IMG/VR virus record: IMGVR_UViG_3300007770_000878
Source of the DNA: a virus
Taxonomy: Duplodnaviria > Heunggongvirae > Uroviricota > Caudoviricetes
Reading direction: 5' to 3' (one strand)
DNA length: 64,000 nucleotides
Positions 1 to 64,000 of the stretch are shown here, piece by piece (positions within the stretch are counted from its first letter, which is position 1; each line of letters starts with the position of its first letter). Below the pieces are notes generated by a model that had not been told where the DNA came from, searched no databases, and saw nothing but the letters and a program-made list of their open reading frames with translations. A program made the translations under genes and the position numbers.

Positions 1-1101
1 ATCCTGAAGCATCGTCTGCGTCTGGATCTGCCGTAGCTGGGCTTCGTGAGCAGGATCAGCCAGATCATCCGCCATACCCTGCACCATGTTGCCCCGGTCC
101 GGCGGGCTGCCCAAGGTCGAGGCAACTCCTCGCACTGCTCCGCTTCCTAACATGGCCCCCAGAAAGGACGCTTCTTTCTCCTGAGCTGGCTGGCTCAAAA
201 TCCCGTCGTTCTTTTCCGTAGGGGCTGAGTCGAAAGGGCGGAGGGTCTCCGCAATCTTCTCGTTGAGGTGGGCTTCGTTGTCACGGAAGTCCTGCCGGAT
301 CACATTGACCTGTTTGGCCTTGTCGATGCAATAAGCTGCCAGTTTGAACGGGGTGTCGTTCCATTCGATAGGCCGAACGGTTTTCGGTGGGCCGCTGGCT
401 CGCTTTTCGGTTTTTGGCAACCGCGAGGTCACTGCTTGCATCAGCAATGATCCAGCTTTGCTAAACCGCTCACTCACAGCGTAGTCGACTTCCTCGAGCG
501 TCCATTTGCGATCGTAGGAACTGACCTTGAAGTAGTCCGTCAACCGGCTAATGCCTGACAGGAGTTCATCCTGGAGCCGCGTGTATGTGCGGCGAGACAA
601 TTCGTGGTCTCGCCGCATGCTCAAGGCTTCACTGTAGGCCCGCTTCATCTGGTCTGCTACGGGAATCTCGACAGGAGCCTGGTCTTGAATACCGTAGGCT
701 TCTTTCAAGTTGACTGCCAAGAGGTTCTTGCTGTCGGCTTCGGCCTCCTTGGCAAACACCTGCACAGGTTGCGAGTATTCGGCAGACACGGCACCAGCAG
801 CTTTCTCTTCCGCTGGTGACAGGACTTGTGAAGGGTACAACTTCTCCACAACCTGTTCCGTGCGGGAGAGAGGCACTTCGGCGAATTTCTCGAGAACGCC
901 GCTCCCCGACTCCCGCTGATATGTTGAAGCACCGGAGTTATACCCAGTGCACATGAGCTTGATGAAGTTCTTGGACAGACCGCGATCCTCAGCTACCTTA
1001 ACGGCGGCATCTGTGGGATCCGAGCCTGCGTTAACCTCACTGCACATGTCCTTGATAGAATCAAGGACGAGCTGCTCAGCTTCCTTGCCCATCGTCTTCA
1101 T
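1..1101 (-). CDS. hypothetical protein; gene truncated by the left window edge (N-terminus near 1101, C-terminus beyond position 1)
   Basis: Manual translation of the minus strand gives an uninterrupted protein-like frame from an upstream in-frame stop (plus 'cta' near 1276) down to position 1. It is not in the ORF track because it runs off the window. ATG near 1099-1101 is preceded by 'AAGAAGGAAAAC'. The start overlaps the stop of the upstream gene (1076) by about 25 nt. Confidence 0.5.
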   Translation of the reverse strand, partial: MKTMGKEAEQLVLDSIKDMCSEVNAGSDPTDAAVKVAEDRGLSKNFIKLMCTGYNSGASTYQRESGSGVLEKFAEVPLSRTEQVVEKLYPSQVLSPAEEKAAGAVSAEYSQPVQVFAKEAEADSKNLLAVNLKEAYGIQDQAPVEIPVADQMKRAYSEALSMRRDHELSRRTYTRLQDELLSGISRLTDYFKVSSYDRKWTLEEVDYAVSERFSKAGSLLMQAVTSRLPKTEKRASGPPKTVRPIEWNDTPFKLAAYCIDKAKQVNVIRQDFRDNEAHLNEKIAETLRPFDSAPTEKNDGILSQPAQEKEASFLGAMLGSGAVRGVASTLGSPPDRGNMVQGMADDLADPAHEAQLRQIQTQTMLQD

Positions 1102-2170
1102 CGGTTTTGTTTTCCTTCTTGCTAGGAGGCCGCAACTTTCGCTCGGAGAGATCAGCCAAGTGCGGGACCGGCTCACCAGCGGCGATCTTGTACATGTCGT
1201 CTGCACGAATTTCCGCTGCGTGTCCAGTATATTCGCCAAGTGGAGACGCTTCCAATACCTGTTTGCGGCCTTTGCCTACGCACCACGGAATGGACATAAG
1301 CATGGCTGACACATTCTCTTCGATCGGGGTCTTTGCCCCGTCCATCTCGTCTCGACGGTTAGCCTCAGCAATAAGCCGTTCGTGAACGTCAAACAGCTGC
1401 ATCACGTTGAACTGGTTAACGTCGAATGTATTTGCCGCCTCAGCTGATCGTCGACGAACCGCCGCGTCCCAATGTGCATTGAAAAACGGTGCCACGTCGT
1501 CATCTGGCTTAGACGGTTTTGCCACAGTCCCGTTGGAGCCCCGCAGGATGTATTCAAGCACATACGGACCACCGAAGTAGCCAAAGAACTTAGCCGACAT
1601 ATCCAAGGTGCTGCCAGCCAGGCCGAAGCCCACTGTAGGGCCGATGACATGATTGGAAATATAACCTTGGTTAGCTAGCCGGTCTCGTACGTTAAACCAC
1701 AACGCCTCGTACCATTTGATGGCTTCGGGACGTGTGCTTACTTTTTGTGCAATTTCCTCATCGGTCTGTCCAGCAAGTACGCGGGCGTCTATCTCTGTTC
1801 GGATCCAGTCGCCTTCGGGTCGCGAGTAGACCATGTACGCCCAGAACAGTCCGGGGAACTTGAGAGCAAGTCGCCGCTTACGTTCTTCGATTGTGTTGTC
1901 CGTCACGTTTCCTCGTGTGCATCGGCCCCACGCTCGAAGAAACTTAACGCATTCTCGGCTCTCGTTATCCGGAGCACTGTTCTCGGCATCGCGTAGCCGA
2001 GATTCGTTCAGACGGGCAGCCTCTTCGTAACGCCATGCTGGCGAACGATAAGGATCAAACTGTTGGAACTCTTTGCTAAGCAGCCGTGTGTTCATAATCC
2101 CATAAGCGACAATTGGTTTACGTAAGCTCAGCGACGGTAATAGTCCAGCTGGCGTGGAAAGTCTTGACAC
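1076..2170 (-). CDS. hypothetical protein (364 aa)
   Basis: Long minus-strand ORF, co-directional and tightly packed with neighbours. I recognise no motif. Confidence 0.55.
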   Translation of the reverse strand: MSRLSTPAGLLPSLSLRKPIVAYGIMNTRLLSKEFQQFDPYRSPAWRYEEAARLNESRLRDAENSAPDNESRECVKFLRAWGRCTRGNVTDNTIEERKRRLALKFPGLFWAYMVYSRPEGDWIRTEIDARVLAGQTDEEIAQKVSTRPEAIKWYEALWFNVRDRLANQGYISNHVIGPTVGFGLAGSTLDMSAKFFGYFGGPYVLEYILRGSNGTVAKPSKPDDDVAPFFNAHWDAAVRRRSAEAANTFDVNQFNVMQLFDVHERLIAEANRRDEMDGAKTPIEENVSAMLMSIPWCVGKGRKQVLEASPLGEYTGHAAEIRADDMYKIAAGEPVPHLADLSERKLRPPSKKENKTDEDDGQGS

Positions 2171-2534
2171 CGCTACCTGCGGGCACGACCTCTAGATAAA
2201 GCTTTGAAGTCGGTATTTGTCGGTCATCACGAGGGTCTTGATTGGTATACGGAGCCGCAATCCCGTATCGCTCGGAAATATCGGCAGCCGCTGAAACCGT
2301 ATCCGTAGCAAGGACACGGTGTAATTCGTCATCCACGTCGCCTGACGACGACGAGAGTGAGCTGCATGCGGTTTCGGAGTCGTAAAGATCCACGTCGAAA
2401 CCAGCCAACGCCCCGTCAACTTGTTTGACTACAAGCTTAGTGACCGCACCACGAGGCGGAGCATCAATAGCTACACACGTAGGCTCGCCGCTGGGTGCAG
2501 TAAAAATCAGCTTGTTGGTGTATGGTACGCTCAT
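2118..2534 (-). CDS. hypothetical protein (138 aa)
   Basis: ORF whose start abuts the stop of the 811-aa gene (2534). It overlaps the next gene by about 50 nt. Confidence 0.4.
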   Translation of the reverse strand: MSVPYTNKLIFTAPSGEPTCVAIDAPPRGAVTKLVVKQVDGALAGFDVDLYDSETACSSLSSSSGDVDDELHRVLATDTVSAAADISERYGIAAPYTNQDPRDDRQIPTSKLYLEVVPAGSGVKTFHASWTITVAELT

Positions 2535-4969
2535 TAGTTCCTCGCAGCTTCGTCGATACCCGGAACGCCCGCCTCAACGGCTGTTCCGAGAGGACTGATA
2601 GTTTTCTCTTTCAGCCAAAGCACTAGGTCACCCATGACCTCAAAAGCGTTACGTAGAGTATCTTCGAGTTCCGGTAAGTCCTGCTTACCGTAACGGCCCG
2701 TGAACTCTTCGTTGTGCCAGTAGAACATAAACAGGATTCTGCCTAGACGATCCAATGCTTTCATCAGGTCGCCAAGGTAACGATCTACGATAGAGTCTTC
2801 CCGTACAGCCTTGAGCATGCTCGAGAGCATAGCCGTGTCGAAGACTTCTTTCTGTCCCGTTTGTCCTGCCTGTTGAGCCACTTGCATGGCCATGGGGTCT
2901 ATATTTTGCATTGGATCGTACACTGACGGGTCAGTGTTGCCCGCACTGAGTTCCGGTACACCCATGTAGTCGGTTTGCGGGTTCTGCATTGGAACGCCAC
3001 CGTACGCTGGATCCATGCCGTATTGTGGGCCAGGCATACCTGGAGCACCAGGACCTTCCATGGCCGGATAAGGCTGGGCGTACTTGACGTAGTAGCGTTT
3101 ACCGCCTGTGCGGTCTAGCTCCGCTTCGCGAATCATTCGCTTAGCAACCTTCTCACGCAAACCATGCTCAACCACTAGGTGGAAGAGGGCAGCCTTCTTG
3201 GACATGCGTGCACGGTTAACGCAAACCTCTTGGTTGTCTACGATGATCTTCAACTGCGGCAGTTCGCCTGACGCCGACTTCTGCATGATCTCCATCTGCA
3301 AGTCAACTAGGTTGCCTGGCTTGACAGGATCACTCTTACGTTTGTGGTCGCGGCGGAAGTATTCGCAGGTGCAGTCGTATTCTTCTTTACTGCATTTCTT
3401 GCACTTGTCTGGGTCGTGGATCTTTACAACCTTGGCTTCCGGCGGGATATACAGTTTGCCGTTCACCGACTTAAAACCAGAGCCCTCGCGTTGATTGAAA
3501 TATATGATGTCACAATCGTTGCTGCACGTGTCAATACCCCGGTCGTAATCCACGTCGGGAAGATAATCAGGTCGGGTGTCTCCGCCGTAATCCTTCCAGT
3601 AGACCTGGTAGCAATCGTCGCCCAAGTCCTCTTCGACTTCGAAAGCACAGGTGCCCTGGCCGTTGTCTGATACGATAACCGCGACAGTGCCTTTTCGCAG
3701 ATCGGTCCTGTCACTGCCGTTATTCTTGTACCAGTCTGCCCACTCCTCTACGTCAGACTTACCGCGTGCTTGTTCTTTCACGAACAATTTGGTCTTGTGG
3801 ACGTTGCAGTAGTTTTTCTTGCCGTCAAGACGAATTACGACGCAGTGAGGCTTACGACCTCTTGGTCCGTGCGGGTGATGAATCACCAAGCACTTCTCGA
3901 AGCCGTTTGGCTTGACTAGGACTTCGTAGGTATCTGTGCAGTCTGGGTTGACCAACGACATCTCGACTTGAGTGTTGTAGACTCGCGAGACTTCTTTCCC
4001 GTCTCGATGATCTTTGATCAAGTAGCTGTCGGTTAATAGTTTGCCTCGCTCGGTCTCTGTCAGCTCCGGCATGTTCTCGGTGGTCACTTGATCTGTGATC
4101 ACCTTGACCTTGGGAGCCTTGTCTGCGGCGGCTTCCTTGGCGAGGATACCACCACTGACTACCGATTGTGCTGGTTGGCTGGCCGCGTCCAGGATAGACG
4201 AGTGGGAGGCCTCTTTCCGCATCCCCAAGAGCACGTCCCGGAAAAGCGTAGGCCCATAAAATTGCCGCATTGCCGACTTGACAGACGGGTACGACTTGGC
4301 GATGTCCATGGCCAGCTTGACCAGGCGAACGTCCGACTTGAGAAAATCCTGAAGACCTGAACGATCGTTCAGGCCAGCGAATTTAGTCAGGGTGTACGGA
4401 TTCTTAGTCGCCCAGGAGGCTAGCTTAGGCATAACCTCGTCGAGTGCCCGCTTAGGCAGTTTCGGAATGCGTGTACGATCCGAAGCGAACTTGCCGTCCT
4501 CGGGAGGATTGGACATGTCCGTAAGATCGGGCTGCAGAATACCGAGTTGGTTCTCGTTATCTGGAGTCGGCTCGCCGAGAATATGCGGGCGGTTGGAGAG
4601 CAGGTAGTTGATCCAGTTTTCCTTCATCGGGACAAAGGTGTCTTTGTTCTTGATGTAGAGCAGCTCGTGCCCTTTCAAGTCGCCGTTGATGAAGAAGACT
4701 GGTGCGTATACCCACTGCGGGCCTACCTTAAAACCAAAAATGCCAACCGCTTTGGTGTTGTCATCGTTGCGGTCGACAAGTTGGAAGCCCACCATGTAGT
4801 CCAAAAGACCGGGGGCCTTGTCCTGTATGTAGGCGTAGGCGAGGCTAGCGAAGGACTGTTCGAAGCCCTGCTCCTGATCGCCACCGATGGCCGCGAATTT
4901 CATACGATCCATTTTGTAGCTTGCGAGCTTCTTACGAAGTGCGGAGATGTTGTTCATTCTGCCGTCCAT
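2534..4969 (-). CDS. large hypothetical protein (811 aa), possibly virion-associated
   Basis: Long ORF with non-repetitive composition. It sits in a block with Gly-rich and Gln-rich proteins typical of phage structural modules. No catalytic motif recognised. Confidence 0.6.
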   Translation of the reverse strand: MDGRMNNISALRKKLASYKMDRMKFAAIGGDQEQGFEQSFASLAYAYIQDKAPGLLDYMVGFQLVDRNDDNTKAVGIFGFKVGPQWVYAPVFFINGDLKGHELLYIKNKDTFVPMKENWINYLLSNRPHILGEPTPDNENQLGILQPDLTDMSNPPEDGKFASDRTRIPKLPKRALDEVMPKLASWATKNPYTLTKFAGLNDRSGLQDFLKSDVRLVKLAMDIAKSYPSVKSAMRQFYGPTLFRDVLLGMRKEASHSSILDAASQPAQSVVSGGILAKEAAADKAPKVKVITDQVTTENMPELTETERGKLLTDSYLIKDHRDGKEVSRVYNTQVEMSLVNPDCTDTYEVLVKPNGFEKCLVIHHPHGPRGRKPHCVVIRLDGKKNYCNVHKTKLFVKEQARGKSDVEEWADWYKNNGSDRTDLRKGTVAVIVSDNGQGTCAFEVEEDLGDDCYQVYWKDYGGDTRPDYLPDVDYDRGIDTCSNDCDIIYFNQREGSGFKSVNGKLYIPPEAKVVKIHDPDKCKKCSKEEYDCTCEYFRRDHKRKSDPVKPGNLVDLQMEIMQKSASGELPQLKIIVDNQEVCVNRARMSKKAALFHLVVEHGLREKVAKRMIREAELDRTGGKRYYVKYAQPYPAMEGPGAPGMPGPQYGMDPAYGGVPMQNPQTDYMGVPELSAGNTDPSVYDPMQNIDPMAMQVAQQAGQTGQKEVFDTAMLSSMLKAVREDSIVDRYLGDLMKALDRLGRILFMFYWHNEEFTGRYGKQDLPELEDTLRNAFEVMGDLVLWLKEKTISPLGTAVEAGVPGIDEAARN

Positions 4970-4974
4970 GGACT

Positions 4975-6126
4975 TTAGTACGTAGAACCCAGAGAAAGGC
5001 CCGGTGGTTGGTCTTCAAAACGGAATATATGGCTGTTGGAGCCGCCGCCGGATCCGCTGCCACCTCGACCCGGGGCGTCGCCGCCCAAGCCGTCAATACT
5101 GATGCCCATGGCCTTTAATTGGGCCACGTCACGTTTGATCTGCTCCATGCGGCTAAGGAAGGCCGGGTCCATTTGACCCTTGCCGCCACCACCAAATCGG
5201 TAGCGTGCCTCCCCGGTCTGGGGATCCCAGCCCTGCGACTGAACGGTGGCGTCACCTTTATCAATGTTGTTGATAAAGTCGCCAGCACCGCCAGCTGGTG
5301 GTGTCCAGCCCATCGCGTGCATGGTGCTCTGAATTGGCCGAGTGGCCATTTGTGTTAGTGAGGCAAGTGGTCCGCGAGCGTTAGCCTCCTGGTTTCGCAA
5401 ACCTTGTCGGTGTGGTGACCAGTGTTCTGAACCGCCGATATGCGGTAGGCCAGCAGAAGCAAGGGCTTCGTTAGCCGCCGTACCACCAATACCGTAAGCA
5501 CCCAGGGTAAGTCCCTTCGGAATCAGCCCAGGTTGTTTCATACCGGTCATGAAGCCAGAGCCGAGAGCCTTGCCGCCGTAGCGGATAGCGTCATCGGCCA
5601 AACCACCGAGCCCTTTGAGGATACCGATGTTGGCTCGTTTCTCTGAACTGTTTTTGTCGAAGTAGCTACCGACGCCGCTCAACGCGGAACCGCCTAGTGC
5701 AGCACCTCCGAGGATACCAGCGAGTCCGCCGCCTACTGCACCGCCTCGGCGAAGCAACGACAAGTACTTGGCCAGCTTGCCCGCGAATCCTGGTGCGGAC
5801 GCCAAACCACTGCCCAAGGCACCCTTACCAACGGCCTTGGTGGCACTACCAAATCGATCAGCCAAACCGCTAAGGCCTTTTCCGGCCCGGCCTAGGTGAT
5901 CCATTACAGCGTTGCCTGCAACAAGGTCTTTGTTCTTTTGGCCCAACAAGTGCCCCAGATAGTCGCCAGCATCGGCACCAGCAAACCCACCAGCAGCTCC
6001 ACCGCCGAGCGTACCGAGAATGTTGCCAATACCCTCGTTAAGGCCAGGGCCTTCACCTTCCGCTTGCTTCTCGCGGGCTACTCGGGCCTGTGCTGCCAGC
6101 TTGAGCATGTTAAAACTGGTTGACAT
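4975..6126 (-). CDS. Gly/Ala-rich hypothetical protein (383 aa)
   Basis: ORF, about 30% Gly, with repeated GxxG/LGG segments. Resembles phage internal or ejection-type low-complexity proteins. Inference only. Confidence 0.5.
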   Translation of the reverse strand: MSTSFNMLKLAAQARVAREKQAEGEGPGLNEGIGNILGTLGGGAAGGFAGADAGDYLGHLLGQKNKDLVAGNAVMDHLGRAGKGLSGLADRFGSATKAVGKGALGSGLASAPGFAGKLAKYLSLLRRGGAVGGGLAGILGGAALGGSALSGVGSYFDKNSSEKRANIGILKGLGGLADDAIRYGGKALGSGFMTGMKQPGLIPKGLTLGAYGIGGTAANEALASAGLPHIGGSEHWSPHRQGLRNQEANARGPLASLTQMATRPIQSTMHAMGWTPPAGGAGDFINNIDKGDATVQSQGWDPQTGEARYRFGGGGKGQMDPAFLSRMEQIKRDVAQLKAMGISIDGLGGDAPGRGGSGSGGGSNSHIFRFEDQPPGLSLGSTY

Positions 6127-6179
6127 CCGTGTGTATCTCCAATGGTGGACTCGACTTTGATTGTAAACCCTTTGAGGGT

Positions 6180-6857
6180 TTAGAACCAGTCCTTATGAAT
6201 CCATGGCATGTTACGAATGGCCTCAGGCTTATTTGCCTGGTGGGCCGCCTGGCCCTTCTGAGCCTCGTGATAGACGTTTTTCATTCCGGAAGCCCATCGC
6301 CAAGGGGCAACTGCCCCGCCGACACGCCTGAATTTCTCACCAGCACTCATATCGGGGTCGATGTGGTAAGCATTCATATAGCTGCCAGGACGGTTGACAT
6401 CGTTGATCTGTGCTTTGCTCGGCATACCGTACAAACCCCAGCTGGCAGCCTCGCCCAGTGGGCCGAATACCATACCGGCAGGATTAGCTGACATTGCTGC
6501 CCAGCCGTAGTTCATACCGGCGTCGAGGTTATCGGGGGTTTGGTACTGGTGATATTCGTTTCGGCCCTGCGGACTACGAACATGGTTCCACCACTGGCCC
6601 CAGGTGCGGCCAGGCTGTTGTTTGAACTGTTGCTGGAAACGTTGTGGTACGTACTGCGACATTCCAGGAGTTTGCACAGGTGCCTGAGCCTGGCTTTGTT
6701 GGCCGAAGCCGCCAAAACTCTGCTGACCCATCGGGCCACCCTGCATGTACGGAGAGCCTTGCTGGCCGTGGGCTACAACGGCCTGCTTCTCTCTTGTCGC
6801 TTTCCCTAGCTCTTGTGCGTTCATTTTGGCAATGTGTCTACCGACACAACCTTCCAA
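6180..6857 (-). CDS. Gln-rich hypothetical protein (225 aa)
   Basis: ORF with a Q/G/P-rich N-terminal half and an aromatic-rich C-terminal half. Confidence 0.45.
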   Translation of the reverse strand: MEGCVGRHIAKMNAQELGKATREKQAVVAHGQQGSPYMQGGPMGQQSFGGFGQQSQAQAPVQTPGMSQYVPQRFQQQFKQQPGRTWGQWWNHVRSPQGRNEYHQYQTPDNLDAGMNYGWAAMSANPAGMVFGPLGEAASWGLYGMPSKAQINDVNRPGSYMNAYHIDPDMSAGEKFRRVGGAVAPWRWASGMKNVYHEAQKGQAAHQANKPEAIRNMPWIHKDWF

Positions 6858-7109
6858 CCGGCGTCCCAGTCACCTTGATCGTCTTTGAGTTTTAACACCT
6901 TACCTACCTTGGCAAACTTACCAGGGAGGTGAGTAACTTTTCGTTGTAACGCTCCAGGCATCTTTTTCTCGAGCCTGCACTGTTTGTAGGTAGTCTTGCT
7001 CATCGTTTGATTTTGAGGATACGGTAGATTGCGTACGCCCCAAGGGCAACTATGCTACCGAGCAGTCCGAGACCGAAAGCGATTTCAACAAATACGGCGG
7101 TAGGATCGA

Positions 7110-10100
7110 TCATGGTTTGGGAGGCTCCTTCGGAGTTTGGATAATACCTGTACGACCAAAGTCAACGGCCTTCGCCCGACCGGCCACAAAGCTGGTTCCG
7201 GTCTCCGACGAAGTGCCGCCTCGATGTACACCGCGAAGCAGGCTACCTTTCAGACCAGAACCGAACATACGGGTCATCCAGTCTGGGTCGTGTTGCAGGT
7301 TAGCCATGCCTCGGATCATTTCTGGTTCAAAAGGCGGTTCGTCGTCATGTACATCAACGCTTTTCACGCCAAAGTCTTTGAAGTCTTTCATCATCGATGG
7401 GCGGATCTTGGTGCCGATCGAATAGTGCAGGTAGGGCCTCTCAAGATACTTACCTGTTGCACGATTGGGATCCATTGTTTTGAACCCTTCTCGGGGAATG
7501 TACCGAGCGGCCATCATGGAGTAGGGCACCACGTCGTCAGGTGCAAAGTCCCCGATCTCGTCTGTAAGGCGAACGTGGTTGATAAGCCCTCTCGCTAGTA
7601 GTTCGACGTTGCGGCGGTGGGATTTGATGCCAGCAGAACTCATGGCGTCAGCAAACGACTTGATGTAGTAACGTCGGCCTTCGCCCACGCCTTTGTGTTT
7701 GGTAATCAACGAAGGGTTCGGAGTGCCGTCAGAAATAACGTCTCCAGCTTCGACGTGATCGCCTTTCTTAACCTTTGGCTCGAACCCTCCTGCGATGTAA
7801 TGTCGTTCTCCGTTGATGGAGACATAGGTACCACCGGCAGGAGCGGGCTCGACAGCTTGTACGATACCGTCAAGCGTTGAATGGGCTGCTCCGCCTTTGA
7901 AGGTTTTGGGAACTTGTACGAGTTGGTTGATGTAATCAAATCCAGAGACTGCTTGGGATTCGCCAGCCACCCCGCCTGTATGCTTCGCCGAGAGTTGAGC
8001 CTGAGACAGCGGTTCAGATAGGGCTTGAGCAGCTGTGAGTCCAACATTTTCGCCTCGTGTAGGAAGTCGACCGAATTCTCTAATACCGACGTCCCTGCCG
8101 TACACACCGCCGTCTGGCGTACCACCGATTGCTGGGCTTCGCACCAAGAGCCGTTTGATTCCCGCTTGCTTCAATTCGCGGATGATCTTAGGAGTGAGCA
8201 CTGTGTTTCGTTTATACTTGCCCGCAGGAGCCGCCAACAACGAACCCTCGCTGTCCATGTCGTCAGTATCGACAGGCAGACCAATGAGGGTGTCGGGCTC
8301 GCCATCGCTGTCTTCGTCGATCACGACTGAGCGGTGTGCGATTTGATTGAGTTGTTTGGAATTGGAGACAATTGCCCCGTTGGCCAGTACAAATAGGTGG
8401 TCCTCGTTGTCGACCTCGATATCGTAAGTAGGACCTTCGCCAACGTCCTCGGAGTCGAGGTAATGGAAGAGAAAGCGGCTGTGCCTCTCGCAAGGGTCGG
8501 CCTCGGCCAGCAGCGTCATTAGACGGGCCTGCTTACTACCAGCAACAAAACCTATGTGTTGTGCGAAGCGTTCCACCGACTGGGGATCGGAAATGGCAAG
8601 AACATGGCAGTCATGGTTGGCTTTAGGGCAGTTCTCCGCCTTGTCCATACTAATCTGACCGTAGATGCCAAAACGATCGGCCAACAAGCGTTCGACGCCC
8701 CGCACAACCGGCTCCGCTGTCATGCCCAACGTGACTACAGGCAGCGTAGCGTTGTTCGACGGACTGACACCCCCGTCACCGGCGAAGAGCCAACGAAGAA
8801 AACCGCAGACATGTGAGTTGGGCCACGCCCAAATTTGTTCGGGCAATTCCTTGTCCTGGGCCAGTTTACCTAGCAGCCCGTGTTCAGCCAGCTTGGCCTT
8901 GAGCCGGTTTCGGAAAGAACCGGTGGCAATGCCTCCGCCAGGCTTACCTTTTGCGGGCAAGGGCTGGGTGTCATAAAAGCTGTATTCGTACTGGGCATTT
9001 TTCTTTTGGCGTATCTCGAAACCCATTGGCTTTGTCAACCGTCGAGCCTCTTTTAGCAGCTCCGGATCTCCACAAGACAGTCCTACGTGATTCGTAGTTA
9101 AACCGCCTTCGGCAGTCAGGAGGCCTAGCAGCCAGCAGTACTCGTCTCTCGGACCGGTTTGCGGGCAGGAGTAGCCTTGAGGTGGGACTAGAGCGTGCCG
9201 CGAAACTGTCCGTCGTTCGAACGTACCCATTGGCATAACGTCTTGGCTGATCTCAATATGTAACCTAGGATCAGGGCGTTTGCGTCGGCGACGAAGATGC
9301 TCGGCCAGGGCTTTGTGTTTGTCGGTGGCTGTCACCTCAATAAAACGGTTGCGGGCCTTGCCGTACCGGAAGCGGAACTTTGTTAGCTGCCGCACACCGT
9401 TGTCAAAAGTGGCGGTCACTTTGACGGGAAAGGTCGTTCCGTACTTGTTAGCTCCCAGTACCGTGTCACCTACTTGGATCTCTTCGATAGGCTTGGTGCT
9501 CCAGTCAGCCATCCGCACTTCCGTGCCTTCCGCAAGGCATAGAAAGCCAGCGTCCTGTGTAGCGAACTTAACCGCCATAACACCTTGCCGGGCACCGTAA
9601 GTCCCGCCCCAATACTCTAGCGGCGAGAGCCCTTCTGAGTAACTCTTGAGTACAGGAATCGGGATGATGTTGTCACGGTGATCTTGATACAGCCCGTCGC
9701 TACCTCGTAACGAAGAGAGGTTCATCTTGTTACCGCGACCGGCACCTTTGAGTTGTTGGGCGAGCGGGTTACCTTCGGCGTCGCTCTCTTCAAGAATGGC
9801 GTCCTGCAGCTGCGGCATGGCCTTACCAACCAGTTTGATAATGGCTGCGTCTCTTGCGTCATCGTCAAGGCTGTCGTTGTCCAGCAATGCGTTGATACGG
9901 GTTTTCAGGCCAGACTGCATTTTGCGGGCGACCAAAGCACGCTTCATGTGGGCTAGGCCAAAAGAATTGCCGCCTGATGTAAAGGCGGCTTCGCGTCCGA
10001 TCTTGCCCAGTCGGTGGGAGATATCTCGATAGTCGTCCGGGTGCTTCTGGGCTACCTCGGTAAGCAGTTTGGACAGACCCTTCTTGTCGAGCGTGCGGTT

Positions 10101-10172
10101 GTAGTCCCGCATGTCTTCAGGCAACACTTCGTTGATGAGGATCTGGCCAGCAGTAGCCTTACGCTTTGCCAT
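7110..10172 (-). CDS. rpoC: DNA-directed RNA polymerase beta' subunit, C-terminal portion (1020 aa), interrupted by an intein
   Basis: Trigger-loop-like 'NVGLTAAQALSEPLSQAQLSAKHTGG' (compare bacterial '[21 protein letters not shown]'). After the intein, 'SKQLNQIAHRSVVIDEDSDG' aligns to beta' 'TRRLVDVAQDLVVTEDDCG'. The N-terminal half of beta' is encoded by the upstream fusion gene. Confidence 0.88.
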   Translation of the reverse strand: MAKRKATAGQILINEVLPEDMRDYNRTLDKKGLSKLLTEVAQKHPDDYRDISHRLGKIGREAAFTSGGNSFGLAHMKRALVARKMQSGLKTRINALLDNDSLDDDARDAAIIKLVGKAMPQLQDAILEESDAEGNPLAQQLKGAGRGNKMNLSSLRGSDGLYQDHRDNIIPIPVLKSYSEGLSPLEYWGGTYGARQGVMAVKFATQDAGFLCLAEGTEVRMADWSTKPIEEIQVGDTVLGANKYGTTFPVKVTATFDNGVRQLTKFRFRYGKARNRFIEVTATDKHKALAEHLRRRRKRPDPRLHIEISQDVMPMGTFERRTVSRHALVPPQGYSCPQTGPRDEYCWLLGLLTAEGGLTTNHVGLSCGDPELLKEARRLTKPMGFEIRQKKNAQYEYSFYDTQPLPAKGKPGGGIATGSFRNRLKAKLAEHGLLGKLAQDKELPEQIWAWPNSHVCGFLRWLFAGDGGVSPSNNATLPVVTLGMTAEPVVRGVERLLADRFGIYGQISMDKAENCPKANHDCHVLAISDPQSVERFAQHIGFVAGSKQARLMTLLAEADPCERHSRFLFHYLDSEDVGEGPTYDIEVDNEDHLFVLANGAIVSNSKQLNQIAHRSVVIDEDSDGEPDTLIGLPVDTDDMDSEGSLLAAPAGKYKRNTVLTPKIIRELKQAGIKRLLVRSPAIGGTPDGGVYGRDVGIREFGRLPTRGENVGLTAAQALSEPLSQAQLSAKHTGGVAGESQAVSGFDYINQLVQVPKTFKGGAAHSTLDGIVQAVEPAPAGGTYVSINGERHYIAGGFEPKVKKGDHVEAGDVISDGTPNPSLITKHKGVGEGRRYYIKSFADAMSSAGIKSHRRNVELLARGLINHVRLTDEIGDFAPDDVVPYSMMAARYIPREGFKTMDPNRATGKYLERPYLHYSIGTKIRPSMMKDFKDFGVKSVDVHDDEPPFEPEMIRGMANLQHDPDWMTRMFGSGLKGSLLRGVHRGGTSSETGTSFVAGRAKAVDFGRTGIIQTPKEPPKP
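8361..9539 (-). mobile_element. intein with LAGLIDADG homing-endonuclease domain inside the beta' C-terminal gene (about 393 aa)
   Basis: Begins 'CLAEGTEVRMADWS' (Hint block A) directly after extein 'AGFL'. Two LAGLIDADG-like motifs, 'LLGLLTAEGGL' and 'FLRWLFAGDGGV'. Ends 'LFVLANGAIVSN' and is followed by Ser, which resumes the beta' sequence. Coordinates are about +/-3 nt. Confidence 0.75.
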
Positions 10173-10443
10173 TTTGCCGTCCGATGAAAGGAACTGTTAC
10201 AATCCGGTGCCGCCCTAGATACCGCATGTTTGAAGCGACCATTTCCCCGTAGTCCAGTTGCTGCTCCCAATTTGCAAGCAGTCCACGCAGCTGGGCGTCG
10301 TCATCGCCAGATGCTATGGGCAGTAACTGCTGTTCTACTCCGTGCTGTACCCAGACAGACAGAACTTTGAGTGTGGGGGTAGCTGGTCGGGCCATTCGAG
10401 CCCGCAATTGCTCAGGAACCCCGAATCCGCCCTGCAGAGCCAT
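10159..10443 (-). CDS. hypothetical small protein (94 aa)
   Basis: ORF between the two RNAP genes, ending 13 nt into the beta'C start. A role as an extra RNAP subunit is speculation. Confidence 0.3.
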   Translation of the reverse strand: MALQGGFGVPEQLRARMARPATPTLKVLSVWVQHGVEQQLLPIASGDDDAQLRGLLANWEQQLDYGEMVASNMRYLGRHRIVTVPFIGRQNGKA

Positions 10444-10632
10444 CGCTTATTCCGTCCACTTTGTCTTCGAGCATATGTAGGAACGCATCTAGCTTATCAG
10501 ATTTTCTGTCGAACGCCGCCAGCTCCTCGGCTACTTGTAACAAAGCGGCGTCGTGGTCGGCAGGCGTCATGCCAAAATGCCGCTCGGAGGCGGCAATGCG
10601 TTTGGCTCGTTCGTCTTTTGCTCCGCGTCGTG

Positions 10633-10908
10633 TCATTGTACGCTCCCAAAGGGGCCAGAAATAAGTTTGGCCTCCGCAGGAATCTCCCTGTCAGGGATCA
10701 GCGGAGTATCTATCACAACCTTGTCAATACCCAGTCCGGCCATGATGCGATTGAAGTCCTTGTCGTTGGCAGCCACGCAAGTGTGAACACCCGGCTGAAC
10801 TTCCACCACAACCATTATAGGGTTATCGAACAGATCGTAAACGATTACTTGGGAAATGTTTTCCTGAGTAATCGATCTAAGCTGGCCATCAGTACTGACG
10901 ACTTTCAT
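10633..10908 (-). CDS. hypothetical small protein (91 aa)
   Basis: ORF abutting the start/stop of 10908..11591. It lies between the RNAP genes. Confidence 0.35.
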   Translation of the reverse strand: MKVVSTDGQLRSITQENISQVIVYDLFDNPIMVVVEVQPGVHTCVAANDKDFNRIMAGLGIDKVVIDTPLIPDREIPAEAKLISGPFGSVQ

Positions 10909-11591
10909 TACGAATCTTTCCGCCGCAGCACAGCAGCCAAAGCTGACGCCTTGTCTCGCAGACCTACCATATCAATCGGGTCTGCCGCAGTGCCCATATC
11001 GCAGCCGGACTTAGCAAGCTCGGGAGACGCCCCAGCCATCGGGCCAATCGGAGCAATCGCACTTCCGCCTGCACCACCAGCCGCAGCTGGGTCTCCGCCG
11101 GGAGCACCTCCGCCGCCAGCCATTGGGTCTTGACCCTGGGCCATCGCGGTGAGTTTGTCAGTCGTAGCTGTCATTTCTTCAGCAGGTACCGGAATACCAA
11201 GAGTGTCAACAACCTTGGCCAGCAGGTTCTTCATCTGCATGATCTCGACGTTGACATCGATTTTAGGTTTGAGTCCGGCTTCTCCGCCAGGACCTCCAGC
11301 ACCGCCCCCGCCACCAGCCATTACGGCTTGTTGAATCATTGCCTCGACTTCTGGTCGAGAAATACCTCCGCCACCAGCAGCAGGATCAGCCGGAGGGGCT
11401 CCACCCATCGCAGCAGGATCTGCAGGGGGAGCACCGCCCATTGCGGCAGGATCCATACCCATCGCGGCGGGATCGCCACCTGGGGGCATTCCACCACCCG
11501 CAGCCATTGCGGGGTCGACAAAGGCCTGTTTACCGTTTTGGGCTCGGGCGATCTTCACGAGTTCTTGGAGTTTTCCAGAAAACATGGTCAT
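10908..11591 (-). CDS. Gly/Ala/Pro-rich low-complexity protein (227 aa)
   Basis: Repeats of 'DPAAMGGAPPADPAAMGG' with a non-repetitive N- and C-terminus. The plus-strand ORF 10342..11133 is its low-complexity mirror and was rejected. Confidence 0.45.
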   Translation of the reverse strand: MTMFSGKLQELVKIARAQNGKQAFVDPAMAAGGGMPPGGDPAAMGMDPAAMGGAPPADPAAMGGAPPADPAAGGGGISRPEVEAMIQQAVMAGGGGGAGGPGGEAGLKPKIDVNVEIMQMKNLLAKVVDTLGIPVPAEEMTATTDKLTAMAQGQDPMAGGGGAPGGDPAAAGGAGGSAIAPIGPMAGASPELAKSGCDMGTAADPIDMVGLRDKASALAAVLRRKDS

Positions 11592-11652
11592 GAGGAATAG
11601 CCTTCCATTGGACGTAAAGGGTGTAGTAACCAGCAGTTTAGCACAGACTAGG

Positions 11653-14600
11653 CTACTCCATCACCTCCACTTCATCGTTGATGTCTAGCTCACCACGCCG
11701 ATAGGCTGCGAGCATATCCTTGGTATTGCGGAAGGTACGCACCCGCCGCTTAGATTTGGTGGACGACGCAGCGTACAATCCACCGGTGTATTCTTGACTC
11801 GGTACGTGGATAGGCGACTTGAAGTCAGCCGGGCTTAAGAGGTTGCGACTTGGCAACATACGGTCCACGGCCTCGTCTTTGGCCTCGTCGGAGACCGGTA
11901 CGTGGTATTGCATAGCATCCCCATCGAAGTCAGCTCCGAAGCCTTTCACGATCAACGGGGAGACCTCCAGAGTGTCGCTCTTGGTAAGTCTGGGGTAGAA
12001 AGCCATGATGCCGAAACGGTGCAAAACCGGGGCTCGGTTGATCACCACGGGCCGTTCGCCCATCTCTTTGACCAACTCTTGTTTAGCTACTTCTGAACGG
12101 TTCTCGACCTGCTTGGCCGCTTCGACCAGCGGCATACCCCGCCGCTTGAGTCTTCGTACGATGAAGTTCTTGTAGATGTCCCAGGCTCTATTCTCTGGAA
12201 GCCCAACATGGTCCATGTCCAGGTCAGGGTTAGGAGTAATAACTGCACGGCCAACAAGATCCACAGTACTGGATACAAGCCTACGCTGCACAGCACCCAG
12301 CTTAGGGCTAGAACCAAATACGTGCTTAAGAATCCCCTTGACGCGTTTCTCCTGCAGTTTTGGGTGTATTGGATCTCCAAGTCCTGTGACTGCTTTGAAA
12401 GCGTTGTAGACCGCAAGACGTTCGTCGGCGACATCGTCCACCTCTTTTGACATCTCTGTTAGGTTGTCGTTAGCTTCCAGTAATTCCTTGTAAAGGAAAT
12501 TAGCATCCGATACCAAAGGAAGGCGGTTGTCGGACATCACCGACACCGGACGAAACATCGGGGGCAATACAGGAGCCTTGGTCAGCATCCAGTCTTTAGG
12601 GTGTATGCCTAGTTTCTTGGCGGACTTGAGGTAACCCAGTTTACGTATGGCCATATCTCGAGAGGCCTTACGTCCGGATTTGAATTCCGCTTGTGCGTAA
12701 GCAATCTCTTTATCCAGGTCCATCTTACCTAGGGCCTTGGTAAAGGCTGCAGGACCACGGTGTCCTTGCAACTCTTCCTGCCCGGATAGGACGGCCTCGA
12801 ATCGCTTTTGTGTAAGTCCCAAGACGCGGCGAATGGGTTCTTCCATTACCGGGTTCGGCATAGGTTCTGCGAGTTTGATTGCCGACCAGCGATTGCCGTT
12901 GTGTCCGCCGGTTAGTGCGGGGTCGAACAGACCGCCGGTGATCGGTTTCAATCCTTTTTCAAATTGAACCGTGTCGCCGCTCTTGAGGTATCTCTGTCCC
13001 GCCAGCTCACCGACGTCTTTGTCGGTGAGGGCCATAATGTGTGTTTGTGTTCCGTCCTCCACCACGTTAATACCTGATGCCTTAAGCTCGTTCACGAACT
13101 TTTGATAGACAATGGGTACCTTGGGCTTTGGGGGAGTAACACCACGCATGAATGGGAGCCAGAACTCCTCATTACGTTGTCCTCGAATTGCTCCTGCGTC
13201 TCGAAGAACCTCAGTGGCACCGTGCGAGAGGAGTGCGTTGTTATCGAGAAGTGAAATTCGTTTGGAACCGGTCTCACCGCCTTTCGCGGGAGTACCTTCC
13301 ATCGTATAGCCTCCTGTACCACGACCCTGCCCCTTTCCCTCCGCCGTATGGTGGAGTTTCATGAAGAAGCGGTTGCCGGTGAAGACGCCGGGAATCTTTC
13401 TCTCGTTCGACGGGTCGGTTATGTCCTCCAGGTCCTCCATTTGGTTCTTCTTGAGTTCCTGGATCGCAAAGTCCGTCAAATCTTGTATGTCTTCAAAATC
13501 AACCACCTTGTAAGGTTTCCCTGTCTTGGCAGCAATCTTTCCCAGTGCGGCCTCAACCATTTGGGCCGGGTTTGTACGGGAGATAATACCAAGAGGGTTA
13601 AGCAAAACTTCGAAAGCCTGTCCGTCCTTTGAGTGGGGCATCTCGTTATCCGGCACGATCGCCGAGATAACACCTTTGTCACCGTAGCGGCCTGATAGCT
13701 TGTCGCCCTTTTGCATAGCTGAGAGCGATTTGACTAGGACCGTGGTGCCCTTCTTGCCCTTGAATACATCAGTAACCACGCCAGGGGCATGGTGCTTCCA
13801 GATCTCGGATTGGTCGGTAAAGCCAGGAGCCTTGCGACGATGGACTTTATGCTGAGCAACGTCCTTCTGCCGTGCCGACAGAATAAGGGGGTCGCCGTGA
13901 CTGACGATAGTGCCCTGCTTGATGACGCCGTCTTCGTCGATGCTCTCTAAAGTTTGTTTGTCATACTTGGATGGGAAGAGTGAGACATAGTCGCGTCGTT
14001 TGGTTTTCTTGTCGTCTGCGAAGTCCACGCCGTGTTGATACATGTGCTCCGAACTCATTCGCTTGGCGAAAGACTCGGAGATCACAAGAGCGTCCTCGAA
14101 GTTCTGCCCTCGGAATGGGATGTACGCAACGCGAGCGTTCTTACCGAGAGCGGTAGTGCCACCAGCATCGGTAAAGTTGGATTTAGCCAAGGCCTGCCCC
14201 ACACCAAAGGTGTCACCTGGCTTGACTGTCGGAGTATTGTGAATGTAGGTGTTGTGCACGAGCAGTCCGCCGTTGACGCAAAATGCCTCGGAGTGCTGGA
14301 CGCAAAGGTCATATACTCGTTCCTCGTAAGCAACAGGGATAATTTCTTCGATAGGGTCCCACAGTACATCAGAGCGTGCCCAGTCGCCGAACACGCCTGT
14401 ATTTTCTTTCAACCGGTGCTTAGCAACTGCTCCCTGGTTGGCGGTCTTATAGACATAGCTAGGAACCGTCCCGATATAACCCTTGTACAGAAGTTTACGG
14501 GCCTCGGCGGCTACCGGGACCAGGTCAAAGCTTGCGGCTCGATACGTAGGCTTTAGCAGCTCGTGGAGTTGTCGCTCACGGTCTGCGTAGTAGAACCACT

Positions 14601-17310
14601 TACGAAGTCGCCCTACGTGGCTACTGATTATGCGGCAACCGTACGCGTCACGCCAGTTGTCGTTGAGGTGCTTTCTAGGTGCATCGAAAAGCGTCGTCAT
14701 AATGCCTAGGCTTAACAGCAACTCGACAAATCCGTCGCGAAGCTCTCTAGAAACCGTAACGGCCTGCAGCTGTAGCGACCCGTTTGAGTCCTCCCACAAG
14801 CACCCGTCGCCAGCCATATAGCCTTGAACAAAACTTTCCCGAAACCAGACGGGAGTACCAAGCACCCAGGCGGGAATTCGCTTGTTGTGCGACAGGTGGC
14901 CAAAGTGCTCAGTCGCCTTGGCGGCGAAGGCGTGGTCAGTAAAGCATACGTTACCGCCATTGCGGTACGCCTCATAACCGCACTGACGAGCCACTTCCAA
15001 CACCTGTTCTGCACGGTCGTCTGGCTCTACTGCAATGTTAACTAGCCCTGGTTGGGTAGGCGGACAGTGCCCCTCGGCTACGTACAGCCCCCACAGAATG
15101 CCGCTCGGGTCTTTGCTAATCTCCTGGCCATGTCGCCGAGATCGATGACCCTGCAACATGGCTACAGGCAGGCGGGTTAGCCCGATCTCGCAGTCTTTAG
15201 GGTAGACCGGTACCAGTTCTCCGTGTTTGTCCAGCGTAATAAGGCTGTGGTCTTCCGTGACCACGACCGATCTCCCGGATTTAGTAGTTATCCGCAACAG
15301 CTGTTTGTCGTTGCAGTGCGTAATGTAACCTGTGACGCGTTTCCAGGCAGACTGCTTGGAGTCTGGGTCCACCGACTGCACTTGGTCGCTATCTTCCCAG
15401 TGGTACTTATCGATTGATCCAGTCCACAGTTCGCCATTCTTGCGTCGGATCACAATACGAGTGTCACCGGTTACGCTTTTGCGGTTGTACGGGAAGTTGT
15501 TATAGAGCTGCTTCTCTTCTGTAGTTCCGTCGTCGTACTTGACCTTAATCCCTTGGTCGCTTATTGAAACTACTCGTCCTGGCTTGTCGGCGAAGACGGC
15601 ACCCATCTTACGACCATATCGCTGCTCGTAACTTGTATCCTCTTCGCCAGAGATGCCGGTCTGTACAAGCGGACTCTCTGCGTTCTCGAGCGGCAAGGCC
15701 TGTGTGAGCATACGGCTAGCCATAGCCATACGCTGGGCCTTGACCGCTGACTTCATGGGAACCATGTTACCTAGCGGCGAGAAAGCGTTTTCGAAAGTGG
15801 GCACAACCAGGTCCACAGACTGTTTTGGGACAAACTTGAGTTTGCCGCCTTGCATGGCACCAACCCGCTTAGTTTCCCTACGCATTTCGCCGGGAAAAGC
15901 GACTGTGAGATCTGCAAGGTCCTGGGGCGACTTCCACACCTCTTTTCCGCTACGAGGATCAACGAACGGTGAGTAAATTCGGCCATCAGATCCTTTACGA
16001 GCCGTGTTGGCAATATGCACATCCACACCGACCTTAAATGATTCCGGCGTGCGTACTGGGTCCATGAAAGCCAAGTGGCTCGGCTGAACCGCCCTAGCTT
16101 CGTCTGGCACGGCGTCGATGGACGGGATGCCGCCCTCACCGAGACGTGAGATTCTTGATTGTTTGTCGAAGATGTCTGCTGGGTTGATTTCTTCAAGGCT
16201 TTGCCCTAATCCAGAATGGAGTAACGCGGCTTCTAACTGGCGACTTAGCATACCGGACTGTGCGGCTGACAAGTCTCCCTTAAAGCTAGATCTATGCAAA
16301 AGTTGTCGGCGGAGTCCGCCATAATCCTTTGCGATACGTTCCGCGAACAAATCTTCTGGGCCCAGGACATTTTGATAAGCGAGATGATCACGGTCATCGA
16401 CCTCCTGTTCTCCACGGGATACTGCGAGCAATTTATTGGTGGTGGCTAGAATCGCATCCAACCCCATCCTGTTGAAACTGTTACCTAAGGTTCGTTGTGT
16501 AACCTCGGGGTCCAGTTCCATTTTCTCCATGACTTCGGCAACGGCTAGGCGTTTAGCTGGCTCGTCGGCATCAGGGTCAATCTTACGTACCAGTTTTTGG
16601 TACAGCTTCGATAGGGTTCCTGGGTTGTCCTTTTGAGCGTTAGCTTGCCACAGTTCGTTGCCCCATGCTTCCTGCAATTGTTTGTCTGTTGCTCCGAGCG
16701 ACTTGAGAAGAGGCATCAGCGGTATTTTCGCCTGCCCCATCCGCATGTGGAAAATACCCTTCTCGGGGTCTAGGAAGTACCGGTGGCTGACGCCTTTACC
16801 CGGCAATAGGTTTGCGTGGGCTTCAATTTCTCCATTGTCTTTGACACGGGTAAACACGCCTGGCCGCAACCGCATCTGGTTGGACAGGGTGTACTCGTTA
16901 CCGTTGTGGATAAACGTACCGCGATCCGTCAGGTGCGGTACACGAGCAACTACGCCGGGCCTGCTGTCAAGCACTTCGCCAGTTTCGTTATCCGACAGCT
17001 CCCAGGTGCCTTGCAGTCGACGGTTGAGACTCTTACCGCCGAGGATGGCTTCCTTTTGCTGCTTGTACGAGAACTTGGGATCGTCAGCGTATTTAACATC
17101 ACGCAGTTGTAGCGTGTGGCGTTGGTTAGAGATCGGCTCAAGTGTTTGAGTCGACGCCAGCACGTTGTTGTAGATAAGCCGCCGCGTGGCCAAAGCGTCA
17201 CCGAACTCTCGCTTTTCCGGTTCCTCTTTTTGCAGAGGACGTACCGGTTGCGGCAGAGCAGGTTTGGTCCCGCTTAGCACGCCGGAGGGCGGTGACAGAA
17301 TGTTTGGCAT
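11653..17310 (-). CDS. rpoB-rpoC: fused RNA polymerase beta subunit + beta' N-terminal half (1885 aa), beta part interrupted by an intein
   Basis: Beta motifs: 'DRGTFIHNGNEYTLSNQMRLRPGVF' (compare '[26 protein letters not shown]') and 'GDKLSGRYGDKGVISAIVPDNEMPHSKDGQAFEVLLNPLGIISRTNPAQMVE' (compare 'GDKMAGRHGNKGVIS...LNPLGVPSRMNIGQ'). Beta' motifs: 'VVINRAPVLHRFGIMAFYP' and the catalytic 'GADFDGDAMQYHVPVSDEA' (NADFDGD). Confidence 0.9.
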   Translation of the reverse strand: MPNILSPPSGVLSGTKPALPQPVRPLQKEEPEKREFGDALATRRLIYNNVLASTQTLEPISNQRHTLQLRDVKYADDPKFSYKQQKEAILGGKSLNRRLQGTWELSDNETGEVLDSRPGVVARVPHLTDRGTFIHNGNEYTLSNQMRLRPGVFTRVKDNGEIEAHANLLPGKGVSHRYFLDPEKGIFHMRMGQAKIPLMPLLKSLGATDKQLQEAWGNELWQANAQKDNPGTLSKLYQKLVRKIDPDADEPAKRLAVAEVMEKMELDPEVTQRTLGNSFNRMGLDAILATTNKLLAVSRGEQEVDDRDHLAYQNVLGPEDLFAERIAKDYGGLRRQLLHRSSFKGDLSAAQSGMLSRQLEAALLHSGLGQSLEEINPADIFDKQSRISRLGEGGIPSIDAVPDEARAVQPSHLAFMDPVRTPESFKVGVDVHIANTARKGSDGRIYSPFVDPRSGKEVWKSPQDLADLTVAFPGEMRRETKRVGAMQGGKLKFVPKQSVDLVVPTFENAFSPLGNMVPMKSAVKAQRMAMASRMLTQALPLENAESPLVQTGISGEEDTSYEQRYGRKMGAVFADKPGRVVSISDQGIKVKYDDGTTEEKQLYNNFPYNRKSVTGDTRIVIRRKNGELWTGSIDKYHWEDSDQVQSVDPDSKQSAWKRVTGYITHCNDKQLLRITTKSGRSVVVTEDHSLITLDKHGELVPVYPKDCEIGLTRLPVAMLQGHRSRRHGQEISKDPSGILWGLYVAEGHCPPTQPGLVNIAVEPDDRAEQVLEVARQCGYEAYRNGGNVCFTDHAFAAKATEHFGHLSHNKRIPAWVLGTPVWFRESFVQGYMAGDGCLWEDSNGSLQLQAVTVSRELRDGFVELLLSLGIMTTLFDAPRKHLNDNWRDAYGCRIISSHVGRLRKWFYYADRERQLHELLKPTYRAASFDLVPVAAEARKLLYKGYIGTVPSYVYKTANQGAVAKHRLKENTGVFGDWARSDVLWDPIEEIIPVAYEERVYDLCVQHSEAFCVNGGLLVHNTYIHNTPTVKPGDTFGVGQALAKSNFTDAGGTTALGKNARVAYIPFRGQNFEDALVISESFAKRMSSEHMYQHGVDFADDKKTKRRDYVSLFPSKYDKQTLESIDEDGVIKQGTIVSHGDPLILSARQKDVAQHKVHRRKAPGFTDQSEIWKHHAPGVVTDVFKGKKGTTVLVKSLSAMQKGDKLSGRYGDKGVISAIVPDNEMPHSKDGQAFEVLLNPLGIISRTNPAQMVEAALGKIAAKTGKPYKVVDFEDIQDLTDFAIQELKKNQMEDLEDITDPSNERKIPGVFTGNRFFMKLHHTAEGKGQGRGTGGYTMEGTPAKGGETGSKRISLLDNNALLSHGATEVLRDAGAIRGQRNEEFWLPFMRGVTPPKPKVPIVYQKFVNELKASGINVVEDGTQTHIMALTDKDVGELAGQRYLKSGDTVQFEKGLKPITGGLFDPALTGGHNGNRWSAIKLAEPMPNPVMEEPIRRVLGLTQKRFEAVLSGQEELQGHRGPAAFTKALGKMDLDKEIAYAQAEFKSGRKASRDMAIRKLGYLKSAKKLGIHPKDWMLTKAPVLPPMFRPVSVMSDNRLPLVSDANFLYKELLEANDNLTEMSKEVDDVADERLAVYNAFKAVTGLGDPIHPKLQEKRVKGILKHVFGSSPKLGAVQRRLVSSTVDLVGRAVITPNPDLDMDHVGLPENRAWDIYKNFIVRRLKRRGMPLVEAAKQVENRSEVAKQELVKEMGERPVVINRAPVLHRFGIMAFYPRLTKSDTLEVSPLIVKGFGADFDGDAMQYHVPVSDEAKDEAVDRMLPSRNLLSPADFKSPIHVPSQEYTGGLYAASSTKSKRRVRTFRNTKDMLAAYRRGELDINDEVEVME
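14251..15477 (-). mobile_element. intein with LAGLIDADG homing-endonuclease domain inside the RNAP beta portion (about 409 aa, residues about 612-1020)
   Basis: Starts 'SVTGDTRIVIRR' (block A, Ser1) after extein 'FPYNRK'. Block B is 'GRSVVVTEDHSLIT'. LAGLIDADG motifs are 'ILWGLYVAEGH' and 'FVQGYMAGDG'. Ends 'GGLLVHN' followed by Thr. The extein resumes with 'YIHNTPTVKPGD...RVAYIPFRGQNFEDALVISE', which matches the beta 'MPWNGYNFEDSILVSE' region. Confidence 0.75.
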
Positions 17311-18218
17311 TACTTATCCAGTTGATCTTCTTGTTCGTCCAAGCTAGGTGCGGCCTGGAACGGGGACTTACTTGCCTGCAGCGGGTCCTGCTCATGCTGC
17401 TTAGGCACTGGCCGTACTTGGATCGGCACAGGTTGTCGTGCAAAGCGTTGTCGGCGGCGTTTCTCTTGTGCCGCTTCAAGCAAGGACCGGCGTTGTCGCT
17501 TCTTACCGTATTGGTAAGCCATAATGGCGGCCAACAAAGCTGAAGTACCGCCGTAGACTCCGTAGAGTCCTGTAGCCGTTCCTGCTGCGTCTGACGCGGA
17601 GACAGCTTGTTTCTCTACTGTGTCGTAGAGTTCGTCCAGGTCTTCCGCTAACTTGGTGTCGCCAGACAAGGCAGCTTCGTAGTCCATCTTGGCTTTTTCA
17701 AGCTCAGCCTCTAGTTCGCCTTTTCGTCTTTGCTCGAGCAGTGCGTCGATACCTTTCCAACCACCGTACGCTCCGGCAGCACCGGCACCAACAGCGGCAG
17801 GAATGGCCCAAGGCACACCAGAAGTCGATTTGGCATAGTCGCCTTTGAGGAAATCCGCCAAGGCAGCGATCTTCTCGTCGTCCACCGGGACCTCGATCTG
17901 ACCGGTAGGGGCTTGAGCCTGGGGCGGCTGGGCACCTTGCCTGCTCATTTCCAACAGGCCGAGGATACCTCGTAGACCTGCACCAGTACCGAGACCAGCT
18001 AGTGCCGCTGTACCTGCTCCAGCTAGAGCTTTACGTTGCAAAGCCTTAGCAGTGACGTGTTGTACAGCGTCGTAGAAGGTAGGTTGGTTAGCCGATTTCT
18101 CGGAGGATTGGCGGGACGCTTTTAGAACCAATGCTAGGTTGGTCATACTTTCGTTCCTTCTCGACCACTTGTGTTCTTGTACCGACGGAAGCAGACGCTC
18201 GTTCCGGAGCCAATTCAT
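17310..18218 (-). CDS. hypothetical protein (302 aa) with coiled-coil and Ala/Gly-rich segments
   Basis: ORF. Its stop coincides with the start of the RNAP fusion gene (17310). Confidence 0.5.
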   Translation of the reverse strand: MNWLRNERLLPSVQEHKWSRRNESMTNLALVLKASRQSSEKSANQPTFYDAVQHVTAKALQRKALAGAGTAALAGLGTGAGLRGILGLLEMSRQGAQPPQAQAPTGQIEVPVDDEKIAALADFLKGDYAKSTSGVPWAIPAAVGAGAAGAYGGWKGIDALLEQRRKGELEAELEKAKMDYEAALSGDTKLAEDLDELYDTVEKQAVSASDAAGTATGLYGVYGGTSALLAAIMAYQYGKKRQRRSLLEAAQEKRRRQRFARQPVPIQVRPVPKQHEQDPLQASKSPFQAAPSLDEQEDQLDK

Positions 18219-18561
18219 TGTAAGGTTCCGCCCACTCTATGTACACGTACATTTTGGGCGGTCCGTCAGTCTTTTCGGTCCAAGTGTACTGTCGCTCGCA
18301 TAATAGCCGGAACCAGTTAATAGCGGTTCCTTCTAGAATTTCGTGGTATCTTCGCCCGTGCTGGGTCATTGTTGCGTCGGAGGTGTCGAAAGTTCCGGAG
18401 TAGCAATCGTATACTTGTTCCGTAAGATCTTCGAACTCCGCGTCCCGCATAAGCGGGGCGGCTGGCCCACGAAACGGGGCACCATCTTGAGCAGCACGGT
18501 GGTAGTAGATGTTCCCACGACCATTCCCATTGGTCTGGTCGTGAAATTTTAAGAAGCTCAT
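18088..18561 (-). CDS. hypothetical protein (157 aa)
   Basis: ORF. Overlaps the downstream gene by about 130 nt, so the true start may be internal. Confidence 0.4.
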   Translation of the reverse strand: MSFLKFHDQTNGNGRGNIYYHRAAQDGAPFRGPAAPLMRDAEFEDLTEQVYDCYSGTFDTSDATMTQHGRRYHEILEGTAINWFRLLCERQYTWTEKTDGPPKMYVYIEWAEPYNELAPERASASVGTRTQVVEKERKYDQPSIGSKSVPPILREIG

Positions 18562-18566
18562 GCGTC

Positions 18567-18962
18567 TTACAGCGTAGCCTGCTGTTTACGACGAAGCTTC
18601 TCCGCATGCATACGGTAGGCCTCGATCAACTCTTTCTTCTTTGCAGCCTCGATGTCGTCGTCGTCAACGTCGCCAAGGCGAGAAGCTAGATAGCCTGCAC
18701 CTGCACCTGCTGCAGGCGGGCCAAGCACGAGTCCAGTAATACCGATATTGCCGAGAGTCTTCGCAGTGTCGCCAACTACGTCCCATGCAGTGTTGAGTGG
18801 CTTGGCCGTCAAGCTATTGATAGCCCCGAACAGGCCATCAGCCTGTTTCATGCTGTCCAGGGCTTCCTTGACGCATCCGTGCGTTTCCTCGATCGTCAGG
18901 CCTGCGTCGGCACAACGCTTTAGAAAGGCCACCTTAAAGGATTGTCGTTCCGTCAACATGTT
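18567..18962 (-). CDS. hypothetical protein. The track ORF is 18567..19100; I prefer the internal Met start 'MLTERQSFKV' (about 131 aa)
   Basis: The 5' 130 nt of the track ORF overlaps the GroES gene. The internal ATG lies just downstream of the GroES stop. Confidence 0.4.
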   Translation of the reverse strand, partial: NMLTERQSFKVAFLKRCADAGLTIEETHGCVKEALDSMKQADGLFGAINSLTAKPLNTAWDVVGDTAKTLGNIGITGLVLGPPAAGAGAGYLASRLGDVDDDDIEAAKKKELIEAYRMHAEKLRRKQQATL

Positions 18963-18969
18963 CGGTTCC

Positions 18970-19242
18970 TTAGAACGCCAGTAGGATATCGTCTTCGCGG
19001 ACGACCAACAAATCTTCTCCGTCGATTTTGACGGTATCGCCCGAGTAAGGGTTGAAGACCACACGTTGGCCCTCGGTAAATTCGTGTTCGCACTTGGCAC
19101 CGGCGGTGATTACGTTACCCTCACTCAGCTTCTCTCGTACCTGCTCGGGTAGATGAATACCGCCTTCGCTCTTTGTTGGGGCAGTATCGCGGCGAATGAG
19201 TAGTCGTTGGCCGATAACGGTGAGCATCGTTGCAGTGGTCAT
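18970..19242 (-). CDS. groES: co-chaperonin GroES (Cpn10) homolog (90 aa)
   Basis: 'LTVIGQRLLIRRDTAPTKSEGGIHLPEQ...EGNVITAGA...GQRVVFNPYSGDTVKIDGEDLLVVREDDILLAF' aligns along its length to GroES ('IRPLHDRVIVKR...TKSAGGIVL...GEVLAVGNG...[28 protein letters not shown]'). Confidence 0.8.
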   Translation of the reverse strand: MTTATMLTVIGQRLLIRRDTAPTKSEGGIHLPEQVREKLSEGNVITAGAKCEHEFTEGQRVVFNPYSGDTVKIDGEDLLVVREDDILLAF

Positions 19243-19250
19243 GTGGGTCC

Positions 19251-19715
19251 TTAGTCAAAAGCGGAAGTGTCAATAACGTTTGGCTGTACTTTTACCTTCT
19301 TCCTAGAACGGTTTTCGTCAGCCGAAGCGATGTTGCGGCTTACCTTGGCTCCGTTAGGTAAGGTAAACGTCTTAGCTCGTCGGCGATTAAGATCGCGAAT
19401 GGCAGACTCGTCGGTGGGTTGTCCCTGCTCCTGGGCCTGCTTGATGATGTCGATCATGTCTTCCAGGTACTTTTGAATCATCGTGCGGTAGGCACTATCG
19501 ATGATCGACTCGTCGGAGGTGGTCTTGTTGCCTAGCATATCGCTAAGACCAGCCATACGTGTCAATACTTCCTTGACTGACAATGTTTCGAAGGAGTTAT
19601 CGCGGGAGTCCTCCACGCAAATGAGGCCACGCTCAGCCCAGAACCGGAGTTGGGTTCTCCCGTCCATTGAGCGAAGGATAGCCATCCGGGTGTTGCCACC
19701 TAGAATATGTGTCAT
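19251..19715 (-). CDS. hypothetical protein (154 aa)
   Basis: ORF; no motif recognised. Confidence 0.45.
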   Translation of the reverse strand: MTHILGGNTRMAILRSMDGRTQLRFWAERGLICVEDSRDNSFETLSVKEVLTRMAGLSDMLGNKTTSDESIIDSAYRTMIQKYLEDMIDIIKQAQEQGQPTDESAIRDLNRRRAKTFTLPNGAKVSRNIASADENRSRKKVKVQPNVIDTSAFD

Positions 19716-19783
19716 CCGTCTTCCTCGTGTGTTGGTTGCCGCACTTTATCTTTAGACATTCTAGCCTCCAGAGGGAAAGTACG

Positions 19784-20428
19784 CTAGAGTTCGTAGCCAA
19801 GTAGTTGTAACGTCTCGCGGTCTAACTTGCTGTCCGCATAAGCTTTCTGCCCTGGCAACAGCTGCTGATTCCGTTTTTGGTAAGCTGAAGTCGGCTTCAG
19901 ATTAGGCCGCACACTACGGTGCTCCAACTGCCAATCTGTATGAAGGCGGGGCAAGTCGAATGCTTTTTCGACGCGAGCTAATACCTTGCCTTGGTCTGCT
20001 TCCAGTTCTTCCTGGGTAACTTGCTGCAAAATGGCTGGGTCGTCTGAAAGCGTTAGCCAGTGCTTGTTGAGTTCGTTGTAGGCTTTGAACGGACACCCTT
20101 GATAGGTGTTGGAGTATTTGAGCAAGTCGTCCATATTCCGACGAAATCCGCCTTGCCGGTTCTCCCAACGCAACTGCGAGAAGAACCAAGTGTATGGATG
20201 TTTGGTACAGATAACGAAGCGGATGTCCTCTGCAACCATGTTACGCTCAGGTAGATTTACCTTGCGGTTCTCGATTTTGTTTCTGCCGTGTTTCCAACTG
20301 TCACCTTCGTTCGACCAGACGGTGCAATCGAAATTTCGCTGTAGCAACAGCATGGTGAGGTTGGTGCAAGTACGTGTCAGCCCGTAGATCTTGATGCAAC
20401 GCTTGGCCACATTAGCCTCCAAAGGCAA
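19784..20428 (-). CDS. hypothetical protein (214 aa)
   Basis: ORF. A weak resemblance to sulfotransferase-like folds is not supportable. Confidence 0.45.
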   Translation of the reverse strand: MPLEANVAKRCIKIYGLTRTCTNLTMLLLQRNFDCTVWSNEGDSWKHGRNKIENRKVNLPERNMVAEDIRFVICTKHPYTWFFSQLRWENRQGGFRRNMDDLLKYSNTYQGCPFKAYNELNKHWLTLSDDPAILQQVTQEELEADQGKVLARVEKAFDLPRLHTDWQLEHRSVRPNLKPTSAYQKRNQQLLPGQKAYADSKLDRETLQLLGYEL

Positions 20429-21251
20429 TAGGAACTAGATTAGCCACCATACCTGCCCACATACCGGTACTTTTTAGCCGGTCCTGCGTAGACGGCGGCA
20501 TTCCCATCATAGTGCCGAGGGCTTTACCGACAAGGGCCCCAGAGAGGTAACCCGAGCCCATACCTGCGGCCATACGTCCAATATCCATTGGTGTGACAAA
20601 GTTCACATTACGTCGGCCCGGCAGATTAGCGGCTCCGGTAACAAGCCCGGTGGCTGCAGCTTGAACGGCCGGTGAGAGAGGTCGCGACACTCGAGGATCT
20701 TTCCAGATGATCTGGTTGAACTCGTTAACTGGGATCGGTGTAAAGGAACCCTCCAGGCCTGTATTATCATAGGACTGTTTGATCTCATCGTGAACCGCTG
20801 TCTTCTCTCCCTGGTACGGAGAAGCCGGTCCTGTGATTAGCGAGGGGTCGTTGAAGTTGCGATCATCCCCCATGTTTACCATGCCCCAGGCGGCTCCGGG
20901 AGCCATTCCGGCTCCGGCACCCAGTAGGGCGAGGGTTCGGCGAAGTCGTCTACGTTTCCATTCCTTGGGTAAGACAGCTTCGCCAACAGTACCCAGACCG
21001 TAGCCTAGAGCACCGCCAGCCATGCCGCTGACCAGCATTGAGGCCAACGGGGAGGGGGCGTTGGGTATGCCGCCAGGAAACTTGCCCGGCAACAAATTCA
21101 TGGATTCGCCTAAAGTACGCAACGTGGGCGAGTAGGCGTCCTTTTCAAACGCCTCAAGGATTTCGGCTCGTTTCTCGTTAAAGAGAGCCACAGCCGTCTC
21201 GGGCACACGTTGCCATTCAATTAGCTCGCGAGTCTTTTCCAGTAGGTCCAT
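20412..21251 (-). CDS. Gly-rich putative membrane protein (279 aa)
   Basis: ORF with Gly/Ala-rich hydrophobic stretches (GxxxG-like). It starts 7 nt downstream of the conserved 18-nt motif copy 1. Confidence 0.5.
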   Translation of the reverse strand: MDLLEKTRELIEWQRVPETAVALFNEKRAEILEAFEKDAYSPTLRTLGESMNLLPGKFPGGIPNAPSPLASMLVSGMAGGALGYGLGTVGEAVLPKEWKRRRLRRTLALLGAGAGMAPGAAWGMVNMGDDRNFNDPSLITGPASPYQGEKTAVHDEIKQSYDNTGLEGSFTPIPVNEFNQIIWKDPRVSRPLSPAVQAAATGLVTGAANLPGRRNVNFVTPMDIGRMAAGMGSGYLSGALVGKALGTMMGMPPSTQDRLKSTGMWAGMVANLVPIAFGG

Positions 21252-21258
21252 GGTTTCT

Positions 21259-21276
21259 CTGATAGCTAAAAAAAGG
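21259..21276 (-). promoter_or_regulatory. conserved 18-nt intergenic motif copy 1 ('CTGATAGCTAAAAAAAGG' on plus; 'CCTTTTTTTAGCTATCAG' in gene orientation)
   Basis: Identical 18-mer at three sites. It lies 7 nt upstream of the start at 21251 and overlaps the stop of the upstream gene. Confidence 0.55.
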
Positions 21277-24200
21277 TCATACGTACGGACGACTCAGCTG
21301 CGGGGTTGCTGGCATCATGTGCAACACCCGATCAAGGGGATTGGACATGATGGGATCGTAACCCTCAAGACTGGCCAAGGCTCGTTGCCAACGTTGCCCC
21401 ATCGGAGCCAAGGCCAGGTTGAGGCTATCAGTATTATAGGCTTTGGCGACGTTTTGCCGACCCTGTATTAACAAGGCGTTGATGTAGTTGCTAGCGTTAC
21501 GCAGAGCAGACTGGTCGCCTCGGTAAAGGTGTGCAGGGTTTACTTGGGAGAAGGCTCGCAGGTAGTGCGAATCTGTGCTGTGCTTGACTTCAGGTACTGT
21601 TGGCTGCTCAGCAGCTTCCCTGGCTTTCTCTACTGCCCGGTGAGTGTAGTAGGTTCCGACGCCGCCTTTGGCACCGCCTAAGATAGGCCCAGCAACACCA
21701 AGGGTACTACCGATTTGACCAGACAACGCTTGCGATAAGGGCTGCATCGTAACTAGCCGCCGCAACGCGTTGGCACTGCCTACGGCGGCTTGGGCCGCGT
21801 GACGGCCCACACTACGGCCACCAGCAATACCTGCTGCTGTCCACAATGGGATGTTATATTTCTCCGGGATAACTGTAGACCATTCCAGCGGCTTTTGGAT
21901 GATCGGGTCGTGTAGAATGTCGCCTGGAGTTTGCCAGTCGCCTTGGCCCATCCGGTAGCCGCCGTAACCGGCACCGCCTACGACGCCTGCGGTGCCCAAC
22001 GCGGTTCGGCGATTTGCGGTTAGCAGTTTGTTCCACAAGTAGTCGTTAGCCTTCCGACCAAGCTTTGACTGCCAGCGAAGTAGGTGCTTGACGCCAGGTA
22101 GTGTCAGAAGTCTAGCAAGTGAGGCTTCTTTTTCCAGGGCTGTGTGCTCGTCGGGATCTATTCCGATCCCGAGTTCAGCGAGTTTTTCAGACGTGAGTCC
22201 GAGGTCTGGCTGGACGAGAATTGATTTTTGCCTACTACTGGCTTCTCGGTTAGTGCACGCTGCACGGACCAACCTCGCTGAAGACGCCTGGTCAATGTCT
22301 GCTGCCTGATTCCCGACTCTCTCGCCCATTGTGTCAGATGCTTGGTTTCGCCGCGAAAAGTCAAGCACACGTTGCTCCGAGTGTTTGCTGCCTGTTTCTC
22401 GAGAGGTATCCAAGTGCAATTCGTGGGACAGTAGTCTTTGTCGTTGTTCTCCCTCTCCAGCGAATAACCGTCTGGGCACGTTCCCATGTCTTCCAGAAAG
22501 TTCTCGAAGGAGTCCCGCCACCTTGCACATATCTTTATGCCTCGTCCTCCGTAGTGTTTGTAATTGTGCCGTTTTGGGTCCAGGCAGCGGCGTTTCATCC
22601 CCGCCCACACCTTGTATGTTTTCGTTCCACTTTGTCCGTGAGTCGTTCTGGATTTGTGTCCTTGCAGAAACCTGCCTAGACTGTTTCGTTGTTGCATAAG
22701 GTTGATCCTCGTGAAAAGCCAGAAAGCTCGGTGCTCGATAAGCTCCGCTAGGAAGCTGTTCTTGCGATTGGATTCGTGCAATCCTTCCGGCATAGTCTTG
22801 ATCGTTCTCGAAAAGGGACCTGCGTAACTCGTCCGTGAAACCTGTTCCTACCTTACCAATTATAGGCCCGTCAGGTGTGAGTGAGTATTCGAAGCCGCCA
22901 GCACCCGATCCTTCGTGTTTACCTTTGCCCGGAAATGCTTGGCGATAATACACGTCTACGTCTTCTAAAATTTTTCCTTTCGTGGGGGGACCGTGTAGCG
23001 GATGCATGACTACACCCTCTCGAGTAATCGGGTGCTCACCAGACTGTATTTGTTGCCAGAGTCTCTGGGCGGCTTCGGGCGTCTCTGCGGCTTCTGAGAT
23101 GTGAAACGTCTCGGGCGGTAGGTGCTCAAGAACTTTTCGAATCATATCCCTACGCTCGAGCCGGGGAGTCACATGCCAGTCGATTGGTTTGTTGCCTAGC
23201 TGTTGGATATCGTAAACGGCATTTCTGAGTTTTACTTGTCGCTCTCGCTGGTCTTGGATTGATTTGGCGACGGAGGAGTTGAGCAGTCCTCCAAGTTCTT
23301 GAGGGCGGAGTACTCGCTCTCGCTGAGTTGGTCTACCGGTACCGGCGGAAAGAGCCTCTTGAAGATATTCTCCGAGTCCGTCGTCTTGGGGCCTAACAGT
23401 TCCGGGAACATCCTCCTGGTCTGCTCTCTCTGAAACTCGAGTATCTCTTTCTCGCCCTCCGTCAGGTTCAAAGCTCCCTTCCGCCAGCTGAGGTTCATCA
23501 GCAACATGGCCGCGTAGAGGGTCTCCCTTGTCAGCGGAGCCATCACCATCTCCGGATCCTCCAGGTCGCACTCCGTAGAGTTCGCCTTTAAGTACCGTGC
23601 CAACCAGGTCGTCTGGGATGTTGTAAGCGGGGAGACCATGAAGCAATCTTTCTGTGTGAAGTATCGGTCGGCCCGTTTCCTTGGACGTACGGTAGGACAT
23701 CACCTCGACGCCCTCTTTCATTAGTTTAATCAGCGAGGAGGCCCCGTCAACCTTTGCCTCCAGAGTATCGCCTTTTTGCATTTGGCCGATGTACTTGTCG
23801 ACCTGCTCCGCTGGAATCTTTTTGTACCGTACTTTCTCGTACGGCAATTGCTCAGTCGGGGTCTTGTTGATAAGCAACCAGTCTTTATCTTTCCAGCCCT
23901 TCGGTTTGATCATCACGAAGCGTTGCGGGTGCTTCTTGTGGGCCATGGTGAAGTGGATAGATTCCGGACTGGCTTTGGTAATGAGAAGTTTGCCATCCTC
24001 TTGTTTCTTAACCCGTCCAGCCCCATAGCGTCCGCTAGGAATTGTGCCCTCCCAATCTTTGTACTTGTAGGAGTGCATGGGCTGCTGGAATAGGGCGGTT
24101 CGTCCGCCAATGCCGGGCATCGGTTTTCTGGTTGCCCAGGAGAAGAGCCCTTTGGGGTCTCCGAATCGGAAATCAAAGTGAGGGCCAGCTCTCTCGGCAA

Positions 24201-24474
24201 GATGCCGTTGGATAACGAAGTCCAGTAACTGCGGAGAAACTCTAGATAGGTCGCCATAGTACTTTCGGTCTGGAATGCCTTTCGCGTCTTCACCCCTCTT
24301 TTCGTGAATTTCCCCATGGAGGCGATTTTCCCGAACGGGAAGATACGAAAGAAGTTCTGGCCACAAACCCCCTGTTAGGGGTGATGATACCTTCTCCAAA
24401 TTCCCGATCGGGAATCCGAGCATAGACATCTCTTCGGCGTCAGTGCTGAGTTCAGGCAGCAAGATATTGGGCAT
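21277..24474 (-). CDS. LigD-like 3'-phosphoesterase (PE) domain + ATP-dependent DNA ligase. The track ORF (1065 aa) continues without a stop into a Gly-rich C-terminal region
   Basis: PE domain: 'HFDFRFGDPKGLFSWATRKPMPG...DWEGTIPSGRYGAG' matches LigD PE 'HYDFRLE..G.LKSWAVPKGPS...DFEGSIPQGHYGAG'. Ligase motif I is 'EAKVDGAS', motif III is 'VLKGELYG', motif IV is 'REGVVMH', and motif V is 'KGKILEDVDVYYRQAFPGKG'. The GTGF region is 'IIGKVGTGFTDELR'. Residues about 560-772 overlap the HNH-like ORF in another frame and look compositionally non-native (Arg/Ser/Gln-rich). Confidence 0.7.
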   Translation of the reverse strand: MPNILLPELSTDAEEMSMLGFPIGNLEKVSSPLTGGLWPELLSYLPVRENRLHGEIHEKRGEDAKGIPDRKYYGDLSRVSPQLLDFVIQRHLAERAGPHFDFRFGDPKGLFSWATRKPMPGIGGRTALFQQPMHSYKYKDWEGTIPSGRYGAGRVKKQEDGKLLITKASPESIHFTMAHKKHPQRFVMIKPKGWKDKDWLLINKTPTEQLPYEKVRYKKIPAEQVDKYIGQMQKGDTLEAKVDGASSLIKLMKEGVEVMSYRTSKETGRPILHTERLLHGLPAYNIPDDLVGTVLKGELYGVRPGGSGDGDGSADKGDPLRGHVADEPQLAEGSFEPDGGRERDTRVSERADQEDVPGTVRPQDDGLGEYLQEALSAGTGRPTQRERVLRPQELGGLLNSSVAKSIQDQRERQVKLRNAVYDIQQLGNKPIDWHVTPRLERRDMIRKVLEHLPPETFHISEAAETPEAAQRLWQQIQSGEHPITREGVVMHPLHGPPTKGKILEDVDVYYRQAFPGKGKHEGSGAGGFEYSLTPDGPIIGKVGTGFTDELRRSLFENDQDYAGRIARIQSQEQLPSGAYRAPSFLAFHEDQPYATTKQSRQVSARTQIQNDSRTKWNENIQGVGGDETPLPGPKTAQLQTLRRTRHKDMCKVAGLLRELSGRHGNVPRRLFAGEGEQRQRLLSHELHLDTSRETGSKHSEQRVLDFSRRNQASDTMGERVGNQAADIDQASSARLVRAACTNREASSRQKSILVQPDLGLTSEKLAELGIGIDPDEHTALEKEASLARLLTLPGVKHLLRWQSKLGRKANDYLWNKLLTANRRTALGTAGVVGGAGYGGYRMGQGDWQTPGDILHDPIIQKPLEWSTVIPEKYNIPLWTAAGIAGGRSVGRHAAQAAVGSANALRRLVTMQPLSQALSGQIGSTLGVAGPILGGAKGGVGTYYTHRAVEKAREAAEQPTVPEVKHSTDSHYLRAFSQVNPAHLYRGDQSALRNASNYINALLIQGRQNVAKAYNTDSLNLALAPMGQRWQRALASLEGYDPIMSNPLDRVLHMMPATPQLSRPYV
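22158..22793 (-). CDS. HNH/AP2-type homing-endonuclease-like protein (211 aa), embedded in an alternative frame of the ligase ORF
   Basis: 'TYKVWAGMKRRCLDPKRHNYKHYGGRGIKICARWRDSFENFLEDMGTCPDGYSLERENNDKDYCPTNCTWIPLEKQAANTRSN' is the signature of phage free-standing HNH/AP2-domain endonucleases ('Y..W..M..RC.......Y..YGGRGI.VC..W..F..F..DMG.RP.G.SLDRID....Y.P.NCRW....EQ..N.R'). Confidence 0.65.
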   Translation of the reverse strand: MPEGLHESNRKNSFLAELIEHRAFWLFTRINLMQQRNSLGRFLQGHKSRTTHGQSGTKTYKVWAGMKRRCLDPKRHNYKHYGGRGIKICARWRDSFENFLEDMGTCPDGYSLERENNDKDYCPTNCTWIPLEKQAANTRSNVCLTFRGETKHLTQWARESGIRQQTLTRRLQRGWSVQRALTEKPVVGKNQFSSSQTSDSRLKNSLNSGSE

Positions 24475-24506
24475 AAGGATCTCCTCCCAAAGATTCTAGC
24501 AGGCCC

Positions 24507-24545
24507 TGATAGCTAAAAAAAGGCCCCGACTTTCGTCGGGACCCA
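24507..24545 (-). promoter_or_regulatory. conserved 18-nt motif copy 2 plus adjacent hairpin (terminator-like: stem 'GGCCCCGAC TTTC GTCGGGGAC' then T7 in minus sense)
   Basis: 'ctgatagctaaaaaaagg' then 'ccccgactttcgtcggggac'. In minus sense this is a hairpin, then TTTTTTT, then 'AGCTATCAG'. The next start codon (24474) is 32 nt downstream, after SD 'GGGAGGAG'. Confidence 0.6.
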
Positions 24546-24565
24546 CTAGTGTGACTTCTCGCAGC

Positions 24566-24901
24566 CTAACTCATGAACGCGGCCAGTGGTCGCGATCGTC
24601 TGTTAAGCGACGTAGATTCGGCACGTATGGCCGCGAGCTGGCTTGCAATCTCAGGGGGGAAGAAGCCATACGGGAAGAAGTCAAGTACCCGTCTGCCCAG
24701 TTCACAGAGTGTCGGGATCTCGTTGCGGTAAAGTCCGCCTTGCTTAACTGAAATGTTGCCATTGCTGTTGGCGTATATCACATCGAACCCAAACGTATGG
24801 ATGTGACTATTCCAGTGTAAGACAAGTTGTCGGACGTCCACATCCAGGTAGTCTGGCCCGACCTCGACACTTCGCTGGCTTTGCATGAAAGCCTCCATCA
24901 T
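24566..24901 (-). CDS. hypothetical protein (111 aa)
   Basis: ORF. Lies upstream of the terminator-like hairpin at about 24523-24545. Confidence 0.4.
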   Translation of the reverse strand: MMEAFMQSQRSVEVGPDYLDVDVRQLVLHWNSHIHTFGFDVIYANSNGNISVKQGGLYRNEIPTLCELGRRVLDFFPYGFFPPEIASQLAAIRAESTSLNRRSRPLAAFMS

Positions 24902-24990
24902 CTGACGGCAATAAAAGAGGGCTTAGCATCCGAGCTAAGCCCTTACCAATTTATTGTGACGCGAAGGTCTGGCTTATTTAGATCACCATC

Positions 24991-26184
24991 TCACTGGATG
25001 ATCCCCCGGTTCTTGAGTGCCGACATGACTCGCGTGCCTGACGGGAATCGATCACACAGATAGAACGTGTGTTCGCTAATCGGTCCCAATTCCGGATCGT
25101 AGAACACTGCCGATTGACTCGGAGGGTTCGCCGACATGAGTTCCTTTCGGACGAACGTTGTGCTGGACTCGATCGCCCCGTTCACGAACACCTGCCGATA
25201 ATTCGACGGGATGCTTGCATGTACGTGGATATGACCCATGTACATAAAGTCGATCGGGTCGTCGAGGATGGCGTCGTATCGGGTAACCATCTTTTCGACA
25301 GCGTAGAACGGAATACCGCCCCAACCTTTACCCCTGAGGTTTTCACCATGGGCTAGGCAGTTACACCAATCGAACACGTAGTCGATTGCCAAGTAGTCGT
25401 CGTCCGGACAGTCTTCGTCCAACGAGCGATCGGTAGGCAGATTCCACTTGATACGCTTCCACAGCTTCTCGCCTTTCTTACCCAGCTTGAGTAAGGCAGA
25501 CTCGACCATGTGTCGACAGGTTTGGTAGGCTACGCGATCCCAGTTAGTCATGGGGTGGGCACCGTTACCGAACCGCCCGTTACGTCCGTGGTTGCCCGGG
25601 ACTGCGACGATGATCAGTTCTTTGAACTCAGCCGCCAGGGCTACGATGGCTTCAGCCATAGCACCAGGGGCGTGATACATCGCCTGCAGGAACACAGGGC
25701 TATCGATACCGTGTGCTTGCCCCAGCCGCATCATCTCACCTTCGACCATATCGCCGATGAAGTAGAGATGGCACGTATCAATACGGGCACTGCTTCGCCT
25801 GTCCCTTGTAGTAGCAATGAACTTGCTAGTGGCTTGCAGCACACGTTCGCGGGCGATGTCTTTATCGAACTTGTGCGGGCCTTTGGGCTCGTAGTGTCCG
25901 AAGTGAGCGTCACCCAAACAGAATACGGGGCGTTCCTCGCGAATGCCCTTACGCTTGTCGTCAGGGGCAACCTCGGGTGGGGCAAGCACAAATGTAACTT
26001 GCTCTCCGAGAATGTCTTTGGCCTCTTGAATGTACACAGCCGCGTCGGACTTGGCCCGCGATAGCTGTGAAGAGAGGCGTTTGTTTTCCTTGGTCAGAAG
26101 CCGCACACGGTCGTCTGCGGCTACCTGGGCCTCCTGTCCTCGAGCTTCTACCTGCTCTTTGAGGGACTGCTTCTTTTTGGCCAT
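24991..26184 (-). CDS. calcineurin-like metallophosphoesterase (397 aa), possibly Mre11/SbcD-like nuclease, with N-terminal coiled coil
   Basis: Metallophosphatase motifs in order: 'LGDAHFGH', 'FIGDMVEG', 'VPGNHGRN' and 'MGHIHVH'. Confidence 0.65.
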   Translation of the reverse strand: MAKKKQSLKEQVEARGQEAQVAADDRVRLLTKENKRLSSQLSRAKSDAAVYIQEAKDILGEQVTFVLAPPEVAPDDKRKGIREERPVFCLGDAHFGHYEPKGPHKFDKDIARERVLQATSKFIATTRDRRSSARIDTCHLYFIGDMVEGEMMRLGQAHGIDSPVFLQAMYHAPGAMAEAIVALAAEFKELIIVAVPGNHGRNGRFGNGAHPMTNWDRVAYQTCRHMVESALLKLGKKGEKLWKRIKWNLPTDRSLDEDCPDDDYLAIDYVFDWCNCLAHGENLRGKGWGGIPFYAVEKMVTRYDAILDDPIDFMYMGHIHVHASIPSNYRQVFVNGAIESSTTFVRKELMSANPPSQSAVFYDPELGPISEHTFYLCDRFPSGTRVMSALKNRGIIQ

Positions 26185-26187
26185 GGG

Positions 26188-26544
26188 TTACTTGTCAGTG
26201 CTTTCTCGGTTAGGCATGAGATTGTTGTCCTGCAAATACTTGATGAAAGTATTTGGCGAGGGCGTACGTGGCATGAAACGTTTAATCTCTTTTTGCAGCG
26301 TCCATACAGTCATTTCGGCTAATACCGGGTTGTCGCCGTCGTACCATGCCTGAATCAGCTCCATCAGTTCTGCCCACTCTTCCTCTGAGTACTCGACGCG
26401 ACCAATCTTGCGTTCAGCTCGTTGCTCTCCTGCTGCCATGATTTGCTCCAATAGGCGGGGGCTGTTCCCCTGGCTTGTTTGTGGGCCTCCTAGCTCGCCT
26501 TGTGCCGCTGTTGCGATGCGGCTCTGGAGATCTGCTTTAGTCAT
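26188..26544 (-). CDS. hypothetical protein (118 aa)
   Basis: ORF, tightly coupled to neighbours. Confidence 0.45.
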   Translation of the reverse strand: MTKADLQSRIATAAQGELGGPQTSQGNSPRLLEQIMAAGEQRAERKIGRVEYSEEEWAELMELIQAWYDGDNPVLAEMTVWTLQKEIKRFMPRTPSPNTFIKYLQDNNLMPNRESTDK

Positions 26545-26552
26545 TATGTCCT

Positions 26553-27005
26553 CTAGAACAATAGTCGAAAATACAACATCTCTCTACCAGACCATGCGAA
26601 GCTTGGGCTGTAAAGCCGAAAGCCTTGGCTGACGAGAGAATTTGCCGACGGATAGTTGTCGGCGGAAGTGTACGTCAAAACACCCGACCAACCTTGCCGC
26701 CTTGCATACGCCACTCTGGCCCGTATGAGGCGTTTTTGCAACCCCTGTCCACGATGCGAGGCAATCACCCCAGCTCGGCAGAAGTAGGCACAGTCATCGG
26801 GTTTTGTAAGATACCTGAGGCCAGCATAGCCAACAGGTGATCCGTTAGTCTTATCCCTGGCGATCCACCACCAGGTTGTACCAAACGGCTCTCGATGTAC
26901 GTCCTTGTCCGGAAAGCACTTTTCGTCCAGGCGACGGATGACCTCGGCGAGATGGTCGTTCTTGTCCCCTGGCCTGTATTCAAGTCGCACAGTGTAGTCG
27001 CCCAT
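26553..27005 (-). CDS. GNAT-family N-acetyltransferase (150 aa)
   Basis: GNAT motif A-like 'AGVIASHRGQGLQKRLIRARVAYARRQGWSGVLTYTSADNYPSANSLVSQGFR'. Confidence 0.6.
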   Translation of the reverse strand: MGDYTVRLEYRPGDKNDHLAEVIRRLDEKCFPDKDVHREPFGTTWWWIARDKTNGSPVGYAGLRYLTKPDDCAYFCRAGVIASHRGQGLQKRLIRARVAYARRQGWSGVLTYTSADNYPSANSLVSQGFRLYSPSFAWSGREMLYFRLLF

Positions 27006-27027
27006 TACTACTCCGTTAGGGTAGACG

Positions 27028-27543
27028 TTACTTGAATGCGTTCTTGCGTCGGACTCCTATGGTGATATGGAACTTGAACCTATTGTCCTTGGGCAACGCA
27101 GATAGCCCGTAGCTTTTCCGCAGGTTCTGTAGTTCGGGTGAGTGGACCTCGATCATCCACACTTTGGACATTTCGTCCCAACCATAGGGCTTCACACATT
27201 TTACCGGTCCGAGGGTGTACCGAAAAGTGTGACCGCGTTCCCTGATTTTGCCAGATCCCCCGATTTTATCGATTTCGTCCTTGCGAAAGACAGAAATATG
27301 GGCATTAAATGTCCCGCTGTCCTGTCGCGGCAGCTCTACGCCGGGTTCTTCCAGGGCGTCGAAAGCACCGTGAACAAGGGCGTTTGGGACGCTAAGCAGG
27401 CCCCAGCCGGAGTTGGAGATATAGAGTTTGCCTGCCAGCCCATACGACAGCCATGGTTTGCTGGAGACCTTCACGAAGTCGTGAGACAGCTCGTAGAGGG
27501 CCTGGCCTGGCGTCGTTACTGTACTGGGACGATACAGGCTCAC
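27028..27543 (-). CDS. 2H-family phosphoesterase (LigT/ThpR or Acb1-like 2',3'-cyclic phosphodiesterase; 171 aa)
   Basis: Two H-x-(S/T)-x motifs about 78 residues apart, 'FNAHISVFR' and 'FKFHITIGV'. This is the hallmark of the 2H phosphoesterase superfamily. Confidence 0.55.
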   Translation of the reverse strand: MSLYRPSTVTTPGQALYELSHDFVKVSSKPWLSYGLAGKLYISNSGWGLLSVPNALVHGAFDALEEPGVELPRQDSGTFNAHISVFRKDEIDKIGGSGKIRERGHTFRYTLGPVKCVKPYGWDEMSKVWMIEVHSPELQNLRKSYGLSALPKDNRFKFHITIGVRRKNAFK

Positions 27544-27989
27544 GGTTTGTTACCTCTAACTTGTTCCTGTAATGCCTGGATCTGTCGACGGATCTCTGCG
27601 ATGGTTTCGTCGTCGCGAATCTCTCGGGCGTCGTCGGCTTTCATTCGCTCGAGAATGAGTTGAATGTTTTGTGTGTTATTCGTGCTGGTACTGAGTGCCC
27701 CAGTACGTAAGTCGCGAACCTCCGCCTTGAGTTCGGCGACTGTCTGGCTCTGGTGTGAAACGTTGGCCTGAAGCTCGATCACCTTTTGAGTCATCGTGGT
27801 CAAGGATGATCCAACCCAAAGACATACACCGGTGACAAGTAACATGATGACCGCCGCGACGATCTTTTCGATCGACAACAGGCCGGACGGTTGTTCCTGA
27901 TCGTGTAGCCGATCAGCGAGCCGGTCCAAGACTTCAATGATTTTACCGTCCATGGCTGCCCCTTCTGGATGTTCATCGTGATGATTCAT
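27540..27989 (-). CDS. hypothetical membrane/coiled-coil protein (149 aa)
   Basis: One hydrophobic segment ('IVAAVIMLLVTGVCLWVG') followed by a coiled-coil-like region. Confidence 0.45.
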   Translation of the reverse strand: MNHHDEHPEGAAMDGKIIEVLDRLADRLHDQEQPSGLLSIEKIVAAVIMLLVTGVCLWVGSSLTTMTQKVIELQANVSHQSQTVAELKAEVRDLRTGALSTSTNNTQNIQLILERMKADDAREIRDDETIAEIRRQIQALQEQVRGNKP

Positions 27990-28250
27990 TCAGTTAGTTT
28001 CCATTACGAGTGCTCAACACCCCGGATTCCCCTCCCGAGGACCTACCGGCTTTTCTGACCGGTTACTGTGGCGTCTAATAGGCACACCCACCACTCCACC
28101 TCCCGTACCACGGTTGTTACCAAGTACGGTTGCCGGACGCTTGCTCGTTTCCTTTTCCGGAGCAGAGGCGTCTCCAAACCAGCCGGTGCCTTCGGCCTGT
28201 TGAACAGCCCAATAGTTTACCACGATCGCATGTGCTGCACCAATATGGAC

Positions 28251-29183
28251 TTAACTCTCGTAGTCAAGCGAAAATTGCTCGACACCTTCCCGCCAATCCG
28301 GCAGAGGAATAGGTACTACATCAGCGAATTTGCTACAGTCGAGAGCCGTATGGTATGGCAGGAGCTTAGCGTCCCAGCCACCGAAGGCCTGCGACATCTG
28401 TTCGCGTGTAGTTGACCGGATCTTTAGCGGACGTCGTGAATTTGACGAGATTTCTTGCCCAAACTGGTAGGCAGAACAGTGACCTAGATTGCCAACGTGG
28501 TATACACCCGACGGCATTTCACGGTAGTGCCGCACCAACCAGACCAGAGCCTTGGCCAGGTGCGGAGCGTATGTCGGAGTGAAGATCATGTCGGAAGCAA
28601 GGGACACCTCTTCGCCACGGCGGTTATCCGCTTGACGAAGTATCCGGCTGACGAGGTTCTGGTTTTGTCGCCATGGGCGTTCGTACAGAAGTCCTGTGCG
28701 AATAACCCAGTACCGGAAGCCTTTTTGCCAAAACTCGGGGCAAACACATTGCCCAAGTCGGAGCACGCTGTGCTCAGCACATGCTTTCGTAATAGCCAGT
28801 TGGTGGCAAGGCACCACCGGATCGGTCTCCGTACGCGGCCTAGGGTCGCGGTTGGAGCCGAAAACACTGTCACAACTGATATGTACAAAAGGAATCCCGT
28901 GCAAGGCACATACCTTAACGAGATTGTCCGTCCCCTGAACGTTAGTCTGCCAGCAATCATTCCGCTTGTGTTCGGCAGTAACCCAATCCGTCATAGCAGC
29001 GGTATGGATAACAGCGGCTGGTCGCAGCAAAGGAATCAGTTCCTTGACCTTCGTCATGTCGGATACGTTGAAGGTCTCGCGGGGCTTGGCTATTACAGAC
29101 TCCTCGCCCAGCTGCCGCACCAGTTCCATCCCTAGCTGGCCGTTGGCTCCAGTGATCAGATATTGTTGGATGGATTCTGGCAT
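28251..29183 (-). CDS. NAD(P)-dependent sugar epimerase/reductase, dTDP-4-dehydrorhamnose reductase (RmlD)-like (310 aa)
   Basis: N-terminal Rossmann motif 'YLITGANGQLGMELVRQL' (RmlD: 'LLTGANGQVGREL'). Length and layout fit the RmlD/SDR extended family. Confidence 0.65.
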   Translation of the reverse strand: MPESIQQYLITGANGQLGMELVRQLGEESVIAKPRETFNVSDMTKVKELIPLLRPAAVIHTAAMTDWVTAEHKRNDCWQTNVQGTDNLVKVCALHGIPFVHISCDSVFGSNRDPRPRTETDPVVPCHQLAITKACAEHSVLRLGQCVCPEFWQKGFRYWVIRTGLLYERPWRQNQNLVSRILRQADNRRGEEVSLASDMIFTPTYAPHLAKALVWLVRHYREMPSGVYHVGNLGHCSAYQFGQEISSNSRRPLKIRSTTREQMSQAFGGWDAKLLPYHTALDCSKFADVVPIPLPDWREGVEQFSLDYES

Positions 29184-29918
29184 TTAGCTAACCGCAAATT
29201 TGTAGTGGGTGTCAATGACCGTACGAAGGTAATCAGAAGATTCTTCTGGTAAGGTCCACCTACCTTTATGGTCCGGGTTAGCGTGCAGACCCATGACGTG
29301 GAAATGGTCCCACGTGTTGTGTCCTGTGAAAAACCGCAAGTAGAGGTGCGGGTTGGCTGCATTATCAAGAACGATCATTTTGTCCTTGAAGTGGTCTTGC
29401 AAAAAGTGGTCGTCCTCAGCTTTACGCTCAGAACGATAGGCCAGGCCTGGTTTGTTGGGGTGCAGAACGGTGCCGGGAATGGCCGGGTTGGGTTTGTAAG
29501 GCCACCGAAAAGCTTTCGCAGAATCGTTAGGAAAACTGTATCGGACTTGACACTTTAGCAAAACGGCGTGGTCGTCAACGGCCTCGTCCATCTGCATAGC
29601 GATTCGCCAAGGATGGTACCAGTCGTCATCGTCCCACTGTATAACCCATTCGCCGTCAGCTTTCTCTAAGCCTTTGTTACGAAGATCGCCTAGTGTGTAA
29701 GCTCCTGACGGAAATGTCGATTCTCTAATATCGGTACCAGGGGGTAAACTGGTAGACAGGAACGGTAACAACGGCACTTTGCCGTCATTGATGATGACCA
29801 ATTCCTTATTGGGCCAGGTTTGCGACAAGAAGCTCTGTACTGCCGCCAGAGCATACGGTGCTCTTTCAGGATCCTTCCCGGTGACCATTACAGCAGTCAC
29901 TAACGGGATGTTGGACAT
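29184..29918 (-). CDS. glycosyltransferase, GT-A fold / family 2-like (244 aa)
   Basis: 'VTAVMVTGKDPERAPYALAAVQSFLSQTWPNKELVIINDG' and an acidic 'WDDDDW' (DxD-like) motif. Confidence 0.55.
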   Translation of the reverse strand: MSNIPLVTAVMVTGKDPERAPYALAAVQSFLSQTWPNKELVIINDGKVPLLPFLSTSLPPGTDIRESTFPSGAYTLGDLRNKGLEKADGEWVIQWDDDDWYHPWRIAMQMDEAVDDHAVLLKCQVRYSFPNDSAKAFRWPYKPNPAIPGTVLHPNKPGLAYRSERKAEDDHFLQDHFKDKMIVLDNAANPHLYLRFFTGHNTWDHFHVMGLHANPDHKGRWTLPEESSDYLRTVIDTHYKFAVS

Positions 29919-29985
29919 TCGCTGCTCCTAAGGAGGATGAACCGGTTCTCCTTTAGATTATCCCTGTCAAGAGCAATTTGTCAAG

Positions 29986-30035
29986 CAGCAGCTAATAGCT
30001 AAAGCGAGGGGGAGTGGTTCGGATAGAGCCCTCCC
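29986..30035 (-). promoter_or_regulatory. degenerate fourth copy: 'TAATAGCTAAAG' + hairpin ('GCGAGGGGGAG...CTCCCTCGC')
   Basis: Same architecture (AGCTA core next to a GC hairpin) in the intergenic space upstream of the GT gene starting at 29918. The T-tract is only 3 nt. Confidence 0.35.
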
Positions 30036-30056
30036 TCGCCCTAGCCACCTCTCCGA

Positions 30057-30719
30057 TTAGGAGCGGCGGCTATCCTGCACCTCGAAGCAACGCCGCCTAA
30101 TCAGGACGGCTTCGTACTGCTCAGCAGCTTTTCTCGTAGCGAATGGTTGGCCTTGGTCGTCCAGGTAAGTTCGATGCCCGAATAATACCCGAAACTTTGG
30201 TTCCCACTCGATTACAAACGCGGAAGGATGCAAAGCAGCGAACTCGAGGTAACATCTTCCCCCCTGGGAAAATGAGGCACACAGCCGATCCCAGAAGGTG
30301 GGTGGCTTAACTCGGTCGATAGTGCAAACTATGCCCAGCTTGGGTAGAGGCTTGAGGGGCGGGTAATCCGATGTTTCGTCGAGATCGACCACGTTAGGCC
30401 GGGCCGGGCGGTTGTAGTTAGCCACAACCCCGCGTTCGCCGTTATTCCAGCGATCACGTAAATCTGGAACATCTACTCCCATAATAAATTGGCCACTGCA
30501 GGTCGGGCAGCGGATACTCAGCATCAGGGCTTCGCCAAACACCACAGGCTTGACGCCGCAATCGCAAGGTTTCAACTCAGGTATGGTGGTCATGTGCCCT
30601 CCATGTAAAAAAGGTGTTCTGGCAAGAGCCAACTCCAATTCGGCGGCGACTGCCCTCGCCACTGGATAATCCCTGATCCTTGTTGGGACTCCGTCCCAAA
30701 GCGATGAGGGCTCCTCCAT
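30057..30719 (-). CDS. hypothetical Cys-rich protein (220 aa), putative zinc-binding
   Basis: 'CDCGVKPVVFGEALMLSIRCPTCSGQF' CxC...CxxC cluster. Confidence 0.45.
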   Translation of the reverse strand: MEEPSSLWDGVPTRIRDYPVARAVAAELELALARTPFLHGGHMTTIPELKPCDCGVKPVVFGEALMLSIRCPTCSGQFIMGVDVPDLRDRWNNGERGVVANYNRPARPNVVDLDETSDYPPLKPLPKLGIVCTIDRVKPPTFWDRLCASFSQGGRCYLEFAALHPSAFVIEWEPKFRVLFGHRTYLDDQGQPFATRKAAEQYEAVLIRRRCFEVQDSRRS

Positions 30720-30750
30720 GAAAAATCACTCGCCAGAACACCACGATCGT

Positions 30751-31152
30751 CTACTTCTTTGCTTTGGACGGTTTTGGCGAACCGTACTTGCTGCGGCCTT
30801 GGTTTCGCCGCTGCTTGTTAGCACCTTCGGTAACGCCGATACAGTCAAGCGTACCGCGAACAACACGGTACTTAACGCCGGACAGATCAGGTGGGCCGCC
30901 GCCTCGCACGAGCACGGTGTTGTGCTCCACGATGTTGTGGCCTTCGCCCGGAATGTGGCACGTCGCCTCGTTGCCATCGGCAAACCGGACCCGACACACC
31001 TTGCGGTTAGCTGAGTTGGGCTTACGCGGCAACATCACCCAAGCCTTTAGCACTGTTCCTCGCCGCTGCGGGTTTTCCTGCATCAGCCGGTGCTTGGACT
31101 TGTTCCTTGGCTTTCTGCGGTTCTTGCGAACCAGTTGGTTGGTTGTTGGCAT
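30751..31152 (-). CDS. rpsL: ribosomal protein uS12 (RpsL) homolog with C-terminal basic extension (133 aa)
   Basis: '[10 protein letters not shown]...[65 protein letters not shown]...RSKYGSPKP' aligns residue-for-residue with bacterial S12 ('NQLVRK...[65 protein letters not shown]...RSKYGVKRPK'). SD 'AGGAG' lies upstream. Confidence 0.85.
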
Positions 31153-31185
31153 CCGTACTCCTAGCCATGGTTGTTAAAAGCAAAA

Positions 31186-31211
31186 GCACCGGGATCTTTG
31201 GGTCCCGGTGC
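31186..31211 (-). terminator. intrinsic-terminator-like hairpin + U-tract (minus-strand sense) between the SPFH gene and rpsL
   Basis: Plus strand: A-rich 'aaaagcaaaa', then 'gcaccggga tctttggg tcccggtgc' (9-bp stem). In minus orientation this is a hairpin followed by 'TTTTGCTTTT'. Confidence 0.55.
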
Positions 31212-31243
31212 TTCACTTCAGCAGTTGCGTTGGCAACTCACGT

Positions 31244-32725
31244 TTACTCGACGGGCTTCGTCGCGTCTTTGGGAATGATCCCCAGGGCTCGCAACAGTGT
31301 AAGGTTGATCAGATTGCTTTGGAGATTTTCTCCGCCACCACCTGAGTCACTACCTTTACCGCCGACGATGACGACGCCTGGTACCTTTAACCCAGCAAGG
31401 GCTGTGGCGACCTTAGCATCGCGTTCGGCAGCGATCTCTGCAAGAACGCGTTCTTCTTCCGACAGAGCACCGCCGATCTCCAGAGCCTTTTGTTTGGCTT
31501 CGGCGACGGCAATCTCGGCCTTCTTATCCTCTTCCGCGATCTTGACCTGGACTTCGGCAATCTCAAATCGGGTGTCGGCTTCCAGCTTTTCTTGCTGGGC
31601 CACCTCGACCTTTTGTGTAGCCTCGGTCACGGCTTTATCTTTGTTGATGATTGCCACAGCCGCCTCTTTCTCGGCGGATACTGTCGCGGCCATCTTCTCT
31701 TTGTTTCCCTCTTGCTCGATACGGGCAACTTCAGATTCACCTTCAGCGATGATCTTCAGCTTCTCTTGTACGAACTGCTGTCGTTGGGCCTTAGCCTGTT
31801 CCGCCAGCAAGAACGATTCTTTCTTCGCAGCGAACTGTTTGAGGGTCTCTGGATCATAGTCAATATCGGTAACCGAGAATTGCTCAACCCCGATACCGTA
31901 CTTGGTCAGTGGCGATGCTTCAGCGATCAGCGGCTTACCTGTCTCGGTATCTCGCACGATCTCTGTCGCCATAACCTCGGTAGGCTTCTCGCGAAGAACG
32001 GGAGCCTTACCGTCCGCGTTGGCCTCTACTTCGATCAACGCCTGATCTTCGAGAGTAACTCTTGTTTGTCGCATCACGTATAGGCCGTCTTGCATCATGT
32101 TCTGAATGACTTGAGCAAACTCGGCTTTGCGTGACGCCTGGTTCTCGCTAGCAGACATTAGCGGTGCCGCCGCTTTAACGCAGTTAACAAGGTGAGCCCG
32201 TACCGCCTGCGAGGTGTTGTCAATGTTCGCAGAATACACACGGTGGAATGCTCGACGTTGGTCCTCCTCTGGGGGAGTGGAGAACCTAACGTACACCGAC
32301 ACCTTAGCGGTGCCGCCGTCGTTAAAGGTGCACCGAATCGAATCGTCCTCTTCACCGCCTTCCTTGTGGTGGGCCGAGTAGAACGAGTCACGGTAACGCG
32401 GGTAGTCAGTTACGGTACCGAACATGTTGAGGTAGTAACCGCCACGGTCAATCACCGTGATCTTGCCCGTAACAGACTGGTGGATTTGCCACTGGTCGTC
32501 GCGGTTGTACCCCATATTTCCAAACAAAACAATCAGTGCGACGACGCCGAGAACGGCGGCGGCTGCGTAGGCAAAGTGCTTACGTTCCATGGGTGAATTG
32601 CTCCTACCTGGGTTTGCCAGGATTTGCATGGTCTTGTTTGTCTGCAAGGCCGTGTGCCTCCAGACGTCTACGCGATGCGTCAAGACGTTCGGCTTCAAGA
32701 CGGTTAGCCTCGACCCTGTTCGCAA
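31244..32725 (-). CDS. SPFH/band-7 (flotillin/HflKC-like) membrane protein (track ORF 493 aa; likely start at internal 'MERKHF...')
   Basis: N-terminal TM 'AAAVLGVVALIVLFGNM'. SPFH core followed by a long Ala/Glu/Lys coiled-coil ('IAEGESEVARIEQEG...EIAAERDAKVATALAGL') and 'LINLTLLRALGIIP'. Confidence 0.7.
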   Translation of the reverse strand: MRTGSRLTVLKPNVLTHRVDVWRHTALQTNKTMQILANPGRSNSPMERKHFAYAAAAVLGVVALIVLFGNMGYNRDDQWQIHQSVTGKITVIDRGGYYLNMFGTVTDYPRYRDSFYSAHHKEGGEEDDSIRCTFNDGGTAKVSVYVRFSTPPEEDQRRAFHRVYSANIDNTSQAVRAHLVNCVKAAAPLMSASENQASRKAEFAQVIQNMMQDGLYVMRQTRVTLEDQALIEVEANADGKAPVLREKPTEVMATEIVRDTETGKPLIAEASPLTKYGIGVEQFSVTDIDYDPETLKQFAAKKESFLLAEQAKAQRQQFVQEKLKIIAEGESEVARIEQEGNKEKMAATVSAEKEAAVAIINKDKAVTEATQKVEVAQQEKLEADTRFEIAEVQVKIAEEDKKAEIAVAEAKQKALEIGGALSEEERVLAEIAAERDAKVATALAGLKVPGVVIVGGKGSDSGGGGENLQSNLINLTLLRALGIIPKDATKPVE

Positions 32726-32897
32726 GGTCGGCTCGAGCTTCGTCGATGTTGCCAGTCAATTCACTGTCAGTGGGCTTGTGCCCCAGAAATACGTCAACAA
32801 GGCGTCCAAACCATGGGCTATGCGTCAGCTTAGTGGCTAACCACACGATGGCCGCGACTAGCCCCAAAACAATCAGCAAGCGAATCAGAATGAACAT
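32604..32897 (-). CDS. small single-pass membrane protein with coiled-coil (about 98 aa; internal start 'MFILIRLLIVLG...' of track ORF 32604..32981), possible SPFH partner
   Basis: TM 'FILIRLLIVLGLVAAIVWLA' then a charged helix. The start codon overlaps the stop of the upstream gene, which suggests translational coupling. Sits immediately upstream of the SPFH gene, as NfeD-like partners do (inference). Confidence 0.4.
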   Translation of the reverse strand: MFILIRLLIVLGLVAAIVWLATKLTHSPWFGRLVDVFLGHKPTDSELTGNIDEARADLANRVEANRLEAERLDASRRRLEAHGLADKQDHANPGKPR

Positions 32898-33547
32898 TAC
32901 CTTAACCCTTCTTCCTCCCACATCCTTTGAGCGATGCGATCTCGAGACAAACGACACCGCTCGCAACCGCAGGTTTGACAACCCGCACTGTATGTCCGTC
33001 CGGACATTTCGTCGTGAAACGGCTGGGAGAATATGGCAGAACCGTGTTCGTAGTAATTGTGGGGCGATGCTGGCGGATCACCGTTACGCCCAGGGTTTCG
33101 TAACCGACGCGACCGGCGGTAAGTATCGGTACCGGTACGGTCAGGAAACGGGATCGGTTTCTGTCGCCGACGAAACTCGTCCAGCAGCGACTGTCGAAGT
33201 TTTGACAGATCAACAGACCAGGCGTTGTCGTCGAAGAAGTTTAGGACACTGATTTCCTGACGTTCGCGACTGCAATTGGGACAACGTGCTGTCCACCTAC
33301 CGGCCTCGTATCTGATCGTGTCCATGACCGCGATCAGTGGTCGTATGCTGCCACAATAGCTGCAGTCACCTACGGACGGGTGAATTACTCCTTCGGAACT
33401 TACAGTTAGCTCCAGGTACCGCTGACACTGTGTAGTCATTGTTTCGATCCTTCCTTTGTTGTCGGGACCATGCGACTCCTCTCTAGTTATCGCTAAACGG
33501 TGCGTAGTACGGGTGTGCTCGCTCCTCAGGCTTGTCAAAAAGTTCAA
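32897..33547 (-). CDS. hypothetical zinc-ribbon protein (216 aa)
   Basis: 'CSYCGS...CPNCSRERQ' and 'CQTCGCERCRLS' Cys clusters. Confidence 0.45.
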   Translation of the reverse strand: MNFLTSLRSEHTRTTHRLAITREESHGPDNKGRIETMTTQCQRYLELTVSSEGVIHPSVGDCSYCGSIRPLIAVMDTIRYEAGRWTARCPNCSRERQEISVLNFFDDNAWSVDLSKLRQSLLDEFRRRQKPIPFPDRTGTDTYRRSRRLRNPGRNGDPPASPHNYYEHGSAIFSQPFHDEMSGRTYSAGCQTCGCERCRLSRDRIAQRMWEEEGLR

Positions 33548-34085
33548 ACCCGGTCTCCTCGTGTAGGGCCGAGAGTCCCGCTACGCCTAAGGCTTTGAAG
33601 ATTTCGTCAGACAGATCACTGCTGTTTTCTGCATGGTAGGTAGCCATGGCATTGATCTCGACTTCGGCGGATACGAGCTTAGAGAGCCAGGACAGCATCG
33701 CCGCCAACTCTTGTGGCGGACACGTCGGAGTAATAACGTTTGCGTGCTCAACTCGCTCGATCCAGTCGGCTGATCCTAAGTCAGGTGGAAGTTCGTTTAC
33801 AGCCTGTAGTCGCTGAAGTAGCTTAGCAGGTGTAAGAAGTTCCTTCGGGAAGGCCAGCAGGTAGATCGTGCCGCCCTCAGAGGTTTCAATAGTGTACGCG
33901 TCAACGGCCTCAGCCGCAACTTCCTCATCGTCCACGTCAACCAGCGGTTGTATTATACGTAGGACGGTGAGGAAGGATTTCTCGGATGGGCTTACAAATA
34001 ACCACTTGTGTGCGTCCCGCAGCATCGAAAGTAGTCGACGACGAATCTCGCCTTCCGGGAGAGATTCACCTGGTAGTGGTTGCAC
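33483..34085 (-). CDS. hypothetical acidic protein (200 aa)
   Basis: ORF; no motif. Confidence 0.45.
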   Translation of the reverse strand: MQPLPGESLPEGEIRRRLLSMLRDAHKWLFVSPSEKSFLTVLRIIQPLVDVDDEEVAAEAVDAYTIETSEGGTIYLLAFPKELLTPAKLLQRLQAVNELPPDLGSADWIERVEHANVITPTCPPQELAAMLSWLSKLVSAEVEINAMATYHAENSSDLSDEIFKALGVAGLSALHEETGFELFDKPEERAHPYYAPFSDN

Positions 34086-34235
34086 GTGGTCTCCAGTGTT
34101 GTCGTTGTTACGACTTGAAGATCGACATTAGTAGTCGGCTGCCACCGATACAGAAGACGATGAACAGCATACCTTTTAGCCAGTCAGGGAATTGACCAAC
34201 TTCCGTAGCGAACAAATCCATTGTGCACCTCTTCC

Positions 34236-35066
34236 TCAATAGAGTACGATTTGGCTCGGGTTCATGAAAATACGGCCCATTCCGGCTTCCCGCATTTTGC
34301 GGTGAAATGGGACATGCTCGCAGTCCGAACCGTCGTACGAGCACCGCAACATTGCCTCTACACGATAAACCCCTAACCCGCCGAAGCAGGAGTAGAGCGG
34401 AACTAAAGCTTCGCCCCGGTTCCAGCGTCGGGGATTGATCTTTGGTGCAAAGCAAGGTTGATAGGTGCCTTGCCAGCGAAATGCCCAGACGTCGAAGTAG
34501 ACTGGGTAGTTGTTCTGGCCGTTAAAGTGTTTGAACATGATCCCGTTGCTTCCAACGAAGTCCCATGCCTCGGTCTTGGAAAAGGTGTGGGCGATGCCGT
34601 CGTAGCTCCACCCGCCAGTCAGGTCGGTATCAAGTACGATGACGTTATCTACGTCAGGGTACTTCTCCGCAATTTTGAGTCGGCACTGATTTCGGTAGTG
34701 AGCCATACGGGCTGCCCGGTTTAGACACCGGATTTGCGGATTCACAGGATCGCCCCGGCGTTCAGACGTAAGGTCTACGCTGGAGTTGGAATCAGCCCAA
34801 GCCTGTAACAATTCAGGCGTACGGTCGCGAGAGTCGTTTTCGTAAAGCACCACACGGTAGTCCTGAAACAGCTCTCCTAGCCGCTCAATGCGGGAGGTTG
34901 TTATCGGGACTGCCTTTTCGATGTTACGAGCGAGACCAGCGATCACTACCGATCGTTCCTTCATTACCTCGTATCCGTAGGTAACCTCTTGCTGATATGC
35001 TTCGGCGAGGTTACTCGTGGGAGGAAATCGGTCTTCGTCAAATACCGCAAAACTGGGATCAGTCAT
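34236..35066 (-). CDS. hypothetical protein, possible glycosyltransferase-like enzyme (276 aa)
   Basis: 'VIVLDTDLTGGW' (DxD-like) and 'CFGGLGVYRV...CEHVPFH'. Assignment is weak. Confidence 0.4.
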   Translation of the reverse strand: MTDPSFAVFDEDRFPPTSNLAEAYQQEVTYGYEVMKERSVVIAGLARNIEKAVPITTSRIERLGELFQDYRVVLYENDSRDRTPELLQAWADSNSSVDLTSERRGDPVNPQIRCLNRAARMAHYRNQCRLKIAEKYPDVDNVIVLDTDLTGGWSYDGIAHTFSKTEAWDFVGSNGIMFKHFNGQNNYPVYFDVWAFRWQGTYQPCFAPKINPRRWNRGEALVPLYSCFGGLGVYRVEAMLRCSYDGSDCEHVPFHRKMREAGMGRIFMNPSQIVLY

Positions 35067-35125
35067 TTGGGTTCCTAGAATCAGGTGGCGATCTACCTGA
35101 TTCTACCCTACCTCTCCGGAACTGG

Positions 35126-35587
35126 CTACAGATCGAGACGGGCGTCTGCGTACAGTGCTTGGAGCTTACCGTACGCTCGAGCTATATTACCGACCAACCG
35201 TGTTCGGTCGAACGCCTCTTGCATAAACGAAAGGCGTTGGCCAGCGGCAGCTTCGAGCATTGCTGTTCGGTAATCTTCCATTACCTTGTCAGCGTCTTTT
35301 GCCGCGTACTGATACTCGGCGGAAGCGGTGTCTATGTTACCAATAACTCGGCAGAAGTGACGAAACTGCCGAGTGCCTGGATACAGCTGCGTAAAGTCGA
35401 AGAAAGGTAACTCCGTACGCAGCTGTACGTTCATGGCTGCAGAGTACAGTACACGCCATTCCGCGTCTATGTAGTTTTGAAACCCAGGTAAGATTACCGC
35501 AACATCGTCGAGATGCAACTCTCGCCTGAAATTCGGCAACAAGGGAGGTAGAGGCAATATTGTGCTGGTCATATGTAAGAAAAACAC
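35126..35587 (-). CDS. hypothetical protein (153 aa)
   Basis: ORF. Confidence 0.4.
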   Translation of the reverse strand: MFFLHMTSTILPLPPLLPNFRRELHLDDVAVILPGFQNYIDAEWRVLYSAAMNVQLRTELPFFDFTQLYPGTRQFRHFCRVIGNIDTASAEYQYAAKDADKVMEDYRTAMLEAAAGQRLSFMQEAFDRTRLVGNIARAYGKLQALYADARLDL

Positions 35588-35636
35588 CCCTGGATTTCTT
35601 ACAATCCAGGGGTGTTAGTTGTGACCGCCGGACCGG

Positions 35637-36182
35637 CTACGACGAAACCGGGTTGGCAGGGTTGGGGTCAACCGCTTGGTCGCTAGTGTCCGAGGACGCA
35701 CCATCTTCGGAGGTTTCCGAAGACATGGTTGGCGAAAGCTGCGATGAGCCGTCCTGGGCAGTAGGTTCTTCGATCACGGTACCCGGGCCAAAGAGTTCAG
35801 CCAGACTCAGGCTTCTGCCCGTGTTCGATCCGCCGCCGCTGTTGAGCATCGTCATGAGTCCGCCAAGCCGTTCGGTCATTAGTTCCGCTAGGCCTTGCCG
35901 ATGCGGGCTCTCCGCCGCGAGTGCTGTCGCCAGTGTCGTTGACGTCGCGTCGGCCATGGCGTTGATCTCGTCGATGGCACCGTCGATGATGTCCCGACAG
36001 GCCGCGAGGTCTGTGGCCTCGCAACACAACGTAAGGTTGTTGACGGATTGTCGAAGGGCCTGCAGTGCCTCAACGGCTGCGTTGGCCTTCTCCATTGTGG
36101 TTTCCAAAATGCCGTGGGTCAGGATCCCGGCCTTGGCATTCTCTTCCGTACCGACATAAATCATCTGGGGTCGTGTGGTCAT
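35637..36182 (-). CDS. hypothetical protein (181 aa)
   Basis: ORF; Ala-rich helical N-terminus, Ser/Asp-rich tail. Confidence 0.4.
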   Translation of the reverse strand: MTTRPQMIYVGTEENAKAGILTHGILETTMEKANAAVEALQALRQSVNNLTLCCEATDLAACRDIIDGAIDEINAMADATSTTLATALAAESPHRQGLAELMTERLGGLMTMLNSGGGSNTGRSLSLAELFGPGTVIEEPTAQDGSSQLSPTMSSETSEDGASSDTSDQAVDPNPANPVSS

Positions 36183-36272
36183 GTTCCTCGTAGCTCCTAG
36201 CTAAGGAATAAGGGGGAAATCGTCCCGACATAATTGGGGGCGTATCATTTCATTATGACACGTTTCGCCACG

Positions 36273-36584
36273 TTATTCAGAGCTAGGGAGCGAGTTGACC
36301 ACGAGCTTCCCTTCGAAGTCAAAATCCAGGTCGGTGCCAGGATAGTGTAGCGTAAAACGACAATGGGTACCTTGTGGGTTGACCTGGAAAGAGTTCTCTA
36401 ACCGGTCTACGAATTCGGCTCCTTGTTGAATAGACTTCTCGAGTTTGCGGAGGGAGTCGGGGGTCTCCGGAGCGGCTAAATCTGGCCCCAGGTTTTCTGC
36501 AAACCGGTGTAGTACAGCCTCGATTAGCCCACGTGTAGTGCACATGGCCATTCGATTGAGTTCGTCTTGTTTTGGTTTGTTCAT
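36273..36584 (-). CDS. hypothetical protein (103 aa)
   Basis: ORF, followed downstream by a 330-bp non-coding region. Confidence 0.4.
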   Translation of the reverse strand: MNKPKQDELNRMAMCTTRGLIEAVLHRFAENLGPDLAAPETPDSLRKLEKSIQQGAEFVDRLENSFQVNPQGTHCRFTLHYPGTDLDFDFEGKLVVNSLPSSE

Positions 36585-36911
36585 AATAAAAATGGTGCTA
36601 GGTAGTCACACCCTGACCGTTTAAGCTTTCAGGTAAGCAACGAACCCCAAAGGCTCCGTATCACAGGTTATAACGCCGTTCGATTTCAAGGGGAGGATAC
36701 GCCCTTACGCAAAAACCCTCGAGGCCATAAGGCCGTCGTCCACTAACTACCAGAACGGTCTACGTGCGGGGTAAGGGAGACCGTCGCCAAAGTTGGCCCC
36801 ACTATGCAAAACCAACAGCGGCTAAGAGTGGTTGTTACTGACCGCACTCAAACCACTCCAACTCACACCGCCCCTAGTATACCATCAGGGCGGTGTGAAG
36901 CCGTATAGGGC

Positions 36912-37736
36912 TTACGACATCGAACGAGGATTACATGGCACCGATTCCGACAACATTCGCTCAACGCGGATGTTATTGTCTTTGCAGTATGCCAGAGTTT
37001 GCTCCTGATCGTAAAGCGGGTCGCAGACAAAGATGCTCGGAGCTAAAACGCTAAGTACACTGGACTGGTCGGGTTCGGTATAGGTTACCGTTGCATCTAC
37101 AACAGGCAACGCGTTAAGCAGCCGCCTACGCGATGAAAGTGTCAAGAGCGGCGGGTTTCCATGCTCGTTCTCGACGGCAGCGTCAGACTGGACGCCGACT
37201 ATCAGGCTGCTGCCCAACTCGGCAGCACGCTCCAACTGCATGTAATGACCCACGTGAAATGGGTCAAATACGCCAAACATGTAGGTGACCGGCTTCGCTG
37301 AACTGGGCGACAGTCTAACGTCCATGCGAAGCTGCTCAACAGTCCGTGAGCCTACTTTGCTAAGCAGATCAAGCCACATACTGTCTTCTTCGTCCAGTAT
37401 AGCCAGTAGCAGATGCTCAGTTCCTACGTACAGACCATCCACGTCACTTGAGTAGGTTATCGCCTTGTCCGTCACACGTTTACAGCGAGGAGTCCTCGGT
37501 AGGCTGTCCACATAGACTATATAGCTAGGACCGTCGCCAAGCCGAGCAGCCATAAATCGTTCGACATCTCCGGCAAAGACATTAGCGTTGTTGAGCACGG
37601 TCTGGGCAATGCCACCGCTTTTGAGCAGACCGTACACGACATGCTCTACGCCGATGTACTCGTGCCGCAGGCGTTTGGCAAAACGCTTGGCTTCGGTGAA
37701 GCTATGGTGTGCTCTGTCGGTAAATCGTTCAAACAT
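36912..37736 (-). CDS. fusion of Clp N-terminal (Clp_N double repeat) domain with a class-I nucleotidyltransferase (cytidylyltransferase-like) domain (274 aa)
   Basis: 'MFERFTDRAHHSFTEAKRFAKRLRHEYIGVEHVVYGLL' and the second repeat 'LYVGTEHLLLAILDEED' match ClpA/B/C N-domain repeats ('MFERFTDRARRVL..A..EA.RL.H.YIGTEHLLLGLL'). The C-terminus 'MFGVFDPFHVGHYMQLERAAELGSSLIVGVQSD' carries the (H/T)xGH nucleotidyltransferase motif. Confidence 0.6.
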   Translation of the reverse strand: MFERFTDRAHHSFTEAKRFAKRLRHEYIGVEHVVYGLLKSGGIAQTVLNNANVFAGDVERFMAARLGDGPSYIVYVDSLPRTPRCKRVTDKAITYSSDVDGLYVGTEHLLLAILDEEDSMWLDLLSKVGSRTVEQLRMDVRLSPSSAKPVTYMFGVFDPFHVGHYMQLERAAELGSSLIVGVQSDAAVENEHGNPPLLTLSSRRRLLNALPVVDATVTYTEPDQSSVLSVLAPSIFVCDPLYDQEQTLAYCKDNNIRVERMLSESVPCNPRSMS

Positions 37737-37744
37737 GTTGTCCT

Positions 37745-38221
37745 TTACGGGACCAGAAGGCCCTTCAAAACCTCGATACCTTCTTCTAGCGTCTCGATAT
37801 GAAACGCACAGACCTCCTCGAGGAGTGGGTGAGAATGCATCCCGTCCTGCTCCATCACCAAGACGATTGGTTTACGGAAAGCATCAGCCCAGGCGATTTC
37901 CATCACCGTGCCGATTGAGATGCGATTGGTGTTGAGCAAGTTAACAAACACTACGTCGGACCGCATCACATCCCACCGATCGCGGTTAGTGATGGACTTT
38001 TGCTTAGACATCGTGTGCTCCTCGTACGAGGGAGCAATCTCAGTCTCGCCTGCCAAGTAGTGTTTGTGTCGTAACGGCGACAGGGCTGTAATTCCGTAGC
38101 CCGCTAGAACGTCAGATGTTTCTTTTCGCCAGTCAGTGACCGTGTCGTAGCCCTCACCGGTAATAGGTCCGGACAGATACACGTTCACGCCAGAAGACAC
38201 GTTTGTTTGGGTCTCGTACAT
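37745..38221 (-). CDS. nucleoside 2-deoxyribosyltransferase-like protein (158 aa)
   Basis: 'VYLSGPITGEGYD' near the N-terminus and 'TNRDRWDVMRSDVVFVNL...GTVMEIAWADAFRKPIVLV' with the conserved Glu-Ile-Ala context of the NDT family. Confidence 0.6.
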   Translation of the reverse strand: MYETQTNVSSGVNVYLSGPITGEGYDTVTDWRKETSDVLAGYGITALSPLRHKHYLAGETEIAPSYEEHTMSKQKSITNRDRWDVMRSDVVFVNLLNTNRISIGTVMEIAWADAFRKPIVLVMEQDGMHSHPLLEEVCAFHIETLEEGIEVLKGLLVP

Positions 38222-38260
38222 TTGAATTCCTAGAACTCGTTAGTCGAAGACCGCCCTTGG

Positions 38261-38758
38261 TCAGTTGGAAGTAGCCGTGCGGGCTACTTTAGTAATCACG
38301 TCAGATAGGCCCCTACGTTTCGAATCCTTGCTCCAAATCCTACGTTCCCAGACTTCGGGGTCGAAAGCAGTGTGGGTCTCTTCGTACACTGGTGCAGTGA
38401 CCTTCCGTAACACGCCGCTGTTGTCGTGATAAATCATCGTGTACAGCCCAGATTTGGCTTTGTGCGGATACAGAGCCGGTTTGTCGACCCTGATCATATG
38501 CCAGTGCTGTACCACATATCTTCGCGGTAACTGGCCATTCTTTTTCTGATACCAAAGCGGGCCGTCCAGGTATTCCCGCTGCTTCGCGTCCAGGTAGATC
38601 TCTTTGAAGTCACAGCACAGCAACTGGGTCAGCTGCCAACGGCCAGCATCGTCATACACATGGTTGATCTCCAATCGATCGAAGTGATCGTGGATGATCA
38701 ACGAAGGCATGCCGTGACCACTGGCTCCGAACAACAGAATAAGAGTGAAAGCGTTCAT
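38261..38758 (-). CDS. hypothetical secreted protein (165 aa, N-terminal signal-like segment)
   Basis: 'MNAFTLILLFGASGHGMPS' hydrophobic N-terminus. Confidence 0.4.
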   Translation of the reverse strand: MNAFTLILLFGASGHGMPSLIIHDHFDRLEINHVYDDAGRWQLTQLLCCDFKEIYLDAKQREYLDGPLWYQKKNGQLPRRYVVQHWHMIRVDKPALYPHKAKSGLYTMIYHDNSGVLRKVTAPVYEETHTAFDPEVWERRIWSKDSKRRGLSDVITKVARTATSN

Positions 38759-39033
38759 TGGATCAGTCCGTCGATAATGGTTTCGAGTTTGGCCACTCGC
38801 AACTCAAGGCGAGGCGTATGGTAGTAGCAAGCTTCTTCGTAAAGCATATCGGCAGACTCCTGGATCTTTCGCAGGGAACTGTATAGTATTTCGCGAGTAT
38901 CAGAGCCGTCTACAAGATTGTCAATGATCGACTGCATGGTTGCATGCATTGCTTGGCAACGCCGCTTTATTCGATCCTGTGCTTTCAGGGTGGCGAGCTT
39001 GTGCCGCCCTAACTGTGCATCGTAATCTGTCAT
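38755..39033 (-). CDS. hypothetical small protein (92 aa)
   Basis: ORF; start/stop coupling with neighbours. Confidence 0.35.
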   Translation of the reverse strand: MTDYDAQLGRHKLATLKAQDRIKRRCQAMHATMQSIIDNLVDGSDTREILYSSLRKIQESADMLYEEACYYHTPRLELRVAKLETIIDGLIQ

Positions 39034-39042
39034 CGTAGTGCC

Positions 39043-39804
39043 CTAGAAAGGAAACCATTGACGACGAATAACTTCTCGCCGCTCGTAATGCCCCTGTCCG
39101 CTCGACACCGCTTCCTTTCCTTCGGGTAAATTGTGAAAGCGACCGTGAAGCATGCCCGGAACGCAGTGAAAACACTTTCTTCCGTTGGCCAAGAAGCCGG
39201 GCCAGCTCACGTCGCCATCGTGGGCAATCGCCCCGAATGGTGCTTTGAGTAAGGCGGATCTACGGGCTATCCAAAATCTGCCTTTGACTATGTCCACCGG
39301 CGAGTCGACCTTAGGTAGGTTGACGCCGGGGCTCTCTCGGTAGGTCTTGTCGGGTTCGAGAACAATCCCGTGAGACCCGATAATGACATCGTCGTCCTGC
39401 TTGGCCAAGAAGCCCAAACAATCCTGCAAGACTGCCGGATCGGCCAGCGATAGGTCGTCGTCAATTTTGCCAACGAACTCGGTGTCACAAAGAGCCATCA
39501 TGCTGGCCCAAGCTCCGCACCGCAGATTGCGGCTGCTACGAATAATCGTATCGCACCTAGCAACAAGGTCGCTAGGAAGCTTGTCAGGAGAGTTGTTCCA
39601 CATCCAGATAGCCGGTGAACAGCTTTGGGCTGCTACACTGTTCACAACGCGTCGTACGTTATTGGGCCGACGGTGTGTCAGCAACCCCATCGTCAGTTTC
39701 GCGGTCATTGTAAAACACCATAAACCGGTGAGGACTAAACTGGCCAACGCTGGGCAGTAACGCGGCGAGCTTATTGATTTGAGAAGTGTATGCCTGCCCA
39801 GCAA
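39043..39804 (-). CDS. putative glycosyltransferase (GT-A-like; 253 aa)
   Basis: 'FVGKIDDDLSLADP' and 'KQDDDVIIGSHG' acidic motifs. Weak assignment. Confidence 0.4.
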   Translation of the reverse strand: MLGRHTLLKSISSPRYCPALASLVLTGLWCFTMTAKLTMGLLTHRRPNNVRRVVNSVAAQSCSPAIWMWNNSPDKLPSDLVARCDTIIRSSRNLRCGAWASMMALCDTEFVGKIDDDLSLADPAVLQDCLGFLAKQDDDVIIGSHGIVLEPDKTYRESPGVNLPKVDSPVDIVKGRFWIARRSALLKAPFGAIAHDGDVSWPGFLANGRKCFHCVPGMLHGRFHNLPEGKEAVSSGQGHYERREVIRRQWFPF

Positions 39805-40510
39805 CAGGTACGTTCAACTTGTCCTTGAGAACGCGGGTGATAGCGAAGTAGGTGCTGTGGTTGTCGTATGGCCTAGCAAGCAGGCGAAAGCCTAGGTCAT
39901 GTAGCCACTTTGTTGTCAACTCGCCATTAAGATAGAGATTTTGCTCCGGCATCTGTAACGCAGGTAGCCCGACCTCAACTCGAAATGCATTCAGCGTACG
40001 GAACCCCTCGCCAATAGGCTCCTGCAATATCAGCTGCTTGCGGCTTGCATCGGCTAGGTTCTTGATCGCCTGATGTTGTCTGGCTCGAGTGCCTAGGTTA
40101 CAGAGAACGCGAGACGTATACACGGCGTCCCATTGCCGATCAAAGGGTTCGCAAACGTCGTGCTGGAAGTAGTTGGGGCAATCGGCTGAGGCTATATCGA
40201 TCGCTTGCTGGTTTAGATCACAGCCGTAAAAATCAATTTCGGGAAAATTCTTGCGGTAAACCGCAGTAGAGTGCCCGTTGTTGCAGCCAGCGTCTAGAAA
40301 TGAGTCGATTTGTCGGATCACAGACGCCCGCGTAGGCTCGAGTGTGATCGGGTAGGGGGTTAGCCAAGGGGTCAACCATCTGATCAACGACTCCCGCTCT
40401 TTCTCTACGGCAAAAATGTCAGCCCAGGAAGAGTCGGAAGAGTTGGCATGTTTCTGGATACGTTGTTCCCAGAACTCAGCGTTGCCCTCGGGCAAACGGT
40501 AGTCGGTCAT
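39659..40510 (-). CDS. class I SAM-dependent methyltransferase (283 aa)
   Basis: Motif I 'SFLDAGCNNGHSTAVY' and motif II-like 'IDFYGCDLNQ'. Confidence 0.55.
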   Translation of the reverse strand: MTDYRLPEGNAEFWEQRIQKHANSSDSSWADIFAVEKERESLIRWLTPWLTPYPITLEPTRASVIRQIDSFLDAGCNNGHSTAVYRKNFPEIDFYGCDLNQQAIDIASADCPNYFQHDVCEPFDRQWDAVYTSRVLCNLGTRARQHQAIKNLADASRKQLILQEPIGEGFRTLNAFRVEVGLPALQMPEQNLYLNGELTTKWLHDLGFRLLARPYDNHSTYFAITRVLKDKLNVPVAGQAYTSQINKLAALLPSVGQFSPHRFMVFYNDRETDDGVADTPSAQ

Positions 40511-40511
40511 G

Positions 40512-41069
40512 TTATAGCTTTCTAAAAGCGACCATCATCCCGGCCAGGCCGAGAAGTTCCCAGTCAGAGCTGTTGGTTAGCCTCTGGTCTACCACGTCGG
40601 TGATCTCGGGCCATTTAGCACTACCGTAGTCATGCAAGATGATCACACCACCATCGACGATCTTAGGCAGCCACTCATCTAGCTCTTTGTTTAGGACCGA
40701 CGCCTTGTGATCGGTATCGATGATCAGTGCTGAGACTTGTTTGATGGAGGGCTGAGGTTTGGTGGATTCGGCTCGCATAAGTCCGGGAAAGTACCCCAGT
40801 GCCGCCAGGTTGTTGTGGGTAGTCCACAGGTCATTCTTGCCGTGGTGCTGCATCTTGAAATGATCGATGCCGATCACAAATAGGTGACCAGGTCGATCGA
40901 CTACAGCTCCGCAAATAGCGGCGGTGGAGCGGCCTTTGAAGGTTCCTAGCTCTACCACCAACCCGATAATTGGAACCTCGTTTAGAATCGTGTCATATAG
41001 GAATTCGAGTTCTTTGACTGTTGTCAGCCCCTCAATTCCCATAGCCATGCTAACTCGCTGAAACTTCAT
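40512..41069 (-). CDS. SAM-dependent O-methyltransferase, TylF/MycF (Methyltransf_24)-like (185 aa)
   Basis: 'GLVVELGTFKGRSTAAICGA' and 'GVIILHDYGS'. Confidence 0.55.
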   Translation of the reverse strand: MKFQRVSMAMGIEGLTTVKELEFLYDTILNEVPIIGLVVELGTFKGRSTAAICGAVVDRPGHLFVIGIDHFKMQHHGKNDLWTTHNNLAALGYFPGLMRAESTKPQPSIKQVSALIIDTDHKASVLNKELDEWLPKIVDGGVIILHDYGSAKWPEITDVVDQRLTNSSDWELLGLAGMMVAFRKL

Positions 41070-41676
41070 CGGTCATCCCCTGGAAGCACGCAAATTGAGA
41101 GAGGTCTGGGTAGATTTCCTGTTGATCGGCATTGTAATCCGGCAAACGACTCAGCCGTAGAAGGCCTGCTGCTGCGAAGACAGGGTCGAGCGTGTAGTGC
41201 CAGCCCACCATTTCGATATCATCCTCTCGTAGTGGCACCTCCGGATGTCGTCCCGAAAAGCGAGCTTCACGGAGCCACCGATCGGCGTCCGGATCGTCGT
41301 GAAGAATCATACCACCGCGACCGGCGTTGAGGATTTTGGAGAAGTGGAAGGACAGGCATTGCATACGACCAGGTACGAACATGCCGCTGGTGAATCTCTT
41401 GGCCGAATCCCAAATACAGGTGTCACCAAGCTGGTATTCACCAGACCAGGTCCAGTCGGCGAAGCGGACGCGGCCGCCTGCATGAATGATCTCGCAAGGT
41501 ACAGACACATAGGTCCGCTTCGGAATTTTGATGTAAGGTTGTTTGTCTACGTGTTCGTGTTTGCAGCAGAGAAAGAGGGCGTGGGTGCAACTATCGACTG
41601 CCACCGCATAAGGGGCACCGCAGTACTTGGCCACCTCTCGCTCAAACTCTTCAACCACTACATAGGGGTTGCTCAT
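41050..41676 (-). CDS. DegT/DnrJ/EryC1/StrS-family (sugar aminotransferase/dehydratase-like) protein, short form (208 aa)
   Basis: 'EFEREVAKYCGAPYAVAVDSCTHALFLC' (compare 'FE.EFA.Y.G.KYAVAV.SGT.AL.LAL') and 'LSFHFSKILNAGRGGMIL' (PLP-Lys context 'SFH..K...GEGGMI'). Confidence 0.5.
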   Translation of the reverse strand: MSNPYVVVEEFEREVAKYCGAPYAVAVDSCTHALFLCCKHEHVDKQPYIKIPKRTYVSVPCEIIHAGGRVRFADWTWSGEYQLGDTCIWDSAKRFTSGMFVPGRMQCLSFHFSKILNAGRGGMILHDDPDADRWLREARFSGRHPEVPLREDDIEMVGWHYTLDPVFAAAGLLRLSRLPDYNADQQEIYPDLSQFACFQGMTDEVSAS

Positions 41677-41678
41677 AA

Positions 41679-42719
41679 TCAGTCCTCATAAATCCAGTTA
41701 GGATTCGCCCGTACCCACTCGATGATACGGTCTAGTGTTGTGTCTAGTTCGAACGGGTAGTTAAACCCGCTCGCTCGCAATAAGTTGTCTTGCAGTGCGT
41801 ATCGGCGATCGTATCCGGGTCGAACAGTGTCGCCGTGTACCAGTCGTGTTTTGGCGACCACACCTAGCTTGCCCGCCACTCTGTGCACAAGCTCGCCTAC
41901 ATTAAGCTCAGTCTCTCCGATTATGTGAAATCGATCGGGGCGGTCTTCTGGGTGCCGGAAAGCAGTCGGTGGGCCCTGTTTACAGATATAGACTAGTGCC
42001 GCCGCCATGTTTTTTGCGTCGAGCCAAACTCGCCTAGCCAGTTTGTTATCCGACTCACCGTGCAGCACGATTGGTTTGTCGTTGGTAAGCCTGTTGATAA
42101 CCATTGGCAAGAATTTCTCTGGATCTTGCCACTCACCTACTGCGTTCATGGTATTGGTGATTACCACGGGAACGTTGTACGTTCGCCAGTAAGATGTGGC
42201 AAGAGCCTCTTGAGCTGCCTTGCTTGCTGCGTAAGGGTTGCTAGGCAGCATTGAAGACCACTCTGCGTGACCAGGCCCACTCCAGCCGGAGTCGCCGTAA
42301 ACCTCGTCAGTGCTAACCTGTATAAAAACTCGCGGCTTGCCAACGCGAGCCAGTTCCAACATGTTGTAGACCAGGTGTACGTTGTTCAGCCAGCAAGCCC
42401 CTGGGCGGTCAATAGAGCGAGCAACATGGCTATCGCTGGCCATGTTAATCCAGTAGTCAATCGGTCCGGCGTCAAATAGTTCGTTACGGAATGGGGTTGT
42501 GAATTCGTGGGATAAATCCCATTGCATTAGCTTGAGACGATCCCATTGCTCTGGTGTTACGTTTTTTTGAACGGCCTGCAGTCGCGACGGGCTGCTTCGA
42601 TGTCGGAGTTGCCAGCTATCGATTCCGACCAGGTCCCAGTCGGTATGTTCCAAAATCCACTGGGCGGTGTGCGACCCGATGAATCCGCCGACACCTGTCA
42701 ATAATGCTCTGGTCGTCAT
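41679..42719 (-). CDS. rmlB: dTDP-glucose 4,6-dehydratase (RmlB)-like NAD-dependent epimerase/dehydratase (346 aa)
   Basis: 'LLTGVGGFIGSH', 'VSTDEVYG', 'YAASKAAQEALATSYWRTYNVPVVITNTMNAVGEWQDPEKFLPMVI' (YxxxK catalytic context and the RmlB-specific 'QxPEKLIP' motif). Confidence 0.8.
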   Translation of the reverse strand: MTTRALLTGVGGFIGSHTAQWILEHTDWDLVGIDSWQLRHRSSPSRLQAVQKNVTPEQWDRLKLMQWDLSHEFTTPFRNELFDAGPIDYWINMASDSHVARSIDRPGACWLNNVHLVYNMLELARVGKPRVFIQVSTDEVYGDSGWSGPGHAEWSSMLPSNPYAASKAAQEALATSYWRTYNVPVVITNTMNAVGEWQDPEKFLPMVINRLTNDKPIVLHGESDNKLARRVWLDAKNMAAALVYICKQGPPTAFRHPEDRPDRFHIIGETELNVGELVHRVAGKLGVVAKTRLVHGDTVRPGYDRRYALQDNLLRASGFNYPFELDTTLDRIIEWVRANPNWIYED

Positions 42720-43606
42720 GCCGTAAATTCCTTGCGGTCAGTATCGTCGGGGAAGACGTCAAGCTTGACATCGTCGTAGCCCCATGCCTTCCAATTCTGG
42801 TCAGTGCCGTGGATTCCATGGCGACCAGTGTATTGCACGCGGTTGACCACCGTATGCACTTTGCATAATCCTTTGTTGAAGCAGGCAAGGGCCGTACAGG
42901 CGTCTTGCCCGCTCGGCCATTTGCTGCCTCGTTGAAGCATTTCCGCCCCTAGACCGCACCAAGTGCCAGCCGTAAAGGGTCGGGGACCACGCGGAGCCAC
43001 GGCGTTCTGCACCAATCCTCGCATGAAGGTTCGGATGTGCTCATGGGGTCGCTTGGAATAGTGTCGCCCGTCGAGGAAGTTCCGCTCGTACTCGTATAGA
43101 ATCGCCTTAATACCTTCCCAGGCATTGCGGGGCATAACGTATGCCGTCCAGTGCACGTTGCTGGCCGTAACCTTGTCTAGCAAGGGTTTCTTGGCTTCAC
43201 TAGACAGCTTGCAGAGATTCCACACACTGGTCGCCGCGACGTTGTCGTAGTTCGCTTCCGCCCAGTCCTGGAGGTTCTCAGACAAGGCAAAGAAGTTAGG
43301 AGCAACAACCACGTCGTCTTCCAGAAGGATCATTCGGTCGAATGCCTCTAGGTCGAGAATGGTTCTGCGGGCGTTTATGATGTTACGTCCGCAACCGAGA
43401 CCTACCCTGTTCCGAATCACCCGCAAGTCCTTAATACCCGACTCACGAAGGATTTTCTCGTTCTCGTCCTGCGTTGACCCGGAACCTCCGTCCAGAAACG
43501 CGTAGAACGGTAGCGTCTGGGATTCAGGGTTACTGACAATAGACGCTACCAGCATTCGGAAATAATCAGGGCGGTTAAAAGCTACTAGGGCTACGGCAGT
43601 CGCCAT
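42716..43606 (-). CDS. putative glycosyltransferase, GT-A fold (296 aa)
   Basis: 'VALVAFNRPDYFRMLVASI' and 'MILLEDDVVVAPNFF' (DxD-type). Confidence 0.5.
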   Translation of the reverse strand: MATAVALVAFNRPDYFRMLVASIVSNPESQTLPFYAFLDGGSGSTQDENEKILRESGIKDLRVIRNRVGLGCGRNIINARRTILDLEAFDRMILLEDDVVVAPNFFALSENLQDWAEANYDNVAATSVWNLCKLSSEAKKPLLDKVTASNVHWTAYVMPRNAWEGIKAILYEYERNFLDGRHYSKRPHEHIRTFMRGLVQNAVAPRGPRPFTAGTWCGLGAEMLQRGSKWPSGQDACTALACFNKGLCKVHTVVNRVQYTGRHGIHGTDQNWKAWGYDDVKLDVFPDDTDRKEFTA

Positions 43607-43866
43607 CAGATCTCCTCGTCGTCGTCAGCTATTGGCAGTGTGCAGAGGTGGGATGCTTCGCAAAAATCACACACTACCACTTCTGGTAGGCAGATCACGA
43701 TGCGGTCCACTACCTCCTCGAAGTAGTCATACGAGGACTCCGAGTCCTCGTCGGTGTCGTCGGCCTCAGCAGCAGGAACGTCATCCCAAATGATCCGCTC
43801 TAGGTTCTCGCGGCCACAGGAGTTGCAGTCCCAGATAAACGCTTGGTGTAGCTCAGCCTTGTCCAT
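43606..43866 (-). CDS. small acidic Cys-containing protein (86 aa)
   Basis: ORF with start/stop coupling. Confidence 0.35.
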   Translation of the reverse strand: MDKAELHQAFIWDCNSCGRENLERIIWDDVPAAEADDTDEDSESSYDYFEEVVDRIVICLPEVVVCDFCEASHLCTLPIADDDEEI

Positions 43867-44013
43867 TGGACATCCTTTCTAAAAGGGGCGTACACAAGCA
43901 TTCTATCGTAGATACCTAGTTCTCCGCAAATATCAACGCCGCAACGACGATGTAGGCCATGGCCACAAACAACCAAACGGCGATTGTGTAGGCTACGTCG
44001 AGTAGTCGATTGT

Positions 44014-44505
44014 TCATCGAGGTGCCTCGGTAAGTAGGTCCACTGAATTCTCGAAGATCTGCACCAGGATAGGTGGCATCCCAAAACGGTCGGCGTTGTG
44101 CTCGATCGATTTGCGAATATTGCCGTCGTTGTGCCGCTCGCTTGCGGCCTTCCAGTCGCAGAGCATCTCGAGCAAGTCGACGAGATTCATGTCGGCGATG
44201 CCGTTTTTGTGATGTTCTGGATGGTGCCGGTTGTTGGCGTAATGATGCTCGAGTGCCGGGCCCAACGCCTGACGAAACTCTTCGTACTGGGCCGAGCCGT
44301 AAGTTACGTCGCGTAATTTGTCGGTGTACTCTGCGAATAGCTCCACCTCCGGTGTTGCCAGCTTAGACTGGTCGTGTAACTCGCCACGTCGTAGCAATTC
44401 GGTAGCCATGCAGTTGAGCAAGTTACGCACACGCTCAATATGCCGCATGGTTTCATAGTTGGCCGTAGCTTGGTCGAGGGTGAGTCCCTCAATCGTCGTG
44501 GACAT
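44014..44505 (-). CDS. HD-domain phosphohydrolase-like protein (163 aa)
   Basis: 'LLRRGELHDQSKL' (LHDxxK) and 'NNRHHPEHH'. Confidence 0.45.
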   Translation of the reverse strand: MSTTIEGLTLDQATANYETMRHIERVRNLLNCMATELLRRGELHDQSKLATPEVELFAEYTDKLRDVTYGSAQYEEFRQALGPALEHHYANNRHHPEHHKNGIADMNLVDLLEMLCDWKAASERHNDGNIRKSIEHNADRFGMPPILVQIFENSVDLLTEAPR

Positions 44506-44597
44506 TTCTGTCCTCCGTCAGTATGATACTTTGCCGTAACGACAAACCACCACAGTCGTGCCGGTCCTTAGCTGCGTGGTAGTGAAACAGGTCGGGG

Positions 44598-45005
44598 TTA
44601 TTCTCCGCAGCTCGGCGAATGTGCCCGATCAGGGCTCCCCGTCCCGCACGCCGCTGCCATCGCTTCGGGAATGCTCTCTGAGCCACTTGCCAAGTGCTCA
44701 CTATTGTCTCCGGCGATCGCTGTAAGCATTCGGTAATCGATCGGACGAAGTCCGTCATTGATATCTCCTTCGTCAGCCGGACTGGCGGCTACGAAAGTGT
44801 CCGCTGTCATTTGTGCGATAGTCTCGGTGACTCGGCGGGCCATCTGCCAGTGCCGCTCGTGCTGGCCTTCTGGGCAGCCTTCGGCTTCCCATATGGTGTA
44901 GGCAATGTCGGCTATAAATTGGTCATCGTTGTAGGCGAAACGAAACAACTCCAGCACGTAACCGCTGTAGTCAGCTCCAAGGTCTGCATCAGGTACAAGT
45001 GCCAT
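44598..45005 (-). CDS. hypothetical protein (135 aa)
   Basis: ORF. Confidence 0.35.
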   Translation of the reverse strand: MALVPDADLGADYSGYVLELFRFAYNDDQFIADIAYTIWEAEGCPEGQHERHWQMARRVTETIAQMTADTFVAASPADEGDINDGLRPIDYRMLTAIAGDNSEHLASGSESIPEAMAAACGTGSPDRAHSPSCGE

Positions 45006-45536
45006 TTAAGGCTCCCAAGTATGGTCGGCAGTTCTGGCTATCGATCCGCTGCCAATCTTGCCGGTGATTAGTAAGTGTTCTACGTTGGCCTCTTTGAACA
45101 TTTCCTTGGCCTTCGCGATCTCTTCCGCCCAAGCGTTACTTGGCTTGAGTTTCGTGTACATGTCGTCGAAGTCCTGATGGGAAACTACCGTCGTGATGCC
45201 CGCCTCGATAATGGCTCGGCAACAACGTAAGCAAGCAGCCCAACAGACTACGAGGTGCATTCCCTCGGTCTTAACGCCGTCCCTTGCTGCACGGAGAATT
45301 GTGTCTTCTTCCCCGTGAATCATGTAGTCGTACTTGTGGGTTGTCTGGCGTGTAACGGAGACGTTGATTCCTTCCGGAAACTTGTTACATCCGCCAACAA
45401 GTACGACACCCGTTGCCGGATCCACTAGGACCGCTCCGTTACGGGTGTTTGGATCGTCGCTAGCCCATGACTGCCGGTAGGCGTACATCATAAGACGGCG
45501 ATAATCCATATTGGGAACGACGATTTGACCGGGCAT
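45006..45536 (-). CDS. dCMP deaminase (CMP/dCMP-type zinc deaminase; 176 aa)
   Basis: 'HGEEDTILRAA...GMHLVVCWAACLRCCRAIIEAGITTVV' matches the (H/C)AE...PC..C zinc-binding signature. Confidence 0.7.
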   Translation of the reverse strand: MPGQIVVPNMDYRRLMMYAYRQSWASDDPNTRNGAVLVDPATGVVLVGGCNKFPEGINVSVTRQTTHKYDYMIHGEEDTILRAARDGVKTEGMHLVVCWAACLRCCRAIIEAGITTVVSHQDFDDMYTKLKPSNAWAEEIAKAKEMFKEANVEHLLITGKIGSGSIARTADHTWEP

Positions 45537-45910
45537 TAGCTGCCTCTGTATCCGGGGAACATGGCTTTGAATTCCCTTAAGATTACAGAGGCTCGTCCCT
45601 TCTTCTCTAACAACTCGGCCATAGTTTCAGCGGCCCTGTGGTTGTGTGAGTGTACGACGTACACGGACACAGGGTCAGTGAACTTCAACGGGTCAGTGAT
45701 CCATCGAACTACAGCCATGCCGCAGTCGTCCCGCAGCGGGTCCACAAAACTCTCGCCACCTAGGTCGTGGTCAAGAAACACCACGTCATAAGGCTTCTGC
45801 TGCATGGCCTTGATACAGTCGACGGCGGTGTCGACCGTATCCGCGTGAGGGTAGTAGGTGAGAAACACCTTAGTCCTCGCCGGATTGTCGTCGAGAAATA
45901 GCACGTTCAT
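45536..45910 (-). CDS. stand-alone CheY-like receiver (REC) domain protein (124 aa)
   Basis: 'MNVLFLDDNPARTKVF...KPYDVVFLDHDLGGES' (acidic pocket and phospho-acceptor Asp context). No output domain. Confidence 0.55.
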   Translation of the reverse strand: MNVLFLDDNPARTKVFLTYYPHADTVDTAVDCIKAMQQKPYDVVFLDHDLGGESFVDPLRDDCGMAVVRWITDPLKFTDPVSVYVVHSHNHRAAETMAELLEKKGRASVILREFKAMFPGYRGS

Positions 45911-46036
45911 TTTCCAGCTCCGCTATGCGTCGCTTTGCGTTAGTCAACTCGGCCTTGAGACGTTTGCGTTCCTTTGCAAATGTGTTAATCAGTGACCGCA
46001 GTAAGCGGATTTGGATCTTGTCGACGGTAGACATGG

Positions 46037-46357
46037 CTAGAACCCAAAATGCTCAAGGTCGTCGAGGTAGTCCTCCCAGGTATAGTTGCCGTAGTTGGTC
46101 TCCTCGTTGTACTCCATAATGCTGCGAGAGTTATCGGCTAGATCCTCTCGCCACCAGTTTTCGTCGGCCCAGTCGTGTTCGAAGTCTTGTTCCTCTTGTA
46201 CCAGCCGCAACGGGTCTAACGCAGCCTGGTCGCGGATCTCGAGTTCGTCCTTACGACGGAACCGCCCTTTGGAGTTCCCCATGTAGCGATGTGGTGTGCA
46301 GATTGAGCACCGTACCTTCCGTCGTCGCTTCCCGCTTAACTTTGATCGCTTTTTCAT
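46037..46357 (-). CDS. hypothetical basic/acidic small protein (106 aa)
   Basis: ORF. Confidence 0.35.
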   Translation of the reverse strand: MKKRSKLSGKRRRKVRCSICTPHRYMGNSKGRFRRKDELEIRDQAALDPLRLVQEEQDFEHDWADENWWREDLADNSRSIMEYNEETNYGNYTWEDYLDDLEHFGF

Positions 46358-46592
46358 AAGCTGGTACCAATCCTAAAGCGTAGTTATTTGCTAGCAGCCC
46401 GACAGATATGGAGCTGACTAGTACCCAAAAGTAGACGTAAGACCTTCTGTTGGCAAACAACGAGAAAAGGTATCTCGGGTCTGTCGGCATTTCGCCGGAT
46501 GCCCGCCACCACAACAGCCAGGAGAACACTGCCGCAACCATGCAGGCAATGTCTAAAGCACAAACTATAGGAAACAAAATCAAGATGTCCAT
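46251..46592 (-). CDS. small membrane protein (113 aa)
   Basis: Three hydrophobic segments. Confidence 0.35.
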   Translation of the reverse strand: MDILILFPIVCALDIACMVAAVFSWLLWWRASGEMPTDPRYLFSLFANRRSYVYFWVLVSSISVGLLANNYALGLVPAYEKAIKVKREATTEGTVLNLHTTSLHGELQRAVPS

Positions 46593-46705
46593 AGCATCCT
46601 CGTTAGTTGGGCGGGGGTGACATTTTGCTAACTAGGAAGCACAGTACGACCAAGAACAGAAACGCACCCGTGCAAATCAAAACCGTATAGAGCATTTGAA
46701 TACCC

Positions 46706-47140
46706 CTAGTACGAACAGTGGATACTGCCCCAGATTCCGAAGAGGTCATCGTCCCACAGCCCGGCGGCAGTAAGGTCGGACTTGAGTTTGCCATATGTGT
46801 CGTCAATGCTGTCGGCGTCCAGCACGGACATGCTTTCGCCGTTCCAGCCGCCGCAAGTGATCCCGCGACCAATAAGAATGTTACCCCGGTCCGTAGTGTA
46901 TTGTACGTCCCATTCTTCACCGGATGGGCCAGTCCATTTATCGCCACCGTCAAATGACGGTCCGAGTCGGTTGATCTTATCGACCTTTTCAACACGTATT
47001 GGTGCTCCGCACTCGGAACAAAAAAGACTGTCGGTCTCTTTGTGTTCGCAGCCACGGACCTCGTAGGCCTTTTCCTTGAAGATTTCTTCGTATTCCCAGG
47101 AGACACCGATCATGGTTTGGGCATAGTAGTCAGCTCCCAT
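46706..47140 (-). CDS. hypothetical Cys-containing protein (144 aa)
   Basis: 'CEHKETDSLFCSECGAP' zinc-ribbon-like. The overlapping 46603..47106 ORF in another frame was rejected because it is Ala/Ser/Thr-rich out-of-frame-like. Confidence 0.4.
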   Translation of the reverse strand: MGADYYAQTMIGVSWEYEEIFKEKAYEVRGCEHKETDSLFCSECGAPIRVEKVDKINRLGPSFDGGDKWTGPSGEEWDVQYTTDRGNILIGRGITCGGWNGESMSVLDADSIDDTYGKLKSDLTAAGLWDDDLFGIWGSIHCSY

Positions 47141-47585
47141 AAGCTAGATCTCCACTTCGAAAAAGCTGCGTTCCGAGACCGGCTGATTCGCTGGTTGAAA
47201 TTTGTTCGGCTGGTCTTGCTTGATCTGGTAGTACACCAACCAACCTGCAGCTGTTGTCAAGAAAATAAGTACTGCCGAGGCCCAGACAAACCAGATGAAT
47301 GCTTGGACGGCGTAAAGCCAAAAGTCAACCCGGCTCTCGCAGTTAGCTGGGGGGAGTTTCCTGCGAGGAGGGGTACAAGGATTCGGGAAGTGCATTTTGT
47401 GCCCTTCTGTGTTTCCGCCATTTGCGGAGTCCGTCCCAGGTCAGGCCCATAATCACAATTGGGCCAACATAAAGCCATGACCCCAGCTGAATATGTTCAG
47501 AAGGAATCATTAGTGATCCGATCGCTACGGCAAGGTAGATAGCTAGCCATGCGATGTTGTTGAGAACTTGGGAAGCCATAAGCGG

Positions 47586-48116
47586 CTATGGGGTTTTCTT
47601 CTTGGTAGGAGGGTAGATTATATGCTCGCCCTTGAGCAGCCACAAATACCTACCGTGGGCTTTGACAGTTAGCAGCTGGGGCCGTCTGAAACGTTTACGA
47701 GAACGATCCATTGGCGGCCAGCCCATCAGATTGTCTTCCAGATGCATGGCTACGATTAAGTAAGTTCCGGGCGGCAGATTCAGTACGTAGTCGCCGTTTT
47801 CGTCGGCCTTAGTTTTCGCAACCAGATACTTTTTCCAGTGGGGCATCAGTTGTTTGAAGCGAGCGGGGTGGCAATGCCCTATGTCGTAGTTGTAGGCCAT
47901 AACGTCGTAGCCTGCCCCTTTGTGCACACTTCGAGCAGAAAGCCCTTGGCTGCTGCCCCACTCGACAAGCACTGACTGCGTACCAATTCGAACAAAACCT
48001 TTCACTTCGCCAGTCGCTGGTGGTGCTGCAAGCACAACCAGCAGAAGCAGTAAACTCATGACTACCCTCTTCAATAGTAGTGCTGAACTCAAATTTGTCC
48101 AATAGGTAAAAAACAC
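47586..48116 (-). CDS. secreted beta-sandwich (carboxypeptidase-regulatory-domain-like) protein (176 aa)
   Basis: Signal-like 'LLLLLVVLAAPPATG' and 'ADENGDYVLNLPPGTYLI'. Confidence 0.45.
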   Translation of the reverse strand: MFFTYWTNLSSALLLKRVVMSLLLLLVVLAAPPATGEVKGFVRIGTQSVLVEWGSSQGLSARSVHKGAGYDVMAYNYDIGHCHPARFKQLMPHWKKYLVAKTKADENGDYVLNLPPGTYLIVAMHLEDNLMGWPPMDRSRKRFRRPQLLTVKAHGRYLWLLKGEHIIYPPTKKKTP

Positions 48117-48297
48117 TCAGCAGGACAACACCCGGTAAAATAAGGGTACGGTCCGCCAATGCGTCGAAACTGGACGGCATGGCGGACCTTCGCCTTCGTT
48201 TGTGTCAACCGCTCGCTTCCCGTCGTGGAATGCGTTTGTGGGAAGCTCGCGGAGGAATTGGTAGCTAAGTGCTTCTCATTCTATTATGACGCGTTCG

Positions 48298-48666
48298 TTA
48301 CTGGACTTTAGGTACCGAGGGTTCGTCACGTACGGAACCACTCTCATCCCAGTTGACGACCCCAGGGTGGGCAGCGTATTTGATTACGGTACGTGTTTCT
48401 TCCTTTTTCTGCTTTCGCCGTTGAAGCCACCAGGCCTTGATCTTGTCCGGTGCTGCCCGCCCTGCCTCCATACACCAGATTAGCGAGCATACAATGGCGA
48501 CGATCGGCCAGACGGCGGTGCCGATAATATAGCCAACGTGCATATCGTTGTTGTAATCTCTCTCAGGAAGTCCGACGATCTCTGACACAGCCCCACCAAG
48601 AGCTATGTACAAAGGCACGCCCAGCACTATGCCTAAAATTACATATGCGAGATTCAGACTGGCCAT
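48298..48666 (-). CDS. small membrane protein, paralog 1 of a tandem triplet (122 aa)
   Basis: 2-3 TM segments and a Lys/Arg-rich tail ('QRRKQKKEETRTVIKYAAH'). Confidence 0.45.
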   Translation of the reverse strand: MASLNLAYVILGIVLGVPLYIALGGAVSEIVGLPERDYNNDMHVGYIIGTAVWPIVAIVCSLIWCMEAGRAAPDKIKAWWLQRRKQKKEETRTVIKYAAHPGVVNWDESGSVRDEPSVPKVQ

Positions 48667-48669
48667 TGC

Positions 48670-49017
48670 TCAAGCCTCCTTGTACTTGATTAGGTTCCGT
48701 TCGGCCTCCTTGCGTTTCTTCCTCGCCTCGAACCACCAGAGGAAGGCTGAGCGACCGAGATAGTAACTGTGGCGAGATGTAACGTAAACGCAAAACTTCA
48801 CGGTCAGGATGAGAAGCACAATTGGCCAGAAGATGCAGGATGCGGCGAAGTCGCCAGCACGATCCCTCTGGTCGGCTTCTTCGTACGGATCAAGCGTAGT
48901 AGGACGCTTGAAGTCGATATGGTACCAAATCGCGGCAACAAACCCGCCAATGAGAAAATAGAGGGCAGTGCCAAGCGGAACGAGCACCGTTACGGCAATA
49001 ATGTATAACCAGCTCAC
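48670..49017 (-). CDS. small membrane protein, paralog 2 (115 aa)
   Basis: Same architecture; tail 'WWFEARKKRKEAERNLIKYKEA'. Confidence 0.45.
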   Translation of the reverse strand: MSWLYIIAVTVLVPLGTALYFLIGGFVAAIWYHIDFKRPTTLDPYEEADQRDRAGDFAASCIFWPIVLLILTVKFCVYVTSRHSYYLGRSAFLWWFEARKKRKEAERNLIKYKEA

Positions 49018-49466
49018 GACTTCCCCTCCTTGACAGGTTTACGTGTGGCGTATTCGTACTCGGTCATCTCCGCTTGCTTTTTGCGGTACTCCTTGTACTC
49101 GTCCATAACCTCGCTGGATTTTGTAGCGGCTGAGTCGCCAACACCGGCAACGGCCATAACGATCTTCCCCGCCAGTACGACAATACCGATTAGGGCAAAT
49201 ATCAGCCCGACAACCGGCCAGAACAGGGCTAGGAGAACGTAGTCAGGCGAGAGGTTTTCTCGATCGTCATATCTGTTCGTATTGCTGAAGCGGGCAATGG
49301 CCCCGCCGACGAAGAGATACGCGAGCATACTGGTCACGCCTATTGACGTCCAAAACAAAATTGTCCACCACATAGCAGTTCCTTTGCTAGTTACGACCCA
49401 GTTTGAAGCCAGGCCCAGTACAGAAGGGCGACGGTGACGCCCACAACCATAAACGCGTCTCGACAC
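49014..49466 (-). CDS. small membrane protein, paralog 3 (150 aa)
   Basis: Same architecture; tail 'EYKEYRKKQAEMTEYEY'. Confidence 0.45.
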   Translation of the reverse strand: MSRRVYGCGRHRRPSVLGLASNWVVTSKGTAMWWTILFWTSIGVTSMLAYLFVGGAIARFSNTNRYDDRENLSPDYVLLALFWPVVGLIFALIGIVVLAGKIVMAVAGVGDSAATKSSEVMDEYKEYRKKQAEMTEYEYATRKPVKEGKS

Positions 49467-49498
49467 TCCATTGGAAAACGCCTGAACATCGGTTCCTC

Positions 49499-49849
49499 CT
49501 ATGAACCTTCGGGCTCCACAAACATCGTTTCAGGAACGGCCACACCGGTATAGGCTAGCCGTAACGGATAGTACTGGTCGGTACCAGGTTTCTTAGCAAA
49601 CCACTGCGGCTCACTGACGCCGCCATCACGCAACGTGACGCGAGCTAGCCGTAACTCAGGGGCTGCTTCGTCAGCGACATACGCCCGCTCCAAACTGCAC
49701 TGCTCGCAGTAGTTGTACGATACTTGTACGTGTTTAACTGGGCAACCTTTAAGACCGTACTTGCAGCCGTGGATTACACAACAATCCGACGGACAGAGCC
49801 CGTAGTTGGTACCCGCAGGGTCGCCTAATTCGTTGAGTTCTTTGGTCAA
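49499..49849 (-). CDS. hypothetical Cys-rich protein (116 aa)
   Basis: 'CPSDCCVIHGCKYGLKGCP...CEQCS'. Confidence 0.4.
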   Translation of the reverse strand: MTKELNELGDPAGTNYGLCPSDCCVIHGCKYGLKGCPVKHVQVSYNYCEQCSLERAYVADEAAPELRLARVTLRDGGVSEPQWFAKKPGTDQYYPLRLAYTGVAVPETMFVEPEGS

Positions 49850-50232
49850 TTGTTTTCGCTCCTTCGAAAGTGGGGCTTGCCTCGGAACGTAAATTCCTCG
49901 GTGTACCCCAGTTTGTGCATGGCCTCATTCCAAATGCAGGCCAGCTCCTCTTTAGATACGGTACGGTGATCGTTGACCGCTATGATCAAGTCGACTGCCG
50001 AACAGTGGTACGGCGGGATCTGTTTTGGGTAATCCCGTTTACAAAGATCGCGTAGTGCATAGGTTACGCTTTTCCATTTCGGGCCGAATATCGTAACCGC
50101 CCACCCGGTTAGACAGTACCGGTCGGGGTGCCCTCGTCGCTTACCGCCGAAACATCCTCGAATGATATCCGCTGCGGTGAGCTTCCGGACCCTGCTTGGC
50201 GGAGCATGCTTAGTCACAGCTAGGTTCTCCAA
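49846..50232 (-). CDS. hypothetical protein (128 aa)
   Basis: ORF, start/stop coupled. Confidence 0.4.
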   Translation of the reverse strand: MENLAVTKHAPPSRVRKLTAADIIRGCFGGKRRGHPDRYCLTGWAVTIFGPKWKSVTYALRDLCKRDYPKQIPPYHCSAVDLIIAVNDHRTVSKEELACIWNEAMHKLGYTEEFTFRGKPHFRRSENN

Positions 50233-50237
50233 CGAAT

Positions 50238-50275
50238 AAAAAAAATGTCCCCCACGCCGCCCGTGGAAGGCGGCG
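50238..50275 (-). terminator. intrinsic-terminator-like hairpin + U8 (minus-strand sense)
   Basis: Plus: 'aaaaaaaatgtcccccacgccgcccgtggaaggcggcg'. In minus orientation this is 'CGCCGCCTTCCACGGGCGGCG' (7-bp GC stem) followed by 'TTTTTTTT'. Confidence 0.6.
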
Positions 50276-50302
50276 AAGGGAACGGGGCGATAAACGCAGC
50301 GA

Positions 50303-50947
50303 CTAGCTATCGTCGGCCAGGCGTTGGAAGTGTTTTGCTAGCTGCGAGTAGGCGACCTTGGGGCTGATCTCCCCGAGAACCACCTTACACACGTAGTGCT
50401 TGCGTTCCACCTTGACTGTCTCGCTGACGTCACTCTCAGGGGCGAAAGGCTGCGAGCCGATGCCCCGTCTCTTGAGAAACTCTTGAACGCGAATACGAAA
50501 GGCCGATAACGGCACGGCCTTCTTCTGATTGATTTGCCGCGTGTACATACGCAACAACTCGGCTCGCGTGTGCTTGTTGAGTTTGTTGTTGCTCTGCAGG
50601 GCCAGCAGCACCGCGTAGTCGACATAGGGTTGTTGGTCGTGGGTAAAGTGGCCACGCCATTTGGCGTCAACTTTGCAGTACGCGTCGACGCGTGGTCGAC
50701 TCATGCCTAGCTCTTCCGTACACCAGGCGTAAAAGATCGGCAGGCTGAGCGATGACAGCTGCACATGGAGTTCGCGAACCTCGTTAAGTTCGCGGGCGAA
50801 CTCGGCTTCTTCCTTGTAGACGGTACGTCGTCGATGGCGGGCCGAGGCCGCTAGTCGTGACAGCTCGTCTTTGATCGGTTTTCGCAGAGTCAGGATTTCA
50901 GCACGTGGGGGGAGTGTTTGCGTAGTCATTGGTGGGCATCTCCTCAA
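50303..50947 (-). CDS. hypothetical basic protein (214 aa)
   Basis: ORF; Arg-rich, possibly nucleic-acid binding. Confidence 0.45.
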   Translation of the reverse strand: MRRCPPMTTQTLPPRAEILTLRKPIKDELSRLAASARHRRRTVYKEEAEFARELNEVRELHVQLSSLSLPIFYAWCTEELGMSRPRVDAYCKVDAKWRGHFTHDQQPYVDYAVLLALQSNNKLNKHTRAELLRMYTRQINQKKAVPLSAFRIRVQEFLKRRGIGSQPFAPESDVSETVKVERKHYVCKVVLGEISPKVAYSQLAKHFQRLADDS

Positions 50948-51044
50948 TGACAGGTTAATAGTGCGGACTCACCGATAAAACACCGGATAAGCTTGTCCAT
51001 CTAATGATGACGCAAATTCCCTCGCTATTTAGGCATAAAGAAAG

Positions 51045-51092
51045 CCCGCCCAGGACCGAGTCCCGAGCGGGCTTATTAGGAGATGACGTGTG
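51045..51092 (-). terminator. terminator-like hairpin downstream of the 1533-aa gene region (minus sense)
   Basis: 'aaagcccgc ccaggaccgagtcccga gcgggcttatt'. In minus sense an 8-bp GC stem is followed by 'TTCTTTAT'. Confidence 0.45.
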
Positions 51093-51334
51093 CCAGCACG
51101 CCATGGACATCGCCAAACATCCTCTCCTACTAGTTGTCGTCACCTTCGTCCTCTGGTGTATGCTGCTCCAAGTAGCTCTCCAGCTCATCGTACAGCTTAC
51201 AGAAGCGGGCGAGTTTCTTTGTGAAGGTGGGATGGCCTTCGACGTTAACCGGTCCGGCATAGTCGACCATGCCGGTTAGTCCACCCTCCCACTCCGTCTT
51301 TTGAGCGTAGTCTGCTAAAGTCCACGTGTCGTTA

Positions 51335-54300
51335 TCAGCCACGAGCTGTTCCTCCTACTTGTCCGTTTTGAAGTTGTGCGAGTATTCTTTGCATCAATCC
51401 TTGTTGTTGGTCGGGCGGCAAATTTTGGAAGCCAGGTTGGTTCTGCAGGTTTGCCATTGCTTGCTGAGCGTAGTGCTGCATCGACGGAGATCCGCCAAGT
51501 GCCCCTAACGCACCCAAGCCTGCACCGGCTCCCATCATTCCCAATCCGCCTCCTGTCGAGCCGCCTGCGGCCATCATCCCGAGGCCGCCAAGTCCTAATG
51601 CTCCGCCGCCAAGCAGTCCAGCTTTCATGCCGGGCGACATGTTGCCCCACATCCCCATCATTTTAGCCGCAGGGCTGTTGATGAAGGATTGTGCATCGGG
51701 GTAGCCGAATTGTTTGGCGTACTGGTCAACATAATCTTGGGCACGCGATTCCGCCATTCCACGAATGCCTTCGGCGGCCAAGCCACCGCCAGCGAGTGCG
51801 GAGAAAACTCGTTGACCGGTATTCTGTCCTGAGGCCCACGGGTTGAACATCCGGTGACCTTGATAAACAGCACGCCGTCCGAGGTTAGATATATTCTTGC
51901 CAAGCGGCCCGCCTTTGACCCACTGCAGAGCTTGCGGACTTTTTGGCATCGTTCCCATTTGCATGAGCGACTTAGCCGCACCTTGTCCACGAGCACCGCC
52001 GAGGGTTTTGCCCATCTGCATCATTCGTCGCGGGCCAAGAAAGGCTGAACCGCCTCCAAGAGCACCGCCGATATGTGAAAGGGCACCGCCAGTATCGTAA
52101 CCAGCTAATCCGGCAATTTGGTCAGCACCGTAGCCCGCACCACTTCCGCCCAGATATCCGAGCCCTGTTCGGAGCAACTTTCCTCCCAGTTGCTTGAAGG
52201 CTTGTTTCTCTAACGCGGCCATTTTTGGAGCCAAAGGTTGCTGGTGGGGAACTTTCCCTACTTGCGGACCTTGGCCGCCTGCTCCCATCTCATGTGGTTT
52301 GATCACTTTGAAGGGTTGCGGTTTAGCAGCACGCGACTTCATCGCTCCAGGCAGATTCTGGGCCAGATTGCTCTGGATAGCCGATTGTCCGGCCAAATGC
52401 GACTCCATCCCACGCATTCGGTTGAAGGCATTGGGATCTTGACCACTAGCGAACATATCGTATCGCTTGGTGAAGGCTTGGTGGGCCGGAGTACCTGCTT
52501 GCGAAGCGTAACTGGCTGGAGTTCGTTGTTCCAGGCCTTGCAAGCGTCGAACTTCCCTCATATTGCCTGCCTGCTGTGCTCGAGCGATTTGCGAGGCATA
52601 TCGCCCCGGTTTTGGCCCTGGCGACGGAATTGGCTGGGAACCGGGCGAAATAGCCCCAATCCCAGGCGTTGGCTGGTATTCGTGGCCACCTTGGCCTTGA
52701 ACACGCTGCATTCCACCCATTCCGGGCACATTTTGCTCCAAAACCGTCCCAACAGCTGGTTGTGGCGGCATTGCCGGTTTTTGCGGTGCAATTGGTGCAG
52801 CAGGAGCCTGCTGGGGTTGTGGGCCCGCTTGAGCCGGTGGAACCGCCGATTCCGGGTGTTCGGAACCAGATTCGAAGCGTTGGATGCGTTGAGCCATCTC
52901 TGCGGGGGAAATACCGGCAATTTGGGCTGCTTGTTGCTGTTGAGCGTCGAGGCCCGGGGATACGGGCGGATTTACCGCACTCATTCCTGGCGTCGGCCCT
53001 GCAAACTGCTGCTGAGGTGCCTGTGGGATCTCCTGGCTCAATTCTCCCGCACTTGGAAGCCCCATTCCGATTGATGAGGCCCCTGGCGTGAAAGTGGGCT
53101 CAGGCGGCCCCTGAGGAGCCTCAGGAGGTTGCTGTTGTTGCTGAACGCCAGGAGCGGGCATTTGAGGGACTTGCGGTCCAGGCGTAATGCGATCGTAGCC
53201 AGTGCCATCTTGATCCCAGTTGCCTTGGTAGTATCCTTCGGGCGGTATAGGTTGAGTTTCTTGCCGCATCATTTCAGCTGGCCACTCGTCAGCTCGAGCA
53301 TCCGCACGTGCCCTGGCAAACGGGTCTTGAGCCTGCATTTGCTCCTGAATAGGCCGATCTGGCGGTGTTTCGGTGCCAGGAATGCCTAACAGGCCGTCTG
53401 GCCGTTGATCGAACTCTTCAGGAGCTGGTTCGCCCCTTCCTTCCCACAAGCGGCTTGGTTCGGTCTGAAATGGCGATTGACCGCCCATACCGCCGCCGAT
53501 CTGCGTTCCTGGCGTATGTGGCTTAAAACCGCTGATATCACCACTCGTGAAGGGATCGGTCCCGTCGTCGGGCAGATCATAGGCTTCGGGCGGGATATTC
53601 TGGCCAGCATGGCTGATTTGCTTCGGAGGCCAGGTTGAAGGGAAATCGACCTCGTTCAACGGATCGTACTGGTTCTGCTGAAACTGCGGATCGTTGGCCA
53701 AGTGCGGCGGAATCATTTCAGTCGTAGGATGCCACCCGTACGGATTGGTGCTACCTGGCGGAAATGCCTCGTCATTCGTCTGGGGAAGGCCGCTGGCGTC
53801 GAATGCCTGCTTTTGGCCCGGTTTTGACGCCAAGGAGCGAATACCGGGTGCCTGGGCCTTTTTGAGCTGATTTTCCGGATCTGGGGCCACGAACAGCGAT
53901 TCGGAGGTTCCCCCTGGCGTCAACATGGAATCTACCCCCTTTTCACGCTTTACGTCGCCAAGATCGACTTCCCGGCCAGATTGATCGGGTGCCACCTTGT
54001 ATGGCTTGCGGTATTCACCCGCTGCCGACGCGTTGGTGGTATTTGTGGCTCCTGCGAGTTTGCGGAGATATAGCCAGGGCTCGCGATTGTCTGGGTCACG
54101 CCTGGCCTTTAGCTTGTGTAGCATTTCATCCCAATCAGTAGGGGCTCTTGCCAATTTCTCCGCGATATATCCAGAGGGACCCGCACTACCGGGTGTTGGG
54201 ACCCCTATTTGACCTGTAGTATGTGTGGAGACCTCCCGCACCTCCCCTGCTTGGGGACCCCCTATTCCTGCCTGGCCAAGAAATGTTGAGGGATAGGCTA

Positions 54301-55936
54301 GCTTGTCTGTCCCCGTCTTTTCTGGCAGATGAAGCAGTGTTCGCATACGTTTGTTGGCTGAGCCTGCCATGTGTGAGCCTAATCCCTTTATGTCCTGTAG
54401 ATTGGGTGGGTTTGTGATGAGGTGGTGTAGCTTGGTCCACTTACTGGCGTTTCCCTGGGGTTTTGGCCTGAATCGGTCGTATGCGGCCTCGCCTGCCATG
54501 TAACCAGCGGGAATACCAGCCAATCCGCCGCCAAGTCCTGCCCTAAGCTCCCCTGGCGATGTGAGTTTGACGCCTGGGATCGGTGAGAGGCCAGTGGGGC
54601 GAAAACGGCGATAAAGAGCCCTGGCACCGTGAGAACCAAGCCCCATTCCAAGCCAAGATGCCAAAAGACCAGGCAAAATGGCATCTTTCTCCATGTGAAT
54701 CCCTTGGTCGCTTGTGGAATTGCCCTGGCCAGCCGAACTGGACTTTCCATAAGCACCCATAAGCACGCCAGAGTCTTGGCGATCACGCTCCGGCCCCATT
54801 AATTCATCAGCCAGGTAATCTCCGCCCTTCCCTGCAGCATAAGAACCCAAACCACCGGAACCGAAGATTGCAGCAAGACGAAGCCAAGGATTATCAACAG
54901 ATGAAGAGAGTTCGTTCCCGGCCATCGCACCAATGCCAAAACCTGCTCCGGATGCTCCGCCCGTCAAAGCACCACGGGCCATGCCGTGTAACTTTGAATC
55001 GTCGGGAGCACGGCCTAAGCCACGAGCGGCACCCCATCCTGCACCTAAACCCAATGATAGCAAGGGGTTGGCTCGTTTCTCTGTCGTCGCTCTTTTACTG
55101 GCCGTGGCGTGATGTCGGTCGCCAGAAGGGTCTGGCGTCAAGTACGGAGACTGAATACCGGACAGATTAGCCCTGGCGTCAAGACCGTAAGTGTTGCCCT
55201 GGCCATAGGTTGCGTGTTTGTGTCGATCGAGCGTTGTGTTAGGAACACGCCCTGCCTCCGTCCGAGCAACCTCTTCACAAACCCCCGTCGGAAGGGCATT
55301 GGCGGATGACTTCGAACGAACAGGGTAAGCCCGAGCAACCGCTTTTCGTGTCTTTTCTTTACCTATCAGAGCCAGATTACGTGGGGTATTAGCCATCTTT
55401 GGCAACATTCCCCCCATCGGTACCTGATCCTCTGGTGAAAGCGGCTGTGGAGTCTGAGTACTCGCCATAACAGGACTACGCAACGGCACTTGGCTCGTAA
55501 TTGGCCCCTCACCCGGCTTCTGAATAGCTCCAGTCGCTCCAAACCCTGGAACTGGTGACTGTGGAGGCAACATAGGCTGTTGTGGGGGTTGCTGAGGCAT
55601 TTGACCCTGGCCAGCTACCTGCATTGGCATATTAGCCATTTTAGGCTGAAGCCCTGGCAGCTTATGTGGAAGAGCCGCCTGTCCAGGTAACGGTTTAGGC
55701 AACAAACCAGGAGCTATCGTATTCATAGCTGCAGGCGATTGAGCTACACCCTGTGGAGTAGCCAATACCGGGGGCTTGTGAAGAGGTGTTGCTCCTGGAG
55801 CTGGTCCTGCTACACGTCCTGCCTGTGGGGAGTTAATACCAGAAGTACGTGCCATCTGGTGTGGGCTCTCAGTAGTTGGCATCTGCATGTGATCAACCGC
55901 ATTAGTTGTTAACGGTTGAGGTGTGAGATTTGGCAT
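51335..55936 (-). CDS. giant Pro/Gln/Gly-rich low-complexity protein (1533 aa)
   Basis: Single uninterrupted ORF. The first roughly 450 and residues 900-1200 are extremely P/Q/G/A-rich with 'PQQPPQQP' runs. The central and C-terminal parts are Gly-rich with aromatic residues. The antisense plus ORFs were rejected. Confidence 0.6.
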   Translation of the reverse strand: MPNLTPQPLTTNAVDHMQMPTTESPHQMARTSGINSPQAGRVAGPAPGATPLHKPPVLATPQGVAQSPAAMNTIAPGLLPKPLPGQAALPHKLPGLQPKMANMPMQVAGQGQMPQQPPQQPMLPPQSPVPGFGATGAIQKPGEGPITSQVPLRSPVMASTQTPQPLSPEDQVPMGGMLPKMANTPRNLALIGKEKTRKAVARAYPVRSKSSANALPTGVCEEVARTEAGRVPNTTLDRHKHATYGQGNTYGLDARANLSGIQSPYLTPDPSGDRHHATASKRATTEKRANPLLSLGLGAGWGAARGLGRAPDDSKLHGMARGALTGGASGAGFGIGAMAGNELSSSVDNPWLRLAAIFGSGGLGSYAAGKGGDYLADELMGPERDRQDSGVLMGAYGKSSSAGQGNSTSDQGIHMEKDAILPGLLASWLGMGLGSHGARALYRRFRPTGLSPIPGVKLTSPGELRAGLGGGLAGIPAGYMAGEAAYDRFRPKPQGNASKWTKLHHLITNPPNLQDIKGLGSHMAGSANKRMRTLLHLPEKTGTDKLAYPSTFLGQAGIGGPQAGEVREVSTHTTGQIGVPTPGSAGPSGYIAEKLARAPTDWDEMLHKLKARRDPDNREPWLYLRKLAGATNTTNASAAGEYRKPYKVAPDQSGREVDLGDVKREKGVDSMLTPGGTSESLFVAPDPENQLKKAQAPGIRSLASKPGQKQAFDASGLPQTNDEAFPPGSTNPYGWHPTTEMIPPHLANDPQFQQNQYDPLNEVDFPSTWPPKQISHAGQNIPPEAYDLPDDGTDPFTSGDISGFKPHTPGTQIGGGMGGQSPFQTEPSRLWEGRGEPAPEEFDQRPDGLLGIPGTETPPDRPIQEQMQAQDPFARARADARADEWPAEMMRQETQPIPPEGYYQGNWDQDGTGYDRITPGPQVPQMPAPGVQQQQQPPEAPQGPPEPTFTPGASSIGMGLPSAGELSQEIPQAPQQQFAGPTPGMSAVNPPVSPGLDAQQQQAAQIAGISPAEMAQRIQRFESGSEHPESAVPPAQAGPQPQQAPAAPIAPQKPAMPPQPAVGTVLEQNVPGMGGMQRVQGQGGHEYQPTPGIGAISPGSQPIPSPGPKPGRYASQIARAQQAGNMREVRRLQGLEQRTPASYASQAGTPAHQAFTKRYDMFASGQDPNAFNRMRGMESHLAGQSAIQSNLAQNLPGAMKSRAAKPQPFKVIKPHEMGAGGQGPQVGKVPHQQPLAPKMAALEKQAFKQLGGKLLRTGLGYLGGSGAGYGADQIAGLAGYDTGGALSHIGGALGGGSAFLGPRRMMQMGKTLGGARGQGAAKSLMQMGTMPKSPQALQWVKGGPLGKNISNLGRRAVYQGHRMFNPWASGQNTGQRVFSALAGGGLAAEGIRGMAESRAQDYVDQYAKQFGYPDAQSFINSPAAKMMGMWGNMSPGMKAGLLGGGALGLGGLGMMAAGGSTGGGLGMMGAGAGLGALGALGGSPSMQHYAQQAMANLQNQPGFQNLPPDQQQGLMQRILAQLQNGQVGGTARG

Positions 55937-56009
55937 GGAGACGGCTTCCCTGACTATGGTGTAGTTGCCGAGTTTTGACGTTTGGCGATAAGCGGATTAT
56001 AGCGTAACG

Positions 56010-56060
56010 CTGATAGCTAAAAAAAGGGGAGAACCAAAGCGACTGCCTGGCTAACTCCCC
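56010..56060 (-). promoter_or_regulatory. conserved 18-nt motif copy 3 plus adjacent hairpin ('GGGGAG...CTCCCC')
   Basis: 'ctgatagctaaaaaaagg' then 'ggagaaccaaagcgactgcctggctaactcccc'. It lies 73 nt upstream of the start of the 1533-aa gene. The intervening sequence contains 'GCTATAATC'. Confidence 0.55.
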
Positions 56061-56069
56061 GGCTGGCTA

Positions 56070-56369
56070 CTAGAAGATCGCCTTGCCTGTAGCAGCGTGA
56101 CAATGCTTCTCCAATTGAGTTCGTTGGTGGGAAATGGTCCGCTGCTGCTCCTGGGCAACACGCTCCGCCTCCTTCAAACGGGTTAACAGCTTACCAAGTG
56201 CCCGCTCCTGGCGTACCGTGTGCTTAACCAACTCGTCAAGCAAGTTTGGGCCAGTCATAGGGGCTTCAAGCTGCCCCTGTAGCTCGCTTGGCTGCAAAAT
56301 ATCGTGAATCATCAGACTACCTCTGCCATTGTGTATAAAAGGGAGCAGCCCTCCAGTTAATCCTGGCAA
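56070..56369 (-). CDS. hypothetical protein (99 aa)
   Basis: ORF. Confidence 0.4.
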   Translation of the reverse strand: MPGLTGGLLPFIHNGRGSLMIHDILQPSELQGQLEAPMTGPNLLDELVKHTVRQERALGKLLTRLKEAERVAQEQQRTISHQRTQLEKHCHAATGKAIF

Positions 56370-56436
56370 GGCCCTCAGCGAAGGCCCCGTTAAACGGCAC
56401 CGCTCCCCCGCACACTTGGCGTCAAATGGATTAAAA

Positions 56437-56730
56437 TTAGTCTAGCTCGATCACCTGGTCGGACATGCCCGTCCAGTATTTCTTCCTGAACGCCAGCATC
56501 ACGAGAGCCGACGGGCGACAGATACTCGCGACGTCCTCCTTGAACGCCAGCATCTCTTCCTGCATAAAAATGACTGGCTCGGTTGTGAAGCTGCCGCCGC
56601 TTTGGTGCTTGACCCAACCCTTGATAGCGTCGATTTGGGCGTCGTAGTCCTCAGCAGGTATGTCCAGCTCGAACCGGCGAAGGTAAACGCCATCCTCGTC
56701 CCCCCAAGCCGCGAGTGCCTTGGTAGCCAT
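56437..56730 (-). CDS. hypothetical protein (97 aa), preceded by conserved leader module
   Basis: ORF. The upstream leader 'CCAATAAGCGACCAAGGAATT' is shared with two other genes. Confidence 0.4.
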   Translation of the reverse strand: MATKALAAWGDEDGVYLRRFELDIPAEDYDAQIDAIKGWVKHQSGGSFTTEPVIFMQEEMLAFKEDVASICRPSALVMLAFRKKYWTGMSDQVIELD

Positions 56731-56760
56731 AATCCGTCCTCTCCTTAGGGTTTACTGCAA

Positions 56761-56785
56761 TTCCTTGGTCGCTTATTGGGTTGAA
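56761..56785 (-). promoter_or_regulatory. conserved 5' leader element copy 1 ('ttccttggtcgcttattgggttgaa' on plus; 'TTCAACCCAATAAGCGACCAAGGAA' in gene sense)
   Basis: Same about 24-nt element upstream of three minus-strand starts, with SD 'AAGGAG' at its 3' end. Here it is preceded (minus sense) by T6 and a long inverted repeat, 'GGCCAGTCTCAAGT' at about 56835-56848 paired with 'ACTTGAGACTGGCC' at about 56941-56954. Confidence 0.5.
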
Positions 56786-57108
56786 ATGAGCACCGCTCCC
56801 CGAATTAGTCGCCTGACGTAGAAAAAAGGCCAGTCTCAAGTTTAGCCTACCACTCGTTCCCCATAGCCGCAGCAGTACATACGTGTGAAGGGGGTTAGCC
56901 TTCGGAATACCGCTGACCGACTACGTATCCCAAGCAGACACCACTTGAGACTGGCCCTGGATCGCACTTTAGCTTTCCGTAGCTCGCCCGCCACTGGCGG
57001 GTGGGTGTTTTGTCCGGCACCCAGATGACGTACCGGCCTCCGTGCTCACCTGGCCGTGCTGCGTATTATCGGCGGGGACCTAACACAGTACGGCTTTACG
57101 CTCGTAGA

Positions 57109-57612
57109 CTATGCGTACCACGCCGCCGTAGCATCTACCTCGTACTGCGTTCTACCACGTAACCTCACCTCGCAACGACGTGGCTTTGTGCGAATACCAG
57201 TTGATGACAATCCATCAAATACAAGCACGTTGGCGTAACCGTCCCACTCCTCGAAATCCACTGGATGAGCGAAATCCCAACCAGCCGGAATGCCGTGAGC
57301 AAGACCACCCCAGTAAAACATGGGACGAATCGCTCCTGAAACAAACGTAGGAGCCGGTATGCAGTCGTAATGCAATACCAGCCTGTCCTCGCGTCCGCCA
57401 ATGTCCCGCAAAAACGCTGCTACCGTGTCTACTGTCTCCACTGGACAAAGCGGACCATCCAACACCTCAGGATGTGTTGCTAACCACCTATCCACAGCAG
57501 CATTCAATAGCTCCCTCCGTGTCGCTACCATGTAACCACCTCGTGTGTAAGGACTTGTGTAGAAAAAAGAAAGAGAGGGCATGCATCGCAGCACTAGCCT
57601 CGCTTGGATCAA
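57109..57612 (-). CDS. hypothetical protein (167 aa)
   Basis: ORF. Contains a degenerate 'TRRELL' but no hydrophobic h-region. Confidence 0.4.
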   Translation of the reverse strand: MIQARLVLRCMPSLSFFYTSPYTRGGYMVATRRELLNAAVDRWLATHPEVLDGPLCPVETVDTVAAFLRDIGGREDRLVLHYDCIPAPTFVSGAIRPMFYWGGLAHGIPAGWDFAHPVDFEEWDGYANVLVFDGLSSTGIRTKPRRCEVRLRGRTQYEVDATAAWYA

Positions 57613-57613
57613 A

Positions 57614-58174
57614 CTAGACTATTAGACCAACTGACCTGGCGACGCCTTGAAGATCTCTCCAGTAACCAATCCTCGTGTAGTTGGCGTCGAAACTCTTGAC
57701 GTGGTTGTGATGATCGCGAATATCGATCGGCAACGCCGCCGCTGATGCTGTACGCCTAATCGCACTAAACTTAGGGCAGAAACGGAATCTACCCTGTGCA
57801 TCGAAACACCAATCAAGCGGGTGCGGCGTGTGTTCGACCCAAGCGGCACGTTCTGATGTTCCGTAAGGAGCGTAGTACCGTGCCTGGCGAATGTGCGAAC
57901 GGCGATAGTGATACGATGCAGCGTGTGCAACGGCCAACTTCAACAGGACGTGGAGTTGGCCGTCGCGTTCGTCGTATGTCTCGGTAACCTTGAATATGTC
58001 CAGTACCTCGGAAAACGCGTAGCTGTCAATGTCAATGCGTAACGCCAAATAGCCTAGGGCAGGTTTGCACGGCTTCTGGACAGCACCTTCGACCAATGGT
58101 GTAGTTGCCAAGATCGGAACTGCCGCCAAAGCAGCTGCAGTTCCTTTGAGCATGTCTCTGCGTGTTGTTTCCAT
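57614..58174 (-). CDS. Tat-signal secreted protein, family member D (track ORF 57614..58240; likely start 'METTRRDMLKG')
   Basis: 'METTRRDMLKGTAAALAAVPILATTPLVEGA' is a twin-arginine motif plus h-region plus AxA-like site. Shares 'GYLAL' and 'WCFDAQGRFRFCP' with members A and B. Confidence 0.55.
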   Translation of the reverse strand: METTRRDMLKGTAAALAAVPILATTPLVEGAVQKPCKPALGYLALRIDIDSYAFSEVLDIFKVTETYDERDGQLHVLLKLAVAHAASYHYRRSHIRQARYYAPYGTSERAAWVEHTPHPLDWCFDAQGRFRFCPKFSAIRRTASAAALPIDIRDHHNHVKSFDANYTRIGYWRDLQGVARSVGLIV

Positions 58175-58191
58175 ACTGTTGAACTCCTTCG

Positions 58192-58231
58192 TTTGGATCA
58201 TGTTGTTGTGGGAAAAAGTGGTGTCTTTTTC
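58192..58231 (-). promoter_or_regulatory. perfect 17-bp inverted repeat hairpin immediately upstream of the SD/start of Tat member D
   Basis: 'gttgttgtgggaaaaag tggtgt ctttttcccacaacaac'. In gene sense this is followed by 'ATGATCCAAACGAAGGAGTTCAACAGTATG', related to the 'ATCCAA...AAGGAGTTCA' leader consensus. Confidence 0.5.
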
Positions 58232-58262
58232 CCACAACAACTGTAACCGCTACGACCTGGCG

Positions 58263-58895
58263 TCAAGCACCGCGACCAAGTATGTGATCGCTTACGCCCA
58301 AGTACATGCTCGCCGCTGCCTGCTTCTCAGAAAGCATCGTCCAAGCGTGCAACGCACCACACTCTTTGTATCGCTCAAGATACTGCGTGACTGCTTTGGG
58401 CAACTGCTCACCGTCAAGCAGACTGCCTTGTGCTTTGCTGGCCTTGAAGTACAAACGATGGCTGGCAATGTCGTAATGCCAGCCGTTTGGATCAACGTTG
58501 TTGCCGTGAAGCAAATGCTCGAGCCACAAGACCTTGACGCCGCCAAGCCTCGTGGATAAAGGATACGGCCGGTAATGAGCACACCATCGCACGTCGTTCT
58601 TGAGATAGTACTGCAAGTTGTGCTCGTACAAAACGCGTTTTGGGAAGCGTGGGCCAGTCAAACCAGCCTCTACGCACAACCGCGTGGCCCAAACACCGAT
58701 CATCGTCTCGTACTGGCCAACCGGAACATCCGATGACACCAGTAGAATGCCTTCCGGCAATTCTGACATCAGTTCGTTAACCTTAGCTTGCGGCGAAGAG
58801 CTGGCCTGGGCCGATGGTGTAGTTGCCAAGATCGGACCTGCAACCAACGCTGCCGCCGAAGCCTTGATCATCTCTCTGCGTGTTGTTTCCACAAC
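58263..58895 (-). CDS. Tat-signal secreted protein, family member C (track ORF 58263..58961; likely GTG start 'VETTRREMIK' with SD GGAGGA)
   Basis: 'ETTRREMIKASAAALVAGPILATTPSAQA'. Confidence 0.5.
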   Translation of the reverse strand, partial: VVETTRREMIKASAAALVAGPILATTPSAQASSSPQAKVNELMSELPEGILLVSSDVPVGQYETMIGVWATRLCVEAGLTGPRFPKRVLYEHNLQYYLKNDVRWCAHYRPYPLSTRLGGVKVLWLEHLLHGNNVDPNGWHYDIASHRLYFKASKAQGSLLDGEQLPKAVTQYLERYKECGALHAWTMLSEKQAAASMYLGVSDHILGRGA

Positions 58896-58942
58896 GTCCT
58901 CCATTTCGTAAGTGTATACCAGAACAACTAGCGTCGTCGGCC

Positions 58943-59476
58943 CTAAAGCGATTCGTACCAAGCCTTTTGCTCAGCAACCTCCTGTTCCGATTCCGGTTCG
59001 GGCTCAGGCTCCGACGGACTATTTAGGTCTAGCCCAGACTGATACGCGTCTGATGCTTGGCCCAACGTGGCGAGCAAGATGCACAACACACGACCGATAG
59101 TGACACGAGGCAGGCCTGACGACTCCATCATACGGCCCCGAAAAACAGGCAGCTCCACACGGAATTTACGAAGTGCTGTTGTTAGCGAGTGGTGGTTGGC
59201 TTTCAACAGCTCGGGACGATACTCCCCTGTTTCGTTCATAACTTTGGCCAAAAGCTCTACCAGCTGCACCCATTCGGCAAGTTCGGTGCCTAGATAGGCC
59301 AGAGCCTGTGCGTCTGACAGCTGGACCGCCGTCAGCTCCTTGTCGGTAAGCTTGTCAACTAGGTGCAGCTCGTCAATGCTCCCAAGACCCGATCGAGTGA
59401 CCGCGTCAGTCGCCAAACGAGCCCGTAAACCCTCAAGAGTCGAATCAGTATTTGAGTAGATCGCGTAAATATTCAT
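58943..59476 (-). CDS. hypothetical cytoplasmic protein (177 aa) interleaved in the Tat-family array
   Basis: ORF with no signal peptide. Preceded by the conserved hairpin + leader. Confidence 0.45.
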   Translation of the reverse strand: MNIYAIYSNTDSTLEGLRARLATDAVTRSGLGSIDELHLVDKLTDKELTAVQLSDAQALAYLGTELAEWVQLVELLAKVMNETGEYRPELLKANHHSLTTALRKFRVELPVFRGRMMESSGLPRVTIGRVLCILLATLGQASDAYQSGLDLNSPSEPEPEPESEQEVAEQKAWYESL

Positions 59477-59486
59477 GTCGCAGCAA

Positions 59487-59556
59487 CTCCTTGGTCGCTT
59501 GTCGGATTAGAGCACAGCACGCCTGCAAACTACGTCGTAAGCAAAACGTGCTGTGC
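59487..59556 (-). promoter_or_regulatory. conserved leader element copy 2 plus upstream 10-bp hairpin ('GCACAGCACG...CGTGCTGTGC')
   Basis: 'ctccttggtcgcttgtcggattag' directly before ATG 59476. The hairpin is at about 59512-59556. Confidence 0.5.
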
Positions 59557-59583
59557 CTCTCCTGGCTTCACGCCTTGCGGCTG

Positions 59584-60249
59584 CTAGCCGTTGTACACCA
59601 TTGGATTAAAATGTGTACTCCACGCTGACGTGACTGCAACGTTGCGAAGATGCCTAACCATCGTCGCTGGCAGCTCCTCGCGAGTCAGCAGACGCCTGTT
59701 GGGCGGACGTTTGCTGACTAAAACCCTGCCATCGAATAGATCGCGGCGACGGTAATAGGGATCGAAGCAAAAATGCTCGCCTTCCCACCACCAACGGTCG
59801 GAATACCTGTGGAACTTGTACTCTAGAAACGTGTCAACGGCCTTGCCTGGCCATTTGTGACTGCTCTGAGGTAGGAAGTGGTAGTACCAAGTGACGACGT
59901 CGATATCTTGGTCCCGAAACCACCAGCTCGTGCTCTTTGATGACCACAGCTCTACTTTTAGGTAGCCGTGGTGACTGTGGGGCGTAGCCCTTACCGCAGG
60001 CATCACCTTTTTCGACGAGAATATGCTCGTGGCTTTGCCTTGCAACAAACCATAAGCACAGGCCCTGTCGTCAGTGCCGAGCAGTAAGTAGCCTTGCTTG
60101 CCGGGGCAGCCCGATGTAACCCTTGGCCCTAGCTTTGTTGTGAATTCGTCGTGGTGGTGGGCCTGTACCAACGACGTCGCTGTTGCGAGAGAGCCAGCAA
60201 CCAACGCGGCGGCTGTGCCCTTGATCATTTCTCTACGTGTTGTTTCCAT
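59584..60249 (-). CDS. Tat-signal secreted protein, family member B (221 aa)
   Basis: 'METTRREMIKGTAAALVAGSLATATSLVQA'. The mature part shares 'GYLLL', 'FSSKKV', 'WW..D..FCFDP' and 'PPNRRLLTREEL' with member A. Confidence 0.55.
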   Translation of the reverse strand: METTRREMIKGTAAALVAGSLATATSLVQAHHHDEFTTKLGPRVTSGCPGKQGYLLLGTDDRACAYGLLQGKATSIFSSKKVMPAVRATPHSHHGYLKVELWSSKSTSWWFRDQDIDVVTWYYHFLPQSSHKWPGKAVDTFLEYKFHRYSDRWWWEGEHFCFDPYYRRRDLFDGRVLVSKRPPNRRLLTREELPATMVRHLRNVAVTSAWSTHFNPMVYNG

Positions 60250-60302
60250 ACGATTAGATTCCTATTTTGTTGTGACGTTCGGGTGCCGACGACGGCTAGT
60301 CT

Positions 60303-60911
60303 TCAGCTTATCGCATACGTGGGATCAAGCTCAGCATCTAGCGTTATGCGATTAGGAGGATAGCTGAGCACCGTAGTTGTCATTTGGTACGTGTCCACCC
60401 TCGTCAGATGCGTTCGCACGCAACCCGGCAACCGCTCACGGGAGCGGAACGAGTGGCACGCAGAACTGCCTTGTGGTTCAAAGCAAAACGTATCGTCTCG
60501 CCACCACCACGCGGACAAACTGGGCAGTCGGTATTCAACCCAAACCTCACTCACCCAGTTCCGCTCAGGAAGGTGAGCGTACCAACGAGCTTCTACAATC
60601 CCCAGTGCTCGCAGTATTCGGGGGTACGTGGTGTCAGCAAGTTGCACCTCCCGGTGAAACCGGCGACCAGGTATGCCGCAGTGCGTTGAGCACACGGCTT
60701 TAGATGAGAATACGCCCACCGCTTTGGCAGGAGCATCTCGGCGTTCAGCCGACAATAGCACAAGATAGCCGTTGTGCATGTTTATCGGTTGAACACGCAC
60801 TCGGCCAACGGCTGCGGGTGCACATCCTTGAACTTGTGTGGCAGCTAAAACCGGACCAGCGGCCAACGCGGCTAGACTGCCCTTTATCATCTCTCGCCGT
60901 GTTGTCTTCAT
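60303..60911 (-). CDS. Tat-signal secreted protein, family member A (202 aa)
   Basis: 'MKTTRREMIKGSLAALAAGPVLAATQVQG'. Preceded by the conserved hairpin + leader. Confidence 0.55.
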   Translation of the reverse strand: MKTTRREMIKGSLAALAAGPVLAATQVQGCAPAAVGRVRVQPINMHNGYLVLLSAERRDAPAKAVGVFSSKAVCSTHCGIPGRRFHREVQLADTTYPRILRALGIVEARWYAHLPERNWVSEVWVEYRLPSLSAWWWRDDTFCFEPQGSSACHSFRSRERLPGCVRTHLTRVDTYQMTTTVLSYPPNRITLDAELDPTYAIS

Positions 60912-60912
60912 G

Positions 60913-60982
60913 CTGAACTCCTTGGTCGCTTATTGGATTAAAGCCAGGGCGTACGGAGCAATAAACGCACGCCCTGGCCGCA
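60913..60982 (-). promoter_or_regulatory. conserved leader element copy 3 plus upstream 9-bp hairpin ('CCAGGGCGT...ACGCCCTGG')
   Basis: 'gctgaactccttggtcgcttattggattaaag' directly before the start of Tat member A. The hairpin is at about 60945-60980. Confidence 0.5.
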
Positions 60983-61159
60983 ATATGCAACAATTGGGTT
61001 GCTGAGTGTCTACACAACACAAAGCATGCTGCATACTGATTTGAAAGCCAAGCCAGGCGTCGTGAACACACCTGCCTTGGCAACAAAGTACGTAGCCGAT
61101 GGATAGACCATCCGTGCTAACAGACACAAATGGTGCGACTACGCACCTGTACGTAAGTA

Positions 61160-61200
61160 AAGAAACAAAGGCTGGGCGGTTTTAGGCCGCCCAGCCCGAA
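61160..61200 (-). terminator. intrinsic-terminator-like hairpin (minus-strand sense)
   Basis: Plus 'aagtaaagaaacaaaggctgggcggttttaggccgcccagcc'. In minus orientation a 10-bp GC stem 'GGCTGGGCGG/CCGCCCAGCC' is followed by 'TTTGTTTCTTTACTT'. Confidence 0.55.
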
Positions 61201-61424
61201 ACGAGGTGCCGCCGGAGAGAGGAGAGTGTTACCTGTCCTTGGCTCCATCGACAGCTGACGTGCACTGACACCGTGTGTTCAACTGTCCACTTCCAGATCC
61301 TACCTACGCCTAACACTGCAAGCAGCACGGCGAAACAGTTACCACTGGAGAAACGTTGAACGGCTCAGCTCGCAAAGCCGATCGTCTGTGCCCGCCCATC
61401 CTGATGCGAAACAACAATGATTGG

Positions 61425-61841
61425 CTATACTGCACAGCTACTACACAGCCGCACATCCTCTCCGACACTGCGGTTAGTAACGGAGAGACGGCTGCCGCAC
61501 TCTTGGCAAGCGGGATGCAACGTACTAAGTCGTAACCAGTTTAGGTTGGATCCTTGTCCTGGCCATTTCTGAAAACAGTGCTCGATGACTCGCTGACGGT
61601 AGTCTTCTGTCTCCAACGTCAGGTTATCGAACATGTAGGCGTAACGCTTAGCGGTGTCCAGGGCTATGTCAGCCTTGTCCGCCGAGTCCGCCTCACGCAA
61701 ACAATTTAACATAACGTAACCATCGCCCTCGGCGTCTCGTTCCAGTAGATACTGGACGATAGCCTTAACCTCGCGGCGGGCTGCTCGCATCTCGTCGGCT
61801 AGCCTTACAAATGGTTGAACCGGCATTCTGCTCCTCCTCAT
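61425..61841 (-). CDS. hypothetical protein with C-terminal zinc ribbon (138 aa)
   Basis: 'CQECGSRLSV...CSSCAV'. Confidence 0.4.
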   Translation of the reverse strand: MRRSRMPVQPFVRLADEMRAARREVKAIVQYLLERDAEGDGYVMLNCLREADSADKADIALDTAKRYAYMFDNLTLETEDYRQRVIEHCFQKWPGQGSNLNWLRLSTLHPACQECGSRLSVTNRSVGEDVRLCSSCAV

Positions 61842-62107
61842 AGGTACTGGGGTCTAGCAAGCAGCTGCTTGCTAATCGCAACGTTCGTCAAAAGCCCCGC
61901 CAGAGCGGTAGGGCTTACCTCGCTCTGGTAGATCCTCTTGAGCAGTTGGGGCTTGGCCCTCGAACTGCCCGTTGACGACAAGCCTGCCGGAACACGTGTA
62001 GTGTGGGCAGGCTTGCACAAGAAAACGATAACCGCCGGATACGCGGTACTCACGCCTGCATGTATCGCAGACAAACTCTCGTGTGGAAATGGTAACAACT
62101 CCTTTTG

Positions 62108-62815
62108 TTAGTATGCTTCGCCGGTCCACCAACCGTCCTCGACTGCCTCATCGACCCAGCGGTACAGTTCGTAATACAACGGGCCGGGAACAGGCAAGTT
62201 GCCGGTCTTGAACACTCCGACGAGTATTGGGTCAGGATCAGGAATACGCGTGACCAGCACGTCGTTCGGAACCCACCACACCTCGCAGCTGTCAAACAGA
62301 GCCCTGCTGGCTGTGTATGCCGACATGGCCGCTGCGGGTGGACTCGGTGTCTTGGCGGTCACTTTACACGCACCACAGTCCGACTTTTCCATGACTTGGA
62401 ACGGTGCAGGCAGTGGGGCTCTGAAAATTAGTGGCACCTTCACTACCTTGTTGCCGTACCGTGCCTCACGCTTGAGGCTGCCATCAAGCGTGACCCTCCG
62501 AAACCGCTCCTCGGCGTTGGTGACAGCGATGGCCCGCTCACGGTTTACGTCTAGTCTCGATTGCAAGTCACCGAGCAGACTGTTAGTTACTTCTCGCTCG
62601 GCACTAGTGATCGTGTCCAACTTCTCTGTAACGCTTTGTATCTTCTCCAAGACAGGGCTGCCGACAGGCTCTGCTTCCGCAATGCCTAGTGCAGATAGAT
62701 CGTCCATCCTTGCTCTCCTCGAGTTGGTGTGTAGAAATACAAAAGGGGTGGCTCGAAAGCCAAACATACGCGGCGTGTTAAGACATCCTTGCCAGCCCCT
62801 TTCGACGTATCGCAC
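62108..62815 (-). CDS. hypothetical protein (235 aa)
   Basis: ORF. Confidence 0.4.
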   Translation of the reverse strand: MRYVERGWQGCLNTPRMFGFRATPFVFLHTNSRRARMDDLSALGIAEAEPVGSPVLEKIQSVTEKLDTITSAEREVTNSLLGDLQSRLDVNRERAIAVTNAEERFRRVTLDGSLKREARYGNKVVKVPLIFRAPLPAPFQVMEKSDCGACKVTAKTPSPPAAAMSAYTASRALFDSCEVWWVPNDVLVTRIPDPDPILVGVFKTGNLPVPGPLYYELYRWVDEAVEDGWWTGEAY

Positions 62816-62824
62816 GTAGCCGTG

Positions 62825-63052
62825 CTAAGGGCTACTCGACGTACTCGTTTGTGGTTCCACGGCAGTTGAGAATCGCCGTATGTACTTACCAAAGCAAAGC
62901 AACGCTACGGCAATGACTACTACCGCGATGGTGTAGCACATGTTGCTAACAGCGTACGCGTGCTCCGGCTCTACCGTTTTCTTGTGCGGCTTGCTAGGTG
63001 GTGGTCCACTGCGAAGCTGCCCAAAAAAGCCATCGTTATCCAAATCGGTCAT
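62825..63052 (-). CDS. small membrane protein (75 aa)
   Basis: C-terminal TM 'IAVVVIAVALLCFG'. SD 'AGGAG' sits inside the repeated 'CTACGCCTAA..GCAAGCAGCACG' element upstream. Confidence 0.35.
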   Translation of the reverse strand: MTDLDNDGFFGQLRSGPPPSKPHKKTVEPEHAYAVSNMCYTIAVVVIAVALLCFGKYIRRFSTAVEPQTSTSSSP

Positions 63053-63168
63053 ATAGGCATCTCCTACGCCTAAGAATACGCAAGCAGCACGCCTGGCCGG
63101 ATGTCCGGCCTTTGCTGTTGTTTGGTGGAACGCAGGCGGAACGCCAGGCGTGCTGCAACAGAATTGGT

Positions 63169-63939
63169 TTAGTCCTCAGCCGCTAGGGCCTCAGCCTTGA
63201 CGTAATACTTCTCTTCAAACTTCTCGTGCTCCTCCTTAGCGATGACGCGGCATCGGACCATCGCGTTGTTAGCCCCGTCTCTGTGGGAGTTCCACATGTG
63301 TCGCACATGTATCCTGGCTAGCTCGAGCCGTTCGAAATGGCGGCTGGCGTCAACGTTGGCAAGCAGATGCTTAGTCAGCTTGTCGTCTGCGTCCATGAGA
63401 GCTATGTCAACGTCCAGGTTAAGCATGAACGTCTCGACCTCCGCTGGCGGTAACTTATACACCGTGCCGATGTCCTGGTGCTTGCTTAACCACTTTACCG
63501 CAGACGCTTGAGGGTCGTGATTGGCGTACCAAGCCAGGGCTGTTTGCACTTTGTCAACGAGGGCCATTTCTTGCACAGAGGCCATAACGATGTCACCGTC
63601 GCCGCCAAGTGCGGGGCGGGAAACCGGTATTGCCACCTCGTGCTGATTTCTCGAGTGAGACTGTACGCCTGCCTGCACCCTGGCAAGCTGCCGGGAGCGT
63701 TTGAACGCTTGCTCCTCCATCTCGTCGAAGTGCTGTACAAGGAACTCGTCCTTGGGATACAGCTCGAACTCACCAGTCTCGGAGTCTGTTCTACCGTAAC
63801 CCTCGTCCGTCAGCTGTTGAAGCAGTTGGATGTAAGGGTTGGGCCACAATTGGGTTTTGGCGATGTTGACGCCCATTGCACCGATGATTAGTCCGATGAC
63901 ACAAAAGACGAACCCAAAACGCGATGCGTAGCTGTTCAT
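63169..63939 (-). CDS. hypothetical protein with N-terminal TM (256 aa)
   Basis: 'FGFVFCVIGLIIGAMGV' then a soluble domain. Confidence 0.45.
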   Translation of the reverse strand: MNSYASRFGFVFCVIGLIIGAMGVNIAKTQLWPNPYIQLLQQLTDEGYGRTDSETGEFELYPKDEFLVQHFDEMEEQAFKRSRQLARVQAGVQSHSRNQHEVAIPVSRPALGGDGDIVMASVQEMALVDKVQTALAWYANHDPQASAVKWLSKHQDIGTVYKLPPAEVETFMLNLDVDIALMDADDKLTKHLLANVDASRHFERLELARIHVRHMWNSHRDGANNAMVRCRVIAKEEHEKFEEKYYVKAEALAAED

Positions 63940-64000
63940 GTCTTCTGCCGCTAGGCTAACTGCGTTACGGGCTATGTCCTGACCGTCAGCTTTCAGCCCG

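What the first reader, a model, noticed from the sequence alone, without database searches (positions are those of the whole stretch)
57109..61000. Tandem array of four paralogous genes sharing a near-identical twin-arginine (Tat) signal peptide, each behind a hairpin + conserved leader module
Four co-directional ORFs start 'M(E/K)TTRR(E/D)M(I/L)KG(T/S)(A/L)AALAAGP(I/V)LA(T/A)T...(A/G)'. This is a textbook Tat motif with h-region and cleavage-site-like end. The mature parts diverge. Members A, B and D share 'GYL.L', 'FSSK.V', 'WW..D.FCF(E/D)P' and 'PPNR..LT.EL'. Member C is much more divergent. A 177-aa non-secreted ORF is interleaved. Upstream of three genes in or near the array is a conserved element 'TAATCCAATAAGCGACCAAGGAGTT' containing the SD. 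It is preceded by a GC hairpin in each case. Member D has instead a perfect 17-bp inverted repeat before a related leader. This looks like a diversifying family of host-secreted effector or receptor-type proteins with preserved export and expression signals. I know no described phage system of this kind.
Basis: partly seen in the sequence, partly recalled or inferred. Interest (0 to 1): 0.8.

Follow-up and report, generated by a model that had tools for sequence, protein, structure and literature searches.

The report
Phage gene family with Tat export signals
An uncultivated marine jumbo-type phage carries four very diverged sister genes that keep the same twin-arginine (Tat) export signal, so they are probably folded proteins sent into the host cell envelope, but their job is unknown and nothing like them exists in public databases.

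Summary
The core observation is real. On the minus strand, four ORFs start at 60911, 60249, 58892 (GTG) and 58174. All begin M(E/K)TTRR(E/D)M(I/L)K, followed by an 18-20-residue uncharged stretch and an AxA-like end. The signals are 59-69% identical. The mature parts are 19-28% identical but still homologous (A-B p=6e-8; A-C, A-D and C-D p=2e-4 to 2e-3). Synonymous differences inside the signal point to protein-level constraint, not recent duplication.

The title overstates one point. Only A and D, plus the signal-less orf177 and a 97-aa ORF, sit behind a hairpin and leader; B and C do not.

The mature domain has no relative among 1.84 billion representative proteins, in Pfam, PHROGs, NCBIfam or PDB, or in the nearest isolated phage. 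All metagenome copies are 100% identical, so diversifying selection cannot be tested. Structure models were unusable (pLDDT 41-44).

Best reading: basic, aromatic-rich, probably beta-rich proteins exported by the host Tat pathway, encoded in a rearranging ORFan region with terminator/promoter-like cassettes. Relics support the rearrangement: orf140 keeps a decayed MVATRRELL N-terminus, and a signal-derived 14-mer lies upstream of the next gene.

Verdict: a new variant of a known kind, of moderate interest.

The parts
60303..60911 (-). Member A. 202-aa pre-protein with a predicted Tat signal at residues 1-29 (DNA 60825-60911), ending VQG|C. SD AAGGAG lies 7 nt before the ATG.
   Evidence: PF10518 14.0 bits
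59584..60249 (-). Member B. 221-aa pre-protein with a signal at residues 1-30, ending VQA|HHH. It lies 53 nt after A, with no hairpin or leader of its own, so it is probably co-transcribed with A.
   Evidence: PF10518 14.2 bits; TIGR01409 12.8 bits and TIGR02811 signal region E=9e-5
58943..59476 (-). orf177. Acidic (pI 4.7), predicted all-helical protein with no signal, placed behind a hairpin and leader and directly upstream of C. It is an orphan.
58263..58892 (-). Member C. 209-aa pre-protein with a GTG start after GGAGGA and a signal at residues 1-30, ending AQA|SSS. It has no hairpin or leader of its own.
   Evidence: (gene callers give 209 aa); TIGR01409 13.7 bits
57614..58174 (-). Member D. 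186-aa pre-protein with a signal at residues 1-31, ending EGA|V.
   Evidence: TIGR01409 17.8 bits, above the 16.7 cut-off; PF10518 19.2 bits
57109..57531 (-). orf140. Acidic (pI 5.3) protein whose N-terminus MVATRRELLNAAVDRWLATHP resembles the family's n-region, but whose h-region is broken by D14 and R15. It is possibly a decayed or re-purposed fifth 5' end. The body is unrelated to the family.
   Evidence: It ranks 5th of 3531 ATG/GTG starts, just behind the four members. Alignment. Body not related, p>0.1. The signal HMM alone is not significant, E=2.5.
60942..60979 (-). 14-bp-stem hairpin immediately upstream of the leader of A.
   Evidence: z -4.7; coordinates
60916..60940 (-). Leader copy 1, TAATCCAATAAGCGACCAAGGAGTT. 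It contains the SD of A.
59510..59557 (-). Hairpin with a stem of about 15 bp, immediately upstream of the leader of orf177.
   Evidence: (z -3.7)
59485..59509 (-). Leader copy 2, TAATCCGACAAGCGACCAAGGAGTT. It contains the SD of orf177.
58202..58241 (-). Perfect 17-bp inverted repeat with a 6-nt loop, upstream of D.
   Evidence: I3; z -5.0
58182..58199 (-). Degenerate leader of D, GATCCAAACGAAGGAGTT.
56759..56783 (-). Leader copy 3 (3 mismatches), 28 nt upstream of the start codon of the 97-aa ORF (56730..56437). Here the leader's AAGGAA is not the functional SD.
56826..56958 (-). Extended hairpin of about 133 nt followed by TTTTTT, upstream of leader copy 3.
   Evidence: I13; z -5.0
55956..56001 (-). 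Relic of a leader plus signal 5' end, upstream of the 1533-aa gene. TATAATCCGCTTATCGCCAAACG (leader-like) is followed by GGCAACTACACCAT. That exact 14-mer otherwise occurs only in the signal-coding DNA of C and D.
   Evidence: D4. My estimate of the chance expectation for one further exact copy in 128 kb of both strands is about 5e-4.

Best explanation
WHAT IT IS. The array is a phage-specific family of four old paralogues encoding pre-proteins that the host twin-arginine (Tat) pathway exports.

PROPOSED MECHANISM
1. The proteins fold in the cytoplasm.
2. Host TatBC recognises the conserved T-R-R-(E/D)-M-(I/L)-K motif and the 18-20-residue A/G/T/P-rich h-region.
3. The folded protein crosses the inner membrane.
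4. Signal peptidase I cuts after AQA, VQA, EGA or VQG.
5. This releases 155-191-aa domains into the cell envelope. They are basic (pI 7.8-9.6), rich in Trp, Tyr, His and Arg, and probably beta-rich.
6. I infer that they bind envelope components rather than catalyse a reaction. The only invariant mature residues are V, G, L, P, E, L and P.
7. I infer that the four copies have diverged to recognise different targets.

TRANSCRIPTION. The genes appear to be read in short units: [hairpin+leader] A-B, [hairpin+leader] orf177-C, and [hairpin+degenerate leader] D(-orf140). The hairpin and leader behave like the composite terminator/promoter cassettes of hyperplastic phage regions. The 5' module (leader plus signal) has recombined or decayed several times.

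SHOWN: the signal anatomy, its protein-level conservation, the homology of the mature domains, the orphan status, the cassette copies and the relics.

INFERRED: actual Tat export, signal cleavage, envelope binding, the transcription units, and the role of the acidic partners orf177 and orf140.
For: - Signal anatomy and invariant Tat-consensus positions.
- TIGR01409 is above its cut-off for D and positive for B and C. PF10518 gives weak hits for A, B and D.
- No other N-terminal RR-plus-uncharged-stretch ORF exists in about 81 kb of this phage.
- Signal identity is 17-20 of 29 residues, against 19-28% in the mature part.
- Codon identity among the conserved signal residues is 6/16 to 10/18 in five pairs, so the duplications are old and the peptide is under purifying selection. 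In C-D it is 15/19, with 82% nucleotide identity, so the 5' end was exchanged more recently.
- The mature domains are homologous. Shuffle tests give A-B p=6e-8, A-D 4e-4, C-D 2e-4 and A-C 2e-3, and the controls orf140 and orf177 all give p>0.1. Each member ranks first in leave-one-out HMM searches of 1033 ORFs.
- Basic mature domains sit beside acidic neighbours.
- Cassette copies and hairpin stability.
- Relics.
- The phage context is an RNAP-encoding jumbo-type phage. The window also carries sugar-nucleotide genes; that these act on host surface glycans is my inference and was not tested.
Against: - No dedicated Tat predictor (SignalP 6, TatP, TATFIND) could be run.
- Three of the four signals fall below the curated cut-offs of both TIGR01409 and PF10518.
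- No member has a basic 'Sec-avoidance' residue in its c-region.
- The host is unknown, so the presence of a Tat system is assumed.
- The structure models were unusable (pLDDT 41 and 44). 'Beta-rich binding domain' therefore rests on a poor model and on the absence of conserved polar residues.
- There is no relative anywhere and no sequence variation between samples. That leaves no comparative or population evidence for function or selection.
- C and D reach only E=0.05 in leave-one-out HMM searches.
Confidence: 0.65

Rival explanations
1. Portable export cassette. The conserved unit is a recombinationally mobile 5' module (leader plus Tat-signal coding DNA) that gets grafted onto ORFs. Signal conservation would then come mainly from gene conversion or cassette exchange, not from selection on four vertically inherited paralogues. 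This overlaps with the best explanation but shifts the cause of the conservation.
For: - The C and D signals are 82% identical in DNA, with 15/19 identical codons, while their mature parts are about 20% identical.
- An exact 14-mer from the signal recurs upstream of the unrelated 1533-aa gene, next to a leader-like element.
- orf140 has a family-like n-region on an unrelated body.
- The leader is shared with non-family genes (orf177 and the 97-aa ORF).
Against: - The four mature domains are themselves homologous, so grafting onto unrelated ORFs is not needed to explain the four members.
- A versus B, C and D show near-random synonymous codon use at conserved residues. That points to old divergence with purifying selection.
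- B and C lack the leader, so leader and signal do not always travel together.
Confidence: 0.2
2. Uncleaved N-terminal anchor. The Tat or Sec-type signal is not removed, and it tethers the domains to the periplasmic face of the inner membrane, as in Rieske-type Tat signal anchors. For A, a lipid-modified Cys is an alternative tether.
For: - Uncharged runs of 18-20 residues are long enough to span a membrane.
- A ends VQG|C, which is loosely lipobox-like.
- Tethering would suit superinfection-exclusion-type functions.
Against: - Pro or Gly sits in the middle of the h-region (AGPIL, AVPIL, AGSLA).
- Small-x-small ends (AQA, VQA, EGA) are typical of cleaved signals.
- VQGC fails the usual lipobox requirement at position -4/-3. 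That judgement is from my knowledge of PROSITE PS51257 and was not run as a test.
Confidence: 0.1
3. The shared N-terminus is not an export signal. Instead it is a virion- or compartment-targeting propeptide, like the capsid-targeting sequence shared by the T4 internal proteins IPI-III, and a phage protease removes it.
For: The architecture resembles the T4 IP locus: a short conserved N-terminus, variable bodies and cassette-like regulatory repeats in an ORFan region. Basic proteins are typical of DNA-associated internal proteins.
Against: - The segment is a textbook Tat signal. It has a twin arginine and a long uncharged stretch, which capsid-targeting sequences lack.
- Only D has an L-x-E-type protease motif (LVE|G); the other three have Q at that position.
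- Hits to Tat-signal HMMs.
Confidence: 0.04
4. The export route is Sec, not Tat. On this reading the RR pair is only a positively charged n-region.
For: - The h-region hydrophobicity (mean Kyte-Doolittle 1.3-1.5) is not extremely low.
- There is no c-region basic residue.
- Three of the four signals are below the curated Tat HMM cut-offs.
Against: - Sec n-regions are not conserved in sequence. Here T-T-R-R-x-M-x-K is invariant across paralogues whose mature parts are about 20-28% identical.
- The net n-region charge is only +1 in three members, which is weak for Sec. The RR-x-hydrophobic-hydrophobic-K pattern is nevertheless intact.
Confidence: 0.08

Closest known systems
Bacterial Tat signal peptides (TIGR01409 / Pfam PF10518 TAT_signal; consensus S/T-R-R-x-F-L-K)
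   Same: The layout is the same: an n-region with T-R-R-x-hydrophobic-hydrophobic-K, a moderately hydrophobic A/G/T-rich h-region of 18-20 residues, and an AxA-type c-region. D passes the TIGR01409 cut-off.
   Different: - The signal is encoded by a lytic-type jumbo phage.
- It is attached to a mature domain with no homologue anywhere.
- F and L are replaced by M and I/L.
- Three members score below the curated HMM cut-offs.
- No cofactor-binding motif or known Tat-substrate domain is present.
PeSL cassettes (composite terminator / early-promoter stem-loops) of T4-like phages (PMC2839356, PMC4122927)
   Same: Short conserved stem-loop-plus-regulatory-sequence modules are repeated in front of ORFan genes. 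They are associated with indels and rearrangements, seen here as relics at 55956-56001 and at the orf140 N-terminus.
   Different: - This phage is not T4-like, and its nearest RNAP relatives are only about 31% identical.
- No sigma-70-type promoter is detectable (0 sites in 8.1 kb).
- The hairpins lack a T-run, so they are not canonical intrinsic terminators.
- The conserved part extends into the 5' UTR and SD.
- No related genome pair is available to show cassette-mediated indels.
T4 internal-protein locus (IPI/IPII/IPIII share a short N-terminal capsid-targeting sequence; bodies vary between T-even phages). Recalled from my own knowledge, not from a paper read here.
   Same: It is a family of small basic phage proteins with a conserved, probably cleaved N-terminal targeting peptide and fast-diverging bodies, in a plastic region.
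   Different: The targeting peptide here has the anatomy of a membrane-translocation signal, not a prohead-targeting one. Three of the four members lack the L/I-x-E cleavage motif.
Gene superfamilies with a conserved signal peptide and a hypervariable mature part (e.g. conotoxin superfamilies). Recalled from my own knowledge.
   Same: The usual pattern is inverted: the signal (59-69% identical) is much better conserved than the mature protein (19-28%).
   Different: Those families are eukaryotic Sec/ER signals with demonstrated positive selection on the mature toxin. Here selection cannot be measured, and part of the signal similarity (C-D) looks like recent 5'-end exchange.
Phage-encoded exported superinfection-exclusion or envelope proteins (T4 Imm/Sp, T5 Llp, Streptococcus phage Ltp). 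Recalled from my own knowledge.
   Same: These are small phage-encoded proteins sent to the envelope of the infected cell. This is the most plausible functional class for the array.
   Different: Those proteins use Sec or lipoprotein signals and are single-copy. There is no sequence or structural similarity, and no functional evidence here.

Membership tests
Tat (twin-arginine) signal peptide | Twin-arginine consensus S/T-R-R-x-F-L-K close to the N-terminus | tested here: met
   All four members have T-R-R-(E/D)-M-(I/L)-K at residues 4-10, with T, RR, M and K invariant. M and I/L are conservative replacements of F and L.
Tat (twin-arginine) signal peptide | Uncharged, moderately hydrophobic h-region of at least about 13 residues after the motif | tested here: met
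   Uncharged runs of 19, 20, 20 and 18 residues. Mean Kyte-Doolittle 1.26-1.53 over the first 15.
Tat (twin-arginine) signal peptide | Signal-peptidase I site (small-x-small) at the end of the c-region | tested here: met
   AQA|S (C), VQA|H (B), EGA|V (D) and VQG|C (A). Cleavage itself was not shown.
Tat (twin-arginine) signal peptide | Score above the curated cut-off of TIGR01409 or PF10518 | tested here: inconclusive
   TIGR01409 (cut-off 16.7): D 17.8 passes; C 13.7 and B 12.8 are below; A has no hit. PF10518 (cut-off 22.7): D 19.2, B 14.2 and A 14.0.
Tat (twin-arginine) signal peptide | Export depends on TatABC and on the RR pair | not testable with these tools
   This needs reporter fusions in wild-type and tat-mutant hosts. 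The host of this phage is unknown.
PeSL-type composite terminator/promoter cassette | Stable stem-loop directly joined to a conserved regulatory sequence, repeated before several genes | tested here: met
   There are three copies of the 25-nt leader plus one degenerate copy. The hairpins abut the leader at A, orf177 and D, and one ends about 45 nt upstream at the 97-aa ORF. Hairpin z-scores are -3.7 to -5.0.
PeSL-type composite terminator/promoter cassette | Contains a host sigma-70 early promoter | tested here: not met
   No sigma-70-like site on either strand of 55900-64000, against 4.7 expected in shuffles. Only a T-N-T-A-A-T -10-like hexamer begins the leader.
PeSL-type composite terminator/promoter cassette | Cassettes flank indels between closely related genomes | not testable with these tools
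   All available copies of the region are 100% identical and no related genome was found. The only indirect evidence is the internal relics.
T4 internal-protein-type capsid-targeting sequence | Short hydrophilic N-terminal targeting peptide ending in an L/I-x-E prohead-protease site | tested here: not met
   The peptide is about 30 residues with a hydrophobic core. Only D has LVE; A, B and C have Q at that position.
Tat proofreading chaperone (TorD/DmsD REMP family), considered for orf177 and orf140 | Match to the TorD/DmsD family or a TorD-like all-helical fold | tested here: inconclusive
   No Pfam, NCBIfam or PHROG match at E<=0.1 to 1. The orf177 model is all-helical but has pLDDT 44, too poor for a fold search. 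orf177 has no homologues.
Bacterial lipoprotein, considered for member A | Lipobox L-(A/S/T)-(G/A)-C at the end of the signal | tested here: not met
   A has T-Q-V-Q-G-C. Q at -2 and -4 does not fit the usual lipobox (sequence; the rule is from my own knowledge). B, C and D have no Cys at +1.

The most novel reading that the evidence does not exclude
The most novel reading is that this phage maintains its own small 'secretome'. A recombinationally active 5' module (hairpin, leader and Tat-signal coding DNA) keeps export and expression constant. The attached domains diversify against envelope targets. The two co-transcribed acidic, signal-less proteins (orf177, and orf140 with its retained RR n-region) act as phage-encoded Tat chaperones, hitchhiker partners or decoys. 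That would be the first phage-encoded system that programs the host Tat pathway.
Probability: 0.2. Interest if true: 0.75.

Novelty: new variant of a known kind. Interest (0 to 1): 0.5.

Why it matters
Phage proteins known to be sent to the host envelope use Sec, lipoprotein or SAR signals. My searches found no described multi-copy phage family that relies on the Tat pathway.

If export is confirmed, three things would follow:
- Large marine phages would be shown to exploit the folded-protein export route.
- The array would be a natural example of a signal peptide conserved more strongly than its cargo.
- A wholly new protein fold family would be available for study.

The value is limited for now. 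The phage is uncultivated, its host is unknown, there are no relatives or variants to compare, and the structure could not be predicted.

Tried and rejected
- **Homologue searches.** The full-length profile against 5.8 billion proteins and the mature-domain profile against 1.84 billion representatives with full HMMER returned only the four proteins themselves. Two further hits were giant repeat proteins (P0005, P0006), which I judged spurious after reading them.
- **Family and structure libraries.** Pfam, NCBIfam and PHROGs gave nothing. The PDB profile search gave nothing at E<=10.
- **Phage and metagenome collections.** No match by INPHARED megablast or tblastn. IMG/VR protein and DNA pattern scans found nothing. 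The JGI metagenome scan gave 511 pattern matches, none confirmed.
- **orf177.** It is an orphan as well.
- **Signal-only search for host-like signals.** It failed three times: query too short for the genome scan, query too short for the protein search, then no scored candidates.
- **Host inference from the phage S12 gene.** The best genome matches (45-51% identity) were scattered between Gammaproteobacteria and Patescibacteria MAGs. This was not informative.
- **Nearest isolated relative.** I scanned all of Vibrio phage D69 for N-terminal Tat-like ORFs and found none.
- **orf140 as a full fifth member.** Rejected. Only its first ~10 residues (~30 nt) resemble the family.
- **Hairpins as canonical intrinsic terminators.** Rejected. 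They have no T-run and the scan did not flag them.
- **Recent tandem duplication.** Rejected on codon evidence.

Full report
**Setting.** The window looks like part of a large, uncultivated phage.
- Almost all long ORFs are on the minus strand.
- It encodes a multisubunit RNA polymerase. One 1885-aa ORF fuses beta with the N-terminal part of beta' and carries an intein. A 1020-aa ORF encodes the C-terminal part of beta' and carries a second intein.
- It also encodes a DNA ligase, an exonuclease, a dCMP deaminase, a ribosomal protein S12 homologue and two groups of sugar-nucleotide genes.
- It has no near match in INPHARED. Its RNAP is only about 31% identical to those of Vibrio phage D69 and Salmonella phage Arash.
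- The same sequence occurs in several marine metagenome assemblies (JGI 3300007510, 3300007511, 3300007754; ENA SUTE22-1; Logan SRR8062323). All are 100% identical over the array.

**The observation.** Four ORFs on the minus strand begin with nearly the same 29-31 residues. They are A (60911..60303), B (60249..59584), C (58892..58263, GTG start after GGAGGA) and D (58174..57614).
- The signal-coding DNA forms an 81-nt four-copy direct repeat.
- A looser six-frame twin-arginine scan (RR, two loosely defined positions, then at least 13 uncharged residues) found no other hit at an ORF N-terminus in about 81 kb of this phage.
- The interleaved 177-aa ORF is real.
- The three leader copies are real (none expected by chance).
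- The perfect 17-bp inverted repeat before D is real.
- The hairpins are stable (z -3.7 to -5.0).

- B and C have no hairpin or leader. The units are [hairpin+leader] A-B, [hairpin+leader] orf177-C and [hairpin+degenerate leader] D. A further leader copy lies before a 97-aa ORF outside the array.
- The motifs FSSK.V, WW..D.FCF and PPNR occur in A and B only. D shares only GYL.L with them.
- C is not an outlier.

**Is the N-terminus a Tat signal?**
- The residues invariant across the four proteins are T3, T4, R5, R6, M8, K10, A14, A15, L16, A18 and T25. These are the S/T-R-R-x-F-L-K positions plus the start of the h-region.
- After K10 there are 18-20 uncharged residues of moderate hydrophobicity, with Gly or Pro in the middle.
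- The signals end AQA, VQA, EGA or VQG.
- TIGR01409 scores D above its curated cut-off, and scores B and C just below it.
- PF10518 gives sub-threshold hits for A, B and D.
- No dedicated predictor was available. On this evidence I put Tat targeting at about 0.65-0.7.

**Old paralogues, not a fresh duplication.** Signal identity is 17-20 of 29 residues. Mature-domain identity is 19-28%.
- At residues conserved within the signal, roughly half the codons or fewer are identical in most pairs: A-B 9/16, A-D 6/16, B-D 7/16. The peptide has therefore been kept by selection while synonymous sites drifted.
- C-D is the exception, with 15/19 identical codons and 82% nucleotide identity. This suggests a later exchange of the 5' end.
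- The mature domains are still homologous. Smith-Waterman shuffle tests give A-B p=6e-8, A-D 4e-4, C-D 2e-4, A-C 2e-3 and B-C 0.03. All comparisons with orf140 and orf177 give p>0.1.
- In leave-one-out HMM searches of 1033 ORFs, each member ranks first: A 2e-7, B 4e-8, C 0.054 and D 0.055.

**Orphan status.** The mature-domain profile finds only the four proteins among 1.84 billion representatives.
- The full-length profile finds nothing else among 5.8 billion proteins.
- No family library, PDB sequence, INPHARED genome, IMG/VR contig or JGI metagenome contig gave a relative.
- orf177 is an orphan too.
- The closest isolated phage, D69, has no N-terminal Tat-like ORF.

**What the proteins look like.**
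- The mature parts are 155-191 aa and basic (pI 9.0, 9.6, 7.8 and 9.2).
- They are rich in Trp, Tyr, His and Arg.
- The only invariant mature residues are V, G, L, P, E, L and P. This argues for a binding scaffold rather than an enzyme.
- The two signal-less neighbours are acidic. orf177 has pI 4.7 and is predicted helical at pLDDT 44. orf140 has pI 5.3.

**Signs of rearrangement.**
- orf140 begins MVATRRELLNAAVDRWLATHP. Its first 30 nt, or 10 residues, are the best match to the family's 5' end among 3531 ATG/GTG positions in the window, after the four members themselves. Its h-region is interrupted by charges and its body is unrelated.
- Upstream of the next large gene (1533 aa, start 55936) there is a hairpin with a T-run, then a leader-like TATAATCCGCTTATCGCCAAACG, then the exact 14-mer GGCAACTACACCAT. 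That 14-mer otherwise occurs only in the signal-coding DNA of C and D.
- These look like remains of further leader-plus-signal 5' ends. The region is therefore a plastic ORFan region.

**The hairpin and leader modules.** They are not canonical intrinsic terminators, because they lack a T-run. No sigma-70-type promoter is found.
- The leader starts with a -10-like T-N-T-A-A-T. This is also seen as TA(T/G)AAT after a second conserved intergenic motif, CTTTTTTTAGCTATCAG.
- I read the modules as composite insulator or processing hairpin, plus promoter-proximal element, plus 5' UTR.
- They are functionally analogous to the PeSL cassettes of T4-like phages (PMC2839356, PMC4122927). They are not members of that class, because the sigma-70 promoter criterion is not met and the phage lineage differs.

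**Mechanism proposed.**
1. The pre-proteins fold in the cytoplasm.
2. Host TatBC recognises them through TRR(E/D)M(I/L)K.
3. They are translocated and cleaved by signal peptidase I.
4. They act in the envelope as basic binding proteins.
5. Divergence of the four copies reflects different or changing targets.

Only the signal anatomy, its conservation, the homology and the cassette structure are shown. Export, cleavage and function are inferred. Rivals are a mobile export cassette as the main cause of conservation (0.2), an uncleaved membrane anchor (0.1), Sec rather than Tat (0.08) and a virion-targeting propeptide (0.04).

**Novelty and score.** The components are known kinds: a Tat signal, a phage ORFan paralogue family and regulatory cassettes. 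A phage paralogue array built on a conserved Tat signal, with a mature domain that has no relative at all, is not described in the libraries or papers I could search. I rate it a new variant of a known kind, interest 0.5. It is real and unusual, but its function is opaque and for now it lacks any comparative or experimental handle.

Noticed in passing
window 11653-17310 (-) and 7110-10172 (-): The multisubunit RNA polymerase is arranged as one 1885-aa ORF fusing beta with the N-terminal part of beta', interrupted by an intein (Intein_splicing + LAGLIDADG). A 1020-aa ORF encodes the C-terminal part of beta' with a second Hint/LAGLIDADG intein. The nearest phage relatives (Vibrio phage D69, Salmonella phage Arash) are only about 31% identical.
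   Followed up: partly
window 30751-31152 (-): The phage encodes a ribosomal protein S12 homologue (PF00164, E=3e-23). Its best genome matches are 45-51% identical and scattered across Gammaproteobacteria and Patescibacteria MAGs, so it gives no host signal.
   Followed up: partly
window 28251-29918 (-) and 36912-42719 (-): There are two groups of sugar-nucleotide or glycan genes: RmlD-like reductase, GT2 glycosyltransferase, two methyltransferases, a DegT aminotransferase fragment, an epimerase/dehydratase, and a Clp_N + cytidylyltransferase fusion. I infer that the phage modifies surface glycans or its own DNA or virions.
   Followed up: partly
window 56010-56026, 24506-24522, 21259-21275 (-); variant at 29992-30003 (-): A second conserved intergenic element, CTTTTTTTAGCTATCAG, occurs three times exactly and once as a variant. 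Three of the four follow a GC hairpin. At 56010 and 24506, TATAAT or TAGAAT follows 8-9 nt later. It is probably a terminator/promoter class of this phage.
   Followed up: partly
window 56731-57108 (378-nt gap), hairpin 56826-56958 (-): An unusually long extended hairpin of about 133 nt (-65.6 kcal/mol, z -5.0) followed by TTTTTT lies in a 378-nt non-coding gap. It has no Rfam match and no tRNA. It could be a strong terminator or a structured RNA.
   Followed up: partly
window 51335-55936 (-): A 1533-aa Pro/Gln/Gly-rich low-complexity ORF has Gly-rich hydrophobic stretches and no family match. One contig (L001) differs from the window by an indel inside it, which is the only difference seen between samples.
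   Followed up: no
window 61169-61197 (-), in the 297-nt gap between the 138-aa ORF and a weak 65-aa ORF (61127..60930) upstream of gene A: This is the only canonical intrinsic-terminator-like site near the array (11-bp stem, 9 GC pairs, T-run). It probably closes the upstream transcription unit before the A cassette.
   Followed up: no
window 63169-64000 (-) and L001 5944-7743: The ORF listed as 256 aa (63939..63169) is open to the window edge. Gene callers on the longer contigs give 414 or 599 aa, so the window truncates this gene.
   Followed up: partly
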